Origin: an uncultured Fidelibacterota bacterium
GTDB taxonomy: Bacteria > Fidelibacterota > Marinisomatia > Marinisomatales > UBA1611
DNA length: 64,000 bases
Reading direction: 5' to 3'
Assembly: GCA_902562835.1 (NCBI GenBank)
Contig: CACEUX010000002.1
Coordinates: 35,104 to 99,103 of the forward strand
Shown here: in pieces, positions 1 to 64,000 of the stretch
Position numbering within the stretch: the first letter of the stretch is position 1
Layout of the letters: each line of letters opens with the position of its first letter
Position numbers and translations under genes: made by a program
The notes under the pieces: generated by a model
Databases searched by the model: none
The model's input: the letters and a program-made list of their open reading frames with translations, nothing else
What the model was told of the DNA's origin: nothing

Positions 1-690
1 TCCACGGTTACCTTTTTCATAACCACCCGTAGCAATAGCAGTATTTATACCAATAAGATCACCATCCATATTTAATAGCGCACCTCCACTATTACCTGGA
101 TTAATTGCGGCATCTGTCTGGATAAAATCTTCATAGCTACCGGAATTCAAAATATTGCTTCGACCAATTGCTGATACAATACCAGTGGTAACAGTATGAC
201 TCAAATTCTCAGAAAAAGGGCTTCCAACAGCCATAACCCATTCACCCACTCTAATATTTTCGGAATCTCCAATGCCAATATCTTCTAGGCCGTCAGCATC
301 AATTTTCAATACCGCTAGGTCAGTTTTAGGATCTGTTCCAATTATGGTAGCGTCAAACTCTCTTTTATCGATCAGTTTTACCCTGATACCATCCATCTCA
401 TCTACCACATGGTTGTTTGTGAGGATATATCCCTTCTTCGCATCAACTATGACCCCTGATCCTAAAGCATTTGTTTTGAACTCTCTTTGTCTTGGAATGT
501 TAGGCTGATAAAAAAAGAACCCAAAATCATCAAACTGATTTAATGATACTAGTTTATCGGTAATAATAGTGACCACTGCTGGTTTTGCTTTTTCAGCAAC
601 ATCAGCAAAGGCCTTGCTGAATTGTCGTACAACAGAATTTTGTGCTGTCGAAATACATATAAATAAGGCTGAAACAATTATTTTTTTCAT
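1..690 (-). CDS. htrA: HtrA/DegP-family periplasmic serine endoprotease, N-terminal part (gene runs off the left edge)
   Basis: Absent from the ORF track because the window edge truncates it. Reverse-complement translation from the ATG at 690-688 gives MKKIIVSALFICIS (signal peptide). It then shows ILTNNHVV (His), TDLAVLKI (Asp) and INPGNSGGALLNMDGDLIGINTAI (Ser), the S1C chymotrypsin-fold triad motifs. The PDZ domains would lie beyond position 1. Confidence 0.85.
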   Translation of the reverse strand, partial: MKKIIVSALFICISTAQNSVVRQFSKAFADVAEKAKPAVVTIITDKLVSLNQFDDFGFFFYQPNIPRQREFKTNALGSGVIVDAKKGYILTNNHVVDEMDGIRVKLIDKREFDATIIGTDPKTDLAVLKIDADGLEDIGIGDSENIRVGEWVMAVGSPFSENLSHTVTTGIVSAIGRSNILNSGSYEDFIQTDAAINPGNSGGALLNMDGDLIGINTAIATGGYEKGNRG

Positions 691-750
691 TTATAATCCT
701 AAATATTTATTACTTAAAATGCCTTTTAGGGAATTAGGTTCCCAAAAACT

Positions 751-784
751 AAAAAGCCCCGATATTTTTACACGGGGCCTTTTA
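751..784 (-). terminator. Candidate rho-independent terminator after the T9SS cargo gene
   Basis: GCCCCG (756-761) and CGGGGC (773-778) form a 6-bp GC stem with an 11-nt loop. The stem is flanked by an A-run on the plus strand, which reads as a T-run after the stem on the minus strand. It lies 17 nt beyond the stop codon at 801-803 and upstream of the htrA start at 690. Confidence 0.6.
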
Positions 785-800
785 AGTTTAGAGAAAAATA

Positions 801-3800
801 CTACTTCAAGAAAAGCATCTTTTTTGTATCATTGAATTGAACGGTATTGATAGCATAAAAATACATACCTGTTGCAACCTTATAGCCAGAATTATTTGTT
901 CCGTCCCAAATAATAGCATGGTAACCTGGTTGCATAATTCCAGAACTCAATGTTCTCACCTTCTGACCTGCCATATTAAATACACTAAGCTCAACATGAC
1001 CACCTTCAGGAAGATCAAATCTAATTTCCGTAGATGGATTAAATGGGTTTGGAAAATTCTGTTGAAGTAAAAATTGACCAGGAATCATTTTTATTTCTTG
1101 TGCATTAGAACGTAAAATAAAATCGATTAAATTACCATCAGCACCAGATAGTTTGACATTATCAAGATTTATTGAACCAGTCTCATAATTATCACCATTA
1201 AATTGCACTGGTATTGCTAAATATGATCTATTTTCATTTTCTATGAAACCACCATATAGCTCTGCAGCTAATAACTTAATTGTACCTAAATCATTATCTC
1301 TTGATGAAATCAGCACATTCTCTTGGAAATTGAATAACCTTGGAGACTCTATCTGCAAAATATCTGAATCGTAGTTTAATTCAAGTTCAATCCCTCTTAT
1401 AGGAGAATTATATTCGATATCAAGAAGCAACCTTGAATTATCCCAATCTGAAACTAGGTCAATATACGCGACCTCACTAGGATCAAAACTCATGGTTCTT
1501 CCTGTAGCTCCAAAAATAATATCGATCATCATGATGACATCAGCAATATTGATATCATCGTCCATATTAACATCTACATTCCTGAATTCATCATCAGTAG
1601 GGTAATCTTCTTCCAAAATAAAGTCAACTACAGTTAAAACGTCATTAATGTCAGTATCACTATCAAAATCAGCATCACCAGGTGCATATGGCACCGTACA
1701 TGCCACATTAGAGTGTCGTGATTCTAGTTCACCATAATCATCTGTACTCCAATAGGCAGAAACATTATAACAGTATTCTACATAATTAGGACTTGCTGAA
1801 ACTGTGGCAAAGGTATCTGTCGTTGCGACTACATACGTTTCATTACCATCGATATCAACCTCATACACTCTATACTCAACGAGGTCATCTCTATTTAATT
1901 CTCTTGGTGATGGATTTTGCGGTTCATATGGGGTGTTCAATTGAGTAACAATATCAGAATTATTGGACTGCATTCCACTTTCATGGCTTGTAGCATTGTA
2001 ATTAGTTATGACTCCAGATGTTGCATTTTCAACCTCAATATTCCCACCAGTAGCATTCATTGCATATTGATTGCCTGGGGCACCTAAAAATGTTGCTAAA
2101 ATTCCAAAATTACCTGTTAATCCGGGATCCCCACCTACAATTTCTTCTATTGTTGCCCATTCCGCACCTGTTGTAACCCAATTTCGATCATAATACTCTG
2201 GGGTTTGTGGTTCGATGTCGTTGGAAATACCTAAAAAACCACTACCGTTCTCATTGACAACAACATAGACATCACCACTACTTACTTCTACCCCTGCGCC
2301 CGAAACGTCAAACTGATATTGCACTAGTTCATCAGGCGCCGATAGATCTACAGATGCAACAAGATTTATTGGGTCTCCTACCGGCCCTACAATTGAGGCA
2401 TCTGGATCTAAGTAGACATCCACATTAGCCGCTACTGCATTTCCCCCACCTTGCAAGGAGAGCACAAGTCCAGTCAGAAGGGCAGGATAATTTGGAGGGG
2501 TGAAGCGTACTCCAAATTGACAAGGTGCACCACAGCCTATCTGCGCCTCAAAAGAATCATCATAGTAAGCTATATCATAAAAATCCACACCACCAGGCTG
2601 ACGCCACTGTAAATATACCTGTTCATCTAATGGATAGGCATTCAAGCCCACTGGGCTCGGCATATCTGGACTCATTTCAAAGTTTTGAATGGTTGGGTCT
2701 GCTTGAGCTAGTACCTCAACTTCTGCATTAGTTGTATAAAATCCAGATTTTCTAACTTGGACGGTATTCGACCCAACATCTAGGTTCATGAGGGTATAGA
2801 CACCATCTGCACCAGTTGTGTCTGATGTGCTTCCAGATGTAACCACCACACCATCTAACAGAGCATCATTTGGGTCTGTCACCGTTCCAGTAACATCACC
2901 GTAAACATACACTGACTGAGCGACTAAATTTACCGGGTCACTTTCATAATTTTCTTGACCTTCAGCTCCTTCATATACAGCAGTTACCCCAAAAGTGTAC
3001 TCCTGTTCATTGTCTAAATTGTAAAAAGTATAGCCAGTTGTATCAAAAATCTCATCATTATTAAGAGCTCCATCCAAATAGACGTTATATCCCATAAAAT
3101 CATATTCATTCCTACTATCTCTTCCATTTGAAGTGACAGAAAAATTGTCAACCAACCACCAATTTATGTCAAAGGTTGTCGAACCATAACAATGGAATCT
3201 CACAAAAAGATTGCCTGATAAACCGGTTATATCATAACTATAATTTGTAAAAGTGAACTCTGCTCCCCCATTTGAGAATTCTTCTAGAATGGTCCAGTTC
3301 ACATCATTCCCTGTTTTGTACTCTGCTGCTAGAAACTCAGTGCCAGTTTCTGACCAATTATCAAACTCCAGGTCAAATGAAACTGTGGCCTCTGTTATAT
3401 CACCTAATGGTATAACAGGAGAGTATAAGCTTTGATCATAGTTGGTCGCAGTTGGACTCCAATTAAATCTAAAGGATGGCTCTGGATTACCTGTGAACTC
3501 GTCATAATACCAGTTTTCACCTCCATCTACCAACCAAAGATCTAGAAGGCCACCTGCATCGAAAGATTCATAATAGGGTACACCAAGGTTATTTACCTCT
3601 GGAGCAGTCCAATAAACCGATACTTCCTCATCCCAAACCTCAGCATATACATTAGTTGGTGGAAGAGGATCGAAAGTGCTAGGAACACCACATACGGTTT
3701 CCGTTGGTTCAGACTCCCCTTCATCGTAGAGTGCTGTTATATAATAACAGTATTCAGTTCCATTTGTGAGGTCGCCATGGGTAAAAGAAAGTTCAGGCGT

Positions 3801-4577
3801 GCAGGTCAAAATTGTATTATCAGCGGCATTGTAAACCCGGTAGCAGGTAAAAGTACCACACTCTTCCGGAATATCTCTTGATTGACTACTTAAAGTATAT
3901 CGAAAAGGATCCATAACCTCTGAAGAATAAGTGTCTATAGCATCTTGAGCATATCCTAGGTCTTCCATTTTAATTACTTCATCAGGCCACACGGTTCTGA
4001 TCGAGTTGTTAGCATGATCATTATTTGTCCTGTTCCCAGTAATACTAATTGATATCTCATAATTACCTGTTGCACCTCCAAAACCATCAACCACAACATA
4101 GTACTGACCGGGTTGAAGAGTCACAGCCCATAATCCACTTGGAGGATATGGAGCAACGTAATCAGGACAGTTGGTGTAATCATCATCATTATAATTTCCA
4201 GTCGATACTGGTGTAATGCAGTCCTGATCACTGGTAAAAATCTCAAGTTTTGAATCATAATCAGTCACATTGGAGCATAAAGTGAAATCATATGTAGTTG
4301 CCTCGCTTACATTGAGAGTATAGGCTACATCTTCGCCTTGTGAGCCCGAGACAGGCCAATCATCACCCATTCCTGAATTATTACCCTGATCTAAAAATGG
4401 CATTTCATCAACCGAATAATCACCACAACCAATATTACCTACTGGTTCACCCCAGGAAACTATATTTTCTTCATTACCACCAAAAACATTTATACTTGCT
4501 GGTGGACATAGCTCTTCATCTTGAGAAAAAAGGAAATGATTAAAAGTAAAAAGGAATGTTGTAAGTATTAGCCTCAT
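801..4577 (-). CDS. Large secreted multidomain surface protein with T9SS C-terminal sorting domain, dockerin-like and cohesin-like modules
   Basis: ORF track 801..4583 starts at GTG; an ATG two codons in (4577) gives MRLILTTFLFTF, a signal peptide. Domains, N to C: a pre-peptidase/PPC-like module (YYVVVDGFGGATGNYEISISI) and three FN3-like modules (YRVYNAAD..., YNVYLDG..., YRVYEVD...). Then a MAM/choice-of-anchor-like module and a CarboxypepD_reg-like module (GTVTDPNDALLDGVVVTSGS...GVYTLMNLDVGSNTV). Then duplicated dockerin-type Ca-binding segments (DFDSDTDINDVLTVVDFIL / DVNMDDDINIADVIMMIDIIFG) and a cohesin-like module. The T9SS CTD begins with NFPNPFNPST (nt 1029-1058). Confidence 0.8.
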   Translation of the reverse strand: MRLILTTFLFTFNHFLFSQDEELCPPASINVFGGNEENIVSWGEPVGNIGCGDYSVDEMPFLDQGNNSGMGDDWPVSGSQGEDVAYTLNVSEATTYDFTLCSNVTDYDSKLEIFTSDQDCITPVSTGNYNDDDYTNCPDYVAPYPPSGLWAVTLQPGQYYVVVDGFGGATGNYEISISITGNRTNNDHANNSIRTVWPDEVIKMEDLGYAQDAIDTYSSEVMDPFRYTLSSQSRDIPEECGTFTCYRVYNAADNTILTCTPELSFTHGDLTNGTEYCYYITALYDEGESEPTETVCGVPSTFDPLPPTNVYAEVWDEEVSVYWTAPEVNNLGVPYYESFDAGGLLDLWLVDGGENWYYDEFTGNPEPSFRFNWSPTATNYDQSLYSPVIPLGDITEATVSFDLEFDNWSETGTEFLAAEYKTGNDVNWTILEEFSNGGAEFTFTNYSYDITGLSGNLFVRFHCYGSTTFDINWWLVDNFSVTSNGRDSRNEYDFMGYNVYLDGALNNDEIFDTTGYTFYNLDNEQEYTFGVTAVYEGAEGQENYESDPVNLVAQSVYVYGDVTGTVTDPNDALLDGVVVTSGSTSDTTGADGVYTLMNLDVGSNTVQVRKSGFYTTNAEVEVLAQADPTIQNFEMSPDMPSPVGLNAYPLDEQVYLQWRQPGGVDFYDIAYYDDSFEAQIGCGAPCQFGVRFTPPNYPALLTGLVLSLQGGGNAVAANVDVYLDPDASIVGPVGDPINLVASVDLSAPDELVQYQFDVSGAGVEVSSGDVYVVVNENGSGFLGISNDIEPQTPEYYDRNWVTTGAEWATIEEIVGGDPGLTGNFGILATFLGAPGNQYAMNATGGNIEVENATSGVITNYNATSHESGMQSNNSDIVTQLNTPYEPQNPSPRELNRDDLVEYRVYEVDIDGNETYVVATTDTFATVSASPNYVEYCYNVSAYWSTDDYGELESRHSNVACTVPYAPGDADFDSDTDINDVLTVVDFILEEDYPTDDEFRNVDVNMDDDINIADVIMMIDIIFGATGRTMSFDPSEVAYIDLVSDWDNSRLLLDIEYNSPIRGIELELNYDSDILQIESPRLFNFQENVLISSRDNDLGTIKLLAAELYGGFIENENRSYLAIPVQFNGDNYETGSINLDNVKLSGADGNLIDFILRSNAQEIKMIPGQFLLQQNFPNPFNPSTEIRFDLPEGGHVELSVFNMAGQKVRTLSSGIMQPGYHAIIWDGTNNSGYKVATGMYFYAINTVQFNDTKKMLFLK

Positions 4578-4692
4578 TTTCACGGCATATCTCCCGTTAT
4601 AAATTGATTAAAAATTTCTATACTGGCTCAATGTAAAATAAGCCTTTCCCTACTCGAATTTAGGAACTCTCTCGAGTAATTCAATCAAATTT

Positions 4693-7600
4693 CTAAAGAC
4701 TTCGTTGGAAACTAAAGACCCAATTATCAAAATTAATTTTTGATTCATTTCCATCGTATATAAAACATGGGATATCAATTCTAAAAAATATATCTTTTTC
4801 AAATAGACTTGTATTAATGCGCAATCCGAAACCAGCGTCTGCGAGGACTCTATCAGAAAAATGGTCATTAAGCCGTTGTCTTGCATCTTTTTCCCTATCC
4901 CAAAAGATTCCTCCATCAAAAAATGTGGAAAACTCAAAATTAATGTCAGATCTGTCTGGACTTGCCAAGTTCTTATGGATACTTATTTCAGTGGAACTGC
5001 CTACTAATGCCTCGGCACCTCGCTCACCCCTACCAACAAAGCCTCGTATATTGCCTTCACCTGGAAGATGATAATGAGCATATAGAGATTCTAAACCGTA
5101 GAACTGGTCAACAAGATAATTTTTTCGCAACATATCATTTGAACTATTGCCTTCTATATTATACCCCTCTTGACCAGGAACTCCTAACTCATCTGCCCAT
5201 ATTTTACCTGCGATGAACCTTTGCTTGAAATGAAGTGTGATATTTCTATCTAGGTCAGGCCTTTTCTTACTTTCTATACCCAATACTTTCTTCCATTTGA
5301 GGGCCCAGGTTGATGTCAATCGGTTAAAATTCCACTTTGAGAATGGGCCAATTGTTGTTGCTCCATTTAATTTAAACGATAAAGGCCCTACTCCCGTATC
5401 CCAGCCCAAGTACCCTACAGCAAGTTTTCCGCTTGTATCATACCCCAATGGCTCTGCCCTTTTTGCATCATATTCAGGCTGAACATAGAACCCAACAGAA
5501 AATATATGAGTAGGGGTTCTACCATAAACCTTATTCCATTTTTTTTCAACCTCACTTCCAAATTCTTTTACTCCAGGTCTATCAAATCCCCAGAAATAGA
5601 ATGTGGATCTCGGAAAAAAGTGGACAGATTGTCTCCAGCCACTTAAATACCAAAATAACTTTTGTGATTCTAGTGCATAATTTGCACGAACAGTCGTACT
5701 CTCATATGGGCCATAATTACGATCAATATTAATTCCTGGGGCTAGATCTGATCCATCAGCATTATAGTAAATGTATGGAGTCCAAAGGTAAACCATCTCA
5801 TCTCGAGGCTGATACCATAACCCTGGCCAGTCAAATAAGATCCTTCTTTTCATACTTGTGGAATTATTTCTAAGATCTAGATCAACTGTCTGCACGTCAG
5901 GATCTAGAGTTACAGATACTGGTTTTTTATTTACTGAGTATTTTAGGGTATCCTGGAAACGCCATAAATGATTATCCCACCACCTACGATCAGTTGTACC
6001 ATCCTCAAATTTTGTCTCAACCAACATTGGCATAAAACGTGTACCTTTACTATTTATACCCAACTCAATATTCCAGCTATTATCACTATTTTGTAGTTTT
6101 TTGAATGATGAGATCTCATAGTCTAAATGTCTCGTCGTATGCAACCAAGGTCCAAAAAACCAGTCTAGGTCTTGTCCTACAAACTCTTCGACAGAATCTA
6201 TGAATCGAACCTCATTTACATGTTTTAATTTCCATTTTTCATAATAATGCTGCATCGCTGCATAGTAAAGAGAGTCTCCTAAAATATATTTTAATTCAAA
6301 AAGCATTAACGATGGCTTGGTATACGCATTGTTACTATAGGCATACCCATTGTTGAATAAATAGGAAGGCCTGCTAATATTTTCATCATATCCACTACGC
6401 ATAAATCTGATCGCTCGCCACTGATCTGAGTGTAGGTCATTCTCAAGAGGCCATAACCTTTTTGGTAGTTTATCGTAACCCTCATATAAGTCCGTATCAA
6501 AGCCATGGTCTCCGTAGCGCGTCATCATATAATGCGTTGTCTGCATCGTGGTGAAACCCTCATCTAACCATGCTTCATTCACTTCATCATTAGCAACAAT
6601 ACCATAGAAATAAATATGACCATATTCGTGAACGATCAGGCCCTCGCTATCACGACCATTCATTACTAACATTGGATACTCCATACCTCCACTTTTTATT
6701 CTATCCGTAGTCGTAATCTGAGGATAGGTATAATTACCAAACTTCTTTTCTAACCAATCGATAGCATTAATTGAACGTTCAAGAACAACTTTTGTCCATT
6801 CCTCTCCACGTTCCTTATCATAAAGAACATGTACATCTGTTTCACCATCACCACTTACACCACCTTCATATAAGAAGTCTTTAGATGCGACAAAGGCAAA
6901 GTCATGTACATTTTCTGCAAGAAAGGTAACTGTTCTTCTTATATCTTCATCAGGCTCAGATAATGTCGTATTAAAAATATCAAGCCAAACACTGTAATCA
7001 AGAGACGTATCAACCTGAACGTCCAACCACCCTGGGTCTCCTTTGGTCACTACTCCACTTGCCGCAATAATAAAGGATTTAGGAATATCAAACTTTACAT
7101 TAAAGTCGCCAAACTCTCCGTAGAACTCCCCCTGAGCGTGGAAAACATCAGCATGCCAACCTGTTTGGTCATACACTACCATTTTAGGATACCACTGGGC
7201 CATATTGTACTGGCCTGCATAATACCCTGCCCGCTCAACCATTTCACCTACATGATGTGTCCAGTCTAGATCAATTCTTATTGTCTGACCTGGTGCAACT
7301 TTTTTTAAAAGTTTAGCTTCTAGTATGGTGTCATCAATTTTGAAATCATCTAGTATCAGATCTTTATGGATCCAAGACGACCCTTCCTTTGGAAGGGCAA
7401 CTGAAAATTCATGAATATCTATCTTACTCAAGTGAGCTTCTAGACCATCCTTAAAATACTTTGCCCTAGATATCCTTCCAGCATGACCAATGTACTCTCT
7501 GTATTTAACCGAACCCTTTTGAAAAGCGTTTGGGTAGAGATGCATATAGATACGGTCTAATGAGTCTGGAGAGTTATTCGTATATTTGATCATGGTCTTA

Positions 7601-7764
7601 CCCGTAATCTGGCGAACCGAGTCAAGGAGGGTTATCTCCATCTCATAGTCCACTTTTTGCTGCCAATAGCTATCTAAAGGATCGGCAGCTACATAATCAA
7701 AAAGGACAAAAAGAAGATACAGAGAACAAAAAAGTGATCTTAGATGTATTTTAAGCAACCGCAA
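4693..7764 (-). CDS. M1-family zinc metallopeptidase fused to a C-terminal Omp85/BamA-type beta-barrel
   Basis: TTG start followed by a signal-like N-terminus. GGMEYP exopeptidase-type motif; HEYGH (nt 6616-6630) plus downstream WLDEGF form the HExxH-E gluzincin signature of family M1. The C-terminal ~380 aa carry the Omp85 loop-6 motif IRGF (nt 5038-5049), the FxDxG-type motif FFDGG (nt 4909-4923) and DAGFGLRI. Confidence 0.8.
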   Translation of the reverse strand: MRLLKIHLRSLFCSLYLLFVLFDYVAADPLDSYWQQKVDYEMEITLLDSVRQITGKTMIKYTNNSPDSLDRIYMHLYPNAFQKGSVKYREYIGHAGRISRAKYFKDGLEAHLSKIDIHEFSVALPKEGSSWIHKDLILDDFKIDDTILEAKLLKKVAPGQTIRIDLDWTHHVGEMVERAGYYAGQYNMAQWYPKMVVYDQTGWHADVFHAQGEFYGEFGDFNVKFDIPKSFIIAASGVVTKGDPGWLDVQVDTSLDYSVWLDIFNTTLSEPDEDIRRTVTFLAENVHDFAFVASKDFLYEGGVSGDGETDVHVLYDKERGEEWTKVVLERSINAIDWLEKKFGNYTYPQITTTDRIKSGGMEYPMLVMNGRDSEGLIVHEYGHIYFYGIVANDEVNEAWLDEGFTTMQTTHYMMTRYGDHGFDTDLYEGYDKLPKRLWPLENDLHSDQWRAIRFMRSGYDENISRPSYLFNNGYAYSNNAYTKPSLMLFELKYILGDSLYYAAMQHYYEKWKLKHVNEVRFIDSVEEFVGQDLDWFFGPWLHTTRHLDYEISSFKKLQNSDNSWNIELGINSKGTRFMPMLVETKFEDGTTDRRWWDNHLWRFQDTLKYSVNKKPVSVTLDPDVQTVDLDLRNNSTSMKRRILFDWPGLWYQPRDEMVYLWTPYIYYNADGSDLAPGINIDRNYGPYESTTVRANYALESQKLFWYLSGWRQSVHFFPRSTFYFWGFDRPGVKEFGSEVEKKWNKVYGRTPTHIFSVGFYVQPEYDAKRAEPLGYDTSGKLAVGYLGWDTGVGPLSFKLNGATTIGPFSKWNFNRLTSTWALKWKKVLGIESKKRPDLDRNITLHFKQRFIAGKIWADELGVPGQEGYNIEGNSSNDMLRKNYLVDQFYGLESLYAHYHLPGEGNIRGFVGRGERGAEALVGSSTEISIHKNLASPDRSDINFEFSTFFDGGIFWDREKDARQRLNDHFSDRVLADAGFGLRINTSLFEKDIFFRIDIPCFIYDGNESKINFDNWVFSFQRSL

Positions 7765-7778
7765 GTAGTAAAATATAT

Positions 7779-8381
7779 TTAAAGATAAGGTCTTAGATCC
7801 TTATAAAATACGGCTTCAGATCTAGGTCCGACATAACGCTGTCTTATAAAGCCATCCCTATCAATAATAAAGGTGGTAGGTATACCGGAGATTCTTTGAC
7901 CTGTGGCCTCTCCATATAATGCAGTAACCATTTGAGTTTCATTCCCCTCTATATCAGTGAGCAATGTATAATTAATACCCCATTTATCTGCAAAGCCTTG
8001 GATCTTTTTCGCAGAACCTGATGTTAGTGTTACACCCACGATCTCAAGACCATCTTTCTTATGTTTTTTTGCGAGTTTAATAAAGTCTGGTATCTCACGA
8101 CGACAGGGACCACACCAAGTACCCCAAAAGTTAAGTAATACAACTTTACCTTTTAACTGGTTGAGACTAACCCAATTACCCTCAAGGTCTGCAAGAGTAA
8201 AATCTGGGGCCTTAATTGCATTATCATTTTTTGTCTTTGACTGTACTGAGCCGGATTTTTTCTTATTACTCTGCGCGGTCGTATTATCGCAACCAATAAA
8301 GAGCGTTAAAGACATAATTAATATAATTATAGACATAACTGAGGTCATTTTAAAATGGACATCTTTTTTTAAAAAATTCAT
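7779..8381 (-). CDS. TlpA/ResA-like thiol-disulfide oxidoreductase lipoprotein (thioredoxin fold)
   Basis: Lipobox-like LFIGC. WCGPC active site (nt 8103-8117) inside the typical LLNFWGTWCGPCRREIP context. ATGA start/stop overlap with the upstream dsbD-like gene. Confidence 0.85.
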   Translation of the reverse strand: MNFLKKDVHFKMTSVMSIIILIMSLTLFIGCDNTTAQSNKKKSGSVQSKTKNDNAIKAPDFTLADLEGNWVSLNQLKGKVVLLNFWGTWCGPCRREIPDFIKLAKKHKKDGLEIVGVTLTSGSAKKIQGFADKWGINYTLLTDIEGNETQMVTALYGEATGQRISGIPTTFIIDRDGFIRQRYVGPRSEAVFYKDLRPYL

Positions 8382-10312
8382 TTATTGTACCTATCATTAT
8401 ATGCAGAAACACCACCACTCAAAAATTCTGCAAAGCCATTAGGAACATAGCCACCTTTTTCTGCAAGAGTTGACTCATCCTTAGGATCAAGAATTACGTA
8501 ATAGGGTTGCGTTGCTTGTTTATAACGCTCAAACTGAAGCCTTGCAAAGGCCTCACTCAGTGAATCTTTTTTATCTACATATAGTCTTGCAAGTACCATC
8601 TTATCTAATTGCTCTTTAACTGGCTTCGTTGGAAAGACCCTTCGTTCCATGACACGACAGTTTGCACAATAAACACCAGTAAAATCAATAAACAATGGTT
8701 TATTATCTGCTTTAGCTTTTGCCAATGCCTCATCATACTGGTCAACAAACCATCCTTCTTTTATGGCAATATCATCTTCAGTTGGTGGCGGTGGTACCAG
8801 GGCCTCGATCAACTCGTCCATTAACCTTGGCATCTTAGCATAGTGATAGGTTGGTGGTGATGCCAAGGACATCCCCACTGGATATAGAAATAGGCCAGTT
8901 AACATGATAGCTATGACCCTTCCCTTACCCACTTTAAAAGGACTTATATTTTCGGCTGAACCCACTTTGTAAAGGCCCATTAGATAGCCAATGAGTAAAA
9001 CTCCAATTATAATGAATGACCAGAGAACAATATCACGAGGCAGTAGGCCTATCTCCCACTCTAGGTCTGGAACCCATAAGAATTTGATAGCTGCAGCGAT
9101 TTCAATAAATCCAAAACCGATCTTTAAAGTCTCCATCCAATTACCAGACTTGGGAAGTTTATCAAGAGCTGTTGGAAAAAGAGATAGAGCGACAAATGGA
9201 GCAGCGAATACGACCCCATAAACAACCATTCCGTAAAGGCTTGTTAAGATACCTCCAGCAGTACCAGCAGCCGCAACGACCAGAAGGGAACCCACAACGG
9301 GTACAGTACAACTGAAACTAGTTATGGCGAAGGTAACTCCAAGTAAGAAAGATCCGAGGTATGCACTGTTTGCAGATTGACCTGCACGATCTGTTGTATT
9401 AACAAGTTTACCTGCAACATTTACATTCACGACACCAAACATCCATAGTGCGAAGAATATAAATAGAATCCCAAGCGCCAGATTGATCCAAGGGTCTGTG
9501 GCTATTAGATTACCAATGTTTGCGTATTTTGACTGAGTGGCCGCATCATTCACCCCCCACGAAAGAAAACCTACCAACAGACCTATCAAAACAAAAGTAC
9601 CTGCTATTCCTAAACCATAAAAGGTAGCAATGGTGGTCCTACCTATATTCTTATCCTCAGACATTTTGCCAAAAAATGAAATAATGATCGGGATCATTGG
9701 ATATACACAGGGCATGACCCAACTGAGTATTGCACCACCAATAGCCAAAAGAAAAATATTTAAAAGTGTATTACTACCCCCAGAAGTACCACCTCCAGAT
9801 CCTGTGCTAGCTACTACAAACGTGGTCCTATCGTTACGAGCTGAACCAGCCTCAATAGTGAACTTAACCGTATCTGATTTTGTAATGGGTGGATAACAGA
9901 GTCGCTCATTGCAAACCATATAGTAGACATCCACCGCCATTGAATACTCACCGGGCCGGGCACTCCTTTTGATTCTGACTGGAAAAATGAATTCTGTATT
10001 ACCCTTATGATAATAGGTATCGGTCTCAAAACCGGGATCAAAAACATATTTTGGTTTTGGCTCTTGTACTGGTGCCATGGCCCCCACAACACTACTATTA
10101 ACAGTAATCTCAGTTGGCAAAGGCCCCTCAGTCACTTTATAAATAGAATATATATGCCACTGCTCTTCCATATTGGCATTTATTTTGATATTAACAACCT
10201 CGCCTGCTCTAGCTGGCGAGTCTACAGATGCTGTAATAGTAACAGGGTTCTGTGTAGACTGAGAGAACAGAAGGCCTGTCAGAAGCAACAGTTTTAAGAA
10301 TGTATTATTCAA
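8378..10312 (-). CDS. dsbD: DsbD-family thiol:disulfide interchange protein (N-terminal DsbD-alpha-like domain, CcdA-type TM core, C-terminal thioredoxin domain)
   Basis: The N-terminal domain has VCNERLCYPP. The multi-TM core has VMPCVYPMIP and FSCTVPV, the cysteines of the CcdA/DsbD channel. The C-terminal thioredoxin domain has YCANC. The ORF-track start (10411) is a GTG preceding non-signal-like sequence; a TTG at 10312 gives MNNTFLKLLLLTGLLFSQS, a clean signal peptide. The start is therefore uncertain. Confidence 0.8.
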   Translation of the reverse strand: MNNTFLKLLLLTGLLFSQSTQNPVTITASVDSPARAGEVVNIKINANMEEQWHIYSIYKVTEGPLPTEITVNSSVVGAMAPVQEPKPKYVFDPGFETDTYYHKGNTEFIFPVRIKRSARPGEYSMAVDVYYMVCNERLCYPPITKSDTVKFTIEAGSARNDRTTFVVASTGSGGGTSGGSNTLLNIFLLAIGGAILSWVMPCVYPMIPIIISFFGKMSEDKNIGRTTIATFYGLGIAGTFVLIGLLVGFLSWGVNDAATQSKYANIGNLIATDPWINLALGILFIFFALWMFGVVNVNVAGKLVNTTDRAGQSANSAYLGSFLLGVTFAITSFSCTVPVVGSLLVVAAAGTAGGILTSLYGMVVYGVVFAAPFVALSLFPTALDKLPKSGNWMETLKIGFGFIEIAAAIKFLWVPDLEWEIGLLPRDIVLWSFIIIGVLLIGYLMGLYKVGSAENISPFKVGKGRVIAIMLTGLFLYPVGMSLASPPTYHYAKMPRLMDELIEALVPPPPTEDDIAIKEGWFVDQYDEALAKAKADNKPLFIDFTGVYCANCRVMERRVFPTKPVKEQLDKMVLARLYVDKKDSLSEAFARLQFERYKQATQPYYVILDPKDESTLAEKGGYVPNGFAEFLSGGVSAYNDRYNK

Positions 10313-10574
10313 TTTTTTTATCAGTTTATAGTATGGTCTAAGTCTTTCCAAAACTAAATCAGCACAACTGCCACTCTTATAGAAAACGAAAAAAAGTGTA
10401 ATCTCAATCACACTATCTAGTAAAGGGCACTATATTGCGGCGAAAAGTAATTGAATTATAATTTGAACTCAACTATTGTTTGTCGGCAAAGATTCTTTTT
10501 TGCAAATTATTTTTAATTGTATAAAACTTACTAATTGATACAGATCTATAATTTTGAAGTAACTAATTTGTTTT

Positions 10575-11252
10575 TCAGTCGTCAATTTTTTCTAGCGTAA
10601 CGGTCATCTCAACCCTGCGAGTAGGGTTATCCCTTGCATCACGAGGAAGGTTCACTATCTGTTCCATAACTTGATCACCCTTTATCAATTGACCAAATAC
10701 CGTGTACTGACCATTCAGGTGTGGTGCATCAGCTGCACAAATAAAGAACTGACTTCCACCACTATTTGGATCATTAGAACGTGCCATTGACAAGATTCCA
10801 CGCTTGTGACTGATATCATTGAACTCGGCAGGCACATTCCACGAAGAGGGCTCACTCTCATTGCCAATACCAAAGAATCTTGCTGCATGACCGCCTGTAC
10901 CATAGCTAGCTTTATTATCAGTCTTGGTGTTCGGGTCGCCGCCTTGGATCATAAACCCTGGTATCACACGATGAAAAAGTGTGCCATCATAGTATCCGTT
11001 CTTAGCATGCAGCTTGAAGCTCTCAACATGCTTTGGTGCAACTCCATCAAAAAATTCTACTACCATATCACCAAAATCGGTGGTAATGACAGCAACATCC
11101 TTTTTAGGCTTATCTGCCTCAACTTTCTTAGGTTGTTGTTTTTCTTGATCTGATTGTTCTAATGTTGAATTCACAGGAGGTTCCTTTTTTGGTTTTCCAC
11201 AGCCCATATTAAATAGGCCTAAAATGATTAAAGATGGTAATAAATGTTTCAT
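10575..11252 (-). CDS. ppiB: Cyclophilin-type peptidyl-prolyl cis-trans isomerase, lipoprotein
   Basis: Lipobox LFNMGC, a K/E/P-rich linker, and the cyclophilin core motifs [15 protein letters not shown] and [17 protein letters not shown]. Confidence 0.9.
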
Positions 11253-11827
11253 GATAAATATCGACTCCCAGGTTTTTGTATTGGAATTGCAGCGAGATCA
11301 TCCGGGACCTCATCTTCCCCGTAACTAACTGCATCCAATTTTACGATTGAAAATTGATTATTGTGAAGTGTTACTGATCCATTACTGCGATCGACTAAAA
11401 CGCCAACACCAAGTATGTTACCACCCGCTACCTCGACCAGGTCCATAACCTCTCTGACAGAGCCACCTGTAGTGATTACATCTTCAACAACTAAAACTTT
11501 TTCGCCCTTTTCTATATGAAAACCCCTACGAATGACCATGTTTCCTTCCTTTCTCTCTGCAAAAATGGTCCGACAGCCTAATTGAGTCCCCACCTCTGTT
11601 CCTAAGACCACACCGCCAATTGCTGGAGATATTACAACATCAGGAGCCTGATCTTCAAACTCATCTGCGATCATAATAGAAAATGCGGTGAGATACTCAG
11701 GGTGCTGTAAGACCTTGGCACACTGGAAATAAGAAGCACTGTGCCTTCCAGAAGTTAAAACAAAGTGTCCTTCCAACAGAGCTTCTGTAGATCTAAATAT
11801 AGATAGTATCTGTTCTCGCTCACTCAT
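11249..11827 (-). CDS. pyrE: Orotate phosphoribosyltransferase
   Basis: PRPP-binding motif [13 protein letters not shown]. The size (192 aa) fits, it sits next to pyrF, and it has an ATGA overlap with the downstream PPIase gene. Confidence 0.9.
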
Positions 11828-12643
11828 TTAGCTCATTACCTTTCTCATTTGTTCTACATAATCTGATGCAGATCTATGGATCGCATCCTCACTCATGTCA
11901 CCTTTGAAGCTTATATCTCTAGACACGTTGATCAGACCAACACCACTCTGATTACCTACCTTGAGGCAATGGGTAAGGTCTCCACCTTGTGCACCCACTC
12001 CAGGGATCAATAATGGGGCATCGGGTATTATACTTCGTATACGATTTAATTCATCAGGTGCAGTTGCACCCACTACAAGACCAACATTATCCAGAGTATT
12101 CAGATCTTTTATCATTTGGGCTACATGTTCGTAGAGAGGTTTTCCATTCACAAGATGGTCTTGCAGGTCTTTTGCAGATGCATTAGAGGTTCTACATAAT
12201 ACAAAAGCGCCTCTAGTCTTATCTGTAATAAAAGGAGCAATACTGTCAGAACCCATGTAAGGATTTACAGTAACAGAGTCGAATCCAAAGTGGTTGAAAA
12301 TACTCTCGGCGTATTGCTTGGCGGTGTTGCCAATATCACCCCTCTTCGCATCGGCTATCTTAATATACTGGTCACCAATGTAGCTGACCGTTTCCTCAAG
12401 CCAGGCAAATCCGACCGCGCCCCAACGCTCAAAGAATGCAAAATTTGGTTTATAGGCGACAGCAAGTTCTCTCGTCGCATCTATGACCTTGAACGTATGA
12501 TCTTTCAAACTAGACAGGTTATTGCTGCCAAGTGCTTCTGGGTTCATATCCAGTCCAACACAGAGCCAAGACCTGCGCTCATCTGTGAGCGCCTTAAGAC
12601 GAGAATTAAATGGTGACATAGACCGATAATTTACCAAGTTCAT
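11828..12643 (-). CDS. pyrF: Orotidine 5'-phosphate decarboxylase (type 2)
   Basis: LCVGLD, DAKRGDIGNTA and PGVGAQGG motifs. The ORF-track start 12655 is GTG; ATGs at 12643 and 12619 are alternatives, so the start is uncertain by up to 36 nt. Confidence 0.88.
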   Translation of the reverse strand: MNLVNYRSMSPFNSRLKALTDERRSWLCVGLDMNPEALGSNNLSSLKDHTFKVIDATRELAVAYKPNFAFFERWGAVGFAWLEETVSYIGDQYIKIADAKRGDIGNTAKQYAESIFNHFGFDSVTVNPYMGSDSIAPFITDKTRGAFVLCRTSNASAKDLQDHLVNGKPLYEHVAQMIKDLNTLDNVGLVVGATAPDELNRIRSIIPDAPLLIPGVGAQGGDLTHCLKVGNQSGVGLINVSRDISFKGDMSEDAIHRSASDYVEQMRKVMS

Positions 12644-12717
12644 AGAGCAGACCACAATTCCAATTCATTATATTTTCACAGATATCATTTTATTAAAGAC
12701 ATCCCTAAACTTCACCC

Positions 12718-13311
12718 ATGGAAGAAGATCTTTTTCAGCAAGAACCTGGATCAAGAACCCAGGTCATAGCCTCCAGTGGACCCTTTCAAATAGAGTTCAT
12801 TGAATACGTAGGATCTGACGACTATAATACCTTTATCAAGATATCTGAGTCACTTGTAGATGAGTATGGAGCGGTCGCTAAGCTCACACCAAAAACGATC
12901 CAAACGTACTTCAATAAAGATGGCTGCCTACCATTCATTGCCAGACATCAGGGAGATATCATTGGCTATATGATCGGAGTACCGATTGAGGTATTGCACA
13001 AGGAACCTTGGGCACGTCTTGATATAAACTTTGGTAAAAACAACACGATATACACGTATGCCTTTGTCGTTCAAAAACATTTCAAGGGAAATGGCTATGC
13101 TAAAATGTTAAAACGGGTCTATTTGAACTGGGTAAAAAAACAAGAACACATCCTTTTTGTCACGGGACATGTTAGGCAGGGAATAGCCTCAAGGTTTATT
13201 GGTCAAATAAGGATCATAGACAGCATCGAGAATTGGCAGGGAACGGGGAAAACCTTTGAGTATTACCGTCGTATCATAGACCCAGAGCAGATATATAAGA
13301 CCCCAACATAG
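12718..13311 (+). CDS. GNAT-family N-acetyltransferase (putative)
   Basis: Acetyl-CoA motif-A-like segment VVQKHFKGNGYAKMLKR in the expected position of a ~200-aa protein. The substrate is unknown. Confidence 0.5.
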   Translation: MEEDLFQQEPGSRTQVIASSGPFQIEFIEYVGSDDYNTFIKISESLVDEYGAVAKLTPKTIQTYFNKDGCLPFIARHQGDIIGYMIGVPIEVLHKEPWARLDINFGKNNTIYTYAFVVQKHFKGNGYAKMLKRVYLNWVKKQEHILFVTGHVRQGIASRFIGQIRIIDSIENWQGTGKTFEYYRRIIDPEQIYKTPT

Positions 13312-13319
13312 ATCTCTTG

Positions 13320-14858
13320 TTACTCTTCATCATTAAAAAACTGCACCAGAGACTCTTTATCTGGTGCATTTGCGAATAAACTTCCTCCTACTAAGGCAAG
13401 AATGGAAAGTCCAGCAGCTGGGTAAGTAAGTTCTTGTAAGAATGGATGCATATCGGTGAAGCCAGGCCATGAGGGCAAGAAATAGGTCCAGATGATTGTA
13501 ACTGAAGCACCAGTAATAATACTTGCGACAGCTCCCTCCTTTGTTGCTCTTTTCCATAGAAAAGCAGCTAGTAAAGCAGGTGTAATTGAGGTACCATATA
13601 TGTTATACGCTGTGAATGCAGCATTTAAAACCGTTTTGAACTGACTCACCAATAGAAAAGCAATTAGCCCTAGGACCAATACCAGACCACGGCTGATAAG
13701 TAGTATCTGTTTTTCAGTAGCTGTTGGATTGATATGACGTGAGTAAACATCTCTGGTCAGATTAGTAGCTGGAATCAATAAGAATGAATCTGCAGTCGAT
13801 ACAATGATCGCCATCATGGTAGAGGCTAATAACAGTCCTAGTACCATTGGCAGGCCTGAGTATCTTGCTATGGCAGGTATGACAGACTCGCTTGCTGATT
13901 GTCTGGCCTCGAGTAATGAACTAGGATCTGTGAGCCCTGTTTGGGCCTCCGCCACTAGATCAGGGATGATTCCCTTACTGGCAGCAACTGCACCAGTGAG
14001 GCCAAGCATGGATATGACCGATTCCAGAACAACCACTCCAATGATCCAGAAAAAGACGGCCTTTTTTGCCGAGCCACCATCTTTTGCACTGAAGATACGC
14101 TGGTACATATTCGCATCACCCATAAGTAATAACATTGTAGGTACAAAAAAGCTTATCGCTATAATAGGACCTGAAATATCGCCTGTTCTTTCTGCTGCCC
14201 AGTTACCAAACCATTGCCACTTACCTGCTGACTCAGCCACTGCAATGATCTCCCCTATTCCTCCAACTTTAAAAAATAAGAAAATAAGTGCACCTATTGT
14301 TCCAATGGTCATAAGTACACCATTGACCACATCGGTATAGACCACAGAGAACATCCCAGCTATAACAGTGTAAGATATGGCGAAGACAGCCGTGATGATT
14401 ATACCTGACTCCATAGAGACCATACCATCTGAGACCATTGACAGCACTTTACCCCCTCCTCTGAACTGATAGGACACTATGGTTGTATAGGCTATCACTG
14501 TTGTTATAGTTGCTAAAATGGCGGCAGTTTGACCATACCTAGCCTCAAAGATATCTGGTACCGTTACCTTGCCAAAGTTTCTGATCCTTTTACTGATAAA
14601 ATATATGAGCGCAATACCGATCCACGCCCCTCCACTTGACCAGAGGCCTGCAAGGCCATTGCGATAGCCCAGCCCTCCTCCGCTAAATAAAGAGCCACTA
14701 CCCATCCAAGTTGCTAGCAAGGTTCCCACCAGAATAAACCACGGAAGGGTTCTGCCCGCTACCATAAAGTCTTCACTATCTTTTACTGAGCTGACCTTAT
14801 ATATACCAACGGCGACCAGGGCCAGTAGATAGATAATAATACAGGTTAAGTATATCAT
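13320..14858 (-). CDS. Sodium:solute symporter (SSS) family transporter
   Basis: About 13 predicted TM segments. The N-terminal FMVAGRTLPW motif and overall SSS-like glycine-rich helices are present. The substrate cannot be inferred. Confidence 0.75.
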   Translation of the reverse strand: MIYLTCIIIYLLALVAVGIYKVSSVKDSEDFMVAGRTLPWFILVGTLLATWMGSGSLFSGGGLGYRNGLAGLWSSGGAWIGIALIYFISKRIRNFGKVTVPDIFEARYGQTAAILATITTVIAYTTIVSYQFRGGGKVLSMVSDGMVSMESGIIITAVFAISYTVIAGMFSVVYTDVVNGVLMTIGTIGALIFLFFKVGGIGEIIAVAESAGKWQWFGNWAAERTGDISGPIIAISFFVPTMLLLMGDANMYQRIFSAKDGGSAKKAVFFWIIGVVVLESVISMLGLTGAVAASKGIIPDLVAEAQTGLTDPSSLLEARQSASESVIPAIARYSGLPMVLGLLLASTMMAIIVSTADSFLLIPATNLTRDVYSRHINPTATEKQILLISRGLVLVLGLIAFLLVSQFKTVLNAAFTAYNIYGTSITPALLAAFLWKRATKEGAVASIITGASVTIIWTYFLPSWPGFTDMHPFLQELTYPAAGLSILALVGGSLFANAPDKESLVQFFNDEE

Positions 14859-14894
14859 AGCAAGGCTATTTCCAGATACAAATAGATGATAAAA

Positions 14895-15755
14895 CTATAA
14901 TTTATATTTATCACTGAGATTGATCTCCTCAACCCTTCCCTTGAACACCCTATCATAGATGGCTACGGTCAACCACTCTTTTTCTCGCTCTAGTTCATCT
15001 AAACCAACATTTTTATACCATATTTTATCTTTTGAATTCCAACGGTATTTATTTCCTTTTACAATATCTTTTTTCACTGGATCATATTGGAAATTCTCAG
15101 CAAAGATAATGTACAAAGGTTTCTTTGATGCTTCGATCAATTCTAAAAGGGGCCTATGATCCCCATATGACTTATGGGTCAATAGATGTATCATTGCATC
15201 CACATCATTCATAGCGCGATGGGCGTCAAAATAAAATCCGTGCCAATAACATAAAAGCTCTTGCTTTGCACTACTAAATCCTTTTTCGAGCCAGTTAATA
15301 TCATTGACCGAACATGCCCATATCTTTCTAGGGGAGACCGATGAGTAGCGGTCTAAGAATGCGCGATCAAAACCGGCATTATGAGCAATGATCAGATCAG
15401 CATTATCTAAGATCATATCCACCCTCTCCCAGTCTATCTTTTGTCCTTCTACCATCTCATTATCAATACCGGTCAATAGCATGATCTCATTACTGATATC
15501 TTCATCAGGGTCATTGAATGATTCATATATTTCATCGACTGTGACGATCTTTCCTGAGGATCTTTCAAAGTTGACCACTTTAATGGCAAGTTCTATGATC
15601 TTATCATTTATTCTATCCACACCCGTTGTTTCAGTATCAAGAAAAGCGACCCTTATACACTCCTGATCCGTAATCAACAATTCTGGTGCTGGAGGATCAT
15701 ACTTGGTCAGAGTTATCTTATTTGATAATGCTTCTAACGAATTAATAAATGTCAT
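14895..15755 (-). CDS. DEDDh (DnaQ-like) 3'-5' exonuclease with C-terminal DUF5710-like extension
   Basis: ExoI FLDTETTG (nt 15621-15638), ExoII AHNAGFD and ExoIII HRAMNDV. The C-terminal ~85 aa (FAENFQYDPVKKDIVKGNKYRWNSKDKIWY) follow the K-x-x-K-x-x-G-x-x-W-x(3-4)-K-x-W-Y pattern. An AAGGAAA Shine-Dalgarno-like element lies 5 nt before the ATG. Confidence 0.8.
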   Translation of the reverse strand: MTFINSLEALSNKITLTKYDPPAPELLITDQECIRVAFLDTETTGVDRINDKIIELAIKVVNFERSSGKIVTVDEIYESFNDPDEDISNEIMLLTGIDNEMVEGQKIDWERVDMILDNADLIIAHNAGFDRAFLDRYSSVSPRKIWACSVNDINWLEKGFSSAKQELLCYWHGFYFDAHRAMNDVDAMIHLLTHKSYGDHRPLLELIEASKKPLYIIFAENFQYDPVKKDIVKGNKYRWNSKDKIWYKNVGLDELEREKEWLTVAIYDRVFKGRVEEINLSDKYKL

Positions 15756-15766
15756 AAATATTTCCT

Positions 15767-16468
15767 TTAACTATTTAACATTCCTCTAATCTCATTCTTC
15801 ATGTAGGGCGCAACAAGCGCATTGACCCCATCATTACGAATATGAGCGATCAGTTGGTTGTTGATCTTGATATTGTAGTATTCTTCAAGTATGTATCTGT
15901 ATAATGATAATTGGACAGAATAATGGTAAAAATTGCAGTCCATTATATGCTTTGATGCCTCGTGGGTCCCCATCTTATTGCCGAAGGATACCGTTTCTAT
16001 CTTTTTTGAGGTCTTCCAGTCAATAAGCTCATATTCACCTGTATCATTATTTTTTGCAAGGATGTCTACAGTACCCGCAATGGATAATTCAGTACTATAG
16101 ATAATGACCTCTGAGAAGACATCAATGTTGGATTTTAATTTATATGACTCTAACCAATTTTTACCATTGATCGCTTTTATCTCACTTGGCTCTGTGCCCT
16201 CTTTTATCCATTCTTCTATTTCATTATGAACCTTTGTGCCATGGTCAGCAGTTGCATTCCACTCTGCGATCAATGATTCAACTGTATGGCTGGAGTATTT
16301 GGGATGGCTATTTACTAGTTTAGTGGCAATCTTTTGAGCATCAAATCCCTCAAAGAACTTTTCAACATAGGTCGTAACGCTTGTAAAAAGGATATCTGGA
16401 TCTGTGTCTAGTTTATACTCGTGGGTCTCTTTATTAAGACTAATGTTATTTTCAAAGATATCATTCAT
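15767..16468 (-). CDS. RecB-fold PD-(D/E)XK nuclease (Cas4/phage-exonuclease-like, no Fe-S cysteines)
   Basis: Motif I THEYKL...FTSVTTY. Motifs II-III GTVDIL...ELIDWK (ELIDWK at nt 16013-16030). The RecB-type QxxxY motif QLSLY is at nt 15899-15913. Confidence 0.75.
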   Translation of the reverse strand: MNDIFENNISLNKETHEYKLDTDPDILFTSVTTYVEKFFEGFDAQKIATKLVNSHPKYSSHTVESLIAEWNATADHGTKVHNEIEEWIKEGTEPSEIKAINGKNWLESYKLKSNIDVFSEVIIYSTELSIAGTVDILAKNNDTGEYELIDWKTSKKIETVSFGNKMGTHEASKHIMDCNFYHYSVQLSLYRYILEEYYNIKINNQLIAHIRNDGVNALVAPYMKNEIRGMLNS

Positions 16469-16610
16469 TTTCTTTCCGAAGGGCTGAATTTACGAAGCAG
16501 ACAAATCGAAAAACATTTTCAGGTCATTAAACAATATAAATATCATTATCTTTTTAGTGTAAATCTCTAATAAAAAAAACTCTAACTTCCCCTGTCTACT
16601 TTAAAGACCT

Positions 16611-18764
16611 ATGAAAAATCTAATTTTAATTCATTTATGTTTTATTTTTATATGGAGCTGTAGCAGTAAATCAATGAATAAAGAATCCAAACATCAGAAT
16701 CGATTAGCTGATTCGCAAAGTCCTTATCTTTTACAACATGCTTATAATCCTGTAGACTGGTATCCATGGGGCGAAGAAGCATTTGAAAAAGCAAAACAGG
16801 AAAATAAACCCATATTTTTATCCATAGGGTATTCCACTTGCCATTGGTGCCATGTGATGGAGCATGAGTCTTTTGAAGATACAACTGTGGCCGAATTAAT
16901 GAACCAGAATTTTGTGAATATTAAGGTGGACCGTGAAGAAATGCCTGAGGTGGACCACCTTTATATGTCTGTATGTCAGGCCATGACCGGAAGAGGCGGA
17001 TGGCCACTTACCATTGTGATGACGCCGGAAAAAGAACCTTTCTTTGCGGGCACCTATTTCCCAAAGGATGGTCGAGGCCAGAGACCAGGGATGCTACAAC
17101 TTATACCAAGCCTCGCTAATGCATGGTCAACAAAACAAGGTGAGATACGTGAATCGATCGATAAGGTCCAAGATTATTTGATCCGTATCAATACGAGCGT
17201 ACCAGGTGGTGAATGGGATGAGACCATGATAAGAGATGCATTTGGTCAGTACGCTAGTAGGTTTGACCCTGACTATGGTGGATTTGGAAGGGCCCCAAAA
17301 TTCCCATCGCCTCATAATCTGATCCTGCTTACTAGATACAGCAAGATCTACGATGACCCAACTGCTTTAAAGATGGTAGAGACCACCCTCCATTACATGA
17401 GACTTGGTGGTATGTTCGATCAAATTGGTCTCGGCTTCCATCGCTACTCAACCGATAAACGCTGGTTACTACCTCACTTTGAAAAAATGCTTTATGACCA
17501 GGCCATGCTCTCCATGGCATATCTAGAGGCGTATCATTTGACCGGTAATGAAGACTACGCAAATGTCGCAAGAGAGATATTCACCTATGTCCTAAGGGAT
17601 ATGACCGATAAAGATGGTGGGTTCTACTCTGCTGAAGACGCTGATAGTGAAGGTGAAGAAGGAACTTTCTATGTCTGGGACGAAGAAGAATTAATAGAAG
17701 TCTTAGGAGAAAAAAATGGAAAAATAATGGCTAAGGTCTATGGATTCTTGGACGCAGGAAATTTCCATGATGAGGCAACCGGTCAGACCACTGGCAAAAA
17801 TATTCCATATTTCCAGGAAAACAGAGCTGTTTTAGCTAAAAAATTTGAGATGTCTCCCGAGGAATTAAATGAGGTAATAGAAACGTCTAGAGAAAAACTT
17901 TTTGAGATAAGAGAAAAAAGGATTCACCCGCTAAAAGATGATAAGGTTTTAACCGATTGGAATGGCCTTATGATCGCAGCTTTAGCTCTTGGCGGTCAAA
18001 TTTTAGATGAAGTAGAATATACCAATGCTGCTAAAAAAGCAGCTGATTTCATACACAAAAAACTACGAGATAAAAATGGCCGGCTTATGAAAAGGTATCG
18101 CCTTGGAAAAGCAGGACTTTCACCCCACTTAGATGATTATTCATTTATGGTATGGGGTCTGTTAAATCTATACGAGGGAACTTTTAACGTAAAGTATCTA
18201 TCCAGAGCTATAGAACTATCAGAGATAATGGATGAGGATTTTTCAGATGAGAACGGTGGCTTCTTTATTGGAAGTAAAGATGCAGAAAAACTGATGGTCA
18301 GGGCAAAAGACAGCTATGACAGCGCTATCCCTTCAGGAAACTCAGTAGCAGTTATGAATCTTTTTCGTTTAAGTAAAATGACAGGCGATAAGAAGTGGAC
18401 CGACCTTGCAGATAAAACACTAATGGCTTTTACTGACCAGGCTAAACAAAGCCCCACAGGGTTTGCCCATATGCTCACAGGTTTTATGTTTGACCTCAAA
18501 GACCCAAAAGAATTGGTTATAGCCGCAAATGGATATGACGAAAAAGTAAACGAGCTCGTCCGAAAGATACGAGGTACTTATTCCCCAAATAAAGTGGTGT
18601 TATTCAAAGATATCTCTGATCCAAAAGATATTGAAAGGATAGCTCCCTGGGTAGATGCTCATTCTTTAATGGATGATAAACCTACTTTCTATGTCTGTGA
18701 GAATTTTACCTGTAAACGTCCAACGACTAATATAAAAACAGTTTTAAATTATATTAGTGAGTAA
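16611..18764 (+). CDS. YyaL/DUF255 thioredoxin-domain protein with (alpha/alpha)6 N-acylglucosamine-epimerase-like domain, lipoprotein
   Basis: Lipobox IWSCS. N-terminal [13 protein letters not shown]...[21 protein letters not shown] is the DUF255/SSP411 signature. The length (717 aa) is typical. Confidence 0.85.
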
Positions 18765-18948
18765 AACCTTCTCTAAACAACTAGGCTCTACCTTAGCACA
18801 CATCCAGGATCTTTTTGATACAGTAATACTTGGGCTACTTAGGTCTTCAGGTAGTAAAGATAAAAATACAGTGATCGATAATATAAAAGACGCTGGAGAT
18901 TCTTACTATAAGACATACTCTGATATAAAAAAAGGAAAGGACAACTAA
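18757..18948 (+). CDS. Small hypothetical protein (63 aa)
   Basis: It fills the gap exactly between the yyaL-like stop (8-nt overlap) and the transporter start (1-nt overlap), on the same strand as both. No recognisable motif. Confidence 0.3.
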
Positions 18949-20240
18949 TGAAAAAGCTAGCACTACATTGGCAGATCATAATTGGACTTGCCCTAGGTTT
19001 AATTTACGGTATCATTGCAACCAATTCTGGTTGGGGTAGTTTCACATCAGATTGGATCGCCCCTTTTGGTACAATTTTTATTAACCTTTTAAAACTTATA
19101 GCAATGCCTCTGGTGCTCTCATCTCTAATAACTGGCGTTGCCTCTTTATCCGATATAAAAAAACTTAGCCGTATTGGCGGCAAGACCATAGGGATATACA
19201 TTGGTACCACGGCGTTAGCGGTCACACTGGGGCTCATTTCTGTTAACCTGATAAAGCCTGGAGATAAAGTTCCGGATAACATGAAGGAAAAACTAAAGCT
19301 GACCTATCAAAAGGATGCCGCTAAAAAAGCAAATACAGTTCAGAAGGTCAAGGACAGAGGCCCTCTACAACCACTTGTTGATATGGTTCCCAGTAACTTT
19401 TTGAACTCAGCTTCTAGCAACAGGAATATGCTACAGGTTGTTTTCATGGCGATCTTTATAGGCATTGGTCTGATACAGATACCCAAAGAAAAAGGGAAAC
19501 CGGTACAACAATTCTTTGAAAGTCTCACCGATGTAGTAATTAAGTTAGTTGATATTATTATGCTGATGGCTCCCATTGGTGTATTTGCACTTATAGCGCA
19601 GACCATAAATAAAGTAGCTGGAAACAACCCTTCAGAGATTCTGGAACTGCTGGGCGCACTGGGCTATTACATGTTTGCGGTCATAATGGGCCTTATTGCA
19701 CATGCGGCAATTACCTATACAGGAATAATGAGACTCATGACAAAGATGCCTCTTGAGACCTTCTATAAAGGTATCGCGCCTGCACAACTTTTAGCATTCT
19801 CCACCAGTTCAAGTGGTGCAACATTACCAGTAACAATGGAACGATGTGAGGAGGAGCTTGGTGTCAGTGAGGAAGTGTCCTCATTTGTCTTACCTTTGGG
19901 GGCTACTATCAATATGGATGGTACTGCTCTTTATCAGGCAGTGGCAGCTGTATTTATTGCTCAAACATTGAATATGTCCCTTGATCTAAGTGCCCAACTC
20001 ACAATTGTACTCACCACTGTATTGGCTTCAATTGGAACTGCGGCTGTTCCGGGAGCTGGAATTGTTATGTTAGTAATAATATTAGAATCAGTTGGAGTAC
20101 CAAGCGCAGGTATTGCTCTAATTCTAGGAGTTGATCGTATACTAGATATGTTAAGAACAACTGTCAATGTAACGGGAGATGCAACCGTAGCTGTTATAAT
20201 TGCTGATTCTGAAGATCAGCTAAATATTCTTACAAAATAG
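18948..20240 (+). CDS. gltP: Dicarboxylate/amino acid:cation (Na+/H+) symporter, DAACS family
   Basis: Family signatures SSSGATLP, NMDGTALY and VDRILDMLRTTVNVTGD; about 8 TM segments plus re-entrant hairpins. Confidence 0.88.
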   Translation: MKKLALHWQIIIGLALGLIYGIIATNSGWGSFTSDWIAPFGTIFINLLKLIAMPLVLSSLITGVASLSDIKKLSRIGGKTIGIYIGTTALAVTLGLISVNLIKPGDKVPDNMKEKLKLTYQKDAAKKANTVQKVKDRGPLQPLVDMVPSNFLNSASSNRNMLQVVFMAIFIGIGLIQIPKEKGKPVQQFFESLTDVVIKLVDIIMLMAPIGVFALIAQTINKVAGNNPSEILELLGALGYYMFAVIMGLIAHAAITYTGIMRLMTKMPLETFYKGIAPAQLLAFSTSSSGATLPVTMERCEEELGVSEEVSSFVLPLGATINMDGTALYQAVAAVFIAQTLNMSLDLSAQLTIVLTTVLASIGTAAVPGAGIVMLVIILESVGVPSAGIALILGVDRILDMLRTTVNVTGDATVAVIIADSEDQLNILTK

Positions 20241-20285
20241 TTTTTATCAGACATAAATAGTTAATAATTTTTTTATGATTTTTGA

Positions 20286-20315
20286 AAGTTCATCGGGCAG
20301 GTTATGAATTTTTTT
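20286..20315 (+). terminator. Possible intrinsic terminator downstream of the DAACS transporter
   Basis: AAGTTCAT (20286-20293) pairs with ATGAATTT (20304-20311), including one G-U pair. The loop is 10 nt and a T-run follows to 20315. The stem is AT-rich, so the call is weak. Confidence 0.35.
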
Positions 20316-20466
20316 GGATCTATACTCAAACATTGGGTGCTGTACTTCAGGTTCAAAAAACGGGCCTTTTCACTTTTAAGTGAATCAAGGAAGTTTGCTG
20401 TATTTGAGAGGCTCCCGTCATTCATTAAACAAAGAATGATCCCAAAAAAACAATCTGCCCGTGCTT

Positions 20467-21732
20467 TCAATTCACGGTAGATAGTATCTGATCAATCCTT
20501 GATCGACTCCCCCGTATCTTTAGTTTCACACCGTCTTCTTCATAAGCTCGCTCCAATACCTCAACGCCTTCCTGCGCTTGAGCAATGGTTCTTCCATCTT
20601 CATAGGCAAATTCAAGATCAATAGTTTGATAATTTGCTTCCATATGTTCAATGATCTTTGCATTTAGTGCCGATAGTTTTAGATGCTGTTTAGCAGAAAC
20701 TGTAATAGGCTCTTGGAAAGACCTTTGTATTTTCTCAATCATATTTCCATCGGATATAAGATCAACTTTATTTAGGACCATGACCGTGGGAATCTTATCA
20801 GCTTCCATATCTTCAAGGACCTCCTGAATTGTATTCATATGATCTAACACTTGAGGTGAAGACATATCTAAGACCATTAGTATCAGATCTGCCTCTAGGA
20901 CTTCTTTTAAGGTACTTTTGAATGATGCTACCAAATTATGAGGTAGCTTTCGTATAAAGCCTACTGTGTCACTAAGTAAGATAGTATGAGATGTATCTAA
21001 ATTCAATTTTCTAACCGTTGTATCTAAAGTAGCAAATAGCTGATCTTGAATGAAAACATCTGAGCCAGTCAATGCCTTAAATAAAGTAGACTTTCCAGCA
21101 TTAGTATATCCAACCAAAGATACACGGAACTCAGACTGACGCCTGAGGCTTTGCGTTGAACGTTCTTTTTCAATCTTAGACAGATCTTTTTTTAACCGAG
21201 TGATCCTTGTGCGAATAAGGCGCCTATCTACCTCTATCTGAGTCTCCCCCATACCTGCACGGGTACCGATTCCACCCATTTGGCGTTCCAGATGGGTCCA
21301 TTGACGTGTCAAACGCGGTAATAGATACTCTAAATAGGCTAGATCTACCTGTGTAGTAGCCTCTTTAGATCGTGCGTGTTTCTGAAAAATATCAAGAATC
21401 AGACCACTGCGATCGAGGACTTTTATTTTTTCGGACATTTGATGATAATTCTTTATCTGAGCGGGAGTTAGTTCATCATCAAAAAGAATAAGTTTAACAT
21501 CCATTTCCTTTGCCTGGTCTATTATCTGCTTTGCTTTACCTTTACCAATGAAAGTGGCGGGATTGATTTTTGATACTTTTTGTGTTACCCGTCCTAATAC
21601 TTCAGCCCCAGCTGTTTCTGCCAGAAGCTCTAATTCATCGAGATGCTCGTGAATGATAGTATCTGTTGTACCTGGAATTATAACACCTACAAGAAGTGCC
21701 TTCTCATTTGATATTTCTTTATTCTCTATCAT
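20467..21732 (-). CDS. hflX: GTPase HflX
   Basis: An HflX N-terminal domain is followed by the G-domain motifs GYTNAGKSTLF (G1), DTVGF (G3) and NKVD (G4). Confidence 0.92.
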   Translation of the reverse strand: MIENKEISNEKALLVGVIIPGTTDTIIHEHLDELELLAETAGAEVLGRVTQKVSKINPATFIGKGKAKQIIDQAKEMDVKLILFDDELTPAQIKNYHQMSEKIKVLDRSGLILDIFQKHARSKEATTQVDLAYLEYLLPRLTRQWTHLERQMGGIGTRAGMGETQIEVDRRLIRTRITRLKKDLSKIEKERSTQSLRRQSEFRVSLVGYTNAGKSTLFKALTGSDVFIQDQLFATLDTTVRKLNLDTSHTILLSDTVGFIRKLPHNLVASFKSTLKEVLEADLILMVLDMSSPQVLDHMNTIQEVLEDMEADKIPTVMVLNKVDLISDGNMIEKIQRSFQEPITVSAKQHLKLSALNAKIIEHMEANYQTIDLEFAYEDGRTIAQAQEGVEVLERAYEEDGVKLKIRGSRSRIDQILSTVN

Positions 21733-23795
21733 TCTTTATTGGATTTCATCTTCAAAGGTTCAGGTCTGCCAATCATGGTCTCTATTAAAAGAAAAATTAT
21801 TGCGGCAATAAGAAAAAACTTCCAGAGGGATTTACCTTGCCTGGTTTCAGAGAAAGTTTCAACAAAGTTATCTTGCATTGTTAGCCAACGGGTCTGCTCT
21901 TTGTTTAAAAAAGTTTCAATATCATTTTGGGTTATCCTTTTTTCAATATACTCATTAAAATGAAGTCGTGTTGGAAATGAAGTAAATTTTTCTCCATTTG
22001 AATAAACTTGATAAATGCCTAATTCATTAGTTGATGGTACATTTATACCTTCACGATCATATTCTGGGACAATCATTTCCGTTCGTCCGGAAGGAGAAAT
22101 AACTTCCCACTTATTTCTTAGTTTACTTTCTTCAACAGATATCCATTTTTCTTCATCTACTAAAACAGGGGCGGTATTCACTTCATCTGTACCTGTGAGG
22201 ATCAACAGCCTATATAATAGTGGCACCATCATCCCACGAACCGGTAGATCATTCCAACGGAGGTCTAATAAAGTTGAAAAATAAAAGATAGTTCCACTAC
22301 CTTTTGAGAATTCTAGCAATAGAGGATCGTCATTATTGAGAACCCAATGGACTTTATGATGTAAACCCAGTTTTGCTCGAATATATTTGTATATTTCAGG
22401 TAATTCCTTATCTATATTTCTGACTTGGATGTCATTAGTGATATCAGAATTTTTTGATAAAATTTGGCTACTAAAAAAGCCCTGTCCAGCATTTATAAGA
22501 CCATCTATTTCTGGAAAACCGATCGTGGTAAAAAGTTGATCGTCAAACTGATCCTTATCATGTTTACCTTGAAACCATATTACTCCACCACCTTCTTTAA
22601 GAAAACCATCAATATCTTTGATCCCATCTGCTGTGATGCCCTTGGCATCATGAATTACAATTACATCTAGATCATCCAAAAAAAGACGGTTTAGATCTGG
22701 CTGTATCCTGCTTTCAAGAATTAAAAATTTATTTTCAGGATCAATAGACCTCAGCATCATTTCCAATATTGAAATATCTTTTGCATTCGAGCCTATTATA
22801 CTGCAACGTATCTGATCCATTATTGGCATAGAAAGGTACCAGTAATTATCCAATTCATAATCGTCTTTTGGCAGTACGATCTCTCCTTGTAGAATGCCCA
22901 CCTCTGCTGGATAGGCTTGAAAAAGAAATTCCTTTTCTTTGCCTGAATCAAACTCAGAGACCACTTGCCCAACCCTTTGGTCATTAAAAACCAATTCTAA
23001 GGGTATATTTGGTTTAGTTAGGGTTCCTGAATTCTTGACTCTGGTATTTAACTTTACCAACTGATTCATAGTTTTAATGCGACTGACTGGGGAAGCATTC
23101 ACAATTCCCAAATTATCAAAATTAAGTGAAGGTTCTATAAAATAAAATTTCCATTCACCAATATTATCAAGTCCGTAAAGAAATGAGCTGTCTGGCGGAT
23201 GCATCATATCACTAAAGATCACGCATTCTTTAATGGGTTGGTCAATAGTTTCATCATCCAAAATTTTATTTATTTCTATCCAAATATGATCATGAGAAGC
23301 CGTTGACCTAATTGACCTAACTGAATTTCTGATCTGCGGGTCATTAGATTTACCTTTAAACACTACTTTTGGCGGACAGGTCTGTACAACTGATATGGTA
23401 GTTTCATCCTTAAATAAAGGTACTAGACTCATAGCAACATTTTTTGAACGTTCTAAAAAGGTTCGCTCGCCAGCCTGTACTGACATACTCGCAGAATTAT
23501 CTAATACAATGACTAGCTTAGAGTCTTGTTCTGCTGCCAACCAACCAGGCATGAATCCGCGGGTAACAGGCTGGGCCATCATCATTGCTAAACACATGAT
23601 AGCGAGCATCCTTAATAATAAAATAATTAATTTTTGAATTTGTACTTTTCGAATGGAGCTTGTTTCCAATTCCCTTATAAAACGTATAGAACTGAATTCA
23701 ACTTTATTTTGTCTAAGTCTACTTAATAAATGAATTGCAATTGGAATACTCACAGCACCAAAGAACCATAATAAGGAAGGTGATAAAAAAGTCAT
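21729..23795 (-). CDS. BatA-like membrane protein with N-terminal double-TM domain and vWA-like domain
   Basis: N-terminus MTFLSPSLLWFFGAVSIPIAIHLL...FSSIRFI is the BatA-type double-transmembrane signature. LVIVLDNSASMS is a MIDAS-type DxSxS motif. A C-terminal TM helix (LWKFFLIAAIIFLLIETMIG) is present. Confidence 0.6.
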   Translation of the reverse strand: MTFLSPSLLWFFGAVSIPIAIHLLSRLRQNKVEFSSIRFIRELETSSIRKVQIQKLIILLLRMLAIMCLAMMMAQPVTRGFMPGWLAAEQDSKLVIVLDNSASMSVQAGERTFLERSKNVAMSLVPLFKDETTISVVQTCPPKVVFKGKSNDPQIRNSVRSIRSTASHDHIWIEINKILDDETIDQPIKECVIFSDMMHPPDSSFLYGLDNIGEWKFYFIEPSLNFDNLGIVNASPVSRIKTMNQLVKLNTRVKNSGTLTKPNIPLELVFNDQRVGQVVSEFDSGKEKEFLFQAYPAEVGILQGEIVLPKDDYELDNYWYLSMPIMDQIRCSIIGSNAKDISILEMMLRSIDPENKFLILESRIQPDLNRLFLDDLDVIVIHDAKGITADGIKDIDGFLKEGGGVIWFQGKHDKDQFDDQLFTTIGFPEIDGLINAGQGFFSSQILSKNSDITNDIQVRNIDKELPEIYKYIRAKLGLHHKVHWVLNNDDPLLLEFSKGSGTIFYFSTLLDLRWNDLPVRGMMVPLLYRLLILTGTDEVNTAPVLVDEEKWISVEESKLRNKWEVISPSGRTEMIVPEYDREGINVPSTNELGIYQVYSNGEKFTSFPTRLHFNEYIEKRITQNDIETFLNKEQTRWLTMQDNFVETFSETRQGKSLWKFFLIAAIIFLLIETMIGRPEPLKMKSNKE

Positions 23796-24385
23796 ATTAA
23801 TTTTTGAACTAAAACCATGATTGTTCCTGAAAAAATAGGGATCGTTAAATTATCATTTATTTTAAGGGGTAATAATTCAATCAACATTGCACCAAATGCC
23901 CCAAAAAGTATTACAATTGGTGGAAGTGTGCTACTTATCAATAATACTATACCAAATGAAATAATCAAACCTGCTAAGGAGCCTGATATTGTTTTTTTAC
24001 CAATTTTACCTAATGGGTATAGTTTGCCAACAATAGCTGCAAATGAATCCCCGATAGCTAAAAACATTAATGCTGGTACAGCTACTATCATCTCAAAAGA
24101 ATATGTGGTAATAGTCCAACCTGAAAGTAGCCAAGTGGCCCCAGTTAAATCACCTTTTGATTCATTTTCCCTAAGCATTGACCCAAACCAATGATTGAAC
24201 AAATTTTCTATGGTTTTATTATGTTTCCTCAAAAGCTCTAGGATAAAAGCAAAAAGACTAGCAGTCGCTAAAATCATTACCATTATGTCCTTATCATGCA
24301 CAAGATAAAGATAGCTTAAGGGGATGGTGGCAGAAGAGATGTGAACTACCTTACGAGATATCTCATTTTTGAGAACTCTTTTCAC
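23792..24385 (-). CDS. Polyprenol/dolichol/phytol-kinase-family (CTP-dependent) integral membrane protein
   Basis: 197 aa with about 6 TM segments and an RKVVHISS N-terminal motif. The overall look is of the DGK1/SEC59/VTE5-CdsA-like family. GTG start. The assignment rests on resemblance only. Confidence 0.45.
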   Translation of the reverse strand: MKRVLKNEISRKVVHISSATIPLSYLYLVHDKDIMVMILATASLFAFILELLRKHNKTIENLFNHWFGSMLRENESKGDLTGATWLLSGWTITTYSFEMIVAVPALMFLAIGDSFAAIVGKLYPLGKIGKKTISGSLAGLIISFGIVLLISSTLPPIVILFGAFGAMLIELLPLKINDNLTIPIFSGTIMVLVQKLI

Positions 24386-25137
24386 TATTGTATCATTTGG
24401 TTAAAGATATCTTGCATATCCAAAACACTGATAGTGAGATCAATATTTGTTGGTTTCTCAAGCACAGTCTCCGCTGGTATAGATTGATCTAAAACTGTAT
24501 AAGGAATCAAGTCTTCATTTTGACGATAAAATGTTTTTCCCAGTTTAAAGCCAGCTCTTTCTAGGTCAAAGACAGCCTTTTTCTTACTTAATCCGAAAAG
24601 ATTTGGAACTTGATAGAAGTTAGGTGGTACACCAAGGCTAATTGTTAGATGTAAACCCATTCCTTTATTCAACATATCCCCACCTTTTGGATATTGCCAG
24701 GTAACATTACCTGAGGGAACATCAGAATTATATTCTTCATAGACTGTATCAATTTCCAACCCTATCTGATTTAACGCTAATTCAGCACTTCTTAATGATC
24801 TTCCAATAAGATCGGGTATTGAAACCATTTTTTCTGGTTGAGCAATTTTTAAACGAACTGTCCTTCCTTCTTTAACCCTAGTATTTGGAGCAGGATATTG
24901 ATCCACGACAACACCCGCTTCATAAGAAGCAGAGAAAAGGGTATCTGAAACGAGACTCCGGTATCCTTCCGACATCAATATTTTCTCTGCATATTCTAAT
25001 TTTTTATCGGTTACATTAACCATATATCTCCCTGCATCCATACGAACATAAATAGGCATTAGTAATGTATCAAAAACCAAGATTATGACTAAACATAATC
25101 CAGAAAAAATAGCTATGTAAATACCAAATATTTTCAT
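24385..25137 (-). CDS. Membrane-anchored stand-alone PASTA-domain protein (three PASTA repeats)
   Basis: An N-terminal TM helix is followed by three ~65-aa units. Each ends in a ...V.L.IS/A.. pattern and has PASTA-like G....V..Q.P..G cores (VVDQYPAPNTRVKEGRTVRLKI; VTWQYPKGGDMLNKGMGLHLTIS; VLDQSIPAETVLEKPTNIDLTIS). Confidence 0.7.
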   Translation of the reverse strand: MKIFGIYIAIFSGLCLVIILVFDTLLMPIYVRMDAGRYMVNVTDKKLEYAEKILMSEGYRSLVSDTLFSASYEAGVVVDQYPAPNTRVKEGRTVRLKIAQPEKMVSIPDLIGRSLRSAELALNQIGLEIDTVYEEYNSDVPSGNVTWQYPKGGDMLNKGMGLHLTISLGVPPNFYQVPNLFGLSKKKAVFDLERAGFKLGKTFYRQNEDLIPYTVLDQSIPAETVLEKPTNIDLTISVLDMQDIFNQMIQ

Positions 25138-26453
25138 TGTTTTAATTTAAGCTTCACCGCAAACATACCATCTACTCCGTGAATATGAGGTAAGGTTCTC
25201 AGCGCACCTCGTTCATCAATCCAATCAAACGGGATGGCAGATGGCACGCTGACTATTGAAAAATCACCATTTAACTTAAGAAACCGATCGACTACGTTCC
25301 AGTTCTCTTCAGGCTCAACTGAGCACGTTGCATAAACAATAGCACCTCCAGCTTTAAGAAACCTAGAACAGTTATTTAATATTTCAACCTGCTTATTAGA
25401 GGCTATCTTGATGTCCTGAGGTTTACATATCCAACGGATATCGGGCCTTCTGGATAATACGCCAGTCCCAGTGCAAGGTGCATCGATCAAAATTCGATCA
25501 GCTATTGGATAAGTATCTTTTCTCGCATCCTTTATAGACCATTCTATATTATGCTGCCCATGTCTATTTAAATCTTTTTTTCCCATACCTACTCTTTCAG
25601 AGTTTAAGTCTGACGCCAGGATTGAACCTTCTTCTCCAACAATATTTGATAAGTAAAGAGTCTTGGTTCCGGGTGCTGCACATACATCCAATATCGTATC
25701 ACCAGGTTTTGCATTCAGGCAGTCTACAATAGCTGCGGATGCTGGGTCTTGAATTGAAATCTTACCTGTTTTGAATAAATTAGTTTTAAGAATTTTTCCT
25801 GAGCCAACATAAACTTTTAAAAAGGATGATGAGAACTCTTCTGATTTGATACCTTCATCTATTAGCAATGCAATTACTTCACTCAAAGGTATTTTATGAA
25901 TCTCAACCCTAATAAAACTTGAAGGTTGTTGATTAATCTTTTCTACCATTTTCAAAAATTGTAGATCTCCAAACTGCTTCTTCCATCTTTCCTGCATCCA
26001 ATTTGGTAATGAATGCCATTTCGTATCACCTGAAAGTATCTGAAACCAGTTTTTATCCTCTTTCATCCTGCGTGTTAGTTTTCTTAAAACTGCATTAGTA
26101 AACCCTGCTGCTCTACGGTTTAGGAGTCGATTTGTAAGTGTAACAGCAGAATCTACTGCAGCATAATCAGGTACCGTATCATCCATAATTATTTCATAAA
26201 ATGCTATTCTTAAGATTGAAAGAATTGATAGGTCTATGCGACTTTGGGGTCTGCCTGATATAAACTCTATCATTAAAATTAGCCTACTATTAAAACGTAT
26301 TATCTCCTTTGATAGTACGTAAATACGAGGCCTGATTAATGCATCAGGTTTAAATTTGGAAAATATCTCATTTGTGACCAGCTCAAGTTTTATTGGTTTA
26401 ACACTAAAATGGTCTAGAATCTTTACTGTAAGGAACCTTGCATCTTTTCTCAT
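25134..26453 (-). CDS. rsmB: 16S rRNA (cytosine967-C5)-methyltransferase RsmB
   Basis: A NusB-like N-terminal domain, the SAM-binding DVCAAPGTKT motif and the catalytic DAPCTGTGV and YATCS motifs. It sits in the conserved def-fmt-rsmB arrangement. Confidence 0.9.
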   Translation of the reverse strand: MRKDARFLTVKILDHFSVKPIKLELVTNEIFSKFKPDALIRPRIYVLSKEIIRFNSRLILMIEFISGRPQSRIDLSILSILRIAFYEIIMDDTVPDYAAVDSAVTLTNRLLNRRAAGFTNAVLRKLTRRMKEDKNWFQILSGDTKWHSLPNWMQERWKKQFGDLQFLKMVEKINQQPSSFIRVEIHKIPLSEVIALLIDEGIKSEEFSSSFLKVYVGSGKILKTNLFKTGKISIQDPASAAIVDCLNAKPGDTILDVCAAPGTKTLYLSNIVGEEGSILASDLNSERVGMGKKDLNRHGQHNIEWSIKDARKDTYPIADRILIDAPCTGTGVLSRRPDIRWICKPQDIKIASNKQVEILNNCSRFLKAGGAIVYATCSVEPEENWNVVDRFLKLNGDFSIVSVPSAIPFDWIDERGALRTLPHIHGVDGMFAVKLKLKQ

Positions 26454-27376
26454 ATACCAAGTTTATCTCCGATTCCTAATTTTGCTCCTTTTAGAAATTC
26501 ATCTATTGGCATTCTTCTTTTACCTTCGATTTGCACCTCTAATAAAGAAAGAACACCCTCTCCAGTACTAATTGATAAATTGGTTTTAGTTAATTCAACA
26601 ATAGAACCAGGTAATCCAGCTTTCCTAGCTACTATAGCAGTTTTAAAAATTCTAATTTTTTTTGAATTAAGAGTTGAGGACATCCCTGGGTTAGGAGACA
26701 AACCTCTCACCCAGTTATGTATCTTATTACTAGGCCATGACCAATCAATCATGGTCATATTTTTTGTGATCTTTGGGGCCTTTGTCGCCACCTTAGGATT
26801 TTGTTTAATAGGAAGAGTCTTTCCTTCCTCAATACTTTTCATTGTTTCTAATAACATATGAGCACCTGTTTCACAAAGACGCATTCCTAAAGATAGCATA
26901 TTATCATCTTCATGAATCCTAACTCTTTTCTGAAGCAATATATCACCTGTATCTACCTTTCGCTTTATTTGGAAAATACTTACTCCAGTATTTTTATCTC
27001 CATTCATCAGTGCCCATTGGATTGGGCCTGCACCACGGTATTTTGGCAATAACGAAGCGTGCAAGTTGATTGCACCATTTACAGGAATCTCAATTAGTTC
27101 ATTAGGTAAAATTTTATATGCTACAACAACAAATATGTCAGGTTTGAGTTTTTTAAGCTGAACTTTCAGATCTTTGGAAATCAATGATAACGGTTCAATT
27201 AATTTAATGTTATTTTGTTTTGCAAATTTACCTACAGAGGTTGATTGCAAAGATCGGCCTCTACCCATTGGTTTTGGTGGATTAGAGACAACTGCAATAA
27301 GGTCATGATTAGATCTATGAATTGCCTCAAGCGCTGGTATTGCAAAATTGGGGTTGCCCATGAAGACTGTACGCAC
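26450..27376 (-). CDS. fmt: Methionyl-tRNA formyltransferase
   Basis: A GTG start gives MRTVFMGNPNFAIPAL. HASLLPKYRGAGPIQWA is the formyltransferase signature. Confidence 0.92.
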   Translation of the reverse strand: MRTVFMGNPNFAIPALEAIHRSNHDLIAVVSNPPKPMGRGRSLQSTSVGKFAKQNNIKLIEPLSLISKDLKVQLKKLKPDIFVVVAYKILPNELIEIPVNGAINLHASLLPKYRGAGPIQWALMNGDKNTGVSIFQIKRKVDTGDILLQKRVRIHEDDNMLSLGMRLCETGAHMLLETMKSIEEGKTLPIKQNPKVATKAPKITKNMTMIDWSWPSNKIHNWVRGLSPNPGMSSTLNSKKIRIFKTAIVARKAGLPGSIVELTKTNLSISTGEGVLSLLEVQIEGKRRMPIDEFLKGAKLGIGDKLGI

Positions 27377-27406
27377 TATGTATCAACCCTTAAAAATAAA
27401 TAAATT

Positions 27407-27955
27407 TTAAAGAACAAACCTCTTTTCAGAATTAGAACTCATACGTTTACTTGAATTTTTCTTCATCTCTTTTAATTCAGTTTGGTATTTAATTTTTTCA
27501 ACCTCTCCTACGCGATCTATGATAAAAGTTCCATTTAAATGATCCATCTCATGCTGTATAGCTCTCCCCAATAATCCATCAAACTCATTTTCGTGCCACT
27601 CGCCATCAATTCCTTGATATTTTAATGTTACTTTTTCTGGTCTAATCACATCTAAGGCAATACCAGGCATAGATAAACAGCCTTCCTGAAAAACCTTGTC
27701 ATCACCATCAGTCGCAATGATAGCTCCATTAATAAAGATGTGAGTGTCTTCTGCTTCGTCCGTATGGGTGACATCAATAATAAATAAGTTCATATCTAAT
27801 CCAACCTGATTTGCCGCTAAACCTATACCCTCCGCTTCATACATTGAATCAAACATGTCATCAATAATTGACTCTATACTTAGGGGATCATTTACTGGCT
27901 TACATTTCTTTCTAAGAATCGGATTGCCATAATGGACTATTTCTAAAACAGCCAT
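27407..27955 (-). CDS. def: Peptide deformylase
   Basis: The three PDF motifs are present: GIGLAANQVG, EGCLS and HEMDHL. Confidence 0.95.
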   Translation of the reverse strand: MAVLEIVHYGNPILRKKCKPVNDPLSIESIIDDMFDSMYEAEGIGLAANQVGLDMNLFIIDVTHTDEAEDTHIFINGAIIATDGDDKVFQEGCLSMPGIALDVIRPEKVTLKYQGIDGEWHENEFDGLLGRAIQHEMDHLNGTFIIDRVGEVEKIKYQTELKEMKKNSSKRMSSNSEKRFVL

Positions 27956-28278
27956 TAGGTTTGTTCCAGCTCTTTATCTTTAACTTTTTCAGCTAGACCT
28001 GCTATAGCTGTTCTATTTATAACAAGGTTAGTATTATTATCCACCTTTATCACTGTAAGTCGTCCCTTTTCTTTAAATCCATGAACAGTGCCATAGATTC
28101 CACCCATTGTTATGACCTTATCACCTTTTTGAAGGGACTCTCTCATTGTTTCTTTTTGTTTCTGGCGTTTTGCTTGTGGACGAATCATCAAAAAGTAGAT
28201 TACAAACATTATTAGTATAAATGGTAGAAATGCAACTAATCCGCCACCTTGTTGTGCTTGTCCGTATAATAGATCCAT
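27955..28278 (-). CDS. yajC: Preprotein translocase subunit YajC
   Basis: 107 aa with a single TM helix followed by RPQAKRQK...LQKGDKVITMGGIYGTV, the YajC signature. Confidence 0.9.
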   Translation of the reverse strand: MDLLYGQAQQGGGLVAFLPFILIMFVIYFLMIRPQAKRQKQKETMRESLQKGDKVITMGGIYGTVHGFKEKGRLTVIKVDNNTNLVINRTAIAGLAEKVKDKELEQT

Positions 28279-28323
28279 ATTTATTTATCCGTTACGTTTA
28301 AATTACCCAAGTTGAGGTCCATT

Positions 28324-29487
28324 TTAAAGACTGATCTCCAAAATGGTACCAGTATCTGCAGAAGATTTAATTACTTTCAAACTTCCTCCATGTATTTCTT
28401 CTACAATCCTACTTGAAAGTGATAAACCTAAACCCCATCCAGTTTGTTTAGTACTAAACCCTGGGCGAAAAATATTTTTCCAATCTTTTTTTGGTATACC
28501 TTTACCATTATCTTCAATTCTGATCTTTATACCTTCTATATCTTTTCTTAAGGAAACACTTATTTTCCCATTAGCACGTTCAATTGCATCAATCCCATTA
28601 CGAATAATATTTTCAATAGACCATGCCAAAAGGGATCCATTTGCGGTAATGGAAATACCAGGTTGGATATCATTTACCAATTCTACTTTTTTACCAATAG
28701 AGGGCAATCTTTTCGTTAGATAGGTTACTATTTTTTCAATCCTTTCAGACAGATCTAATTCTTCAAAATCTGATTTTGAGCCCATCTTGCTAAAACGTCT
28801 TCCTATCTGCTCAAGTCTTTGAATATCAGCTTCCATTTCAGGAATAATCTCCTTTGTTTTATCTGGATGATCTTTTAACCAATCCACCCAACCCATTAAA
28901 GCAGATACTGGTGTGCCTAATTGATGCGCAGTTTCACGTGCCATTCCAACCCATATATGCTTTTTTTCATTATTGCGGATGAAACTAAAACCAGAAAAAC
29001 CTAAAAAGATAAATAGACCAATTGCGATAATCTCAATAAAACTCCATAGTCTTAATCTTTCTACTATCGTCGAATCTCCATAATGTAAAAATCCAAAAGT
29101 AATCTCATCATTCATATTGATTTTATATGTAAGGGGAATAGGCTCGTTATGCTTGTCAGCCATATTCATAAATTTAATTCTATCCTTTTCCGTTTTTATA
29201 GAACTTGGAAGATTTTTCCACATTTGAGGGTTATGTTCAGTATCTGTCTGAATTAGCGGGAATTTGACCTTTTGGATTATATTTTCAAATATAAAATCAA
29301 GGTTAGCATCGCTATCATCTTTTACAACATTCGCAATTAATCCCGCGTAAAGCCTTACAATCTGACGATTGTCCTTACGAAGATCATTAACAAGTATTTG
29401 AGTATAGGCCAATAGACCAATAACGAGGGTTACACCTAAAATAAAGAGACCAGCTTTTATATTTCCTGTATGGCGATAAAGTTTCAT
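28324..29487 (-). CDS. Two-TM sensor histidine kinase (orphan; no adjacent response regulator)
   Basis: Two TM helices flank a ~130-aa periplasmic segment. H-box ETAHQLGTPVSAL. HATPase_c N, G1 and G2 boxes (NIIRNGIDA, EDNGKGIP, GWGLGLS). Confidence 0.85.
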   Translation of the reverse strand: MKLYRHTGNIKAGLFILGVTLVIGLLAYTQILVNDLRKDNRQIVRLYAGLIANVVKDDSDANLDFIFENIIQKVKFPLIQTDTEHNPQMWKNLPSSIKTEKDRIKFMNMADKHNEPIPLTYKINMNDEITFGFLHYGDSTIVERLRLWSFIEIIAIGLFIFLGFSGFSFIRNNEKKHIWVGMARETAHQLGTPVSALMGWVDWLKDHPDKTKEIIPEMEADIQRLEQIGRRFSKMGSKSDFEELDLSERIEKIVTYLTKRLPSIGKKVELVNDIQPGISITANGSLLAWSIENIIRNGIDAIERANGKISVSLRKDIEGIKIRIEDNGKGIPKKDWKNIFRPGFSTKQTGWGLGLSLSSRIVEEIHGGSLKVIKSSADTGTILEISL

Positions 29488-29489
29488 TA

Positions 29490-31835
29490 TTATTCTATTC
29501 GTTCTTCTTTACCAGTCCAAAATATTATACCAAGCAATAATAAAACCGATAGTAACGAAACTCTAGAGAGCATACGTGTTTTCTGCCACGTATTTGTATC
29601 ATATTCAAAAATGACCTCATTTTCTCCAGGAGGAATTTCTACAGATCTCAAAACATGGTTGGTCTGATATATAGGTGCTTCAATACCATTCACAGTTGCT
29701 CTCCAACCAGGTTCATAATAGATCTCCGATAGTACCAAGAGCCCACCAGTGTTAGAAGAAGAAATTAATTCAATTTTATTTTCTGTTTTTGATACCACGG
29801 AAACTTGCCCGTCTACATCTTTTCGATTATTTTTTCCATTATAATTGTAAACAATAGCTGTTCTAGAAGGATCAAAACCACCTAGCAGAACTTCCATTAA
29901 AGATTCTCGCTGGGATTTTACTGACTTTATATTACCTACTATCCACGCCTTGGGAAGAACATTCGTATTTTCATACAAACCTGGTGTTTCCTTTATACGT
30001 AAGAAATCCGGATTATTGATTTTCTTATTGGTCAATACATATTTCACATTCAACATATCCATAACTTGTGGTCTATTGAATCCCTTAGCGTCCATCAGGT
30101 CTTGATAATGTCTAAGCTTGATTGGTCGGTATCCTCCTATACTTTCAATATTCCAATAACTATAATGATTAGAGCCTAATCGGTCTGCTGGAAAAACACG
30201 AAAATGGTCAGGATCTTTATCAATGTATTCTATTGCTGAATTCTTCTGGAACATCATATCCATATTCTTTGGAGGTTTGATATTCATAAATTCAGAATTC
30301 AGCATCCATAAATCAAATAGAGCTATCGTTAATAAACCATAATAAAATGCTGACCTATTGATTTTTCTATTCACTAAGGCCCAGATCAGGCCTAACACAC
30401 TTAAGCTAACTGCCAAAGCTAAAAATAGTCCTTTATTAAAAAGTTCTAATCTCGCAGAACGCAGTTTGGTTATAAAGCCGGGGTTATTATAACGAAGATC
30501 ACTAGAACTACTAAAAGAAAATAGTGATTCACCAAACATAATGAGGACTATTGTTAAACCAGCAATGCCTCCAGCAACATATATGGACTTCCTAATCAGC
30601 TCTTTGTTTTCTTGATAATGTTCTAGAAATATATCTAAACCTCTGGCCGCTAATAGAGGGATTGTTATTGCTAAGAGCATATAGATCATTGATGGAATTC
30701 TAAATTTAGAAAAAAATGGTAATAATGAATAAAATGGTTTGTAAAGCAATGGTAAATATGATCCGAAACCAGTTACCAGTGTCAAAACTGTAACAGCCCA
30801 GAAAATCAATCCTAACCTATCAGGTTTTTTAAGCAAAGCCCCCAATATAGCAAAAATAATAGCAACCATGCCCAAATAATGCGTGGATTGAGTAAAAGGC
30901 ATATATCCCCAATATGCGCCACGTTTTGTATCACTTATATTTTGTAGGCCATAGTGGTACGGGTATATAAAAGATAGGGTTTCAAATGGATGGAATGACC
31001 ATTGAGTTGCATAATTCCAATCTGTACCAGATTCTGTTTGACCAGATTGGTCTAAAACAGATTTAGCACCTCGATTTGAATACTTCTGAAATTTATATAT
31101 ATCTAGATAAGGATCAGATACCATTATTAGAGCAAGAGCTATACCAAAAATCATACCTCCTAGTGGATATAAAGATGAGCTTATAGAAATAGTTTTATTT
31201 TTAATTGATGAACAAATTATCCATACATAATAAAAACCAATAACCATCCAGGTATAGTAAGCCACCTGAGGATGATTTGCCCATAACTGAAGTGCTGTTG
31301 CAAGGGCAAGTAAAAGAATAGCTTTTATGGACAATCTATCAATTAGATATATTGCTGCTGCAATCACCCATGGTATATATGCCATAGAAAAGATCTTATT
31401 TAGATGCCCTGCGTTTATAAGACCAAAGGTATATGGGGTAAGCGCAGAGATGGCCCCGCCAATTAATGCAGAAGATCTACTAACACCTAGGAGGGTCAGC
31501 AGGGTATACATACCTATACCTGACAGGCCTAGATAGAACCAGATTCTTAAACCATTATTAAAAAGAATATTGCTGCGAAAATACTTTGTAGGGTCTCCAC
31601 TTGTATAAATGTAACCACCATATGATGGCATACCTGAAAATAAATTCGGATACCATTGTGGAGTATCTTTATTTTCATTTAAGTAACTATCTCGCCACTC
31701 ATTGATAGGATGACGCTCAAGTTCATCATTTGTTGTAACAATTTCACCAAAAAAAATCATTCGATATAAAAATAAGACAGGTAAGATCATTAAAATGAAT
31801 AATTCAATTTTATTTTTAATAAAAAAATTCATCAT
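29490..31835 (-). CDS. YfhO-like GT-C-fold polytopic membrane glycosyltransferase
   Basis: 781 aa with about 12 N-terminal TM helices and an acidic first loop (TNDELERHPINEWRD). A large extracytoplasmic C-terminal domain is followed by a final TM helix (LLSVLLLLGIIFW), which is the YfhO topology. It lies in a cluster with a GtrB/CsbB-type GT2. Confidence 0.55.
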   Translation of the reverse strand: MMNFFIKNKIELFILMILPVLFLYRMIFFGEIVTTNDELERHPINEWRDSYLNENKDTPQWYPNLFSGMPSYGGYIYTSGDPTKYFRSNILFNNGLRIWFYLGLSGIGMYTLLTLLGVSRSSALIGGAISALTPYTFGLINAGHLNKIFSMAYIPWVIAAAIYLIDRLSIKAILLLALATALQLWANHPQVAYYTWMVIGFYYVWIICSSIKNKTISISSSLYPLGGMIFGIALALIMVSDPYLDIYKFQKYSNRGAKSVLDQSGQTESGTDWNYATQWSFHPFETLSFIYPYHYGLQNISDTKRGAYWGYMPFTQSTHYLGMVAIIFAILGALLKKPDRLGLIFWAVTVLTLVTGFGSYLPLLYKPFYSLLPFFSKFRIPSMIYMLLAITIPLLAARGLDIFLEHYQENKELIRKSIYVAGGIAGLTIVLIMFGESLFSFSSSSDLRYNNPGFITKLRSARLELFNKGLFLALAVSLSVLGLIWALVNRKINRSAFYYGLLTIALFDLWMLNSEFMNIKPPKNMDMMFQKNSAIEYIDKDPDHFRVFPADRLGSNHYSYWNIESIGGYRPIKLRHYQDLMDAKGFNRPQVMDMLNVKYVLTNKKINNPDFLRIKETPGLYENTNVLPKAWIVGNIKSVKSQRESLMEVLLGGFDPSRTAIVYNYNGKNNRKDVDGQVSVVSKTENKIELISSSNTGGLLVLSEIYYEPGWRATVNGIEAPIYQTNHVLRSVEIPPGENEVIFEYDTNTWQKTRMLSRVSLLSVLLLLGIIFWTGKEERIE

Positions 31836-32734
31836 AGCCCTTTATCTATTTCAGAAATGAGATCTTGCCAATGGCCAAGATCAGCTCCTCTTTCAGATCT
31901 CCAATGAAATACTCCTGACCCATACATATGAGTCATCATTATTTCATCATTTAAATAGTATAATTCAAATTGTTTGGAAAGTTCAATTTCAGCGTTTTTA
32001 ACATTATTGGCAATATCGCTACTATAACTAGCTTTAAAGTTCAAAGCCTTGAAACCCTCTCTTCTAAAGGCCTCTATAATCTGCTTACCCGTATCTGGAC
32101 TTGTAATCCCTGTGATTTTTTCTAACCATTTTGTGATCTTTCTAAGCTTTTTACTCTTGTCAAGCTTTGACTTACTTGTCAGAATACCTAATCGTGTTAC
32201 TTTACGAAAAAAACTATTAAGAATTCTTTTACTCAAACGCGGGAAAGGATAAAAAGACTTATCAAATTTTACTACTTGTCTTGTTCTAAAAAACATAAAA
32301 ACCACACTTGGAAAGTTATGCACTTTTCCAAGTTTCCATTCTGGATATGGTGCGCCAATTACTAATTTATCCACCTTATTCATTTGATTTATACAAAAAT
32401 TATCCCATCCAGCTTTAAAAACATGTACATCTGGATCAATTATGAGAGTAAACTCAGTTTTACAATTTTGTATTCCACAATCTAAGGCGCTTGAATGAGA
32501 GATAGATCTTTGAAGCCCGCTACCATCATTCATGAAAAATTGAATTTCAAGATCTTTTGAAAATGCATCTTTTAAATCAATATCCTGACCATTTGTGTTG
32601 TCCACCACAATAAATTGCAAACAATGATAATTATCTGCCTTGATCTTTAGATTATTGAATAACCTATTTAAATGAGGTCCGGATCTATAACTGGCTGAAA
32701 GAATTGTAATAGTTTTTAATGTATCCAAATTCAA
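31832..32734 (-). CDS. Glycosyltransferase family 2-like protein (divergent)
   Basis: N-terminal Rossmann-like ITILSASYRSGPHL...FIVVDNTN and an IIDPDVHV (DxD-like) segment. The sequence is weak and divergent; the context is a glycan cluster. Confidence 0.4.
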   Translation of the reverse strand: MNLDTLKTITILSASYRSGPHLNRLFNNLKIKADNYHCLQFIVVDNTNGQDIDLKDAFSKDLEIQFFMNDGSGLQRSISHSSALDCGIQNCKTEFTLIIDPDVHVFKAGWDNFCINQMNKVDKLVIGAPYPEWKLGKVHNFPSVVFMFFRTRQVVKFDKSFYPFPRLSKRILNSFFRKVTRLGILTSKSKLDKSKKLRKITKWLEKITGITSPDTGKQIIEAFRREGFKALNFKASYSSDIANNVKNAEIELSKQFELYYLNDEIMMTHMYGSGVFHWRSERGADLGHWQDLISEIDKGL

Positions 32735-32742
32735 TTTTATTC

Positions 32743-33471
32743 CTAAAGCCTAGAATATATATCTGATTCCAACTTAACAATATGCCTTGGTAATATTATA
32801 TCTTCTCCTATTTGACTACTACTTATCGATTTATCGACAAATTGATCAACAATGGATGTGTTCCATGGCCTATTGAGGAAACTAAAAAGAGCATCACAAA
32901 CTGATACTGGGTCATCCAATAAGGCTTCAAAAGAACAATAATGAATAGGTATTTGAGATTCATTACAAAAGTCTAATGCACGGTCAGTATAACTCCTCCA
33001 TAATTCAAGACCTTGGTCTAGAGCCAGCTGATTACGTTTTTTTAACGACCTTGCTACTGATGATGCTTTTCGTACGACAAAAACAATTTTAACTTCATCT
33101 GACAAACCCAGTTCACGGATTATATCGAACCAATATTTTACAGTTAAGCATGTACGCGGATCTTTCCAGCCCCAATCTCCATATTGAGAATTGCAACTTT
33201 GCACAAGATTCCGCATTTTAGAGTATATTTTATCATTAGCTTGCACCGAGGGAATGTCTGTTTTATAAGATTTAACATCATAGCCAGATAATTTTAACAT
33301 TTGATCATTTATATTTCTGAAATCATAGTTTTCATAAAACCCTTTTGGATTTTGATTTAATGGTCGAGGCCAGAAGGTTTGGTATGTACCCATGGTCACT
33401 TTATTCATGTGAAGGACTCCTGATAAAGTTGAGGTTCCACTACGATGCATCCCTAAGACAATAACAATCAT
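32743..33471 (-). CDS. Sulfotransferase-family protein
   Basis: An N-terminal 5'-PSB P-loop, VLGMHRSGTSTL (nt ~33421-33460), and a downstream VVRKASSVARS 3'-PB-like segment. Confidence 0.6.
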   Translation of the reverse strand: MIVIVLGMHRSGTSTLSGVLHMNKVTMGTYQTFWPRPLNQNPKGFYENYDFRNINDQMLKLSGYDVKSYKTDIPSVQANDKIYSKMRNLVQSCNSQYGDWGWKDPRTCLTVKYWFDIIRELGLSDEVKIVFVVRKASSVARSLKKRNQLALDQGLELWRSYTDRALDFCNESQIPIHYCSFEALLDDPVSVCDALFSFLNRPWNTSIVDQFVDKSISSSQIGEDIILPRHIVKLESDIYSRL

Positions 33472-34496
33472 TTATAATAGTTCTTTTTAAAACCTACTAA
33501 TTCTTCTCCATAAAAAATAAAACGTCTTATGAAAGCTTGCAGGAATCCAATTCCATAGCCAAATATTTGAATAGGAATAACCATAAGCAATAATGGAAAT
33601 ACCCCTAAGTCTTTTTTTGTAAACGCCCCAATTATAGAGATAACTGCTAGAGGCAAGAAGAAAAACAAAAATATCTTTTTTATACTAAAACCTAGTTTGA
33701 ACATTGCTATCAACAAAAACGCAGTTGACAGGAAAGCAATAGAAGGTAAAAAATGAATCAGCTCTAACATAGCTAGATCAATTTTACCCAGGTTCACCCT
33801 AGCAACGCCCCAATTGAATACCTGTTTAATAAACTGTTTCAATGAGGTTCTCCTACGATGATAAACCAAAGCGTTTTTTATAAACCTAATATTCGCCCCA
33901 GATTTTCGAATTCGATGACTATACTCAATATCTTGTCCATGCCTAAGGTTTCCAAAACCGCCCAATGCTTGATAGGTATTTCTAGTAATACCCATATTAT
34001 GTGTACGCGGGTAAAATTTTGATAACATTTTCTCACTATGCCCGCGCATTCCACCGGTAGTAAAAAAGGAAGTCATTGAATAGTCTATTGCTTTTTGAAG
34101 TGTTGTGAAGTCTTGTTTTCCGCCATCGGGACCACCACAAGAATCAAATTTGTTTTTATGGTATTCTTTAACAATAGTTTCAATCCATTTAGGGTGTGCC
34201 TCACAATCTGAATCAATAAAGAGGATTAGGTCGCCAGTAGATTCTTCAAGACCATAATTCCGTGCTGACCCTGGACCTTTATTATCTTGCGTAATATACT
34301 TTATTTTAAAACTTGCCTTTTCCTTCCAACTTTTTACCAATGCTTCTGTGCTATCCGTTGAACCATCGTCTGAAATTATTGATTCAAAAGTACTATGATC
34401 TATAGTTTGCAGAGATAAAGATTGTAGTAGATAATCCAATTCATCCGCTCTGTTATATGAGGGGGTTACAACACTAATGAATAAATTATCATTCAT
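33468..34496 (-). CDS. Glycosyltransferase family 2 with C-terminal TM helices
   Basis: ISVVTPSYNR, SDDGSTD and FIDSDC (DxD) GT-A motifs, plus 3-4 C-terminal TM helices. Confidence 0.8.
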   Translation of the reverse strand: MNDNLFISVVTPSYNRADELDYLLQSLSLQTIDHSTFESIISDDGSTDSTEALVKSWKEKASFKIKYITQDNKGPGSARNYGLEESTGDLILFIDSDCEAHPKWIETIVKEYHKNKFDSCGGPDGGKQDFTTLQKAIDYSMTSFFTTGGMRGHSEKMLSKFYPRTHNMGITRNTYQALGGFGNLRHGQDIEYSHRIRKSGANIRFIKNALVYHRRRTSLKQFIKQVFNWGVARVNLGKIDLAMLELIHFLPSIAFLSTAFLLIAMFKLGFSIKKIFLFFFLPLAVISIIGAFTKKDLGVFPLLLMVIPIQIFGYGIGFLQAFIRRFIFYGEELVGFKKNYYK

Positions 34497-35286
34497 TTAA
34501 GGCTTTCCAATTCTTCAAATCCCAATCGAGGAGTGTTTCCAATTCATCTATTTCATCATTATAAAAAGTCTTTAAAAAATCGTTTTCTTTCTTACTTAAT
34601 TCAAAGGGATAACTACGTGTATGAATCTCCATATGTTCAACTGTTTGAAAAGATGATAAGGTTAAGAATTCTGATACTTTTGATAAAACTTGATTGGGGT
34701 TTTTGCGCAAGGAATCATTTTGTAAAAATAAAATTTGATCTCTCTTAAAATAGGATTTGATTATTTTTATCTGCTTTGAATAAAGCCCACGCTCTAGATA
34801 TGAAAATGTTCTATCTTGTTTTTTTCCTGGGTCGCGTAGTTTGTTTTCCTCAGATTTGATTGCATCCCAAAATGTTCTATGCTCGCGATTTTTATCTCTC
34901 TCCATATTCCAGTGCGAGAAGGCTCTTGCTGAAGGATCCCTTAAGACGGCAATCAACTTCATGTTTGGGTTATAATTATGTATCCTTTTAATAGCATTCT
35001 CCCAATACATATATATGGGTGTTGCCTCACCAATTATTTTATGGTGATCTTTAGGGTTAAAATGAAAATGGTACTTTGAAAAGTCAGGGCTTCGTTTCTG
35101 GAAATATTTATCACTATCAAAGAAATGTACTTCTTTTTTATTTGCCATGCATATTTCAGGATGGAGCCTTAGATATCGATCGAGTGCAGTTGTTCCTCCT
35201 TTTTGAGTACCGCAGATAATGAATCCTATTTTAAAATCAAAATTTTTACCAAGTATATAATTGATCTTATTTTTTATTAGAGACAC
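34489..35286 (-). CDS. Sulfotransferase (Sulfotransfer_1-like, resembling heparan-sulfate/NodH-type enzymes)
   Basis: 5'-PSB motif IICGTQKGGTTALDRYL (nt ~35181-35220) and 3'-PB motif VLRDPSARAFSHW, in the spacing expected for PAPS-dependent sulfotransferases. Confidence 0.75.
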   Translation of the reverse strand: MSLIKNKINYILGKNFDFKIGFIICGTQKGGTTALDRYLRLHPEICMANKKEVHFFDSDKYFQKRSPDFSKYHFHFNPKDHHKIIGEATPIYMYWENAIKRIHNYNPNMKLIAVLRDPSARAFSHWNMERDKNREHRTFWDAIKSEENKLRDPGKKQDRTFSYLERGLYSKQIKIIKSYFKRDQILFLQNDSLRKNPNQVLSKVSEFLTLSSFQTVEHMEIHTRSYPFELSKKENDFLKTFYNDEIDELETLLDWDLKNWKALNE

Positions 35287-35345
35287 AAATAATGGATTTT
35301 CTAAGAGTTAAATAACAATGAGTAAGTGCAAGTAGGTTATTTTTA

Positions 35346-36275
35346 CTATGTTTGATTAATGAACTTTTTAATGCGATTTTCATTTCCCTGCGTGGATCTT
35401 GCCATAAGCTCACCCAGGAGACCAATTGAAAAGAACTGGATGCCTATGACAATTAACATAACTCCAAATGTTAATAACGCCATATGTTTTGAAAAAGGAT
35501 GACCAAGCGCATATTTGTAATAAAGCACACAGCACTCCACAAAAAAACCTATCGATAAAAAGCCTATTCCAAATGAACCAAAAAGATGAAGAGGTTGTTG
35601 GTTATATCGGTTTAAAAAAAGAATCGTAATAAGGTCAAAAAATCCATGAAATATTCTAGAGCCGCCATATTTTGTTTCACCAAACTTCCTAGAACGATGG
35701 TTTACAACTATCTCTGTAACCTTAAATTTTCTCTGGCCTGCTAAGGCTGGAATATATCTATGTCTGCCTCCATATACGTCAATGGATTTGATCACTGAGC
35801 TCTTGTAGCCCTTTAGCCCACAGTTAAAATCATGTATTTTGACCCCTGTCATAAATCGGGTAACCATATTGAATAATTTAGATGGCAATCTTTTATTCAA
35901 TGGATCTAATCTAGTCTTTTTCCAGCCTGAAACTAAATCCCAACCTTCATCTAACTTTGCAATTAAGTTTTTTATCTCTTTGGGATCATCTTGCAAATCA
36001 GCATCCATAGTAATAATATATTTTCCTACTGCAGCTTTAAACCCTTCTCTTAAAGCTGCTGATTTTCCATAATTACGATAGAATTGTATCATTTTAAAAT
36101 TATTGTTGTTTGAACAAAGATTCTCTAACCATTCAGTTGTGCCATCACTTGATCCATCATCAATAAAAATAACTTCCCAATTTTCATATTGAATCAGATT
36201 GTCATTCAATTCATTTACCAACTCTGGCAATGAGTCTATCTCATTAAATACTGGTATAACTGTAGAAATATTCAT
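35346..36275 (-). CDS. Polyprenol-monophosphate glycosyltransferase (GtrB/CsbB/DPM1/ArnC family GT2)
   Basis: VIPVFNE, IDDGSSDGT, MDADLQDDP and GLKGY motifs, plus two C-terminal TM helices. This is the classic architecture of the family. Confidence 0.85.
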   Translation of the reverse strand: MNISTVIPVFNEIDSLPELVNELNDNLIQYENWEVIFIDDGSSDGTTEWLENLCSNNNNFKMIQFYRNYGKSAALREGFKAAVGKYIITMDADLQDDPKEIKNLIAKLDEGWDLVSGWKKTRLDPLNKRLPSKLFNMVTRFMTGVKIHDFNCGLKGYKSSVIKSIDVYGGRHRYIPALAGQRKFKVTEIVVNHRSRKFGETKYGGSRIFHGFFDLITILFLNRYNQQPLHLFGSFGIGFLSIGFFVECCVLYYKYALGHPFSKHMALLTFGVMLIVIGIQFFSIGLLGELMARSTQGNENRIKKFINQT

Positions 36276-36276
36276 T

Positions 36277-36885
36277 CTAATATTTTAATAATTTCCACAC
36301 TTTTTTCATGTTAACATATTCGGAATTTCTGTTCCTATTTTTCACATTAATGCTTACAACTTGCCTAGTCTCCTTATCGCGGAACCTCGCTTCTACTAGT
36401 GCTCTTTTTTCATTGTCCAATTGCTCACTACGGAAATTTATTTCAATATTTTTTGTAATAGATTTATCTACGGTTTTGAATTTTTCTTTATAGCTTGGTT
36501 CAACACCCCATATGAATTCAGTAATATCATTTGGCTCCATTATTTTAAGGAAAGGAAAAAACTGCATGATCTCATCATAATCATATTGCTTATTTTCAAT
36601 TAGGTTCCTTGCGGTTACTGTACCAGGAGTAATCCACATCAATAGAGCTTTGCGACCTATGGCATCACCAAACTGAAAGAAAGTACTATCTCTTTGACTT
36701 TTAAATGTAAATGAAAGTTTTCCCTTTAAGGGGCCATTAGAGCTTATCATTCCCTTACCGGTGCAGGAGTTATATTCTTGCACAAATTCCGAATAAGATT
36801 TTTGTGGCACTAAGATTAACATTCGATTTCCAGAGCCAACACAACCAAAAAGGATCATAAGTACCAAAAGTCTTAACCTTAACAT
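36277..36885 (-). CDS. LolB-like/DUF4292-like outer-membrane lipoprotein (hypothetical)
   Basis: Lipobox LFGC. About 200 aa of predicted all-beta sequence. It lies immediately downstream of a TPR protein, an arrangement common in FCB genomes. The assignment is by resemblance only. Confidence 0.35.
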   Translation of the reverse strand: MLRLRLLVLMILFGCVGSGNRMLILVPQKSYSEFVQEYNSCTGKGMISSNGPLKGKLSFTFKSQRDSTFFQFGDAIGRKALLMWITPGTVTARNLIENKQYDYDEIMQFFPFLKIMEPNDITEFIWGVEPSYKEKFKTVDKSITKNIEINFRSEQLDNEKRALVEARFRDKETRQVVSINVKNRNRNSEYVNMKKVWKLLKY

Positions 36886-38403
36886 TCAATCTTGTTTCTC
36901 CACTTGATGAATATTATGTAGGTTGATTTCTGATCTGACCTTTATAATTTGATCGAGGTGACCTTGGATTGTCGCATTACCAGAATCAATGCTTAATGAT
37001 TCTCGTATGTAGCGCAATGCTTCATCATAGTCATTCATTTTGAAATAAATCCAACCTATTGTGTCTAGATATGCAGCAGATTTTGGTTCTAATCTTATTG
37101 CATTTTGTGCAAGCTCTAATGCAAACTCAATATCTTTTTCTCGCTCAACTAAACTATATGCATAATTATTGTATGCTTGAGCATCAGTGGTGTCAGTTGC
37201 GATCAAATCAATGTAAAGTTTGTCAGACTCTACCCACTCTCCTGTTGAATCATAGATAAGAGCAAGATTATGTTTTGTATTTCTTGACTGAGGATAGATA
37301 TTTAATGCCCGTGACAAGTGAGTCTTTGAATTCACGTAATCCTTTATTTGGTAGAAAGCAGTCCCTAATAAATATTGAACAGTAAAATCTTGAGAAAATT
37401 TATCTGAATGGGGCATAAGTGCCTGGACTGCTTCTTCAGGTTTTTTCCCACTCATTGCCATGACTGCATTATTAATAAACCCGCGCGGATCATCAGGATG
37501 GTAATCAATAATTTTTTGGTTATACAAGATTGCTTCTTGGTTCATTTCTTGTTCCATTAACAATGTGACTAGTCGATGAAGTATATCAACATTTTGGCTA
37601 TCCTGTTCAAGGGCTGAATATATTACCTCCAATGCAAGGTCAAGCTGATTAAGCTCTTCATATAATGCGCTTTTCTGTATCAATAGATTTGAATCAGCAC
37701 CTTTGACCTTTTCAATTTTATTAACGATTTTTAGTGATTTTTTGTAGTCCCCATTAAAAAGAGTTAAATCTCGCAAAGTTTCTAGTAGATCTATGTTCTC
37801 AGAATCATCTATCAGCAATAAATCACAGACATCTTCAGCAAGAATAAAATTACTGGTAGTAAGTGCTATTTGCAGTGCTTGCTCCAAACCATTAATAGCC
37901 ATTGGGTTTACTTCATAGCCTTCGATGTAGTAATCAATCGCTAAATCCCAGTCCTTTTCAATTCGAGCTAAATCAGCAAGCGTATAAATATAATCTAGGT
38001 TTTCTGGGAAAGACCGATTCAAATCTTTATAGATATTTTGTGCATCTTTATATTTTTTTTGAGTTAAATAAAGTTGCCCTAACATTTCTCGTGCTTCTTT
38101 ATCTTCTGGCTCAAGCGCCAAAGCTATTTGTAAATGATCTTCGGCACGTTTTCCTTTTCCTAATCTTCTATACCCATCAGCTATAGATAAATGAATCGTA
38201 GAAGCATTTGGATCTAATTCAATAGCATCTTGAAACTCAAGAATAGCTAAAGCATAATTCCCTTGATTCATTAAAAATTCACCCTGCATAAAATGATGAA
38301 GGGCAAGTTCTGCATTATTGATTGCATCCGCATTAATTATACAAAATTGAGTTAAAAGGATTATGAATTTTATTTTTTTCTTAACTAATCGAATCATCTT
38401 CAT
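36886..38403 (-). CDS. Tetratricopeptide-repeat (TPR) protein, exported
   Basis: A signal-like N-terminus, then about 10 or more 34-aa TPR units (for example ALAILEFQDAIELDPNAS and AEDHLQIALALEPEDK). Confidence 0.8.
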   Translation of the reverse strand: MKMIRLVKKKIKFIILLTQFCIINADAINNAELALHHFMQGEFLMNQGNYALAILEFQDAIELDPNASTIHLSIADGYRRLGKGKRAEDHLQIALALEPEDKEAREMLGQLYLTQKKYKDAQNIYKDLNRSFPENLDYIYTLADLARIEKDWDLAIDYYIEGYEVNPMAINGLEQALQIALTTSNFILAEDVCDLLLIDDSENIDLLETLRDLTLFNGDYKKSLKIVNKIEKVKGADSNLLIQKSALYEELNQLDLALEVIYSALEQDSQNVDILHRLVTLLMEQEMNQEAILYNQKIIDYHPDDPRGFINNAVMAMSGKKPEEAVQALMPHSDKFSQDFTVQYLLGTAFYQIKDYVNSKTHLSRALNIYPQSRNTKHNLALIYDSTGEWVESDKLYIDLIATDTTDAQAYNNYAYSLVEREKDIEFALELAQNAIRLEPKSAAYLDTIGWIYFKMNDYDEALRYIRESLSIDSGNATIQGHLDQIIKVRSEINLHNIHQVEKQD

Positions 38404-40132
38404 TTAATTTGTTTTGGTGAATGGTAATACCATTTCCATTTTGCTTTTTAGTCGCGTACATAGCTTTGTCAGCAAATTCAATCAATTCTCTAATACTCTC
38501 TGTATGGGTTGGATATTCAGACATACCGCCTGAAATAGTTAATCTAGCTTCAACACCATCCATAGAAAATTCATAATCTGCGATATTATCAACAATTCTT
38601 TGTGCAACCATATTAGACATGGCTGCAGTGGTATTAATTAATATGATTGCAAACTCTTCACCACCATAACGAGCAACAACGTCAACCGCACGTACATTAT
38701 CAATCATAATTTTTGCAGTAGTTTGAATAACATAATCTCCATATTGATGTCCAAGGGTATCATTTACATTTTTAAACTTATCTAAATCAAACATCATAAC
38801 AGCCATCTTCTGTTGGAAACGCGCGGCACGCTGTATTTCATCGTTAAACCTCTCTTTAAATGTTTGATGGTTTAAAAGGCCTGAAAGACCATCATGAGTC
38901 GCATTATTATGAATCTTTTCGTATTCATATCTCCAATGTAATGCAGAACCTAAGACTTGCCCTATCAATTCAAGATCTTTTAATTCAGAGCTAGTGAAAG
39001 AACGTTCTTCAAATCTCTCTAGAACAATAGAACCTCTGCATTCCCCTTCAATAATTATAGGAGCCGCAATAACAGATTTATAATTACTTTCTGATTCTGA
39101 AGATTTAAATCTTGAAATATTTGGATGTGAGTTCCTCCAATCTGAAGTTATTATTGATATTCCATTAACCACAGGCAGCCCATGTAGTGAACCATTAGTT
39201 GGAAATTCAGTCCCTTCAACAAATTCATCCTTCTCTCCGTCTGTCAGCTTGATAATAGATATCACACCTTTATCATGCTTTCTTCTATTTTCAGTCTCCT
39301 TACGCACTGAGACTGTTATTCTATCATATTGAAAAAAGGTCCTTAGTAGATATTTGAATTGGTTAAAGATATTCTGTGCATCAGACTTATAGTCTAGGTT
39401 AAATAAAATTTCTAATATCAGTGACTTGCTATCCTCTCCAAGAATATGTTTGTCAAGACTCTCTAGATTCTCCAAACCAAATGATACGAATTCTCCCATC
39501 TTTTTAAAGGTATTCATTTCATTATCTGTTGCATCTGTGAAATGATCAATCGATGTGAGAATAAATCCAGCGATATTGCCATGTAATTTTATTGGACTAA
39601 ATATAGCACATTCACTCCCTCGCCAATTTTGACCGAAAAAGAGCTCAGACCAAATATCCGGGTGGTCTTTTTGATGTAATTTTTTATTTTGATCTATATA
39701 TTTTTTTATTTGAATATTACCAGCTGAGATTACATCAGCAAATTCACCAGCCTTGCCCTCTTGCAGTGTAAATACCTGCTTTATAGGGTCAATGATATAT
39801 ATTGCTGACTTACAGTTAGGATTTATTGAAGTCCCTGTTGCGATAACCAGGGATGTTAAATTCTCATAAAGATCTTTAGTGCTATTTTTTGATTTTATAG
39901 TACTGATGTCAAAAGATATGCTTGGATTTTGTGATGGTAATTCAGGTATTGTGAATTCGCCTAGGACCTTGTTATAAAACATAAGAATTACAATGGTTGC
40001 AATGATAATGAGATATTTTAATAAGTTACTGAATGTTGATAACGAATCGGGGATGAAGAAATAAATAAATACTATGAAGCAAAATACAGTTAATGCCTTA
40101 GAAAATAATTGTAGGTTATCATTTGAAGCCAT
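38381..40132 (-). CDS. Membrane-anchored GAF-domain diguanylate cyclase (GGDEF)
   Basis: Two N-terminal TM helices, two GAF-like regions, and a GGDEF domain with the active site GGEEF (nt 38651-38665). An intact I-site, RAVD, lies five residues upstream. Confidence 0.88.
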   Translation of the reverse strand: MASNDNLQLFSKALTVFCFIVFIYFFIPDSLSTFSNLLKYLIIIATIVILMFYNKVLGEFTIPELPSQNPSISFDISTIKSKNSTKDLYENLTSLVIATGTSINPNCKSAIYIIDPIKQVFTLQEGKAGEFADVISAGNIQIKKYIDQNKKLHQKDHPDIWSELFFGQNWRGSECAIFSPIKLHGNIAGFILTSIDHFTDATDNEMNTFKKMGEFVSFGLENLESLDKHILGEDSKSLILEILFNLDYKSDAQNIFNQFKYLLRTFFQYDRITVSVRKETENRRKHDKGVISIIKLTDGEKDEFVEGTEFPTNGSLHGLPVVNGISIITSDWRNSHPNISRFKSSESESNYKSVIAAPIIIEGECRGSIVLERFEERSFTSSELKDLELIGQVLGSALHWRYEYEKIHNNATHDGLSGLLNHQTFKERFNDEIQRAARFQQKMAVMMFDLDKFKNVNDTLGHQYGDYVIQTTAKIMIDNVRAVDVVARYGGEEFAIILINTTAAMSNMVAQRIVDNIADYEFSMDGVEARLTISGGMSEYPTHTESIRELIEFADKAMYATKKQNGNGITIHQNKLNEDDSIS

Positions 40133-40206
40133 AATAAAAAATCCTCGTCGGGAAAATTAGCAAGTTTGGACGGAGATTGAAACCTGTTTGAGAATTTTAT
40201 AATTTT

Positions 40207-40749
40207 CTAATCATTTACAAATTGTATCTTTTTAGAATAATCTTTTTTTAGTTGAGTTATTGAATCGACACTTAACGAATCATCTGTTAAATCAGTTAAG
40301 AAACTATTAGAATTATCCTTGACATTAATTGGGTCTCGAAAGGCATTATCATCTACTTTTTCATTTGTAGTATATAGAGTTTTCGAATTTTTGATGTCAA
40401 GAGATGGAGAGAAAATTTGAATGCTGATAAAGACAAAAGCCATTATTAGCCCTGTCATAAAAGACGCATGGATAGGTGTAAAACCAGCTATCATCCACTT
40501 ATTTGGCGACTCACTTTTTATTCCATCAGGTTTTGACTTTATTTTATCAAATAATCGGTCATTGAATGTTTTACTGGCTTTTACCTTTGGTAAACCTTTT
40601 ACATTATTAATATTAAATCGTATCGAATTGACCAATGCTTCTGCATCCGTATTGTTATTAAGGTAATCCTCAAACTCTTTTCTTTTGCCTAGGGGAAGTT
40701 CATTATCAATATATTCTGATATTAAATCTTCAAATTGGTAGCGATTCAT
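40207..40749 (-). CDS. Anti-sigma factor (single-pass, non-zinc type)
   Basis: It lies directly downstream of the ECF sigma gene. The N-terminus FEDLISEYIDNELPLGKRKEFEDYL matches the anti-sigma N-terminal helix pattern but lacks the HxxxCxxC zinc ligands. A central TM helix is present. Confidence 0.65.
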   Translation of the reverse strand: MNRYQFEDLISEYIDNELPLGKRKEFEDYLNNNTDAEALVNSIRFNINNVKGLPKVKASKTFNDRLFDKIKSKPDGIKSESPNKWMIAGFTPIHASFMTGLIMAFVFISIQIFSPSLDIKNSKTLYTTNEKVDDNAFRDPINVKDNSNSFLTDLTDDSLSVDSITQLKKDYSKKIQFVND

Positions 40750-40776
40750 CTATATGTTAAACTCCTATTTTTAAAA

Positions 40777-41394
40777 TTATTTTAAATCTTGTAATTCTGC
40801 TTGTAACTGTAACCTTGCTCTATTAATCCTGGATTTTACTGTACCAAGTGGAACTCCAACTATATTACTTATATCATCGTAAGAAAGTTCCTGAATATCT
40901 CTTAGAATTATTACGGTTTTAAAATGTTCAGGCAATTCTCTAATTGCCGCATGAATACGGTCTCTAATAAATTCATTTTGTAAATTTTGATTTAAATCAG
41001 CTTGAACTGCTGGTATGTCATACTGACGATCATCTTTTGTCATTCGACTTATATATGTTGTTTTTCGTCTTTTCTTCTTTCTTAGCTCTGTATTCGCAAG
41101 GTTCCGAGCAATGGTGTAAATCCATGTTGAGAACTTAGCAATTTCACGATAGTAATGTTTTTTTTCGTAAAGTTTAATCATGGTTTCTTGCACGACATCT
41201 TCAGCCTGTTCAAAATCACCAAAGAATGGATAAACAAAATTGATTAGTCTATCTCTATAACGATTAACTAATTCAATATAGGCTCTCTCATCTCCTGACT
41301 GAAATCGCGCTATCAATTGCTCATCTGTGTAAACAAATGGTGATTGTTGTCTATTTAAGGACATGTCCAATGAGTTGGATAAGTTCTGTTTCAT
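40777..41394 (-). CDS. ECF-type RNA polymerase sigma-70 family factor
   Basis: Region 2 (DVVQETMIKLY...FSTWIYTIARN) and region 4 (LRDIQELSYDDISNIVGVPLGTVKSRINRAR). The start may be the internal ATG at 41364. Confidence 0.9.
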   Translation of the reverse strand: MKQNLSNSLDMSLNRQQSPFVYTDEQLIARFQSGDERAYIELVNRYRDRLINFVYPFFGDFEQAEDVVQETMIKLYEKKHYYREIAKFSTWIYTIARNLANTELRKKKRRKTTYISRMTKDDRQYDIPAVQADLNQNLQNEFIRDRIHAAIRELPEHFKTVIILRDIQELSYDDISNIVGVPLGTVKSRINRARLQLQAELQDLK

Positions 41395-42325
41395 CTAATG
41401 AGTATGTTGTCTTCTGTCGTTTATCAATATCACCCAGCATTTTAAGTGTGGAATCCAGCCTTTCAATAGTAAACTGCTTTGCAAATTGTGGTATACGCTT
41501 TTTTAATGATGGTGGTATAGGTGTGTAACCCTGATATTCTTTAAAAGTTCCCTTTTTCATTTTAAAAAATAATAATTCTTGAAATAAAGTTGTTAGAGGA
41601 TAAATCAATGCAATCATAGAGTCATGCTTTGTTATAATAGCTTTACCAAGCTTTATAGATTTTGAATAATCTTTATCAGCCAAAGCTGTTAGAAATTCCC
41701 AGCGTTGCCTATCTCGCTTCCAGCCAGAAAACAGTTCAATATCTTCGGCTTCAATATTATTTCTTTCGCCTATAAAAAGGCAAATTTTCTCTATTTCATT
41801 ATCTAAATGCGCCACAGAGTCTCCAGCCATATCTACCATTATCTGCTGAACCTTGCTAACTGCAGCCTTACCTCTTTTATTTATCAAATAATTTGCCCAT
41901 TTTCCCATATCATTGATAAATGGTGTCTGCACATCAATTGGGTTAACTAACGTTTCGATTTTTTTAAAAAATGCTGTTTTTGTGATCCAATCATCACTGA
42001 TTAAAACAATGAAATGATTATCAATTGTATTTTCACATAAGGAAATTAAGTCCAATGAGGCTCTACCTTTCAATTTTTGGGGATCTCTTAAGATAAACAG
42101 TTTTCTTTCAGAAAATAAATCCATGGTCGTAAGTCTATCTACTATCTCTTTACCAGTCATCTCATCAGGAAGCATTAATATCCTATTCTCATTTTGATTA
42201 ACAAAAATTTCTTTCGCTAGTTCGTCTATCAAAAAATTTTGAAGAAAATGATCATTCCCTTTCAAAAAATATACAGGGTGTAAAACACCTGTTTTTATAT
42301 CATTAATCGCTTCTCTTAACTTCAT
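41351..42325 (-). CDS. holA: DNA polymerase III delta subunit
   Basis: 324 aa. The N-terminus ...HPVYFLKGNDHFL and the overall HolA-like pattern (FSERKLFILRD) are present. Confidence 0.8.
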   Translation of the reverse strand: MKLREAINDIKTGVLHPVYFLKGNDHFLQNFLIDELAKEIFVNQNENRILMLPDEMTGKEIVDRLTTMDLFSERKLFILRDPQKLKGRASLDLISLCENTIDNHFIVLISDDWITKTAFFKKIETLVNPIDVQTPFINDMGKWANYLINKRGKAAVSKVQQIMVDMAGDSVAHLDNEIEKICLFIGERNNIEAEDIELFSGWKRDRQRWEFLTALADKDYSKSIKLGKAIITKHDSMIALIYPLTTLFQELLFFKMKKGTFKEYQGYTPIPPSLKKRIPQFAKQFTIERLDSTLKMLGDIDKRQKTTYSLDETELIQLIGHVLK

Positions 42326-43766
42326 CTGGATAATAAATACTTACTATGTACACCGCAATAAATGCAAAAACAAAACTTGATAAACGTTCAGTCATTACAG
42401 ATCTCAAAATGGAAATATTTGCCCATATGATTGTGGTCAGGAACCCCGTTACAAGACCAGAAATAACTCCTTTTCTAGATGTTTTATCCCACCATAACGT
42501 CATGACCAAGACAGGACCAAATGCAGAACCTAAGCCACTCCAAGCATAGCTTACGACCCCAAAAATATTTCTGCCCTTAAATTGAGAATAAAATGCAATA
42601 CAATACGCTATAAGACCAAGGAGAATAATCATGAATCTACTTAGTTTTACTAGACTCTTATCAGATAGGTCCATTTTAAGAAATTGATGAAAAAAATCTT
42701 CTGTCACAGCAGATGTTGAAACAAGAAGCTGAGAGTCTGCAGTAGACATCATAGCCGCAACTGCTCCCGATATAAATAGACCAGCTATAATTGGATGCAA
42801 TAATTCACTAGCTAGCATAGGCATAGCTTGTTCTGGATCTATTTGCTGAAAAAAAGCTGGACCGAAGTGCATTAGTGCTACGATACCAACAAGAAATGCT
42901 CCTATAATACCAGGAATGGCCCAAGCAATAGCAATTTTTCTAGCTAGTTTAATATCTGCTGGATTTCTTATAGCCATGTACCTTATTATTAAGTGAGGTT
43001 GTCCTAAGTAACCCAAACCCCAGCTGAGTCCACCTAAAACAAGAATAATTGCTTCAATGCCTATTTTGCCACTGACCAGAGATTGATTATTATTTCCAAA
43101 TATTAATCCTGCCGAATAAAGTGTATCCATCATCGATTGTTCAGAGTTAGATAATTCAACAAAGCCAACTAAGGGTAATATGACCAAAGTCCCTATCATA
43201 AGGATGCCCTGTATTAAATCGGTCCAAGCAACCGCAAGAAACCCTCCCATCAGTGTATAAATAATAATAATAGAAGCACCAATAGATATTCCAGCTACGG
43301 GATCTATTTTAAACAATGAGTGAAGGACTTTACCCGAGGCATGGAATTGAGCAGAGACATAAAAAAGAAAGAAAAATGCTATTATTAAGGCTGAAAATAG
43401 CCTAATAATATTCGATTCATCATCAAAACGTCTATGTAGGTATTCAGGAATAGTAAGAGCATTATATTTTTCAGTTTGCTCGCGTAATTTTTCTGCGATG
43501 ATATACCATGAACAAGTAATTCCAGTTATGATACCAATTACAGACCATAATTCACCCATCCCAATGGTAATTGCAGCACCTGGCAGGGCTAACAGTAGCC
43601 AGGCGGATTCTCCAGAAGCCCTCTCAGAAAATGCAGTAACCCAAGGACCCAGTTTCCTTCCAGCTAAAAAATAATCCTCTTGAGTATTATTGTACCGAAA
43701 AGTCAAGACACCTACTCCCATCAAAAAGCATAAGTAGGAAATGAATATTAAACTAATTAGATCCAT
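42303..43766 (-). CDS. putP: Sodium/proline symporter-like SSS transporter
   Basis: DYFLAGRKLGPWV and GYLGQPHLIIRYMA motifs are typical of PutP/PanF. The internal ATG at 43766 (MDLISLIF...) is preferred, because the ORF-track start (43853) overlaps uppP by 97 nt. Confidence 0.75.
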   Translation of the reverse strand: MDLISLIFISYLCFLMGVGVLTFRYNNTQEDYFLAGRKLGPWVTAFSERASGESAWLLLALPGAAITIGMGELWSVIGIITGITCSWYIIAEKLREQTEKYNALTIPEYLHRRFDDESNIIRLFSALIIAFFFLFYVSAQFHASGKVLHSLFKIDPVAGISIGASIIIIYTLMGGFLAVAWTDLIQGILMIGTLVILPLVGFVELSNSEQSMMDTLYSAGLIFGNNNQSLVSGKIGIEAIILVLGGLSWGLGYLGQPHLIIRYMAIRNPADIKLARKIAIAWAIPGIIGAFLVGIVALMHFGPAFFQQIDPEQAMPMLASELLHPIIAGLFISGAVAAMMSTADSQLLVSTSAVTEDFFHQFLKMDLSDKSLVKLSRFMIILLGLIAYCIAFYSQFKGRNIFGVVSYAWSGLGSAFGPVLVMTLWWDKTSRKGVISGLVTGFLTTIIWANISILRSVMTERLSSFVFAFIAVYIVSIYYPDEVKRSD

Positions 43767-44524
43767 TTGTAAAAAACCGTTAAAAAGCCAATACAAAAAC
43801 AGTATAATCCAAAGTAGTGAAATTTGCCACTTTGTACTAGGCCAAGTAACCATTTGAGAGAAAGATAACCTACAATAAATGAGCTTAGTAAGCCTGCAAG
43901 TGCAACTGGCGCTCTGACCTGTAGACCACTGTCAATATCAAATAACATTAGTAAACCAGCTCCAAAAATTGCAGGTATGGCTAATAAGAAAGAGAACCTC
44001 GTCGATTCTTTAGCACTCAGGCCAAGGAAAAGAGCACAACTTATTGTCATGCCACTCCTAGAGATTCCAGGAATAATTGCCAATGCTTGGGCAAGACCAA
44101 TCGTAAAAGAAATTTTATAAGAAATACTTTTTTCTACCTGTTTAAAAAATTTTGAAGTAAAAAGAATTATACCTGTAAAAACCAATGCAATTCCTACAAC
44201 ATAAATATTATCAAAAAATGAATCAATAGTATCTTTCAAACCGAGACCAAATAAAACAGCGGGAATTGTCCCAAGAATAATAAAATATATAAATTGCTGG
44301 GTTTGATTTTTTCTAATTGATAGCAAAAGTGATTTTATGTCACTAAAGAATATGACTAGTATACTTGCTAGAGTGCCCATATGGACTAAAACCTCAAACT
44401 TATTACCCGGTTGATTTATACCAAGAAACTCTTGTGCAAGTACAAGATGCCCAGAACTACTAATTGGCAAAAATTCAGTAATACCCTGAATAATCCCAAG
44501 TATAATACCATCGATGATTGTCAT
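43757..44524 (-). CDS. uppP: Undecaprenyl-diphosphate phosphatase
   Basis: GITEFLPISSSGHL and PGISRSG, the BacA/UppP signature motifs. Confidence 0.93.
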   Translation of the reverse strand: MTIIDGIILGIIQGITEFLPISSSGHLVLAQEFLGINQPGNKFEVLVHMGTLASILVIFFSDIKSLLLSIRKNQTQQFIYFIILGTIPAVLFGLGLKDTIDSFFDNIYVVGIALVFTGIILFTSKFFKQVEKSISYKISFTIGLAQALAIIPGISRSGMTISCALFLGLSAKESTRFSFLLAIPAIFGAGLLMLFDIDSGLQVRAPVALAGLLSSFIVGYLSLKWLLGLVQSGKFHYFGLYCFCIGFLTVFYKWI

Positions 44525-44573
44525 AAAATTAATATGGAAGTTTATTAGACAGTTAAAGAAAATAGGAATATGA

Positions 44574-45269
44574 TTATTTAATACCTATTAAACCTATCAT
44601 ACGTCCCGCATTTTTCCCATTACGGCGATAAGAATGATACATAGAATCAAGACAAAAGGTGCAATCATTCATTATAGTTATTTTATTAATATCAAACCCC
44701 AATTGTGACAAGCTATTATATGCTGATTGTTGTAGGTCCACCTGGAACTTCTCATCGCTTTTCGGGATAATAAATTGACGGTCAAATTGATCCACAACAT
44801 CATTTCTGACTTCAAAACAACAACTTTGGATAGAAGGCCCAATTAAAATTTCAAATTCCATTAGATTATATTTTTTTTCAGTTAAGGTAAAAGCTGACTT
44901 AGTAAGAATACCATTTACAAGACCTCTCCAACCAGCATGTATTAAGCCGAATACTATTTTATACTTATGAGCAAAATATATAGGCATGCAATCTGCAACC
45001 TGGATAGAACATACATTTTTAGGACTATCAGAGAAAGCACCGTCACAATCAGGTATTTTTCCTTCACTTTCACAAAAAATAATATTGCTGGAGTGTGTTT
45101 GTTGAGGAATGATAAGACGTTTAGAATTAAAACCAACTGCTTTAGCAAATGATTGCCTACTTGCTTTTTTGCCTATAGATGATGATTTTAGACTAAATAC
45201 AGCTTTTATCTTTTCATTAGTAAAACTAGTTGAAATTTTTACCCAATTATCTTTTCTCATAGGAATCAA
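44574..45269 (-). CDS. pgeF: YfiH/PgeF-family purine nucleoside phosphorylase / peptidoglycan editing factor (laccase-domain protein)
   Basis: Conserved QTHS, VADCMPI and HAGWRG motifs, which supply the His-Cys-His ligands. Confidence 0.85.
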   Translation of the reverse strand: MIPMRKDNWVKISTSFTNEKIKAVFSLKSSSIGKKASRQSFAKAVGFNSKRLIIPQQTHSSNIIFCESEGKIPDCDGAFSDSPKNVCSIQVADCMPIYFAHKYKIVFGLIHAGWRGLVNGILTKSAFTLTEKKYNLMEFEILIGPSIQSCCFEVRNDVVDQFDRQFIIPKSDEKFQVDLQQSAYNSLSQLGFDINKITIMNDCTFCLDSMYHSYRRNGKNAGRMIGLIGIK

Positions 45270-47106
45270 TTAGTTTAACTCCATCGTATATCCCAAGATT
45301 GGTTAATCTATTATTGGAATATTGTAATACCTGCGCTGATCCATTCTCATTATGATTCTTGCCAAAAAATATTATGGATGTATGTTCACCGTAAAAACCA
45401 GAATGATTTCTAAGCTTTTCTAAAAACTGCCTGCGTTTCAAGATATTTTGTGAACTAATAGATTGAATAAAAGAAACATGGTCTTGCGCTAAAGAAAAAT
45501 AATTTGAAAAAGAATCTTGGTCTCCATTTGATATAGCCGAATTAACATCTGAAATAACATGCATACCTGAAATATGTGGCCCAATTACTTCTTTATTCAA
45601 TAAAGTCATATCTAACCAATTTTCATTTCCAAATAATACTGTATTTAAGTTGTAAAGGGGTAATTGAGTACCGATGTATGTTAATTCATCAGGCCTAATT
45701 GGGATATATAAAGCTTCGATTGTTTCTAAAACAATTTTGGCTGAATCTTTGCGATCCATTATATCTTTCTCAGGAGGAAGTTCAAAAAAGTCTGTAACAT
45801 CAACATCAAAGAGAGCATCAAGACTATCAATCTCTAAATTAAGTGATGGGTCATCCTCTTCTTCCTCAGGAACTAATGCCCAAGCATTTCTTCGAATATT
45901 CTTCATCTGCCTAGAAACATTTTCAGGCTTTTCGATATACCACTCTACAGACACAGGATCGATACCAAGCTGGTGACACTCATTTAAAAAACAGTCCGTT
46001 ATTAATTTTGTTGCACCATCTCCGGGCGAAAGGACCGCTATATTTTCAAAATTCAGTTCTTTTATCATCATTTGTGCTGTTCTTTGAGCAATTGTCTTTT
46101 TGGATGGAGATAAGAAAAAGAGATTTTTTGCAACATCAGCCAGCCCTGGCGAAGCAGATTTTGGAACTAAAATTGGAACAGATGAGTTAGACCCTGATAA
46201 ACTTAATATCTCATCTTTTGTTAGGGGGCCTAGCATTGCTGTTATCTGTCCATTTGACTCTACCTGCTGTAAAATATTAAGCGTATTAACGCTTGAACCA
46301 GCAGAGTCATAAACTAAAAACCTAATGGATCGTAAATTGGCTTTTGATTTTAAATATTCAGATAAACCTAATAAGTATGATTGGCCTTTTTCCTTCTCAT
46401 AGCCTGATAAAGGAAGCACAACTGCAATAGAAATTGGTCTTTTTAAGGGCTCTTGGAGTATATTTTTTAGCGCACCATAAATACCTGAAAAGTGTCCAGG
46501 TAAATAAAAAGTATCAATCTCGTTAATTATCATATCTAGATCATAATTATCTCCATTTAACCAGGCTTGATATGCTCTAGTAAGATTAATAATTGAACGA
46601 TTAAAAGCATTTTTTTCTCTGAAAAGGAGTCCCTCCAAGGTTTCCTCTTTTAAACCAATCCCAATACAATTATATATTCTCTGGTCGATAATATTTAAAT
46701 ATATTAAATCATCAATTAAAGGCCGCGCATTTAGATAATATCTAAATGCATTTGTAGTTCTCCCCTGCCTTAAGAAAATATCACCCATTAATATATATGC
46801 ATCCATTTGGTAAGGACTATTTGGGTAATTAGACAATACTAATTTACATGACCGTTGTGCCTCATCAAACATTTCTAAGTTATATTGACATTTGGCCATT
46901 AATAATTGTGCTGCTGGATCACGGTATTCTCTTTCGTTTACCAAGATATTTTTAAAATAGTTTAATGCAAGGCTGTATCTACCTTGCTGATAAAATTTGA
47001 CAGACTTATTAAATTTTTGATAATAGGGTAGCGAATCAATTTCGCCAGCACGTCCAAATGAAATTGTTAATGTCGAAATAAAAAAGATCTTAAAATAGTT
47101 CATCAA
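45247..47106 (-). CDS. Exported TPR + type-1 periplasmic-binding-fold protein, LpoA/LppC-like
   Basis: A signal peptide and N-terminal TPR-like helices. The segment ISIAVVLPLSGYEKEKGQSYLLGLSEYL...IRFLVYDSAGS resembles the LpoA/Peripla_BP_6 N-lobe signature. Confidence 0.5.
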   Translation of the reverse strand: MMNYFKIFFISTLTISFGRAGEIDSLPYYQKFNKSVKFYQQGRYSLALNYFKNILVNEREYRDPAAQLLMAKCQYNLEMFDEAQRSCKLVLSNYPNSPYQMDAYILMGDIFLRQGRTTNAFRYYLNARPLIDDLIYLNIIDQRIYNCIGIGLKEETLEGLLFREKNAFNRSIINLTRAYQAWLNGDNYDLDMIINEIDTFYLPGHFSGIYGALKNILQEPLKRPISIAVVLPLSGYEKEKGQSYLLGLSEYLKSKANLRSIRFLVYDSAGSSVNTLNILQQVESNGQITAMLGPLTKDEILSLSGSNSSVPILVPKSASPGLADVAKNLFFLSPSKKTIAQRTAQMMIKELNFENIAVLSPGDGATKLITDCFLNECHQLGIDPVSVEWYIEKPENVSRQMKNIRRNAWALVPEEEEDDPSLNLEIDSLDALFDVDVTDFFELPPEKDIMDRKDSAKIVLETIEALYIPIRPDELTYIGTQLPLYNLNTVLFGNENWLDMTLLNKEVIGPHISGMHVISDVNSAISNGDQDSFSNYFSLAQDHVSFIQSISSQNILKRRQFLEKLRNHSGFYGEHTSIIFFGKNHNENGSAQVLQYSNNRLTNLGIYDGVKLIDSYEKR

Positions 47107-47127
47107 TTTATTTTAGTGAAAGATTAA

Positions 47128-47997
47128 TCATTTGTTAATATATATCAATTTTTCATATTCAAACTGAAGATATACATCTTTACTATTATTATGCCTATAA
47201 ATCCACTGTTCACTAATTCCATGCCTGCTTGAGGTGTAATTAACCTCATCAGGGTTACCAATAGCAATTCTCACTTGTCTTTCATTCATACCCAACTCTA
47301 TTTTCTTATTTACAATTTTACTTATGGTAACCCTACCCCAAGAGTAGGGTAAAGGTTCTGAATTATAATAATGATCTTGAATGCTAACACGCCCTTCATC
47401 ACCATTATACCTCACAAATGCCTCATCGCCTGTACTTGCTTTAGTTTTTAGCCAAATAGGGTGGTCATAACTAAGGTTTTGAAATGGAAACACATCCAAA
47501 ACTTTAACTGGCTCAAATCGTGTAAAGTTATATTCTGAAAAAGTATAAAAGCCATTAGAGTCAAAAGTATTATTAAGCCAAATGGTTTTACCAATCATTT
47601 TTTTTGCTTGGGAAAATACCTCCTCAAAAAGGAAGTAACTTGGAATTACATTATTATCAATCTCATTTAAATTAATTACCATCTTATATCGATTACCTTT
47701 TTGATCTTCAATTACTAAATATTCGTTAGTGAAAGTATTATAGGTTCCAATAATAGTATATTTTTTATCTAAAAGCTTATGGTAGGGTCTGAATCGATCT
47801 GAATGAAGCTTCGACCATATTCGATTAAAATTTTTAGTTCGTTTGTAATTATCATCTATGTCAGAAAAGTAAAAGTTCCTGCCTGACCAAGAATTAGAAT
47901 CAATCTGAATAAATGATTTATCAAAAAAAGAACATGATGAAACAATTAACGGTATTAAAACACAAACATATCTTAGGTACTTTGAACTTTGGATCAT
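47128..47997 (-). CDS. Hypothetical lipoprotein with BamE/SmpA_OmlA-like C-terminal domain
   Basis: Lipobox VSSCS. The C-terminal KIELGMNERQVRIAIGNPDEV...EQWIY fits the BamE-like G-M-x-x-x-Q-V pattern. Its ATG overlaps the stop codon of the MORN gene (TAATG). Confidence 0.5.
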   Translation of the reverse strand: MIQSSKYLRYVCVLIPLIVSSCSFFDKSFIQIDSNSWSGRNFYFSDIDDNYKRTKNFNRIWSKLHSDRFRPYHKLLDKKYTIIGTYNTFTNEYLVIEDQKGNRYKMVINLNEIDNNVIPSYFLFEEVFSQAKKMIGKTIWLNNTFDSNGFYTFSEYNFTRFEPVKVLDVFPFQNLSYDHPIWLKTKASTGDEAFVRYNGDEGRVSIQDHYYNSEPLPYSWGRVTISKIVNKKIELGMNERQVRIAIGNPDEVNYTSSRHGISEQWIYRHNNSKDVYLQFEYEKLIYINK

Positions 47998-50900
47998 TAG
48001 TTATTAATAGGTTTCCCATCTTTCCAGACTCCCACTTTTTTGTCACCATTAGGATATGTGAAGGTACCTTGACCATCCATTGTACCGTTTTTGAATTCAC
48101 CGACATATTTATTACCATTTTCATAAGTAAACACACCCAGGCCTTCTCTTTTACCATCTTTGAATTCACCAATATATAAATTTCCATTATTGAAAGAATA
48201 GGTTCCTTGACCTTCCATTACCCCATCGATAAATGTTCCTTCGTATGTATTACCATTCCTATAAATATATTTGCCTTGGCCATCAATCTCATCTTCTTTC
48301 CATTCACCAATATATTTTTCATCATTTGAAAATATACAAGTACCCTGGCCATCTCTTTTACCTGATTTAAAAAGGCCGTTATACTTATCCCCATTGATAT
48401 AATCAAAAGTCCCTTGGCCATCAATCTTGCCATTTAAAAAACTGCCTCTGCATACACTACCATTAGAGAATGTAAAGGAGCCCTGACCGGTTATTTCGTC
48501 ATTTTGCCATTCTCCATTATACTGTGATCCATCTGCAAATTGATATACCCCTTTTGAATGTTTCATATCATTCTTCCAACTACCATCATATACATCACCA
48601 ATAGAAGACTTAAAAACCCCTTGACCTTCTCTCTTACCAAATTCCCATTCACCATCATACGAGTCTCCAATAGAAGAGGTATATTTACCCTTTCCATGGA
48701 ATACGTCATCTTTAAAATTTCCAATATAGGTGATTCCATCAGTTATAAAAGTAGCTTTTCCCTCCCCTTCTTTTTTACCATTTCGCCAACCTCCATTATA
48801 TTCATCACCATTTGCATATTTCATTTTTCCTTGGCCAGTTTTTAAGTTGTTTTGCCAACCTCCATTATATTCATCACCATTTGCATATTTTAATATACCC
48901 TCACCCATTTTGAGATCATATTTCCATTCGCCTTCGTAGATATCACCTTTAGAATCTTTATATATTCCATAACCTTCCTTGATCCCATCAGCCCAGTTAC
49001 CTTGGTAAATATCACCATTATTATATTTATATGTTCCTTCTCCAGATTTTACATCATTTGACCATATCCCATCATATTTCTCCCCATTTTGATAGAGGTA
49101 GGTTCCTTGTCCCTCCTTTAGGTTACTAACCCAATAACCTTTATAATTATCACCATTTACATAAACCATTTGACCATCACCAGACATCATATCTTGCTTC
49201 CATTCACCTTTATAGTGATCCCCATTAGTGAAGTCCATTTCACCTATTCCATGCTTCATATCGCTTTCCCATTCGCCTTCATAATGCTCACCCTGGTTGG
49301 AGATGAAAATACCTTTACCGCTTCGCTTATCCATTTCCCACTCACCTTCATATGAATCACCATTTAGATACTTGAATGAGCCCTTACCATGGAATTGATC
49401 TTCTTTCCATTCACCGACATAACGATTCCCTTTGAAATAAAGTAATTCTGTTGATAGTGATTCATTCTTTTTTTGACCTACAAATGAGTATGTACCTTTA
49501 CCCTCTCTCTTATTATTGGTCCATTTACCCGTATATCGATGGCCAAGTACATCAGTATATGTACCTTCACCATTCATTGCATCTTTCCGCCATTCCCCTT
49601 TGTATTTATTACCTTTACCATCTGTAAAAGTTCCTTGCCCGCTCCTAAGGTCATCTTTCCATTCGCCGACGTACTTTTCTCCTAAATTTGAACTAAATGT
49701 TCCTCTACCATTTTTTTGATTATTTATCCATTCACCGTCATATTTATCACCAGTGGAGTAAATATATATCCCGATTCCTTGTATATTGTCTTGACTCCAG
49801 TCACCCTCATATATATCACCATTGGAATAGATAATTTTTCCCTTTCCATCTTTTTTATTATTGGCCCAAAAGCCGTTAAATACATTGCCATTTTTATCAT
49901 CATGAGTACCAGTTCCATGTTTCATATCTAACTCCCATTCACCATCATAAATAGTACCAGAATTATATTTCATTAAACCTTTACCGGCTTTTTTATTAGC
50001 TAACCATTCCCCTTCATATTGGTCACCATTTGCATAGGTCTGAGTCCCTTCTCCATGTCTAAGGTCCTTTAACCAAATCCCAACATACTTATCAGTATTT
50101 GAACTATAAAGTGTACCTTTTCCGTGTTTTAAACCTTGATGCCATAAACCAATATATTTATTACCACCTAAATCTGTAAAAGTACCATAACCATCATATT
50201 TACCACTTTTCCATTCCCCTTCATATTGGTCACCATTTGCAAAATAAAAGGTTCCGTTACCATTGTAAGCATTATCCTTCCAGTCTCCCTCATATCTGTT
50301 TCCTTTTAAATCAGAAAAGGTTCCATATCCTTCCATTTTACCTTCAAGCCAATTACCATTGAACCTTCGACCATCAGGATAAGTGAATGTCCCTGCCCCT
50401 TCCATCTGGTCATTAATAAAACTCCCTTCGTATTCGCTTCCATCAGAAAAACTAAATACTCCATTTCCAGCTTTCTTATTCTTTACCCATTGGCCGCTGT
50501 ATGTATCACCATTGACAAAGAAATAATATCCCTGACCATCCATTTGGCCCTCTTTCCAAGTGCCTTCGTAAATATCACCGTTTTTATCACGAAAGGTCCC
50601 TTTACCATTACGTTTCCCATCAGAGAAATAACCCTCATATAAATCTCCATTTACATAAGTATATATTCCGTAACCAATGCGTTTATCATCAACCCATTCG
50701 CCATCATACCGATTACCATTTACAAAGATGTATAATCCCCTACCATTCATTCTGCCCTTAACCCATTCACCTTTATAGGTTTCCCCTATTGAGGATCTAA
50801 AAGTACCTTGACCATTTAATTTGCCATCATTGAAGGTACCTTCAAAATAATTACCATTAGATGCGGCATAGATGCCTTCTCCCTCCATAGTATCTTCTTT

Positions 50901-52118
50901 CCATTCACCATGATATTCATTGCCATTCTCAAAAACATAGGAACCTTTACCATGCATTTTACCTTTTTTAAAATCACCCTCGTAAGTATCTCCATTTGCA
51001 TAGCTATAATTACCGTACCCATCCATAGATCCATTTTTCCAATTACCACTATATTTGCCACCAGAGACATAGGTAAACACTCCCTGCCCATGCTTTAAAT
51101 CATTTTTCCATTCTCCATCATATACATTCCCATTAGGATAAGTAAAAATACCCTGTCCATTTTTGACGCCATTCCAAAACTCACCTTTATATGTGTTACC
51201 ATTTTTAAAAGTAAAAATACCACGTCCAGTTCGCTTACCATCTTTGTAATCACCTACATACTTTTCTCCATCAGGATAGGTAAAAGTGCCTTCGCCATTC
51301 CTTTTACCATTTTGAAATTCACCAACATATTTGGTACCGTTCTTAAAACTATAGGTACCTTTTCCATGACTTTTATCATCCCTCCATTCACCTTCATATA
51401 TATTCCCATTTTTAAATGTAAATATTCCACTTCCTTCCATATTGCCATCATAAAACTCACCTTCATAAATATTTCCGTTTACATAGGTGAAAATACCTTG
51501 TCCATGTTTTTTACCATCTAAAAATTCACCTTTATACACATTGCCACTTTTAAACGTATATACCCCTCTTCCCTGTCTTTTATCATACTTAAAGTCACCT
51601 TCATAAGTATTTCCTTCACCATCTATTGAAATGCCTATCCCATGTTTCTTATCATCTTTCCATTCACCCTCATACTTTTTTCCAAATGTGTATATATAAG
51701 TTCCATTTCCATTCTTTTTATCTCCTTTCCACTCGCCTATATACGTATTTCCGAATGGATAGTAATATGTGCCCTCTCCTTCTTTTTTACCATTACTCCA
51801 TTCACCTTCATACTTTTCTCCACCAATAATATGAAGAGTACCCCAACCATGAAAAAGACCAGCCAGAAAACTTCCTACATATGTATGACTATCATCTTCA
51901 AATGTAAATGTTCCTTCTCCTTGCCGAATACCATTGACCCAATCACCGTCATATGTATCTCCATTTGGATATATATATTTACCAATACCATGACGCCTAC
52001 CGTCTTTTAAGTCCCCTGTATAATTAAAACCATATTGAATTACATCGTTCTCAGAATTCTCGTTCTGAGAAAATAAATAGGAGAAAAGAAATACATTTAA
52101 TATAAGAATGGCTTTCAT
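47997..52118 (-). CDS. Exported giant MORN-repeat protein (~58 tandem 23-aa repeats)
   Basis: Signal peptide MKAILILNVFLFSYLFSQ. A near-continuous array of Y-x-G-E/D-W-x(4)-K/R-x-G-x-G-x(5)-N-G units then runs to the C-terminus. No other domain is visible. Confidence 0.9.
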   Translation of the reverse strand: MKAILILNVFLFSYLFSQNENSENDVIQYGFNYTGDLKDGRRHGIGKYIYPNGDTYDGDWVNGIRQGEGTFTFEDDSHTYVGSFLAGLFHGWGTLHIIGGEKYEGEWSNGKKEGEGTYYYPFGNTYIGEWKGDKKNGNGTYIYTFGKKYEGEWKDDKKHGIGISIDGEGNTYEGDFKYDKRQGRGVYTFKSGNVYKGEFLDGKKHGQGIFTYVNGNIYEGEFYDGNMEGSGIFTFKNGNIYEGEWRDDKSHGKGTYSFKNGTKYVGEFQNGKRNGEGTFTYPDGEKYVGDYKDGKRTGRGIFTFKNGNTYKGEFWNGVKNGQGIFTYPNGNVYDGEWKNDLKHGQGVFTYVSGGKYSGNWKNGSMDGYGNYSYANGDTYEGDFKKGKMHGKGSYVFENGNEYHGEWKEDTMEGEGIYAASNGNYFEGTFNDGKLNGQGTFRSSIGETYKGEWVKGRMNGRGLYIFVNGNRYDGEWVDDKRIGYGIYTYVNGDLYEGYFSDGKRNGKGTFRDKNGDIYEGTWKEGQMDGQGYYFFVNGDTYSGQWVKNKKAGNGVFSFSDGSEYEGSFINDQMEGAGTFTYPDGRRFNGNWLEGKMEGYGTFSDLKGNRYEGDWKDNAYNGNGTFYFANGDQYEGEWKSGKYDGYGTFTDLGGNKYIGLWHQGLKHGKGTLYSSNTDKYVGIWLKDLRHGEGTQTYANGDQYEGEWLANKKAGKGLMKYNSGTIYDGEWELDMKHGTGTHDDKNGNVFNGFWANNKKDGKGKIIYSNGDIYEGDWSQDNIQGIGIYIYSTGDKYDGEWINNQKNGRGTFSSNLGEKYVGEWKDDLRSGQGTFTDGKGNKYKGEWRKDAMNGEGTYTDVLGHRYTGKWTNNKREGKGTYSFVGQKKNESLSTELLYFKGNRYVGEWKEDQFHGKGSFKYLNGDSYEGEWEMDKRSGKGIFISNQGEHYEGEWESDMKHGIGEMDFTNGDHYKGEWKQDMMSGDGQMVYVNGDNYKGYWVSNLKEGQGTYLYQNGEKYDGIWSNDVKSGEGTYKYNNGDIYQGNWADGIKEGYGIYKDSKGDIYEGEWKYDLKMGEGILKYANGDEYNGGWQNNLKTGQGKMKYANGDEYNGGWRNGKKEGEGKATFITDGITYIGNFKDDVFHGKGKYTSSIGDSYDGEWEFGKREGQGVFKSSIGDVYDGSWKNDMKHSKGVYQFADGSQYNGEWQNDEITGQGSFTFSNGSVCRGSFLNGKIDGQGTFDYINGDKYNGLFKSGKRDGQGTCIFSNDEKYIGEWKEDEIDGQGKYIYRNGNTYEGTFIDGVMEGQGTYSFNNGNLYIGEFKDGKREGLGVFTYENGNKYVGEFKNGTMDGQGTFTYPNGDKKVGVWKDGKPINN
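48010..52020 (-). repeat. 69-nt-periodic coding tandem repeat array (MORN units)
   Basis: The periodicity shows in the DNA. It also shows in the many spurious plus-strand and out-of-frame ORFs the track reports across this interval. A perfect 37-nt copy pair sits at 48785-48821 and 48854-48890, exactly 69 nt apart. Confidence 0.85.
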
Positions 52119-52298
52119 GGTCCTAAAAATTTACAAAATATTAGACCTTAAACAGTAAATCCAATCTTTAATAGAATATAAATGATTAAATGTGGGATTC
52201 AGAACCTTATCACTGGTAAAGCAAGGTTCAATTAAGATAAAGCCAAATATAAAAAAACATCTAAAATTTTATTTTTGGGGTTAGTCGTTAGAATTTTT

Positions 52299-52526
52299 CT
52301 ACTTCTTCAATTTATCATATGTATTCCAAACATCCTTTATCAGATAAGATAAAAGAACTGTTATTAATACTGTAAAACCTAGAATCGATATATTGATTCC
52401 ATTACTTTCCTTGTAATCCATAATCAACCAAATTACAAAACCTACAAAACTAACTACTGAAATATTTAGGGCTGATAGTTTTATATATTTTATCATATTA
52501 TTATCAAAAAAACATTTAGGATTCAT
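52299..52526 (-). CDS. Small 2-TM membrane protein (75 aa)
   Basis: Two hydrophobic helices (LNISVVSFVGFVIWLIM and ISILGFTVLITVLLSYLI). Its ATG overlaps the stop of the upstream YwqK-like gene (ATGA), which suggests translational coupling. Confidence 0.5.
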   Translation of the reverse strand: MNPKCFFDNNMIKYIKLSALNISVVSFVGFVIWLIMDYKESNGINISILGFTVLITVLLSYLIKDVWNTYDKLKK

Positions 52527-53269
52527 TCACTGGCAGAGGAATCTTCAACCCATTCTTTTACAGATATTAATTCTCCTAAATTGTAGGTTTCTTCTAATTC
52601 CTTATGACCATCTTTATCCCAATAAACCCACAAACCTTCTTTTTTCACTCCTTTAAGAACGCCCTCAGATAACTTTTGTCCATTATTATGCCAGAATGTC
52701 CATAAACCCTCTCCTTTGCCATTTTTATAGACTCCTTCAGATTCTTTCTGACCTCTCTCATTCCAGTATGTCCATAGACCTTCTAATTCACCATTCTCAA
52801 AAGTTCCTTCCTTTATCTTATTTCCATTCTCATACCAGAAAGTCCATTTTCCATCTTTTTTGCCATTCTTAAACGTTCCGTTTGATTCTTTTTTGCCATT
52901 ATAGTACCACCATGTCCAAAGTCCTTCTCCCTTACCGAATTTGATATTCCTCTTAGATTTCATCTTACCATTATCATGCCACCTTTTCCATACTCCAACT
53001 TCTTTGCCTTCTTTAAATGTCCCTTCTTCTTTCTTTTGTCCATTTTTATACCAAAAGGTCCACAACCCTTCTTTTCTACCGTTTACTGCAAGACCTAAGA
53101 CAACTTTCTGGTCTCCAAGAATTTGATAAATTGAACCATTAACAGATGCCTCATCAGATTTATTTAAAAAAATACCATCCTTATACATTAAATCTTCTAG
53201 ATCGTATTCGTTTTGAGAAAGTCCAACTGTAAAAGATAATAGCGATATAATTATTAATTTTCGTTTCAT
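52523..53269 (-). CDS. Exported YwqK-like / MORN-variant repeat protein
   Basis: The signal peptide starts from the internal ATG (MKRKLIIISLLSF...). About 7 units follow of G-x-W-x-x-W-x-x-N-G-x-K-x-x-E-G-x-F-K-x-G-K-x-x-G, the MORN_2/YwqK antitoxin-type repeat. Confidence 0.75.
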   Translation of the reverse strand: MKRKLIIISLLSFTVGLSQNEYDLEDLMYKDGIFLNKSDEASVNGSIYQILGDQKVVLGLAVNGRKEGLWTFWYKNGQKKEEGTFKEGKEVGVWKRWHDNGKMKSKRNIKFGKGEGLWTWWYYNGKKESNGTFKNGKKDGKWTFWYENGNKIKEGTFENGELEGLWTYWNERGQKESEGVYKNGKGEGLWTFWHNNGQKLSEGVLKGVKKEGLWVYWDKDGHKELEETYNLGELISVKEWVEDSSASE

Positions 53270-53329
53270 AAGGTAGTAATTCAAATGAAAAGTCATGTTA
53301 TTGAGTAGATTGATATTTGTTTAAGACTA

Positions 53330-54877
53330 TTATTCCCATTCTATGGTCCCAGGAGGTTTAGAAGTAATATCATATACCACCCGATTAATTCCTCGGACAG
53401 AGTTGACAATTCTATTCGATATTTTTGATAATGTCTCTGAAGGCATACGAAACCAATCAGCAGTCATACCATCCGTACTAGTTACTGCCCTTAAACCCAA
53501 AAGATTTTCATAAGTTCGCTGGTCACCCATAACGCCAACAGTTTTGACTGTTATAAGTACACAAAATGCTTGCCATATTTCATTATATATCCCGTCCTCA
53601 TGTAGTACATCAATATAAATTTTATCTGCTTCTTGGAGAATATTGATACGTTCACGGGTTATTTCCCCAATAACCCTTACACCTAAACCAGGGCCTGGGA
53701 ATGGATGACGGTCAACCAATTTATCTGGAATTCCAAGTTCTCTACCTACTTCCCTAACTTCATCTTTGAACAGATCTCTTAATGGTTCAATTAATTTAAA
53801 TTTCATATTTTCTGGCAGACCGCCAACATTATGATGACTCTTTATAACATGTGCTGACTTACCTTTACTGATACCACTTTCTATTACATCTGGGTATAAA
53901 GTCCCCTGAGCTAAATAATCCATTTTATTCATTTCACTGGCAATTCGTTCAAACGAGAAAATAAATTGATTCCCTATAATTTTTCGTTTTTTTTCCGGGT
54001 CAGAAACTCCTTCTAGTTTTGAAAAAAATATTTCTGATTCATCATGAGCTTCGATGTTGATACCTAAACCGCTTTCGAGTGCGGTAACGCATTCACTCAC
54101 CTCATTTTTTCGCATTAGACCATGATCAATAATAACTGCTTTAGCACGGTCACCTATGGCCTTATGGACTAATGCAGCCACTACTGTAGAATCTACACCA
54201 CCACTTACACCTATAAGTACATTATCCTCACCAACTATTGATTGAATATTTTCTACTTGTTCTTGGATAAAATTAATTGGTGTCCAGCTTGGAGAACATT
54301 TAGCAATATTAAATAAAAAGTTGGATAATACTTTAAGACCTTCTTCTGTATGATGAACCTCGGGATGAAACTGAGTCGCTACGCGCGTTTGATCTAAATT
54401 TGACATAGCCGCCACAATTCCGTTTGAAGAATAAGCTAAAATCTGCCACCCGTCTGGTAATTTCTCCACACGATCTCCATGGCTCATCCAAACTTTGGAA
54501 GAAGAAATACCTGAGAATAATCCTTTCTGGATTTGAATATCTATATCTGTAAAACCATACTCTCCTTTTCCGTCAGATATAACATGGCCACCCCCATACT
54601 GAGCCATAACATGGAGCCCATAACAAATTCCTAAAATCGGAAATTCACTGTCTAGTATTTTAACATCAAATTGAGGGGCATCATCCTCATAAATACTACT
54701 CGGTCCCCCAGATAAAATTATTGCAGCAGGATTTCTATTTATAATTTCATTTAACTTTGTCTCTGGTGATAAGATTTCTGAAAATACATTACTCTCTCTT
54801 ACCCTTCTTGCAATCAGTTGGGTGTATTGAGAACCAAAATCAAGAATTACAACACCATTTTTGTATATATTATTCAT
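53330..54877 (-). CDS. guaA: GMP synthase (glutamine-hydrolysing)
   Basis: A GATase domain (ILGICYG, HPE), the ATP-PPase P-loop SGGVDSTV, and the C-terminal dimerisation motif ending PPGTIEWE. Confidence 0.95.
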   Translation of the reverse strand: MNNIYKNGVVILDFGSQYTQLIARRVRESNVFSEILSPETKLNEIINRNPAAIILSGGPSSIYEDDAPQFDVKILDSEFPILGICYGLHVMAQYGGGHVISDGKGEYGFTDIDIQIQKGLFSGISSSKVWMSHGDRVEKLPDGWQILAYSSNGIVAAMSNLDQTRVATQFHPEVHHTEEGLKVLSNFLFNIAKCSPSWTPINFIQEQVENIQSIVGEDNVLIGVSGGVDSTVVAALVHKAIGDRAKAVIIDHGLMRKNEVSECVTALESGLGINIEAHDESEIFFSKLEGVSDPEKKRKIIGNQFIFSFERIASEMNKMDYLAQGTLYPDVIESGISKGKSAHVIKSHHNVGGLPENMKFKLIEPLRDLFKDEVREVGRELGIPDKLVDRHPFPGPGLGVRVIGEITRERINILQEADKIYIDVLHEDGIYNEIWQAFCVLITVKTVGVMGDQRTYENLLGLRAVTSTDGMTADWFRMPSETLSKISNRIVNSVRGINRVVYDITSKPPGTIEWE

Positions 54878-55637
54878 CTAAAAATTGCTGTTTTAATTCT
54901 TCTAAGTAGGATTCATTAGTAAGCCTATAATGTACTGGTGTGATACTTACATAGTTTTCTGATAGAGCTTTTCCATCAAAATCTATTGATTTATCTTCAT
55001 CAATAACTTTTCCTTTTATCCAATAATAAGTCTCTTGCCTTGGATTATGTCTTTCTTCAAAATCATCTAAAAAGTTTTGATTTCCTTGTCTAGTAATTCG
55101 AAATCCATTTATCATTTTTTCATTACATTCTGGTACATTTACATTAAGTAAAGTTCCTCTGGGTAAATTATTTTTCATTACATGTTTCACAACATCAGTT
55201 GCTACTTTTTTAGCAGTTTCATAATCATCCGATTTAAAAGAGGCTAAGCTAATTGCTATAGATGATATCCCTAGCATAGCACCCTCAGCTGCTGCTGAAA
55301 CTGTGCCTGAATAAATAAGGTTAGTTCCTAGATTTGCACCTTGGTTTATTCCTGATATTAATATATCTGGATAATCAATCATTAGTGACCTAACTGCAAT
55401 CTTTGCGCAGTCTGCTGGGGTACCACTAACTGCATAACCTTTAAATCCGTTTTCCCTTTCAATTTCTTGAACCCTTATTGGATTGTTAATTGTTATTGAA
55501 TGACTTTTAGCACTTTGTTCATTATCGGGTGCGACTACAAAAGTATGTCCTAATTTATTCATAGCCTGCCAGAGAGCATATATACCTTTAGAATAAATAC
55601 CATCATCATTTGTGATTAAAATTCTAGGTTTATTCAT
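54870..55637 (-). CDS. surE: 5'/3'-nucleotidase SurE
   Basis: The N-terminal ILITNDDGI motif, GINQGANLG and SGTVSAA. Confidence 0.92.
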   Translation of the reverse strand: MNKPRILITNDDGIYSKGIYALWQAMNKLGHTFVVAPDNEQSAKSHSITINNPIRVQEIERENGFKGYAVSGTPADCAKIAVRSLMIDYPDILISGINQGANLGTNLIYSGTVSAAAEGAMLGISSIAISLASFKSDDYETAKKVATDVVKHVMKNNLPRGTLLNVNVPECNEKMINGFRITRQGNQNFLDDFEERHNPRQETYYWIKGKVIDEDKSIDFDGKALSENYVSITPVHYRLTNESYLEELKQQFLDE

Positions 55638-56470
55638 TTAAGAATAGAAATCAAAGTTGAGAGTTTCGTTTTCATGCTACTTCGATCAACTATGCAATCA
55701 ATAAAACCTTTTTCTAGGAGGAATTCAGACCGTTGAAATCCCTTGGGTAAATCCTGCCCAATAGTTTGTTTAATAACTCTAGGCCCAGCGAATCCTATCA
55801 AGGCTCCGGGCTCTGCTAAAATCACATCACCTAACATACCATAGCTTGCTGTAACTCCGCCAGTAGTCGGATCGGTTAGAATTGGTATGAAAAGCCCTCC
55901 ATCATTAGAAAATTTTGCTAATCGAGTACTGGTCTTTGCTAGTTGCATTAGTGAAATAGCACCTTCCTGCATTCGCGCACCACCGGATGAGCAAATTAAT
56001 ATAAAAGGTACATTTTTTTCTCCAGCCATGACTAAGGCCCTTGCTACTATCTCACCGACAACTGAACCCATACTGCCACCGATAAATTTAAAATTCATTA
56101 CTCCTAAAACAACTTGTTGATCATTGATATTTCCATCATAAACATTTATAGCATCACTTTCTCCAGTTTTATTTATTGCATCTATTATCTGATCTTTATA
56201 GGCCTTATTTGCATTAAATCCTAAAAAGTCATGGGGTACAATATCCTGAAAATGCCTTGTTGAAGTCCCTTTATCTAAAAGTAATTCAACATACAATCCA
56301 GGAGAAACGCGAAAATGATGATTACAATGATGGCACACCGAAAGTTTTTTTTCAAGCTCTGGACGATAAATGATCTCATTACAAGATGGGCACTTGTCCC
56401 ACAAACCATCTGGGATTGCTTTTTTCTCTGAATCTTTTAGATTTTTATCTTTTCGTTTAAACCAAGCCAT
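55634..56470 (-). CDS. accD: Acetyl-CoA carboxylase carboxyltransferase beta subunit
   Basis: An N-terminal Cys4 zinc ribbon (CPSCNE...CHHCNHH) and the carboxyltransferase motifs GGSMG and SGGARMQEG. Confidence 0.93.
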   Translation of the reverse strand: MAWFKRKDKNLKDSEKKAIPDGLWDKCPSCNEIIYRPELEKKLSVCHHCNHHFRVSPGLYVELLLDKGTSTRHFQDIVPHDFLGFNANKAYKDQIIDAINKTGESDAINVYDGNINDQQVVLGVMNFKFIGGSMGSVVGEIVARALVMAGEKNVPFILICSSGGARMQEGAISLMQLAKTSTRLAKFSNDGGLFIPILTDPTTGGVTASYGMLGDVILAEPGALIGFAGPRVIKQTIGQDLPKGFQRSEFLLEKGFIDCIVDRSSMKTKLSTLISILK

Positions 56471-56479
56471 AATCGAATT

Positions 56480-56923
56480 TTATTTCTTAAGACACATTAC
56501 CAAGGCATCGCTGCCATCGCTATAATAGTTAGTTCGAGAACTAATATTTTTAAAACCGACACTAAGATAAAGATTGATAGCGGGGAAATTAATGTGTTTA
56601 ACTTCTAAAAATACGGATGATTTAATTGGTAATTGATCTAAAAAACTTTTGAGAAGTAGTTTACCATAACCCCTGCCTTGCATAGAGCTTTTAACAGCCA
56701 TATTTATTATATGTATTTCATTTTCAAATTTTCGAGTCATGCAATATGCTACAACCTCATTAGCTTTAACAATTATCAAAGTTTTTCTATCATTTCCATT
56801 ATTAAGTTCGGCAACAAGCATCTCAAGCGACCAATTATCATTTGTGAAAACCTGCCTCTCTATTTTAAGTATATCAGAGACATCATTAATTGTCGCTTCG
56901 CGTATTATTTTATATTCATTCAC
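56480..56923 (-). CDS. rimI: Ribosomal-protein-alanine N-acetyltransferase
   Basis: A 147-aa GNAT with the motif A sequence SSMQGRGYGKLLL. It lies in the conserved tsaE-tsaB-rimI cluster. Confidence 0.8.
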   Translation of the reverse strand: MNEYKIIREATINDVSDILKIERQVFTNDNWSLEMLVAELNNGNDRKTLIIVKANEVVAYCMTRKFENEIHIINMAVKSSMQGRGYGKLLLKSFLDQLPIKSSVFLEVKHINFPAINLYLSVGFKNISSRTNYYSDGSDALVMCLKK

Positions 56924-57560
56924 GAGGTGTCATTTCAAAAGGGGCTATATAATCAGGTACAAGGTCATAGGGTGTTTTTATGACCCAATCATCATAGAAA
57001 ATAGAAGCTAATACTCCGATAAATTCAGCAGACGGCACTGCTTTTTTGATATCAGAATAACTGCTCATTATTTTTTCACAATTCCATTGGAACCCATCTT
57101 GGATATTTTTGGAATATTGGTCTATATCTCCAACGACCGCCTTATTAATTATTTTTGGGATAGAGTTTTTCCATGAAAATTCCTGATAAAAAACCTTTTT
57201 TGAATGAGAATGACTAATGCCATTATGAGGTTCGTATTCCCTTAAACTAAAAGCCAATGATAGTAAAGTTGGAACAGGAACAATTGGAAGGCCTAAAGCA
57301 TAAGCCATACCCTTAGCAAAACCTAATCCTATACGTAACCCAGTGAAAGAACCAGGGCCAATACTTACGGCTATTGCATCAATGTCACTAAGCGATTTAT
57401 TTGATTGTTTAATAGCATCTTGAGCAAAATTAGCGAGGTTTTCATTGTGTTGTCGGTAAGTACTTTTCTCTGATATACCTATTAAATTTCCATTCTCAAT
57501 AATGGAAATGCCGCAAATTAAAGAGGATGTCTCAATTGAAAGAATATTTTTAGAAATCAA
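56916..57560 (-). CDS. tsaB: tRNA N6-threonylcarbamoyladenosine (t6A37) biosynthesis protein TsaB
   Basis: N-terminus ILSIETSS; GPGSFTGLRIG motif. Confidence 0.88.
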   Translation of the reverse strand: MISKNILSIETSSLICGISIIENGNLIGISEKSTYRQHNENLANFAQDAIKQSNKSLSDIDAIAVSIGPGSFTGLRIGLGFAKGMAYALGLPIVPVPTLLSLAFSLREYEPHNGISHSHSKKVFYQEFSWKNSIPKIINKAVVGDIDQYSKNIQDGFQWNCEKIMSSYSDIKKAVPSAEFIGVLASIFYDDWVIKTPYDLVPDYIAPFEMTPRE

Positions 57561-57987
57561 ACTGTATACCTTTTATCTCAATTTGCCTTGATTTGGAATT
57601 GTTTTGAATTCTAGCAAATTTGACCTGAATCACATCATTATCTAAAATATCGCCAATAATATCAGCCCATTCGATAACTGTTATTCCATCTTCGGCTGTT
57701 AAGTACTCCTCACCACCAATATTTAAAAAATCTTTTGACCCCTCTAGTCTATAGGCATCTATATGGTAAAGTACAGAGTCAGTACCTACATATTCTGAAA
57801 CAAGTTTAAATGTAGGTGAGCCCACGTTTTCTAAAATACCTAATGCTTTAGCTAGACCCTTAGTAAATGTTGTTTTCCCTGTACCCAGATTACCAATCAA
57901 GGCGATTACATTGCCTTTGGAAATACTTTGTGCAAACTTTCTGGCTAAATAATATGTATCATCCACAGATTGGCTATTGAATACCAC
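57550..57987 (-). CDS. tsaE: tRNA t6A37 biosynthesis ATPase TsaE
   Basis: Walker A GNLGTGKTTF, the SPTF motif, HIDAYRL and the C-terminal IEW. Confidence 0.9.
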   Translation of the reverse strand: MVFNSQSVDDTYYLARKFAQSISKGNVIALIGNLGTGKTTFTKGLAKALGILENVGSPTFKLVSEYVGTDSVLYHIDAYRLEGSKDFLNIGGEEYLTAEDGITVIEWADIIGDILDNDVIQVKFARIQNNSKSRQIEIKGIQFDF

Positions 57988-59546
57988 TAGTTCTTACCCT
58001 TCATAATTGCTAGAGGAATTATCATTTCTTCCAAACTTATTCCGCCATGTTGAAAAGAATTATTGAATTTTTCTTGATATTTATGTGCCTCGTTCGGATA
58101 AACAAAATAATTATCATCTTTTGCAATAACATAACTTGGCTGCGCTCCAAATACGGGGAGCCTATATTTTTCTGGTTCTTTTATAACAAGAGCATGCTTT
58201 TCATTCGTATTAAGGTTTCTGCCATATTTATATCGGACTCCTGAAGATGCATTCCGATCAGCTGCAACCATAACATCATTCTGTACGCGAATACTCCCAT
58301 GGTCACTTGTCATTATTACAGTAAAACCTGTATCTGCTAAATGCTTGAGAACCTGAAATAACCAGGAATGTTCCAACCAATATTTTACAGTAGTCCTGTA
58401 ACTAGATTCGTTGGGAACCATTTCTTTTAGAACATCAGTTTGTGAGCTCTTGTGAGCAAGTATATCTACAAAATTAACAACAAGAGCAATCATATCTTTA
58501 TTGGCATAGTCTTTGATTCGACCCTCAAATTTCTTACCCTCTTCTACTGCCCATATCTTATGATAATGTACTGATTTATCAGTCATCCCTGACCTCTTAA
58601 TCTGATCAATAAGAAATTCTTTTTCATGCTGATTTAAACTTGCTGCATCAGAAACCATGTCAAGTCTTTGTTTTGGATATTTCGATACCATTTCATCAGG
58701 AAACATGCCACAAAAAATAGCATTCCTCGAATATGGAGTAGCAGTAGGTATTAGTGATAGACAATATTTAAGATCAATCGTAAACAATGTTTCTAATAAA
58801 GGCACCATTGCTTTAAAATGGTCATAACGCATACAATCTAAGACCAATAAACAAATTTTATTTCCTTTCTCCAGATCTGGTTTTAGGTAGCTTCTAAATA
58901 TATCATTTGGAAGGACAGGGCGATTACTGTCACTCATCCAAGTATGATAATGAGCTTGGATAAAGTTGGAAAATTCTTTGTTACATGTTTTGATCTGTTC
59001 TTCTAAAATGTTACTAAGGCCGGTTTCTCTATAAATGTCAAATTTTAATTGCCAATTGACCAGCCTATCATAGAGATTCCACCAATCATCAGCATCAAGT
59101 TGCTCATTTATTAATTGATCAATCTCCTGAAATTCTTTTAGGTATTCACTTGTAGCTTTTTGCTCAAGAAGTTTATCCTCTTCGAGTGCTTTTTTACATG
59201 CCATAAAAATTTGGCTGGGATTAACAGGCTTAATTAAAAATTGTTGTACCTGCTCAGTCATTGCCTCATCCATAAGCCATTCATCCTCTGTCTTGGTAAT
59301 CATTATAATAAGTTGACTTGAACGGTCTTTTTTTATTGCTGCAAGAGTTTCAAGGCCATCCATCCCTGGCATAGACTGATCGAGAAGTATTAGGTCAAAG
59401 GCGTTTTCTTTACATAATTCAATGGCATCTTGACCATTTGAGGCTTTAGATAAAGAATAACCTTTTTCTTCTAAAAATAATATATGAGGTTTTAGATGTT
59501 CAATTTCATCATCTACCCATAGAATATTTCCTCTAGAATAAGTCAT
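57987..59546 (-). CDS. porX: PorX-type response regulator (REC domain + PglZ/alkaline-phosphatase-superfamily domain)
   Basis: ILWVDDEIEHLKPHILFLEEKGY...DLILLDQSMPGMDGLETL...FLIKPVNPSQI is the characteristic PorX receiver domain. The C-terminal ~380 aa are PglZ-like (VLDCMRYD...TSDHGS). The 519-aa length matches the PorX architecture. Confidence 0.85.
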   Translation of the reverse strand: MTYSRGNILWVDDEIEHLKPHILFLEEKGYSLSKASNGQDAIELCKENAFDLILLDQSMPGMDGLETLAAIKKDRSSQLIIMITKTEDEWLMDEAMTEQVQQFLIKPVNPSQIFMACKKALEEDKLLEQKATSEYLKEFQEIDQLINEQLDADDWWNLYDRLVNWQLKFDIYRETGLSNILEEQIKTCNKEFSNFIQAHYHTWMSDSNRPVLPNDIFRSYLKPDLEKGNKICLLVLDCMRYDHFKAMVPLLETLFTIDLKYCLSLIPTATPYSRNAIFCGMFPDEMVSKYPKQRLDMVSDAASLNQHEKEFLIDQIKRSGMTDKSVHYHKIWAVEEGKKFEGRIKDYANKDMIALVVNFVDILAHKSSQTDVLKEMVPNESSYRTTVKYWLEHSWLFQVLKHLADTGFTVIMTSDHGSIRVQNDVMVAADRNASSGVRYKYGRNLNTNEKHALVIKEPEKYRLPVFGAQPSYVIAKDDNYFVYPNEAHKYQEKFNNSFQHGGISLEEMIIPLAIMKGKN

Positions 59547-59595
59547 ATATAAATCCTTATAAACTTATATAAAAAAATTTCTCAACGAATATTAT

Positions 59596-62148
59596 CTATT
59601 TTGAAGTCATTTTCCATACGCCATCCCAATCTTTACCAGGAGGGTTATCTTTGAACATAATACATCTTTTGATATAAACTGCCGATGGAGTGGTATTCCT
59701 CGCAGTAAAATGTTCCTCCATTTTTTCAGCACTTTTAAACGCATTGATAGCTTTTTCCCACTCTTGCTGGTAGTAATAATCAAGACCATTTTCAAATTTT
59801 CTTACAAGACCAACGATTGAATTATTCACATTACTCTTTTGTGCGACTAATTCATAAACTTTTACTGGTATTTTTTTACCTTTGACCTGAACAAAATCTA
59901 GAAACCTAAAAATAAAATTATCTTTGGCAGCTTCATATATATTTTCTCCGACAAAATTGTATACGCCATAATGTTTAGCAGATGATTCAAGTCTTGCTGC
60001 GAGATTGACTGTATCACCCATCATAGTATAATTCATTCTCATTTCTGAACCCATATTACCAGTAACCATTTTACCACTATTTAATCCAATCCGATGTTGC
60101 ATTGAGTAAACGATATCTGGCCAATCATTTTCTTTTTGCCATTTTTCTCTTAATCCATTTAATGCCTCTTGCATGGCTAAAGCTGTAGTGCAAGATTTTA
60201 ATTCATGGTCTATAACAGGAGCAGGTGCACCATAAAATGCAACAATTGCATCACCAATATATTTATCAAGTGTACCTTCATTATCTAAGATAACCTGTGA
60301 CATAACTGTTAAATATTCGTTCATTAAAGATACCATTCGCTCAGGTTCAAGTGCTTCAGAGAATGTTGAAAAATCTTGTATATCAGAAAAAAATGCTGTG
60401 TGATGTCCTTCTACACCGCCAAGTTTTGGGGCTTGTTTTTCTTCATACATTTTGTCTAACACCTTAGGAGCAATATAGGTTCCAAAAGTCTCCCTTAAAA
60501 ATTTCTTATCCTGTTGTTCATGCAGAAACTGAAAAATTATATTGCTAGCATAGGTAAAGACTAAACCTGCCATTGGAGCAATGATCGGCATAACATACGA
60601 CTCACCTAGATTTGGTAAAGCCACTTGTAATTGATTATAGAAATTGTCATAAAGAGAATTTGGAAGCAGATTTGATATTAATGATTTCCAAAACCACAAA
60701 TAGTCATTAGCAAACATGCCCATAGCAAATGCGTAATAAAGTAATCCCTCAGAAAAAATAATTAAACCTGCCACAATTGGATGTAGATCTATTTTAGTTA
60801 AAAGTGCATATGCGATCATACATAAAGAGAATATCAATAAAAAGTTTGCTAAAGGATAGGAAGCTCCTTCAGCTAAATAACGGGTGGTTTTGCCTCCAAA
60901 TACATTGATATAATTTTCATGAAGGATGGTTTGGATAGCATTTGCATGTGTCTCCATTCCAGGTGTTAATTGACTTAAATCCATATAATTATAAAATGGA
61001 GTGGATTTAACATCATGTATAACCTCTACATTCACACCAAGTATAACGATCTTATTGAAAAAGGGTGATTTTGTTATATCAAAATCCTCTCCAATCCCCA
61101 TCAAAGACATCATTTCATATCTTTCAGAATCATCCTCTATTGCAAGGATCCAATCAGGCACCTCACCGGCAATAAATTGACTCATCCAATCTATATCTTC
61201 TGGTAAATCGTAATCTTGTGTATCTAAAACTTGTGATAGAGAGAATCTTGGAAATGTACCCCAAGGTTTATAGTTATCATTGCCTGGAAATTTATATCCA
61301 GATGGCGGACCGTAATAATTAACCAAAAAATTGTTTGTTCGTCCATACGATCTGATTCGTAGATCTCCAAACTCCCAAGTCAATTCTTTAGCATTAAAGA
61401 TAGGTACTACTGTATCTGAAATATCTAAAAAGGATTTCACGCATTTTAATCCCAATGTAAGATATGCCGTCTCTGGCTTATGTTCCATATATCCTGCAAT
61501 ACTGTATTGACGAGAAAAACCATCAGTATCTAACATATCATTGATCAGACCCGTTTCAGGCCCAGCATTCATTATTTCAGGCACAGGATAAGCTATATAT
61601 GTAGGAGGTATTCTTGTTGGCTCACGAACCATCTTTACGTCCATTACAATGGCCGTACCATTTTTTTGAGCGTTTTTAATAGACTCTGCTAATAGACTAT
61701 CTCCATGACCTGGTAGATACTGTTGAAATTCACTTGGTAGACTACCGCTAACGCTTCTGAGATATTCTGATCTGGCATCTGGTGAATCGAACTGAACATC
61801 AAAAGCAATGACGCTTGCCCCTGCCTTACTTAAATTATCCACAGCCCTTGCCCATATATCGCCTCGAGGATATGGCCAAGGCACTTTTTTATCTTTAAGA
61901 ATTCTCCATGTTTCATCGTCAACTTCCACAAGCACTACATCAGTTCCTTTATTGATAATTGTTGAATCACTTGCACGCCAACCAGTAAGCGGACCTCTCA
62001 CACTGTTGAAACGATAATCATATGTTTTAAGTTCTAAAAAATCAAAAAACCCAACCCAATGAAAAAAGCATGTAAAAATGATAGCACCCATTGTTAGGCT
62101 GAGGTCAACCACATGATTTTGTAAAAACCGTTTAATATTATTTATCAA
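59596..62148 (-). CDS. CHASE2-sensor class III adenylate/guanylate cyclase with C-terminal TPR-like tail
   Basis: TTG start. TM1, then a ~370-aa extracytoplasmic CHASE2-like domain (ELKTYDYRF...), then 3-4 TM helices. The cyclase domain carries FFSDIQDFSTFSE, KYIGDAIVAFYGAP and GDTVNLAARLES (nt ~59981-60019). Confidence 0.88.
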   Translation of the reverse strand: MINNIKRFLQNHVVDLSLTMGAIIFTCFFHWVGFFDFLELKTYDYRFNSVRGPLTGWRASDSTIINKGTDVVLVEVDDETWRILKDKKVPWPYPRGDIWARAVDNLSKAGASVIAFDVQFDSPDARSEYLRSVSGSLPSEFQQYLPGHGDSLLAESIKNAQKNGTAIVMDVKMVREPTRIPPTYIAYPVPEIMNAGPETGLINDMLDTDGFSRQYSIAGYMEHKPETAYLTLGLKCVKSFLDISDTVVPIFNAKELTWEFGDLRIRSYGRTNNFLVNYYGPPSGYKFPGNDNYKPWGTFPRFSLSQVLDTQDYDLPEDIDWMSQFIAGEVPDWILAIEDDSERYEMMSLMGIGEDFDITKSPFFNKIVILGVNVEVIHDVKSTPFYNYMDLSQLTPGMETHANAIQTILHENYINVFGGKTTRYLAEGASYPLANFLLIFSLCMIAYALLTKIDLHPIVAGLIIFSEGLLYYAFAMGMFANDYLWFWKSLISNLLPNSLYDNFYNQLQVALPNLGESYVMPIIAPMAGLVFTYASNIIFQFLHEQQDKKFLRETFGTYIAPKVLDKMYEEKQAPKLGGVEGHHTAFFSDIQDFSTFSEALEPERMVSLMNEYLTVMSQVILDNEGTLDKYIGDAIVAFYGAPAPVIDHELKSCTTALAMQEALNGLREKWQKENDWPDIVYSMQHRIGLNSGKMVTGNMGSEMRMNYTMMGDTVNLAARLESSAKHYGVYNFVGENIYEAAKDNFIFRFLDFVQVKGKKIPVKVYELVAQKSNVNNSIVGLVRKFENGLDYYYQQEWEKAINAFKSAEKMEEHFTARNTTPSAVYIKRCIMFKDNPPGKDWDGVWKMTSK

Positions 62149-64000
62149 AACCTATACCCTAATGAAAGGTTAAAACCTGAACTATTAGTTGACCAGTTCT
62201 CTCTTTTTTCATCGATCTTGCCATCTCCATTATTATCTTTTTGATCAGAACTGTGACCTGAGTTATTGACCATCCTAATTGAGCTAATAAAACTTAATGT
62301 CAACTTATCAAGAATATCCCAATCACCACCTATTTTACCACCATAAAGTTCTATAGAAGAATTATCTTTTTTCCCATTTGTTGTAAAATCTATACCACCT
62401 CTTAATCTCAGTTTATTTTTATAAAGACCATATTGACCAGATGTACTTAGGGACATCCAGGTATTGGTCTGCTGCTGTGCTTCATTATTTTCATCTAGAA
62501 ACGGGACTATAATTTTAGATTGATTAAAGGATGAAGTAGTTTTCAGACCAAATTGAAAACGGGTAGACAGTGTTGCAGATATTGATTGAGTTTCTGCTTT
62601 TTGGAAAAAATAGTCTTTATTTCTTTCAGATGCTAAGTTATCTGTATAGGAAATTGAATTCAAATTTATTGATGAGGTCGTTGTGAAATTATTAAAATTC
62701 CCTGGAATATTCACTGATGCCATCACATTAAGAGCTTGCGAATTTTCTCTATTATCTCCAAGATAGTTACCATACTGATCTGTATCGATCGAATCAATAC
62801 CATTCGTTCTACCTATAGATTGAATATTCAATATAATTGATGGTGCCCCTGGCCCAGGCACCAAGGTAGTATTAACAGAAAATGTCCTAGTTGCAATTGG
62901 ATGCACAACAAGTTCTGACAATTTATTATCACGGTATTTGTAGCCCAAAACAAACATCAAACGCCTGCCTAGAGTTGATAATCTGTCGTTTATAGTAAAC
63001 TCACGAATATTGTTGGTCAAATATGGATTACCAAAACTTCTATATCCTGGTCCAAGTTGTCTGTATTGTATCAAAACATTATTAAATGAGTAACTACCCT
63101 TAACACGAAAATAATAAGCTGATGCTGGCATATTCAAGAATGCCCTAAACTGATTGTCCTCTGCTGCAATCGGATCAATGGGCAATATTGGTGTCATAAA
63201 TAATGGATTAACAGTAAAAACATCCTCATATGCATCTATAAAATCACCTAATGTAGAAACATCATAACTACCCATCAGTTTACCATCCACAAGCGTATCC
63301 ATTAAAATATCCAATGAATCTTTTTTTGCTGCACCTGCCCAGATATTATAATTCGTTAGGCTCATATTCCAACCCATTTGAAATAGAAGCTTCCTATTAT
63401 CCATAGCTGCCTCTAGATCAAATCCCATTACTAAATTTTCTTGTGGTGTTCCATCATCCCAATTCTTTTTCTTAATTTTTACAGTATCCCCATTTGCTAA
63501 CGAATCGATAAACTGAGATAATGTGTATTCTTGAATAAGTGAATCACCAAAGATGGTTGTATCAACTCTAAATAGGCTACTACCAGGGGCACGTATTTTA
63601 ATTTTCTCGAAGTCATCCTTAGCCTTAAGAAAGTGGATACCTGCTTTATAACGATTATTTAAGGAGAAAGCTAACCTTGATGCGGTTATGTCTCTAGGGA
63701 ACGTATAACCCTTACGATTAAATAGGTATACCCGGTTGCCAAATTCATCATAACGTATATCAGTTGTCAATAATTCATAAGCCCGATTTAGACCATTTTG
63801 AAATTGAACATCTCTGGTCAGTTTACCGCTAACTGTTTGTATCTCAACCGTCCCTTTAAGGTCAAATGCAAATAAATCCCTGCCAAGAAGATTAATGCCA
63901 TCAAATCCGAAGCCATAATTAATATTCACATCAATATGACGACCATTTACTTTTTTTCCATCAAGAATAAAAGGTGAAATAGAGGGATAAACATCGCCAT
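62145..64000 (-). CDS. Outer-membrane beta-barrel protein of unknown function (C-terminal ~618 aa; continues past the right edge)
   Basis: The ORF-track start at 63929 is a GTG inside an open frame. I translated upstream to nt 63996-63998, the last full codon before the window edge, and found no stop (..GDVYPSISPFILDGKKVNGRHID-V-NINYGF..). The sequence shows an alternating amphipathic beta-strand pattern and the C-terminal signature FNLSLGYRF. Its stop overlaps the cyclase start (TTGA). Confidence 0.6.
   Translation of the reverse strand, partial: GDVYPSISPFILDGKKVNGRHIDVNINYGFGFDGINLLGRDLFAFDLKGTVEIQTVSGKLTRDVQFQNGLNRAYELLTTDIRYDEFGNRVYLFNRKGYTFPRDITASRLAFSLNNRYKAGIHFLKAKDDFEKIKIRAPGSSLFRVDTTIFGDSLIQEYTLSQFIDSLANGDTVKIKKKNWDDGTPQENLVMGFDLEAAMDNRKLLFQMGWNMSLTNYNIWAGAAKKDSLDILMDTLVDGKLMGSYDVSTLGDFIDAYEDVFTVNPLFMTPILPIDPIAAEDNQFRAFLNMPASAYYFRVKGSYSFNNVLIQYRQLGPGYRSFGNPYLTNNIREFTINDRLSTLGRRLMFVLGYKYRDNKLSELVVHPIATRTFSVNTTLVPGPGAPSIILNIQSIGRTNGIDSIDTDQYGNYLGDNRENSQALNVMASVNIPGNFNNFTTTSSINLNSISYTDNLASERNKDYFFQKAETQSISATLSTRFQFGLKTTSSFNQSKIIVPFLDENNEAQQQTNTWMSLSTSGQYGLYKNKLRLRGGIDFTTNGKKDNSSIELYGGKIGGDWDILDKLTLSFISSIRMVNNSGHSSDQKDNNGDGKIDEKRENWSTNSSGFNLSLGYRF

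What the first reader, a model, noticed from the sequence alone, without database searches (positions are those of the whole stretch)
47997..52118. Exported 1373-aa protein made almost entirely of ~58 tandem MORN repeats
After a signal peptide (MKAILILNVFLFSYLFSQ), the translation is an essentially unbroken array of 23-residue units, Y-x-G-E/D-W-x(4)-K/R-x-G-x-G-x(5)-N-G, which is the MORN repeat. Length divided by period gives about 58 units; this is an estimate and the units were not counted individually. I see only one break (VGQKKNESLSTELLYF, roughly residue 850).

The protein has no catalytic domain, no membrane anchor and no T9SS C-terminal domain. MORN proteins have been characterised mainly in eukaryotes (junctophilins, plant PIP kinases, apicomplexan MORN1), and those have far fewer repeats. 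Bacterial MORN arrays have no established function. An exported solenoid of this size would be a major envelope or periplasmic scaffold.
Basis: partly seen in the sequence, partly recalled or inferred. Interest (0 to 1): 0.7.

Follow-up and report, generated by a model that had tools for sequence, protein, structure and literature searches.

The report
Giant exported MORN-repeat ribbon protein
An uncultured ocean bacterium (SAR406/Marinimicrobia) encodes a 153-kDa exported protein made only of 57 MORN beta-hairpin repeats, about a 50-nm ribbon, whose repeat number is fixed across related species; it sits in a conserved cell-envelope gene cluster, so it is probably a periplasmic structural scaffold, but its function is untested.

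Summary
ORF 47997-52118 (minus strand, 1373 aa) matches Pfam MORN at E=2.7e-294. It contains 57 full 23-residue units plus a C-terminal half-unit cap, one 15-residue loop insertion (residues ~880-895) and a Sec-type signal peptide ending S|Q. AlphaFold (pLDDT 94.5) and Foldseek (MORN1 crystal structures, TM 0.87-0.92) give a continuous beta-hairpin sheet, not a solenoid.

The array is not an assembly artefact. Seventeen independent orthologues (59-93% identity) are 1371-1380 aa and align almost without gaps. dN/dS is 0.08-0.13, unitig depth is flat, and metatranscriptomes contain the gene.

The organism is a marine Marinimicrobia. The conserved module is: small 2-TM protein, giant, translationally coupled lipoprotein (weakly BamE-like), secreted TPR/LppC-like protein, PgeF, UppP. 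Deeper clades keep the module but have 51 or about 69 units, differing by whole units. An unrelated locus has 95 units, so 57 is not the maximum.

The giant lacks a T9SS sorting domain that another protein in the window has, so a periplasmic location is most likely.

Best reading: a fixed-length periplasmic envelope scaffold. Structure and export are well supported; the function is inferred. It is a new variant of a known repeat family, of moderate interest.

The parts
47997..52118 (-). Giant MORN-only gene. The precursor is 1373 aa; the mature protein is about 1356 aa, 153 kDa, pI 5.3.
   Evidence: ORF; Pfam MORN E=2.7e-294 and nothing else; composition and pI; orthologues of 1371-1380 aa in 17 loci.
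52068..52118 (-). Signal peptide, residues 1-17 (MKAILILNVFLFSYLFS), with predicted SPase I cleavage before Q18.
   Evidence: The layout M-K, a 13-14 residue hydrophobic core, then S|Q is conserved in all orthologues while the core sequence itself varies. No SignalP was available.
48039..52022 (-). Array of 57 MORN units (residues 33-1360), each 23 residues: Y-x-G-[ED]-W-x(6)-G-x-G-x-[FY]-x-[YF]-x-N-G-x-x.
   Evidence: Unit table and column profile. The AlphaFold model of residues 701-1106 has pLDDT 94.5 with one beta-hairpin per unit. Foldseek matches MORN1 6t4r/6t6q/6t4d at E~2e-20, TM 0.87-0.92.
49434..49481 (-). 15-residue insertion (residues ~880-895, VGQKKNESLSTELLYF) in the loop of unit 37. 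Its position is conserved but its sequence varies.
   Evidence: 38-residue spacing; pLDDT <50 for residues 882-893; present in all five aligned orthologues with a variable sequence; absent from the 51- and ~69-unit clades.
48000..48038 (-). C-terminal half-unit cap (KKVGVWKDGKPINN). Together with units 56-57 it is the most conserved part of the protein.
   Evidence: Units 56-57 are 87-91% invariant across five orthologues, against about 50% on average. The cap motif G-x-W-x-x-G-K-P-[LI] is also kept in the 51- and ~69-unit relatives.
52128..52143 (-). Invariant 16-nt block TAATATTTTGTAAATT, 11-26 nt upstream of the start codon. It is a candidate promoter or translation signal.
   Evidence: The block is invariant (apart from one position, n) in six loci whose surrounding spacer is diverged. 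The 11-nt core is not enriched elsewhere in the window.
52299..52526 (-). Small ORF (75 aa as listed; probably about 65 aa starting from M11) with two hydrophobic helices, lying directly upstream of the giant.
   Evidence: ORF. tblastn finds it upstream of the giant in at least 13 loci at 30-67% identity (99% in the near-identical L042), including loci whose further-upstream context differs. No family match.
47128..47997 (-). 289-aa lipoprotein whose ATG overlaps the giant's stop codon (TAATG). It has SH3-like barrels in the N-terminal part and a weakly BamE/OsmE-like C-terminal domain.
   Evidence: Gene junction. The lipobox Cys22 is invariant in 35 homologues. Model pLDDT is 89. Only weak fold and profile matches were found. 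It lies downstream of the giant in every locus with enough flank, including the 51- and ~69-unit clades.
45247..47106 (-). 619-aa secreted protein with N-terminal TPR repeats and a type-I periplasmic-binding fold. The architecture resembles LppC/LpoA, and the TPR part resembles CpoB.
   Evidence: Pfam TPR_6/TPR_19 pass their cut-offs; Peripla_BP_6 and LppC fall just below theirs. NCBIfam gives ybgF/CpoB at E=2.8e-7. PDB matches are HAAT SBP 4nqr at 1e-5 and CpoB 6g5s at 0.014. It is conserved downstream in all loci.
43757..45269 (-). PgeF/YfiH-family gene (44574..45269) and the undecaprenyl-diphosphatase gene uppP (43757..44524), at the conserved downstream end of the module.
   Evidence: Pfam Cu-oxidase_4 E=1.3e-48; TIGR00753 UppP E=2.4e-61; same gene order in L001, L002, L004, L005 and L007.
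52523..53296 (-). 257-aa exported MORN_2 (PF07661) protein. It is a variable upstream neighbour: present in some lineages and absent in others.
   Evidence: Pfam MORN_2 E=4.8e-23. Present in L001, L002 and L027, with matches in L006. No room for it in L017, L019 or L020, where guaA is followed directly by the small ORF and the giant.

Best explanation
The gene encodes a Sec-exported protein of a marine Marinimicrobia (SAR406) bacterium that most likely stays in the periplasm. The protein is a single uninterrupted array of 57 MORN beta-hairpins, forming a twisted one-layer beta-sheet ribbon with a contour length of about 50 nm.

I propose that it is a structural scaffold or spacer of the cell envelope. 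In this model it is held at a membrane through the translationally coupled lipoprotein, and perhaps through the small 2-TM protein encoded upstream. It would act together with the secreted TPR/LppC-like protein and the peptidoglycan and lipid-carrier genes that follow (PgeF, UppP). Its length would matter for function, because the unit number is frozen within a clade and changes only by whole units between deep clades.

Shown: the repeat identity, the fold (predicted), the signal-peptide features, the absence of a T9SS domain, purifying selection, the fixed length, the conserved synteny, and transcription in situ.

Inferred: cleavage at S17|Q18, periplasmic retention, binding to the lipoprotein, and the scaffold or ruler role.
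For: - MORN identity and fold.
- Ribbon length: 9 repeats span about 80 A in the MORN1 crystal structures (PMC7725318), so 57 repeats give about 50 nm.
- Export: a conserved M-K, hydrophobic core, S|Q N-terminus in all orthologues.
- No T9SS CTD, although the 801..4583 protein in the same window has one.
- Selection: dN/dS 0.08-0.13. Identity to orthologues is as high as for UppP and higher than for holA or PgeF.
- Fixed length: the window protein plus 17 complete orthologues are all 1371-1380 aa and align nearly gap-free.
- Whole-unit indels between clades with 51, 57 and ~69 units, all of which keep the lipoprotein and the TPR/LppC-like gene downstream.
- Stop/start overlap between the giant and the lipoprotein gene (ATGA-type overlap in L001, L002 and L004).
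- Metatranscriptome contigs cover the giant in four runs.
- The termini are the most conserved parts, which recalls the C-terminal dimer interface of MORN1.
Against: - There is no experimental or proteomic evidence for localisation, cleavage or partners.
- SignalP could not be run.
- The envelope assignment of the neighbours rests partly on sub-threshold matches (LppC, BamE, CpoB).
- In this streamlined genome almost all genes are co-directional and tightly packed, so adjacency alone is weak evidence of an operon.
- RNA contigs cover the giant but hardly the downstream genes, which argues against simple equimolar co-expression.
- A 95-unit exported MORN protein sits in an unrelated context (L026), so giant MORN arrays do not need this module.
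- The variable faces of the hairpins show no clear conserved binding surface.
Confidence: 0.4

Rival explanations
1. The protein is a cell-surface fibre or adhesin. After Sec export, the ribbon would be moved across the outer membrane by an unrecognised route, possibly involving the coupled lipoprotein. On the surface it would mediate attachment to particles or other cells, or shield the cell.
For: Very large exported repeat proteins in bacteria are typically adhesins. The neighbouring MORN_2 protein weakly matches a Leptospira adhesin family (NF033566, E=3.7e-7, far below its cut-off). The gene is comparatively well represented in metatranscriptomes.
Against: There is no T9SS CTD, although the organism has a CTD-bearing protein. 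Pfam finds only MORN, so there is no autotransporter barrel, RTX/T1SS signal or sortase motif. Adhesin repeats usually vary in number between strains and evolve fast, whereas here the number is frozen and dN/dS is about 0.1.
Confidence: 0.15
2. The protein is a periplasmic multivalent binding platform or sponge. The aromatic groove that runs along a MORN sheet would bind extended peptides, muropeptide stems, lipids or unfolded outer-membrane proteins, so that the giant concentrates or chaperones a ligand rather than acting as a strut.
For: The MORN groove binds partner helices or peptides in MORN4/Myo3a and in junctophilin, both of which are Foldseek hits (6jle, 7rxq). TbMORN1 co-purifies with PE (PMC7725318). 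The groove-face positions (Y1, W5, 10, 16, 18) are the most conserved. The neighbours weakly resemble BamE, BamD/CpoB and periplasmic binding proteins.
Against: The groove residues are also the structural core, so their conservation is not specific evidence of ligand binding. A sponge would not obviously need an exactly fixed unit number or unit-specific identity.
Confidence: 0.2
3. The N-terminal hydrophobic segment is an uncleaved signal anchor. The ribbon would then be tethered directly to the inner membrane and project into the periplasm.
For: Only manual criteria support cleavage, and no predictor or N-terminal peptide data are available. The hydrophobic stretch is conserved as a feature in all orthologues.
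Against: The core is only 13-14 residues long, which is short for a transmembrane helix. An invariant small residue at -1 (S17), with L or G at -3 and Q at +1, fits SPase I cleavage. The same S|Q ending is seen on two other exported proteins in the window.
Confidence: 0.1
4. The array length is an assembly artefact, or the gene is a decaying, non-functional repeat expansion.
For: One short-read contig (L021) is exactly 4 units shorter than a 97%-identical long-read assembly (L005), which shows that collapse or deletion can occur in the most self-similar part of the array. L005 carries a frameshift.
Against: Seventeen independent assemblies give 1371-1380 aa. In run X1, unitigs tile the gene colinearly at the same depth as the flanks, about 23x. 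The units are only about 38% identical to each other. dN/dS is 0.08-0.13. The gene is transcribed.
Confidence: 0.03

Closest known systems
MORN1 of Trypanosoma, Toxoplasma and Plasmodium (PDB 6t4r, 6t6q, 6t4d; PMC7725318)
   Same: These are all-MORN proteins with 23-residue beta-hairpin units forming an elongated, twisted single sheet. The model superposes on them at TM 0.87-0.92, rmsd 1.6-2.6 A and about 38% identity. They have a cytoskeleton-like scaffolding role and highly conserved C-terminal repeats; in MORN1 those repeats form the dimer interface.
   Different: MORN1 has 15 repeats, is cytoplasmic and is eukaryotic. This protein has 57 repeats, a signal peptide and a bacterial envelope gene context. 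Dimerisation was not tested here.
Junctophilins (PDB 7rxe, 7rw4, 9uo9)
   Same: They share the MORN beta-sheet (Foldseek E about 1e-13) and are used as a spacer or tether between two membranes.
   Different: Junctophilins have 8 MORN repeats packed against a long alpha-helix plus a C-terminal TM anchor. Here there is no helix or TM segment in the mature protein.
Axonemal MORN proteins (radial spoke RSP1/RSP10, central-pair proteins; 7sqc, 7jtk, 8j07)
   Same: They use the MORN sheet as a static structural building block of a large assembly.
   Different: They have short arrays, are eukaryotic and are cytoplasmic.
Other long bacterial and metagenomic MORN proteins (e.g. P0001 at 1998 aa, P0005, P0232; MORN fused to trypsin, TIR, caspase or AAA domains)
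   Same: They have the same repeat family and long arrays, and some carry signal peptides.
   Different: Most carry an effector or enzymatic domain. None in the two libraries reaches 50 units by the same count, and none is an orthologue (at most 48% identity over short stretches of at most about 560 residues).
L026 giant (2243 aa, 95 MORN units) and the L040 / L027 variants from marine metagenomes
   Same: They are exported MORN-only proteins at 44-48% identity with the same C-terminal cap. L040 and L027 share the downstream lipoprotein and TPR/LppC-like genes.
   Different: The unit numbers differ (95, ~69, 51). They lack the 15-residue insertion. L026 lies in a different gene context.

Membership tests
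MORN repeat (Pfam PF02493) | HMM match above the gathering score | tested here: met
   932.7 bits against a cut-off of 22.5, with 49 stretches.
MORN repeat (Pfam PF02493) | 23-residue period with the YxGxW ... GxG signature | tested here: met
   57 units. G3 and G14 are 100%, G12 98%, Y1 93%, and W/F5 96%.
MORN repeat (Pfam PF02493) | Each unit is a beta-hairpin, and units stack into one elongated antiparallel sheet | tested here: met
   The AlphaFold2 model has pLDDT 94.5 with two strands per unit. The best Foldseek hits are MORN1 crystal structures at TM 0.87-0.92. This is a prediction, not an experiment.
MORN1-type scaffolds | Tail-to-tail dimerisation or oligomerisation through the C-terminal repeats | not testable with these tools
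   The only indirect hint is that units 56-57 and the cap are the most conserved. No multimer prediction was available.
Junctophilin | MORN domain followed by an alpha-helical spacer and a C-terminal TM anchor | tested here: not met
   Only MORN is detected. The modelled segment is all-beta, and the C-terminus ends in a half repeat.
Sec/SPase I substrate | N-terminal n/h/c signal peptide with small residues at -1 and -3 | tested here: met
   By manual criteria only: M-K, a 13-14 residue hydrophobic core, S at -1, L or G at -3 and Q at +1 in all five aligned orthologues. No SignalP was available and there are no N-terminal proteomic data.
T9SS cargo | C-terminal sorting domain (Por_Secre_tail / CHU_C type) | tested here: not met
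   No CTD match was found, and the protein ends in a MORN half-unit. As a positive control in the same window, the 801..4583 protein matches FlgD_ig, CHU_C and Por_Secre_tail at residues 1177-1256.
Autotransporter / T1SS-RTX adhesins | C-terminal beta-barrel translocator, or RTX repeats with a T1SS signal | tested here: not met
   Pfam and NCBIfam show MORN only or nothing.
LpoA/LppC (for the 619-aa neighbour) | Pfam LppC match above the gathering score, and an outer-membrane lipoprotein lipobox | tested here: inconclusive
   LppC scores 25.9 bits against a cut-off of 28.8, and Peripla_BP_6 scores 27.6 against 31.7. The N-terminus has no lipobox Cys. The architecture (TPR plus periplasmic-binding fold) is similar.
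BamE/SmpA-OmlA (for the C-terminal domain of the 289-aa lipoprotein) | Significant match to the BamE profile or fold | tested here: inconclusive
   11 of 35 family members touch Pfam BamE, with a best E of 0.011. BamE is the only PDB profile hit, at E 0.45. Foldseek gives OsmE and BLIP-like hits at E 0.05-0.3.

The most novel reading that the evidence does not exclude
SAR406 bacteria build a periplasmic, cytoskeleton-like ribbon from a single 57-hairpin MORN protein. Its fixed length of about 50 nm would set or measure an envelope dimension, such as peptidoglycan to outer-membrane spacing or cell-pole or division geometry, in concert with a dedicated lipoprotein, a small membrane protein and a TPR/LppC-like regulator. 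This would be the first defined function for a prokaryotic MORN array, and a new kind of bacterial envelope ruler.
Probability: 0.2. Interest if true: 0.8.

Novelty: new variant of a known kind. Interest (0 to 1): 0.55.

Why it matters
MORN repeats are widespread, but they have been studied functionally almost only in eukaryotes, and only in arrays of up to about 20 repeats. Here an abundant, uncultured ocean lineage with streamlined genomes spends 4.1 kb on an exported all-MORN protein. That protein evolves as slowly as housekeeping genes, keeps an exact repeat number across species, and is tied to envelope genes.

If it is a periplasmic scaffold or ruler, it would give prokaryotic MORN arrays a first function and add a new element to bacterial envelope architecture. 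It would also be a natural example of a very long single-layer beta-sheet, which is of interest for protein design. If it is merely a structural filler or an adhesin, it is still a well-defined, testable family, with members of 51, 57, ~69 and 95 units.

Tried and rejected
- Exact-sequence look-ups of the giant, the lipoprotein and three orthologues found nothing on record.
- Two large protein-library searches returned only repeat-level matches and no orthologue, although orthologues exist on public contigs. The orthologues were reached instead through the neighbouring lipoprotein and through contig scans.
- TRF and DNA-level repeat analysis found only short 67-71% arrays, so a recent amplification is rejected.
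- No intrinsic terminator-like site lies between the giant and the lipoprotein gene, and sigma-70-like promoter hits are at the chance level.
- The invariant upstream block is not an exact Bacteroidetes -7 element (TAnnTTTG), by inspection of the alignment. It is also not a general motif of the window.
- I considered a disulfide between the two cysteines (C1223 and C1261) as evidence for an oxidising compartment. I rejected it because they lie three strands apart in a MORN sheet, and L004 lacks the second cysteine.
- The fold search of the lipoprotein gave no significant match.
- A literature hit for 'MORN' plus Marinimicrobia turned out to be the word 'morning'. No paper on giant exported bacterial MORN arrays was found.
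- The Q-rule cannot be assumed here, because the source paper says it is not FCB-wide. Only a three-protein local observation supports it.
Full report
**1. Observation**

The ORF lies at 47997..52118 on the minus strand and encodes 1373 aa. Pfam MORN (PF02493) matches at E=2.7e-294 (932.7 bits, 49 stretches). No other Pfam or NCBIfam family matches.

Counting the anchor Y-x-G-x-W ... G-x-G gives 56 hits with spacing of exactly 23. The exceptions are two 24-residue units, one 38-residue gap and one 46-residue gap. The 46-residue gap holds a unit with a degenerate GxG (HSKG). The 38-residue gap is one unit plus a 15-residue insertion at residues ~880-895.

The total is therefore 57 full units (residues 33-1360), a C-terminal half-unit cap and a short N-terminal cap. 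Columns G3, G12, G14, G21, Y1 and W/F5 are nearly invariant between units. Mean unit-to-unit identity is only 38%, and TRF hardly detects a DNA repeat. This is an old, diverged array, not a recent amplification.

**2. The array is not an artefact**

Using the downstream lipoprotein as a probe, I found syntenic loci in two marine MAGs, TMED46 and ERR598968_bin.126, and on further contigs. A metagenome scan with the orthologue alignment added many more.

- Seventeen complete orthologues at 59-93% identity are 1371-1380 aa, with 56-57 regex units (L001, whose translation contains ambiguous residues, scores 53).
- Five of them align over the full length with at most 9 gapped columns between the window protein and any of them (at most 10 between any pair), and even the insertion and the two 24-residue units are in place.
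- In run X1, unitigs tile 47500-52700 colinearly at 19.5-29x, against about 24x in the flanks.
- A long-read, pilon-polished assembly (L005) spans the same 4.1 kb with one frameshift.
- The only discordant case is L021, which is exactly 276 nt (4 units) shorter than L005 at 97% identity. The breakpoint is a 16-nt microhomology in the most self-similar region. This is either a short-read collapse or a genuine unit-deletion variant.

**3. Selection and expression**

dN/dS is 0.13, 0.084 and 0.086 for the three pairs tested. Identity to orthologues is 76/67/61% (against L002, L007 and L004). That equals UppP (74/64/58) and the TPR/LppC-like protein (74/66/58), and exceeds holA, PgeF and the lipoprotein.

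Orthologous units are far more alike (61-93%) than neighbouring units within one protein (about 40%). Each unit therefore has its own conserved identity.

Conservation is highest in units 3-19 and above all in units 56-57 plus the cap, which are 87-91% invariant.

Contigs from four RNA runs lie on the giant, and contigs from two to three of them lie on the upstream MORN_2 gene. The downstream genes are almost unrepresented. Two caveats apply: contig depth is a poor measure of expression, and DNA carry-over is possible.

**4. Structure**

An AlphaFold2 model of residues 701-1106 has mean pLDDT 94.5 and pTM 0.76. Each unit is a hairpin of a 7-residue and a 9-residue strand, in one continuous antiparallel sheet. 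The insertion (residues 882-893) is a low-confidence loop.

Foldseek's best matches are the MORN1 crystal structures (E~2e-20, TM 0.87-0.92, rmsd 1.6-2.6 A, 38% identity). Axonemal MORN proteins, junctophilins and MORN4 follow.

PMC7725318 reports about 80 A for 9 repeats, an aromatic groove, C-terminal tail-to-tail dimers and filament or mesh formation. It also gives the known range of repeat numbers as '2 to over 20'. By extrapolation, 57 units give a ribbon with a contour length of about 50 nm. The fold is a single-layer sheet, not a solenoid.

**5. Organism and localisation**

A homologue of the lipoprotein is annotated as Candidatus Marinimicrobia, and all related contigs are marine. This lineage is diderm and belongs to the FCB group.

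The N-terminus is M-K, then a 13-14 residue hydrophobic core, then S|Q in the five aligned orthologues, while the core sequence itself drifts (N-termini of the others). Two other exported-looking proteins in the window end the same way. The Q-rule is documented only for Bacteroidetes, so this is an observation rather than an established rule for this lineage.

The mature protein (1356 aa, 153 kDa, pI 5.3) contains no domain other than MORN. In particular it has no T9SS C-terminal domain, whereas the 1260-aa protein at 801..4583 in the same window does. Periplasmic retention is therefore the simplest reading, but it remains an inference.

**6. Gene context**

The conserved module runs in this order:
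- a small 2-TM ORF (52299..52526), found upstream in at least 13 loci;
- an invariant 16-nt block TAATnTTTTGTAAATT at -26..-11 of the start codon;
- the giant;
- a 289-aa lipoprotein whose ATG overlaps the giant's stop (TAATG here, ATGA in relatives);
- a secreted TPR plus periplasmic-binding-fold protein, resembling LppC/LpoA and CpoB but with those matches sub-threshold;
- PgeF/YfiH and UppP.

The lipoprotein has an invariant lipobox Cys22 and a confident model (pLDDT 89). It shows only weak similarity to SH3/Tudor barrels and to BamE, OsmE and BLIP-like domains.

The upstream side varies: it is guaA with or without a MORN_2 gene in some lineages, and der plus Impact_N in L004. This strengthens the link to the downstream genes. 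Even so, co-directional, tightly packed genes are the norm in this genome.

**7. Wider family**

Neither the word-indexed search nor the exhaustive HMMER search of 1.84 billion representatives found an orthologue. The exhaustive search returned 89,285 MORN proteins at E<=1e-3. Among the 238 best hits, none reaches 50 units by the regex that gives 56 here.

The contig scan did reveal deeper relatives at 44-48% identity, all with signal peptides:
- L027, with 51 units;
- L040, with 67 regex hits, or about 69 units;
- L028, with at least 74 units;
- L029, with at least 60 units;
- L026, with 95 units in 2243 aa, confirmed as MORN-only by Pfam.

L027 and L040 keep the lipoprotein (54-55% identity) and the TPR/LppC-like gene downstream. 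L026 lies in another context.

An alignment of the 51-, 57- and ~69-unit forms shows gaps of 23, 24, 38, 46, 69, 92 and 115 residues, that is, whole units. All forms share the C-terminal cap G-x-W-x-x-G-K-P-[LI]. Unit number is thus frozen within a clade and changes in whole units between deep clades.

**8. Interpretation**

The structure, the export signal, the selection and the synteny are well supported. The function is inferred.

The best fit is a fixed-length periplasmic scaffold or spacer that works with the coupled lipoprotein and the envelope genes (confidence about 0.4). The alternatives are:
- a multivalent periplasmic binding platform (0.2);
- a surface fibre or adhesin exported by an unknown route (0.15);
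- an inner-membrane-anchored form with an uncleaved signal (0.1);
- an artefact or a decaying gene (at most 0.03).

**9. Novelty**

The repeat family and its fold are known. What is new is an exported, MORN-only prokaryotic giant with a clade-fixed repeat number and a conserved envelope module, in an abundant uncultured ocean lineage. I found no literature on it. I rate it a new variant of a known kind, with interest 0.55.

Noticed in passing
window 52128-52143 (-); alignment A3: An invariant 16-nt block, TAATnTTTTGTAAATT, lies 11-26 nt upstream of the giant's ATG in six loci whose surrounding spacers are diverged. It is not an exact Bacteroidetes -7 element (TAnnTTTG), and its core is not enriched elsewhere in the window.
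   Followed up: partly
window 52299-52526 (-): An unannotated small ORF (about 65-75 aa, two hydrophobic helices) is conserved directly upstream of the giant in at least 13 loci, even where the further-upstream genes differ. It has no family match.
   Followed up: partly
L026 715-7446 (+): A 2243-aa exported MORN-only protein with 95 units (Pfam MORN 1439 bits) sits in a different context, followed by an ABC_ATPase (PF09818) gene. It is the largest MORN array seen here.
   Followed up: partly
L021 1038-4898 versus L005 5875-9994: Two 97%-identical sequences differ by an exact in-frame 276-nt (4-unit) block at a 16-nt microhomology, in the part of the array with the highest DNA self-similarity (equivalent to window ~51373-51822, where TRF finds 69- and 138-nt periods). 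It is either a short-read collapse or a natural unit-deletion variant.
   Followed up: partly
window 801-4583 (-): A 1260-aa exported protein has CarboxypepD_reg and fn3 domains and a C-terminal FlgD_ig / CHU_C / Por_Secre_tail-like domain (residues 1177-1256). This suggests the Marinimicrobia genome uses a T9SS-type sorting signal.
   Followed up: partly
window 52523-53296, 47997-52118 and 801-4583 (N-termini): Three signal-peptide proteins in the window have Gln directly after the predicted cleavage site (…S|Q). This resembles the Bacteroidetes Q-rule, which PMC5837995 says is not general for the FCB group.
   Followed up: no
window 52523-53296 (-): A 257-aa exported MORN_2 (PF07661) protein lies next to the giant. 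A similar gene lies upstream of the 51-unit giant in L027, but it is absent from several orthologous loci.
   Followed up: partly
window 57987-62148 (-) and 38381-40132 (-): Signalling genes flank the region: a response regulator with a PglZ domain, a CHASE2-adenylate/guanylate cyclase, and a GAF-GGDEF diguanylate cyclase. The GGDEF gene is syntenic in all long loci.
   Followed up: no
window 1-64000: Nearly all ORFs of at least 120 aa are on the minus strand with very short or overlapping spacers, and GC is 32-42%. This fits a streamlined epipelagic Marinimicrobia genome, and it weakens operon inference based on adjacency alone.
   Followed up: no

What the first reader, a model, noticed from the sequence alone, without database searches (positions are those of the whole stretch)
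57987..64000. Outer-membrane barrel, CHASE2 nucleotidyl cyclase and PorX encoded as one string
A beta-barrel OMP gene (C-terminus LSLGYRF) overlaps by 4 nt (TTGA) the start of a CHASE2-sensor class III adenylate/guanylate cyclase. Forty-nine nt downstream of the cyclase lies a PorX-type response regulator (REC + PglZ/alkaline-phosphatase domain).

PorX is the orphan regulator of the T9SS in Porphyromonas. As I recall from published work, its PglZ domain has phosphodiesterase activity on cyclic and linear oligonucleotides. A periplasm-sensing nucleotide cyclase placed directly beside porX, together with a dedicated OM barrel, suggests a signalling axis running from an OM or periplasmic cue to a cyclic nucleotide to PorX and then to T9SS. 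I know of no description of such an axis. T9SS cargo is present in the same window (801-4583).
Basis: inference. Interest (0 to 1): 0.65.

Follow-up and report, generated by a model that had tools for sequence, protein, structure and literature searches.

The report
cAMP sensor cassette parked beside porX
In this marine Marinimicrobia genome a four-gene envelope-sensing unit that ends in a cAMP-making enzyme sits directly upstream of the type IX secretion regulator PorX, but the evidence shows two separate modules held together by phylum-wide gene order, not a cyclic-nucleotide-to-PorX signalling pathway.

Summary
**Observation.** The three genes are real, on the minus strand. They are an outer-membrane barrel (cut by the window end; about 930 aa in full), a CHASE2 class IIIb adenylate cyclase with all catalytic residues, and a true PorX.

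- The cyclase is the last gene of a fixed four-gene cassette: secreted Ig-like protein, FecR-like protein, barrel, cyclase.
- PorX is the first gene of a fixed string: porX-tsaE-tsaB-rimI-accD-surE-guaA.

**Conservation.** Across 60 Marinimicrobia species every junction inside either module is kept in 98-100% of loci. The cyclase|porX junction is direct in only 34 of 49 loci. In at least one lineage it holds a 7-kb insert: a lipoprotein gene plus giant T9SS cargo.

**Outside the phylum.**
- In 80 Bacteroidota-type porX loci no cyclase is present; tsaE follows porX in 52 of 72.
- The four related CHASE2 cyclases sampled elsewhere lack PorX.

**Literature.**
- P. gingivalis PorX does not cleave cAMP or cGMP.
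- The TsaE-family kinase UbK1 phosphorylates PorX.

**Verdict.** This is a juxtaposition of two modules. A direct cAMP-to-PorX link is unlikely (about 0.1). The cassette is a new variant of the known OMP/FecR/CHASE2 sensing theme.

The parts
62145..64000 (-). C-terminal 617 codons of a ~930-aa outer-membrane beta-barrel protein, the third gene of the sensor cassette. Its 5' end lies beyond the window.
   Evidence: The ORF is 5'-open and ends LSLGYRF. Full-length orthologues are 894-990 aa. The AF2 model of the 89%-identical L002 orthologue has pLDDT 81.6: signal peptide, two N-terminal beta-sandwich domains, then a ~26-strand barrel. The best PDB fold hits are only generic large barrels: MtrB, FimD/PapC and TonB-dependent transporters, TM 0.33-0.45. 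There is no Pfam or NCBIfam hit.
59596..62148 (-). CHASE2-sensor class IIIb adenylate cyclase, the last gene of the cassette.
   Evidence: PF05226 113 bits and PF00211 78.6 bits. The best PDB match is P. aeruginosa CyaB, 3r5g, E 2e-31. D589/D633 (metal), K629/T708 (substrate) and N715/R719 (transition state) are invariant in 66 sequences. Hydropathy gives TM1 at 16-34 and TMs at 428-446 and 458-476, flanking the periplasmic CHASE2 domain. A 4-nt TTGA overlap joins it to the barrel gene.
59547..59595 (-). 49-nt AT-rich spacer: the boundary between the sensor cassette and the porX string.
   Evidence: No terminator-like hairpin was found. In relatives this gap ranges from 1 nt to 171 nt, or holds 0.8-7.7 kb of extra genes. 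It is the only junction of the block that is frequently broken: 34 of 49 direct.
57987..59546 (-). PorX: response-regulator receiver domain plus PglZ/alkaline-phosphatase-like phosphodiesterase, the T9SS regulator.
   Evidence: NF052313 equivalog, 624.6 bits against a cutoff of 300. Full-length matches to F. johnsoniae PorX 8ted (E 1e-123) and P. gingivalis PorX 7pv7 (E 5e-118). The acceptor Asp56 (Pg D58) and the nucleophile Thr270 (Pg T272) are conserved.
57550..57987 (-). TsaE/UbK-family P-loop protein: the FCB-wide conserved neighbour of porX.
   Evidence: PF02367 124 bits and TIGR00150 114 bits. It overlaps the porX stop by 1 nt. Walker A (GTGKT), SPT, HxDxYR (HIDAYR) and EW motifs are visible in the sequence. 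PorX|TsaE is adjacent in 32 of 32 Marinimicrobia loci and in 52 of 72 Bacteroidota-type loci. UbK1 phosphorylates PorX in P. gingivalis (PMC13241743).
53330..57560 (-). Housekeeping string co-linear with porX-tsaE: tsaB (56916-57560), rimI (56480-56923), accD (55634-56470), surE (54870-55637), guaA (53330-54877).
   Evidence: Pfam hits. Overlaps or gaps are 9 nt or less. The same order is kept in all informative Marinimicrobia loci, except that rimI is missing from some (6 of 29).

Best explanation
Two independent functional modules lie head to tail on one strand.

**Module 1: a trans-envelope sensor.**
- It has four genes: a secreted tandem-Ig-like protein, a periplasmic FecR-domain protein, a ~26-strand outer-membrane barrel with two N-terminal beta-sandwich domains, and an inner-membrane CHASE2 adenylate cyclase.
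- Inferred mechanism: a cue at or beyond the outer membrane is relayed through the barrel and the FecR-like protein to the periplasmic CHASE2 domain. This switches the cytoplasmic class IIIb cyclase on, and cAMP is made.
- The cAMP receptor is unknown and is probably encoded elsewhere.

**Module 2: porX-tsaE plus housekeeping genes.**
- PorX is a standard T9SS regulator.
- Its conserved genetic partner, which is also its experimentally shown partner in P. gingivalis, is the downstream TsaE/UbK-family protein.

**Why they are adjacent.** The cyclase-porX adjacency is inherited Marinimicrobia gene order (part of a super-operon-like block) and not a signalling connection.

**Shown:** gene identities, catalytic residues, module boundaries, conservation statistics.

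**Inferred:** direction of signal flow in module 1, cAMP as the product, and the absence of a cAMP-PorX interaction.
For: **Cassette integrity.**
- A|FecR adjacent in 45/45 loci, FecR|OMP 46/47, OMP|cyclase 56/56.

**porX string integrity.**
- PorX|TsaE 32/32, TsaE|TsaB 32/32, AccD|SurE 29/29, SurE|GuaA 26/26.

**The boundary is weak.**
- Cyclase|PorX is direct in 34/49 loci. Its median gap is 61 nt, against 6 nt or less at most other junctions (FecR|OMP 43 nt, TsaB|AccD 443 nt).
- There are at least 5 state changes on the cyclase tree. One of them lies between the near-identical sisters L034 and L058.
- In L074/L075 a lipoprotein gene plus giant T9SS-CTD cargo (~7 kb) sits between the cyclase and porX, while both modules stay intact.

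**Outside the phylum.**
- Bacteroidota-type porX loci: cyclase catalytic domain in 0/80, TsaE immediately downstream in 52/72. The positive control was valid.
- CHASE2 cyclases at ~26% identity pair again with a FecR protein plus an OMP or TPR protein, with no PorX (L072, L073). One stands alone among housekeeping genes (L156).

**Literature.**
- PorX did not cleave cAMP or cGMP (PMC9757075).
- ubK1 lies downstream of porX in 81 P. gingivalis genomes and phosphorylates PorX (PMC13241743).
- FecR+CHASE2 operons occur in Burkholderia and P. aeruginosa (PMC5192318).
- In S. meliloti the outer-membrane protein NsrA acts upstream of CHASE2 adenylate cyclases (PMC7529298 abstract; PMC5498481).
Against: - The adjacency persists across the whole phylum, down to roughly 37-45% cyclase identity. 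It is always on the same strand.
- In two deep lineages the gap is only 1-2 nt (L067, L071), so co-transcription is likely there.
- No terminator is predicted in the window's 49-nt spacer.
- Where the two genes are separated, the intervening genes are T9SS cargo, a thematically related content.
- In two outgroup loci the genes flanking the OMP/FecR/cyclase triad encode candidate cNMP receptors: a cNMP_binding protein and a GAF-sigma54 activator. Position next to such a triad could therefore mark the receiver.
- The cAMP/cGMP cleavage data are from P. gingivalis PorX only, and binding was not assayed.
Confidence: 0.7

Rival explanations
1. An outer-membrane or periplasmic cue activates the CHASE2 cyclase. 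The cAMP (or cGMP) it makes is bound or hydrolysed by the PglZ domain of the PorX encoded next door, and this tunes T9SS expression or activity.
For: - Same-strand adjacency is conserved across Marinimicrobia, with gaps as small as 1-2 nt.
- The PorX PglZ domain is a nucleotide phosphodiesterase with a wide active site (PMC9757075).
- All catalytic residues are present in both enzymes.
- T9SS cargo genes occupy the slot between the two genes in some lineages.
- In outgroups, candidate cNMP receptors sit next to the analogous triads.
Against: - P. gingivalis PorX did not cleave 3',5'-cAMP, 3',5'-cGMP, c-di-GMP, c-di-AMP or cGAMP. Only cA3/4/6 and linear dinucleotides were substrates.
- A class III cyclase makes mononucleotide cNMPs, not oligoadenylates (established enzymology).
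- The junction is the weakest in the block and accepts 0.8-7.7 kb inserts.
- No cyclase is present in any of 80 Bacteroidota porX loci.
- Housekeeping genes in the same block are conserved at least as strongly.
Confidence: 0.1
2. Indirect, transcription-level coupling. The cassette and porX-tsaE are co-transcribed as one long operon, so the sensor and the T9SS regulator are made together. The cassette may monitor the cell surface or the giant T9SS adhesins (lipoprotein + cargo slot). No second messenger acts on PorX itself.
For: - Tight packing on one strand, with no predicted terminator in the spacer.
- Gaps of 1-2 nt in L067 and L071.
- A lipoprotein gene plus T9SS type A CTD giants lie directly after the cyclase in 13 of 49 species. 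Where downstream DNA was available (L074/L075), these are followed by porX.
Against: - No transcript evidence. The three metatranscriptome runs found give only scattered 150-200 nt contigs and none across the junction.
- The spacers are AT-rich and variable and could carry promoters.
- In L061 the cargo is followed by an unrelated regulator and pilus-like genes, with no porX within 5 kb.
- Co-transcription with accD/surE/guaA shows that operon membership here does not imply shared function.
Confidence: 0.15

Closest known systems
PorX of Porphyromonas gingivalis (PDB 7pv7/7pva/7pvk) and Flavobacterium johnsoniae (8ted, 8p6f), with the downstream UbK1/TsaE-family kinase
   Same: - Full-length REC + three-helix linker + PglZ architecture, about 40% identity.
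- Conserved acceptor Asp and Thr nucleophile.
- Above the NCBIfam equivalog cutoff.
- tsaE/ubK gene immediately downstream, as in 81 P. gingivalis genomes.
   Different: - The organism is a Marinimicrobia, not a Bacteroidota.
- The UbK1 target Tyr79 of P. gingivalis PorX is Ser77 here and Ala in F. johnsoniae.
- The upstream neighbour is a cyclase cassette, which no Bacteroidota-type locus sampled has.
- PorY and SigP partners were not identified.
Sinorhizobium meliloti NsrA (outer-membrane protein) acting upstream of the CHASE2 adenylate cyclases CyaD1/CyaD2/CyaK, then cAMP and Clr
   Same: An outer-membrane protein is required upstream of inner-membrane CHASE2 class III adenylate cyclases that make cAMP (PMC7529298 abstract; PMC5498481).
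   Different: - Here the barrel is ~930 aa with no family assignment, it is translationally coupled to the cyclase gene, and a FecR-like and an Ig-like protein accompany it.
- No Clr/CRP-type receptor was identified.
- Sequence homology of the barrel to NsrA was not tested.
FecR-domain protein + CHASE2 sensor operons (Burkholderia 'BiofilmReg' RR-LysM/FecR-CHASE2 histidine kinase; P. aeruginosa PA4035-type pair)
   Same: An exported FecR-domain protein is encoded next to a CHASE2 membrane sensor (PMC5192318). This is seen here in all 47 loci that contain the FecR gene.
   Different: - The output is a cyclase, not a histidine kinase.
- There is no LysM domain.
- A large OM barrel is inserted between the FecR gene and the sensor gene.
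Slam/DUF560-type barrel + FecR protein + CHASE2 cyclase triads in other phyla
   Same: The same three-part logic: OM barrel, FecR-domain partner, CHASE2 class III cyclase.
   Different: The Marinimicrobia barrel has no TPR or SlipAM (PF04575) match and is predicted as a ~26-strand barrel with N-terminal Ig-like domains. The gene order also differs.
P. aeruginosa CyaB (PDB 3r5g), class IIIb adenylate cyclase
   Same: Best structural-sequence match of the catalytic domain (E 2e-31), with the Lys/Thr substrate pair and all metal and transition-state residues.
   Different: CyaB has a MASE2 membrane sensor (established knowledge), not CHASE2.

Membership tests
PorX (T9SS response regulator, NCBIfam NF052313) | Whole-protein score above the curated equivalog cutoff | tested here: met
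   624.6 bits against a cutoff of 300, aligned over 512/513 profile positions.
PorX (T9SS response regulator, NCBIfam NF052313) | N-terminal receiver domain with the phospho-acceptor Asp, and C-terminal PglZ/alkaline-phosphatase domain with the Thr nucleophile | tested here: met
   PF00072 + PF08665. Asp56 aligns with Pg D58. Thr270, the second T of PTAT, aligns with Pg T272 and with the residue mutated in 8thp.
PorX (T9SS response regulator, NCBIfam NF052313) | Organism possesses a T9SS and its cargo | tested here: inconclusive
   One cargo protein with a type A CTD lies in the window (TIGR04183, 27.3 bits against 23), and there are more in related loci.
PorX (T9SS response regulator, NCBIfam NF052313) | Works with the PorY kinase and the SigP ECF sigma factor | not testable with these tools
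   A 387-aa histidine kinase (28324-29487) and an ECF sigma factor (40777-41394) are in the window, but neither reaches the cutoff of any specific model.
Class III nucleotidyl cyclase, subclass IIIb adenylate cyclase | Guanylate_cyc catalytic domain with the two metal-binding Asp residues | tested here: met
   PF00211 78.6 bits. D589 and D633 are invariant in 66 sequences.
Class III nucleotidyl cyclase, subclass IIIb adenylate cyclase | Substrate-specifying Lys plus Thr (IIIb; Asp in IIIa) rather than the Glu/Cys of guanylate cyclases; transition-state Asn and Arg | tested here: met
   K629, T708, N715 and R719 are invariant. They were placed by alignment to CyaB 3r5g, and the assignment of roles rests on established class III enzymology.
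Class III nucleotidyl cyclase, subclass IIIb adenylate cyclase | Makes cAMP | not testable with these tools
   This needs an enzyme assay or complementation of an E. coli cya mutant.
CHASE2 sensor proteins | N-terminal TM, periplasmic CHASE2 domain, then a TM bundle before the output domain | tested here: met
   PF05226 113 bits over residues 25-441. Hydropathy peaks at 16-34, 428-446 and 458-476.
Outer-membrane beta-barrel protein | Signal peptide, C-terminal aromatic residue, closed antiparallel barrel | tested here: met
   The C-terminus is ...GYRF. The AF2 model has pLDDT 81.6 with ~26 long strands. All top PDB fold hits are OM barrels.
Slam / DUF560 (type XI secretion) barrel, TonB-dependent transporter or usher families | Family-specific domains (TPR + SlipAM; plug + TonB box; usher plug and N/C domains) | tested here: not met
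   The full-length orthologue has no Pfam or NCBIfam hit. Fold matches are only generic, TM 0.45 or less.
FecR-CHASE2 sensing modules | Exported FecR-domain protein encoded with a CHASE2 sensor | tested here: met
   PF04773, E 1.9e-12, in the L002 orthologue. It is present in every locus with enough upstream DNA. The gene itself lies beyond the window end.
Proposed cyclase-to-PorX signalling pair | Linkage conserved beyond background synteny and in independent lineages | tested here: not met
   It is the weakest junction of the block, 34/49. No cyclase is present in any of 80 Bacteroidota porX loci. No PorX lies beside the outgroup CHASE2 cyclases.
Proposed cyclase-to-PorX signalling pair | The cyclase product is a PorX ligand or substrate | not testable with these tools
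   Published negative result for cAMP/cGMP cleavage by P. gingivalis PorX (PMC9757075). Binding is untested, and so is the Marinimicrobia protein.

The most novel reading that the evidence does not exclude
In Marinimicrobia the envelope-sensing cassette, the variable lipoprotein + giant T9SS adhesin slot and porX-tsaE form one functional island. cAMP made by the CHASE2 cyclase in response to a surface or cargo-related cue would act on PorX, either by binding at the PglZ or receiver domain or through an intermediate such as the TsaE/UbK protein. This would adjust type IX secretion and give PorX a second-messenger input not known in Bacteroidota.
Probability: 0.1. Interest if true: 0.7.

Novelty: new variant of a known kind. 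Interest (0 to 1): 0.3.

Why it matters
**If the link were real.** PorX, an orphan regulator of a virulence-relevant secretion system, would gain a defined upstream signal. CHASE2 domains, whose ligands are unknown, would gain a defined downstream target.

**What the evidence supports instead.** A more modest picture:
- The cassette (secreted Ig-like protein, FecR-like protein, unclassified ~26-strand barrel, CHASE2 adenylate cyclase) is a clean, phylum-wide and previously undescribed version of the outer-membrane-to-CHASE2 sensing theme. It occurs in an abundant, uncultured ocean lineage.
- The porX-tsaE pairing is shown to extend from Bacteroidota to Marinimicrobia. This broadens the genomic basis of the recently published UbK1-PorX connection.

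**A caution.** The case also shows that even phylum-wide, tightly spaced adjacency can be background synteny.

Tried and rejected
I therefore could not search the genome for CRP/cNMP-binding proteins, PorY or core T9SS genes, and could not do a PorX-anchored survey by phylum.

**Transcript evidence.**
- Only three metatranscriptome runs turned up, holding 3% or less of the words.
- Laid on 52400-64000 they gave 13 short contigs on the barrel, cyclase, accD, guaA and MORN genes. None crossed the cyclase|porX junction.
- Co-transcription is therefore unresolved.

**Promoter/terminator scan.**
- Counts were no higher than in shuffled sequence, and there was no terminator in the spacer.
- The spacers of relatives show no conserved motif by eye.

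**Searches that gave little.**
- The exact-protein look-up of the L038 giant ORF failed, probably because of the start-codon choice. I solved this by using the lipoprotein instead.
- The PorX homologue search returned only Marinimicrobia in its top 120, so it was of no use for other phyla.
- The nearest 50%-cluster representatives P0122 and P0127 lie on 3-kb contigs. P0127 still showed a PorX N-terminus 2 nt after the cyclase.

**Fold searches.**
- The barrel matched only generic large barrels, and protein A only generic Ig-like sandwiches. Neither gives a functional assignment.

**Ideas considered and rejected.**
- The barrel as a Slam, TonB-dependent or usher family member: no supporting domain.
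- The GAF-GGDEF protein at 38381-40132 as a cAMP-to-c-di-GMP-to-pGpG bridge to PorX. It has an intact GGEEF motif, but I could see no NKFDE-type cNMP-binding GAF signature by eye, and it lies 20 kb away.

**Not tested.**
- An earlier scan note claims that a Calditrichota clade has the same arrangement. I could not test this.

Full report
**1. What is in the sequence**

Every gene between 52.5 kb and the window end is on the minus strand and tightly packed.

- *Barrel.* The ORF at 62145..63998 is open at its 5' end and ends in ...LSLGYRF. Its TGA stop and the TTG start of the next gene share the four bases TTGA.
- *Cyclase.* The gene at 59596..62148 (850 aa) carries a CHASE2 domain (PF05226, 113 bits, residues 25-441) and a class III cyclase domain (PF00211, 78.6 bits, residues 584-765).
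- *PorX.* After a 49-nt AT-rich spacer with no terminator-like hairpin comes a 519-aa REC+PglZ protein at 57987..59546.
  - It scores 624.6 bits against the NCBIfam equivalog for PorX (cutoff 300).
  - It aligns end to end with the crystallised PorX proteins of F. johnsoniae (8ted, E 1e-123) and P. gingivalis (7pv7, E 5e-118).
  - The acceptor Asp56 and the PglZ nucleophile Thr270 are in place.
- *T9SS cargo.* The protein at 801-4583 passes the T9SS type A sorting-domain model.

**2.

A scan of one genome per species with the cyclase returned 60 loci. All but one of those whose titles name a taxon are titled Marinimicrobia/Neomarinimicrobiota/Fidelibacterota; the exception is a MAG titled Gracilimonas. 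Cyclase identity ranged from 50 to 96%. They show three things.

- *The barrel is truncated.* It is really 894-990 aa, and the window holds only its last 617 residues.
- *The cassette has four genes.* Upstream of the barrel there are always two more genes.
  - One encodes a ~390-aa secreted protein with no family hit.
  - The other encodes a ~225-aa exported FecR-domain protein (PF04773, E 1.9e-12).
- *The structure predictions are confident but give no function.*
  - Barrel (39 orthologues, pLDDT 81.6): two N-terminal beta-sandwich domains and a barrel of ~26 strands. It resembles MtrB, ushers and TonB-dependent transporters only generically.
  - The ~390-aa protein (pLDDT 81.5): tandem Ig-like sandwiches.

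Downstream, porX overlaps tsaE by one base. It is followed by tsaB, rimI, accD, surE and guaA, with overlaps or gaps of 9 nt or less.

**3. The cyclase is catalytically complete and predicted to make cAMP**

- Its best solved relative is P. aeruginosa CyaB (3r5g, E 2e-31).
- The metal-binding Asp589 and Asp633, the substrate pair Lys629/Thr708 (the class IIIb adenylate-cyclase signature, not the Glu/Cys of guanylate cyclases) and the transition-state Asn715/Arg719 are invariant in 66 aligned sequences.
- Which residue plays which role rests on established class III cyclase enzymology.

**4. Is the cyclase-porX adjacency more than background?**

It is conserved.
- 34 of the 49 informative species loci have porX directly after the cyclase.
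- Deeper lineages, with cyclases roughly 37-45% identical to the window's over the aligned stretch, keep the full order A-FecR-barrel-cyclase-PorX-TsaE-TsaB-(RimI)-AccD-SurE-GuaA-GlmS-LppC.
- In two of these the gap is only 1-2 nt.

But the right control is the rest of the block.

| Junction | Directly adjacent |
|---|---|
| A\|FecR | 45/45 |
| FecR\|barrel | 46/47 |
| barrel\|cyclase | 56/56 |
| cyclase\|PorX | 34/49 |
| PorX\|TsaE | 32/32 |
| TsaE\|TsaB | 32/32 |
| AccD\|SurE | 29/29 |
| SurE\|GuaA | 26/26 |

- The cyclase|porX junction is thus the one frequently broken junction, apart from the optional rimI slot (rimI absent in 6 of 29 loci).
- Its median gap is 61 nt, longer than at any other directly adjacent junction.
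- On the cyclase tree, adjacency changes state at least five times, once between the nearly identical sisters L034 and L058.
- Housekeeping genes with no conceivable role in T9SS signalling are linked at least as tightly. Adjacency here therefore carries little functional information.

**5. What breaks the junction**

- In 13 species the cyclase is followed by a ~315-aa lipoprotein gene with no family hit, and then by giant secreted proteins.
- Walking down one such contig (L074/L075) showed the order cassette - lipoprotein - giant proteins - porX-tsaE-tsaB-accD-surE, so the backbone is kept and about 7 kb has been inserted.
- The inserted giants carry T9SS type A sorting domains above the curated cutoff (33-36.8 bits against 23).
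- In L047 only the lipoprotein gene lies between the cyclase and porX.
- In L061 the cargo is followed by an unrelated regulator and pilus-like genes, with no porX within 5 kb.
- The junction is therefore a permissive slot. That its content is T9SS cargo is the best remaining circumstantial point in favour of a thematic link.

**6. Outside the phylum**

- *PorX-anchored scan.* A metagenome scan used a PorX alignment headed by the F. johnsoniae sequence. It returned 80 loci at 55-92% identity to that sequence, so Bacteroidota-type by similarity.
  - None has a class III cyclase catalytic domain within 7 kb. 56 of them have at least 2.5 kb of upstream DNA.
  - tsaE lies immediately downstream in 52 of 72 informative loci.
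  - The same cyclase query detects outgroup cyclases at 36% identity with E 1e-46 to 1e-51, so the negative result is meaningful.
- *Cyclase-anchored look-ups.* The family drops sharply from ~40% to ~26% identity outside the Marinimicrobia-type cassette loci. Three outgroup loci were examined.
  - L072: CHASE2 cyclase - TPR/SlipAM barrel - FecR protein - cNMP-binding Fe-S protein.
  - L073: TPR protein - FecR protein - CHASE2 cyclase - GAF sigma-54 activator.
  - L156: a CHASE2 cyclase among housekeeping genes.
  - None has PorX.
- The OMP/FecR/CHASE2-cyclase triad is therefore a self-contained, recurring sensor, and porX-tsaE is a self-contained, recurring pair. Only in Marinimicrobia do they abut.

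**7. Literature**

  - PorX cleaved cA3, cA4, cA6, pApA, pApG and pGpG.
  - A class III cyclase makes exactly those non-substrates.
- A 2026 paper (PMC13241743) found ubK1, a TsaE/YjeE-family kinase, downstream of porX in 81 P. gingivalis genomes. It showed that UbK1 phosphorylates PorX at Tyr79.
  - The window's TsaE has the Walker A, SPT, HxDxYR and EW motifs.
  - The Tyr79 position is Ser77 here and Ala in F. johnsoniae.
- Precedents for module 1:
  - FecR-domain genes next to CHASE2 histidine kinases in Burkholderia and P. aeruginosa (PMC5192318).
  - The S. meliloti outer-membrane protein NsrA acting upstream of the CHASE2 adenylate cyclases CyaD1/D2/CyaK (PMC7529298; PMC5498481).

**8. 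Most likely mechanism**

- *Module 1* is a trans-envelope sensor. A cue at the outer membrane is passed through the barrel and the periplasmic FecR-like protein to the CHASE2 domain, the class IIIb cyclase is activated, and cAMP is made. The flow is inferred by analogy with FecA-FecR and NsrA-CyaD. The receiver of the cAMP is unknown.
- *Module 2* is the ordinary PorX regulator with its TsaE/UbK partner.
- Their adjacency is inherited gene order in a lineage with strongly conserved synteny.

**9. Limits**

I could not look for a CRP-type cAMP receptor, PorY/SigP or core T9SS genes in this genome. I also could not survey other FCB phyla systematically.
- Metatranscriptome coverage was too thin to test co-transcription.
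It also claimed a Calditrichota clade with the same arrangement. I could not test that claim, and I use it only as a lead.

**10. Verdict**

- The cassette is a new variant of a known kind of envelope-to-CHASE2 sensor.
- Interest is modest.

Noticed in passing
L074:10001-16836; L075:10001-17545; L061:7901-15071; L062:8431-19372 (relatives; not in the window): In 13 of 49 Marinimicrobia species a ~315-aa lipoprotein gene (no family hit) and one or more giant secreted proteins follow the cyclase directly. These giants reach 5260 aa and carry FG-GAP, cadherin-like, CARDB and beta-helix domains. Three giants tested in two lineages carry T9SS type A sorting domains. In L074/L075 the insert lies exactly between the cyclase and porX. 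In L047 the lipoprotein gene alone does.
   Followed up: partly
window 57550-57987 and 57987-59546; L076-L155: porX-tsaE adjacency extends from Marinimicrobia (32/32 loci, 1-nt overlap in the window) to Bacteroidota-type loci (52/72). This matches the published UbK1-PorX kinase-substrate pair of P. gingivalis. The mapped phosphosite Tyr79 is not conserved, however: it is Ser77 here and Ala in F. johnsoniae.
   Followed up: partly
window 38381-40132 (-): A membrane GAF-GGDEF protein with an intact RYGGEEF motif, so a probable diguanylate cyclase. c-di-GMP breakdown gives pGpG, which is a known PorX substrate. No cNMP-type (NKFDE) GAF signature was evident by eye.
   Followed up: partly
window 47997-52118 (-) and 52523-53296 (-): A 1373-aa protein made of 36 MORN repeats (PF02493, 933 bits) and, next to it, a 257-aa exported MORN_2-repeat protein. 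They lie directly downstream of guaA. In relatives L068-L070, glmS follows guaA instead.
   Followed up: no
L020:544-879, L039:671-1006, L047:249-584 and others, upstream of cassette gene A: The same short spurious ORFs (…LVHQRFVHFGPLVLEADS…) recur on both strands upstream of the cassette. They look like translated ribosomal RNA, which suggests that an rRNA operon borders the cassette across the phylum. This was not checked with an RNA model.
   Followed up: no
P0124, P0125, P0338, P0342-P0368 (protein ids): Many Marinimicrobia orthologues of the cyclase are 984-1137 aa long. They carry an extra N-terminal ~180-320 residues ahead of the part that aligns with the window's protein. The nature of this extension was not examined.
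   Followed up: no
L072:8001-15767; L073:5332-11847: Outgroup CHASE2 cyclases (~26% identity) again sit with a FecR-domain protein plus a TPR/SlipAM (Slam-like) barrel or a TPR protein. Next to these genes lie candidate cyclic-nucleotide receivers: a cNMP_binding Fe-S oxidoreductase and a GAF sigma-54 activator.
   Followed up: partly
window 28324-29487 (-) and 40777-41394 (-): A 387-aa HisKA/HATPase histidine kinase and an ECF sigma factor lie in the same window as porX. They could be PorY- and SigP-like partners, but neither reaches the cutoff of any specific NCBIfam model.
   Followed up: partly
L034:8028-8203 versus L058:8505-14504: Two species with nearly identical cyclases (tree branch lengths 0.01-0.02) differ in this region. 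L058 has the lipoprotein + giant gene insert after the cyclase, while L034 has porX 171 nt downstream. This points to a recent gain or loss at the junction.
   Followed up: no
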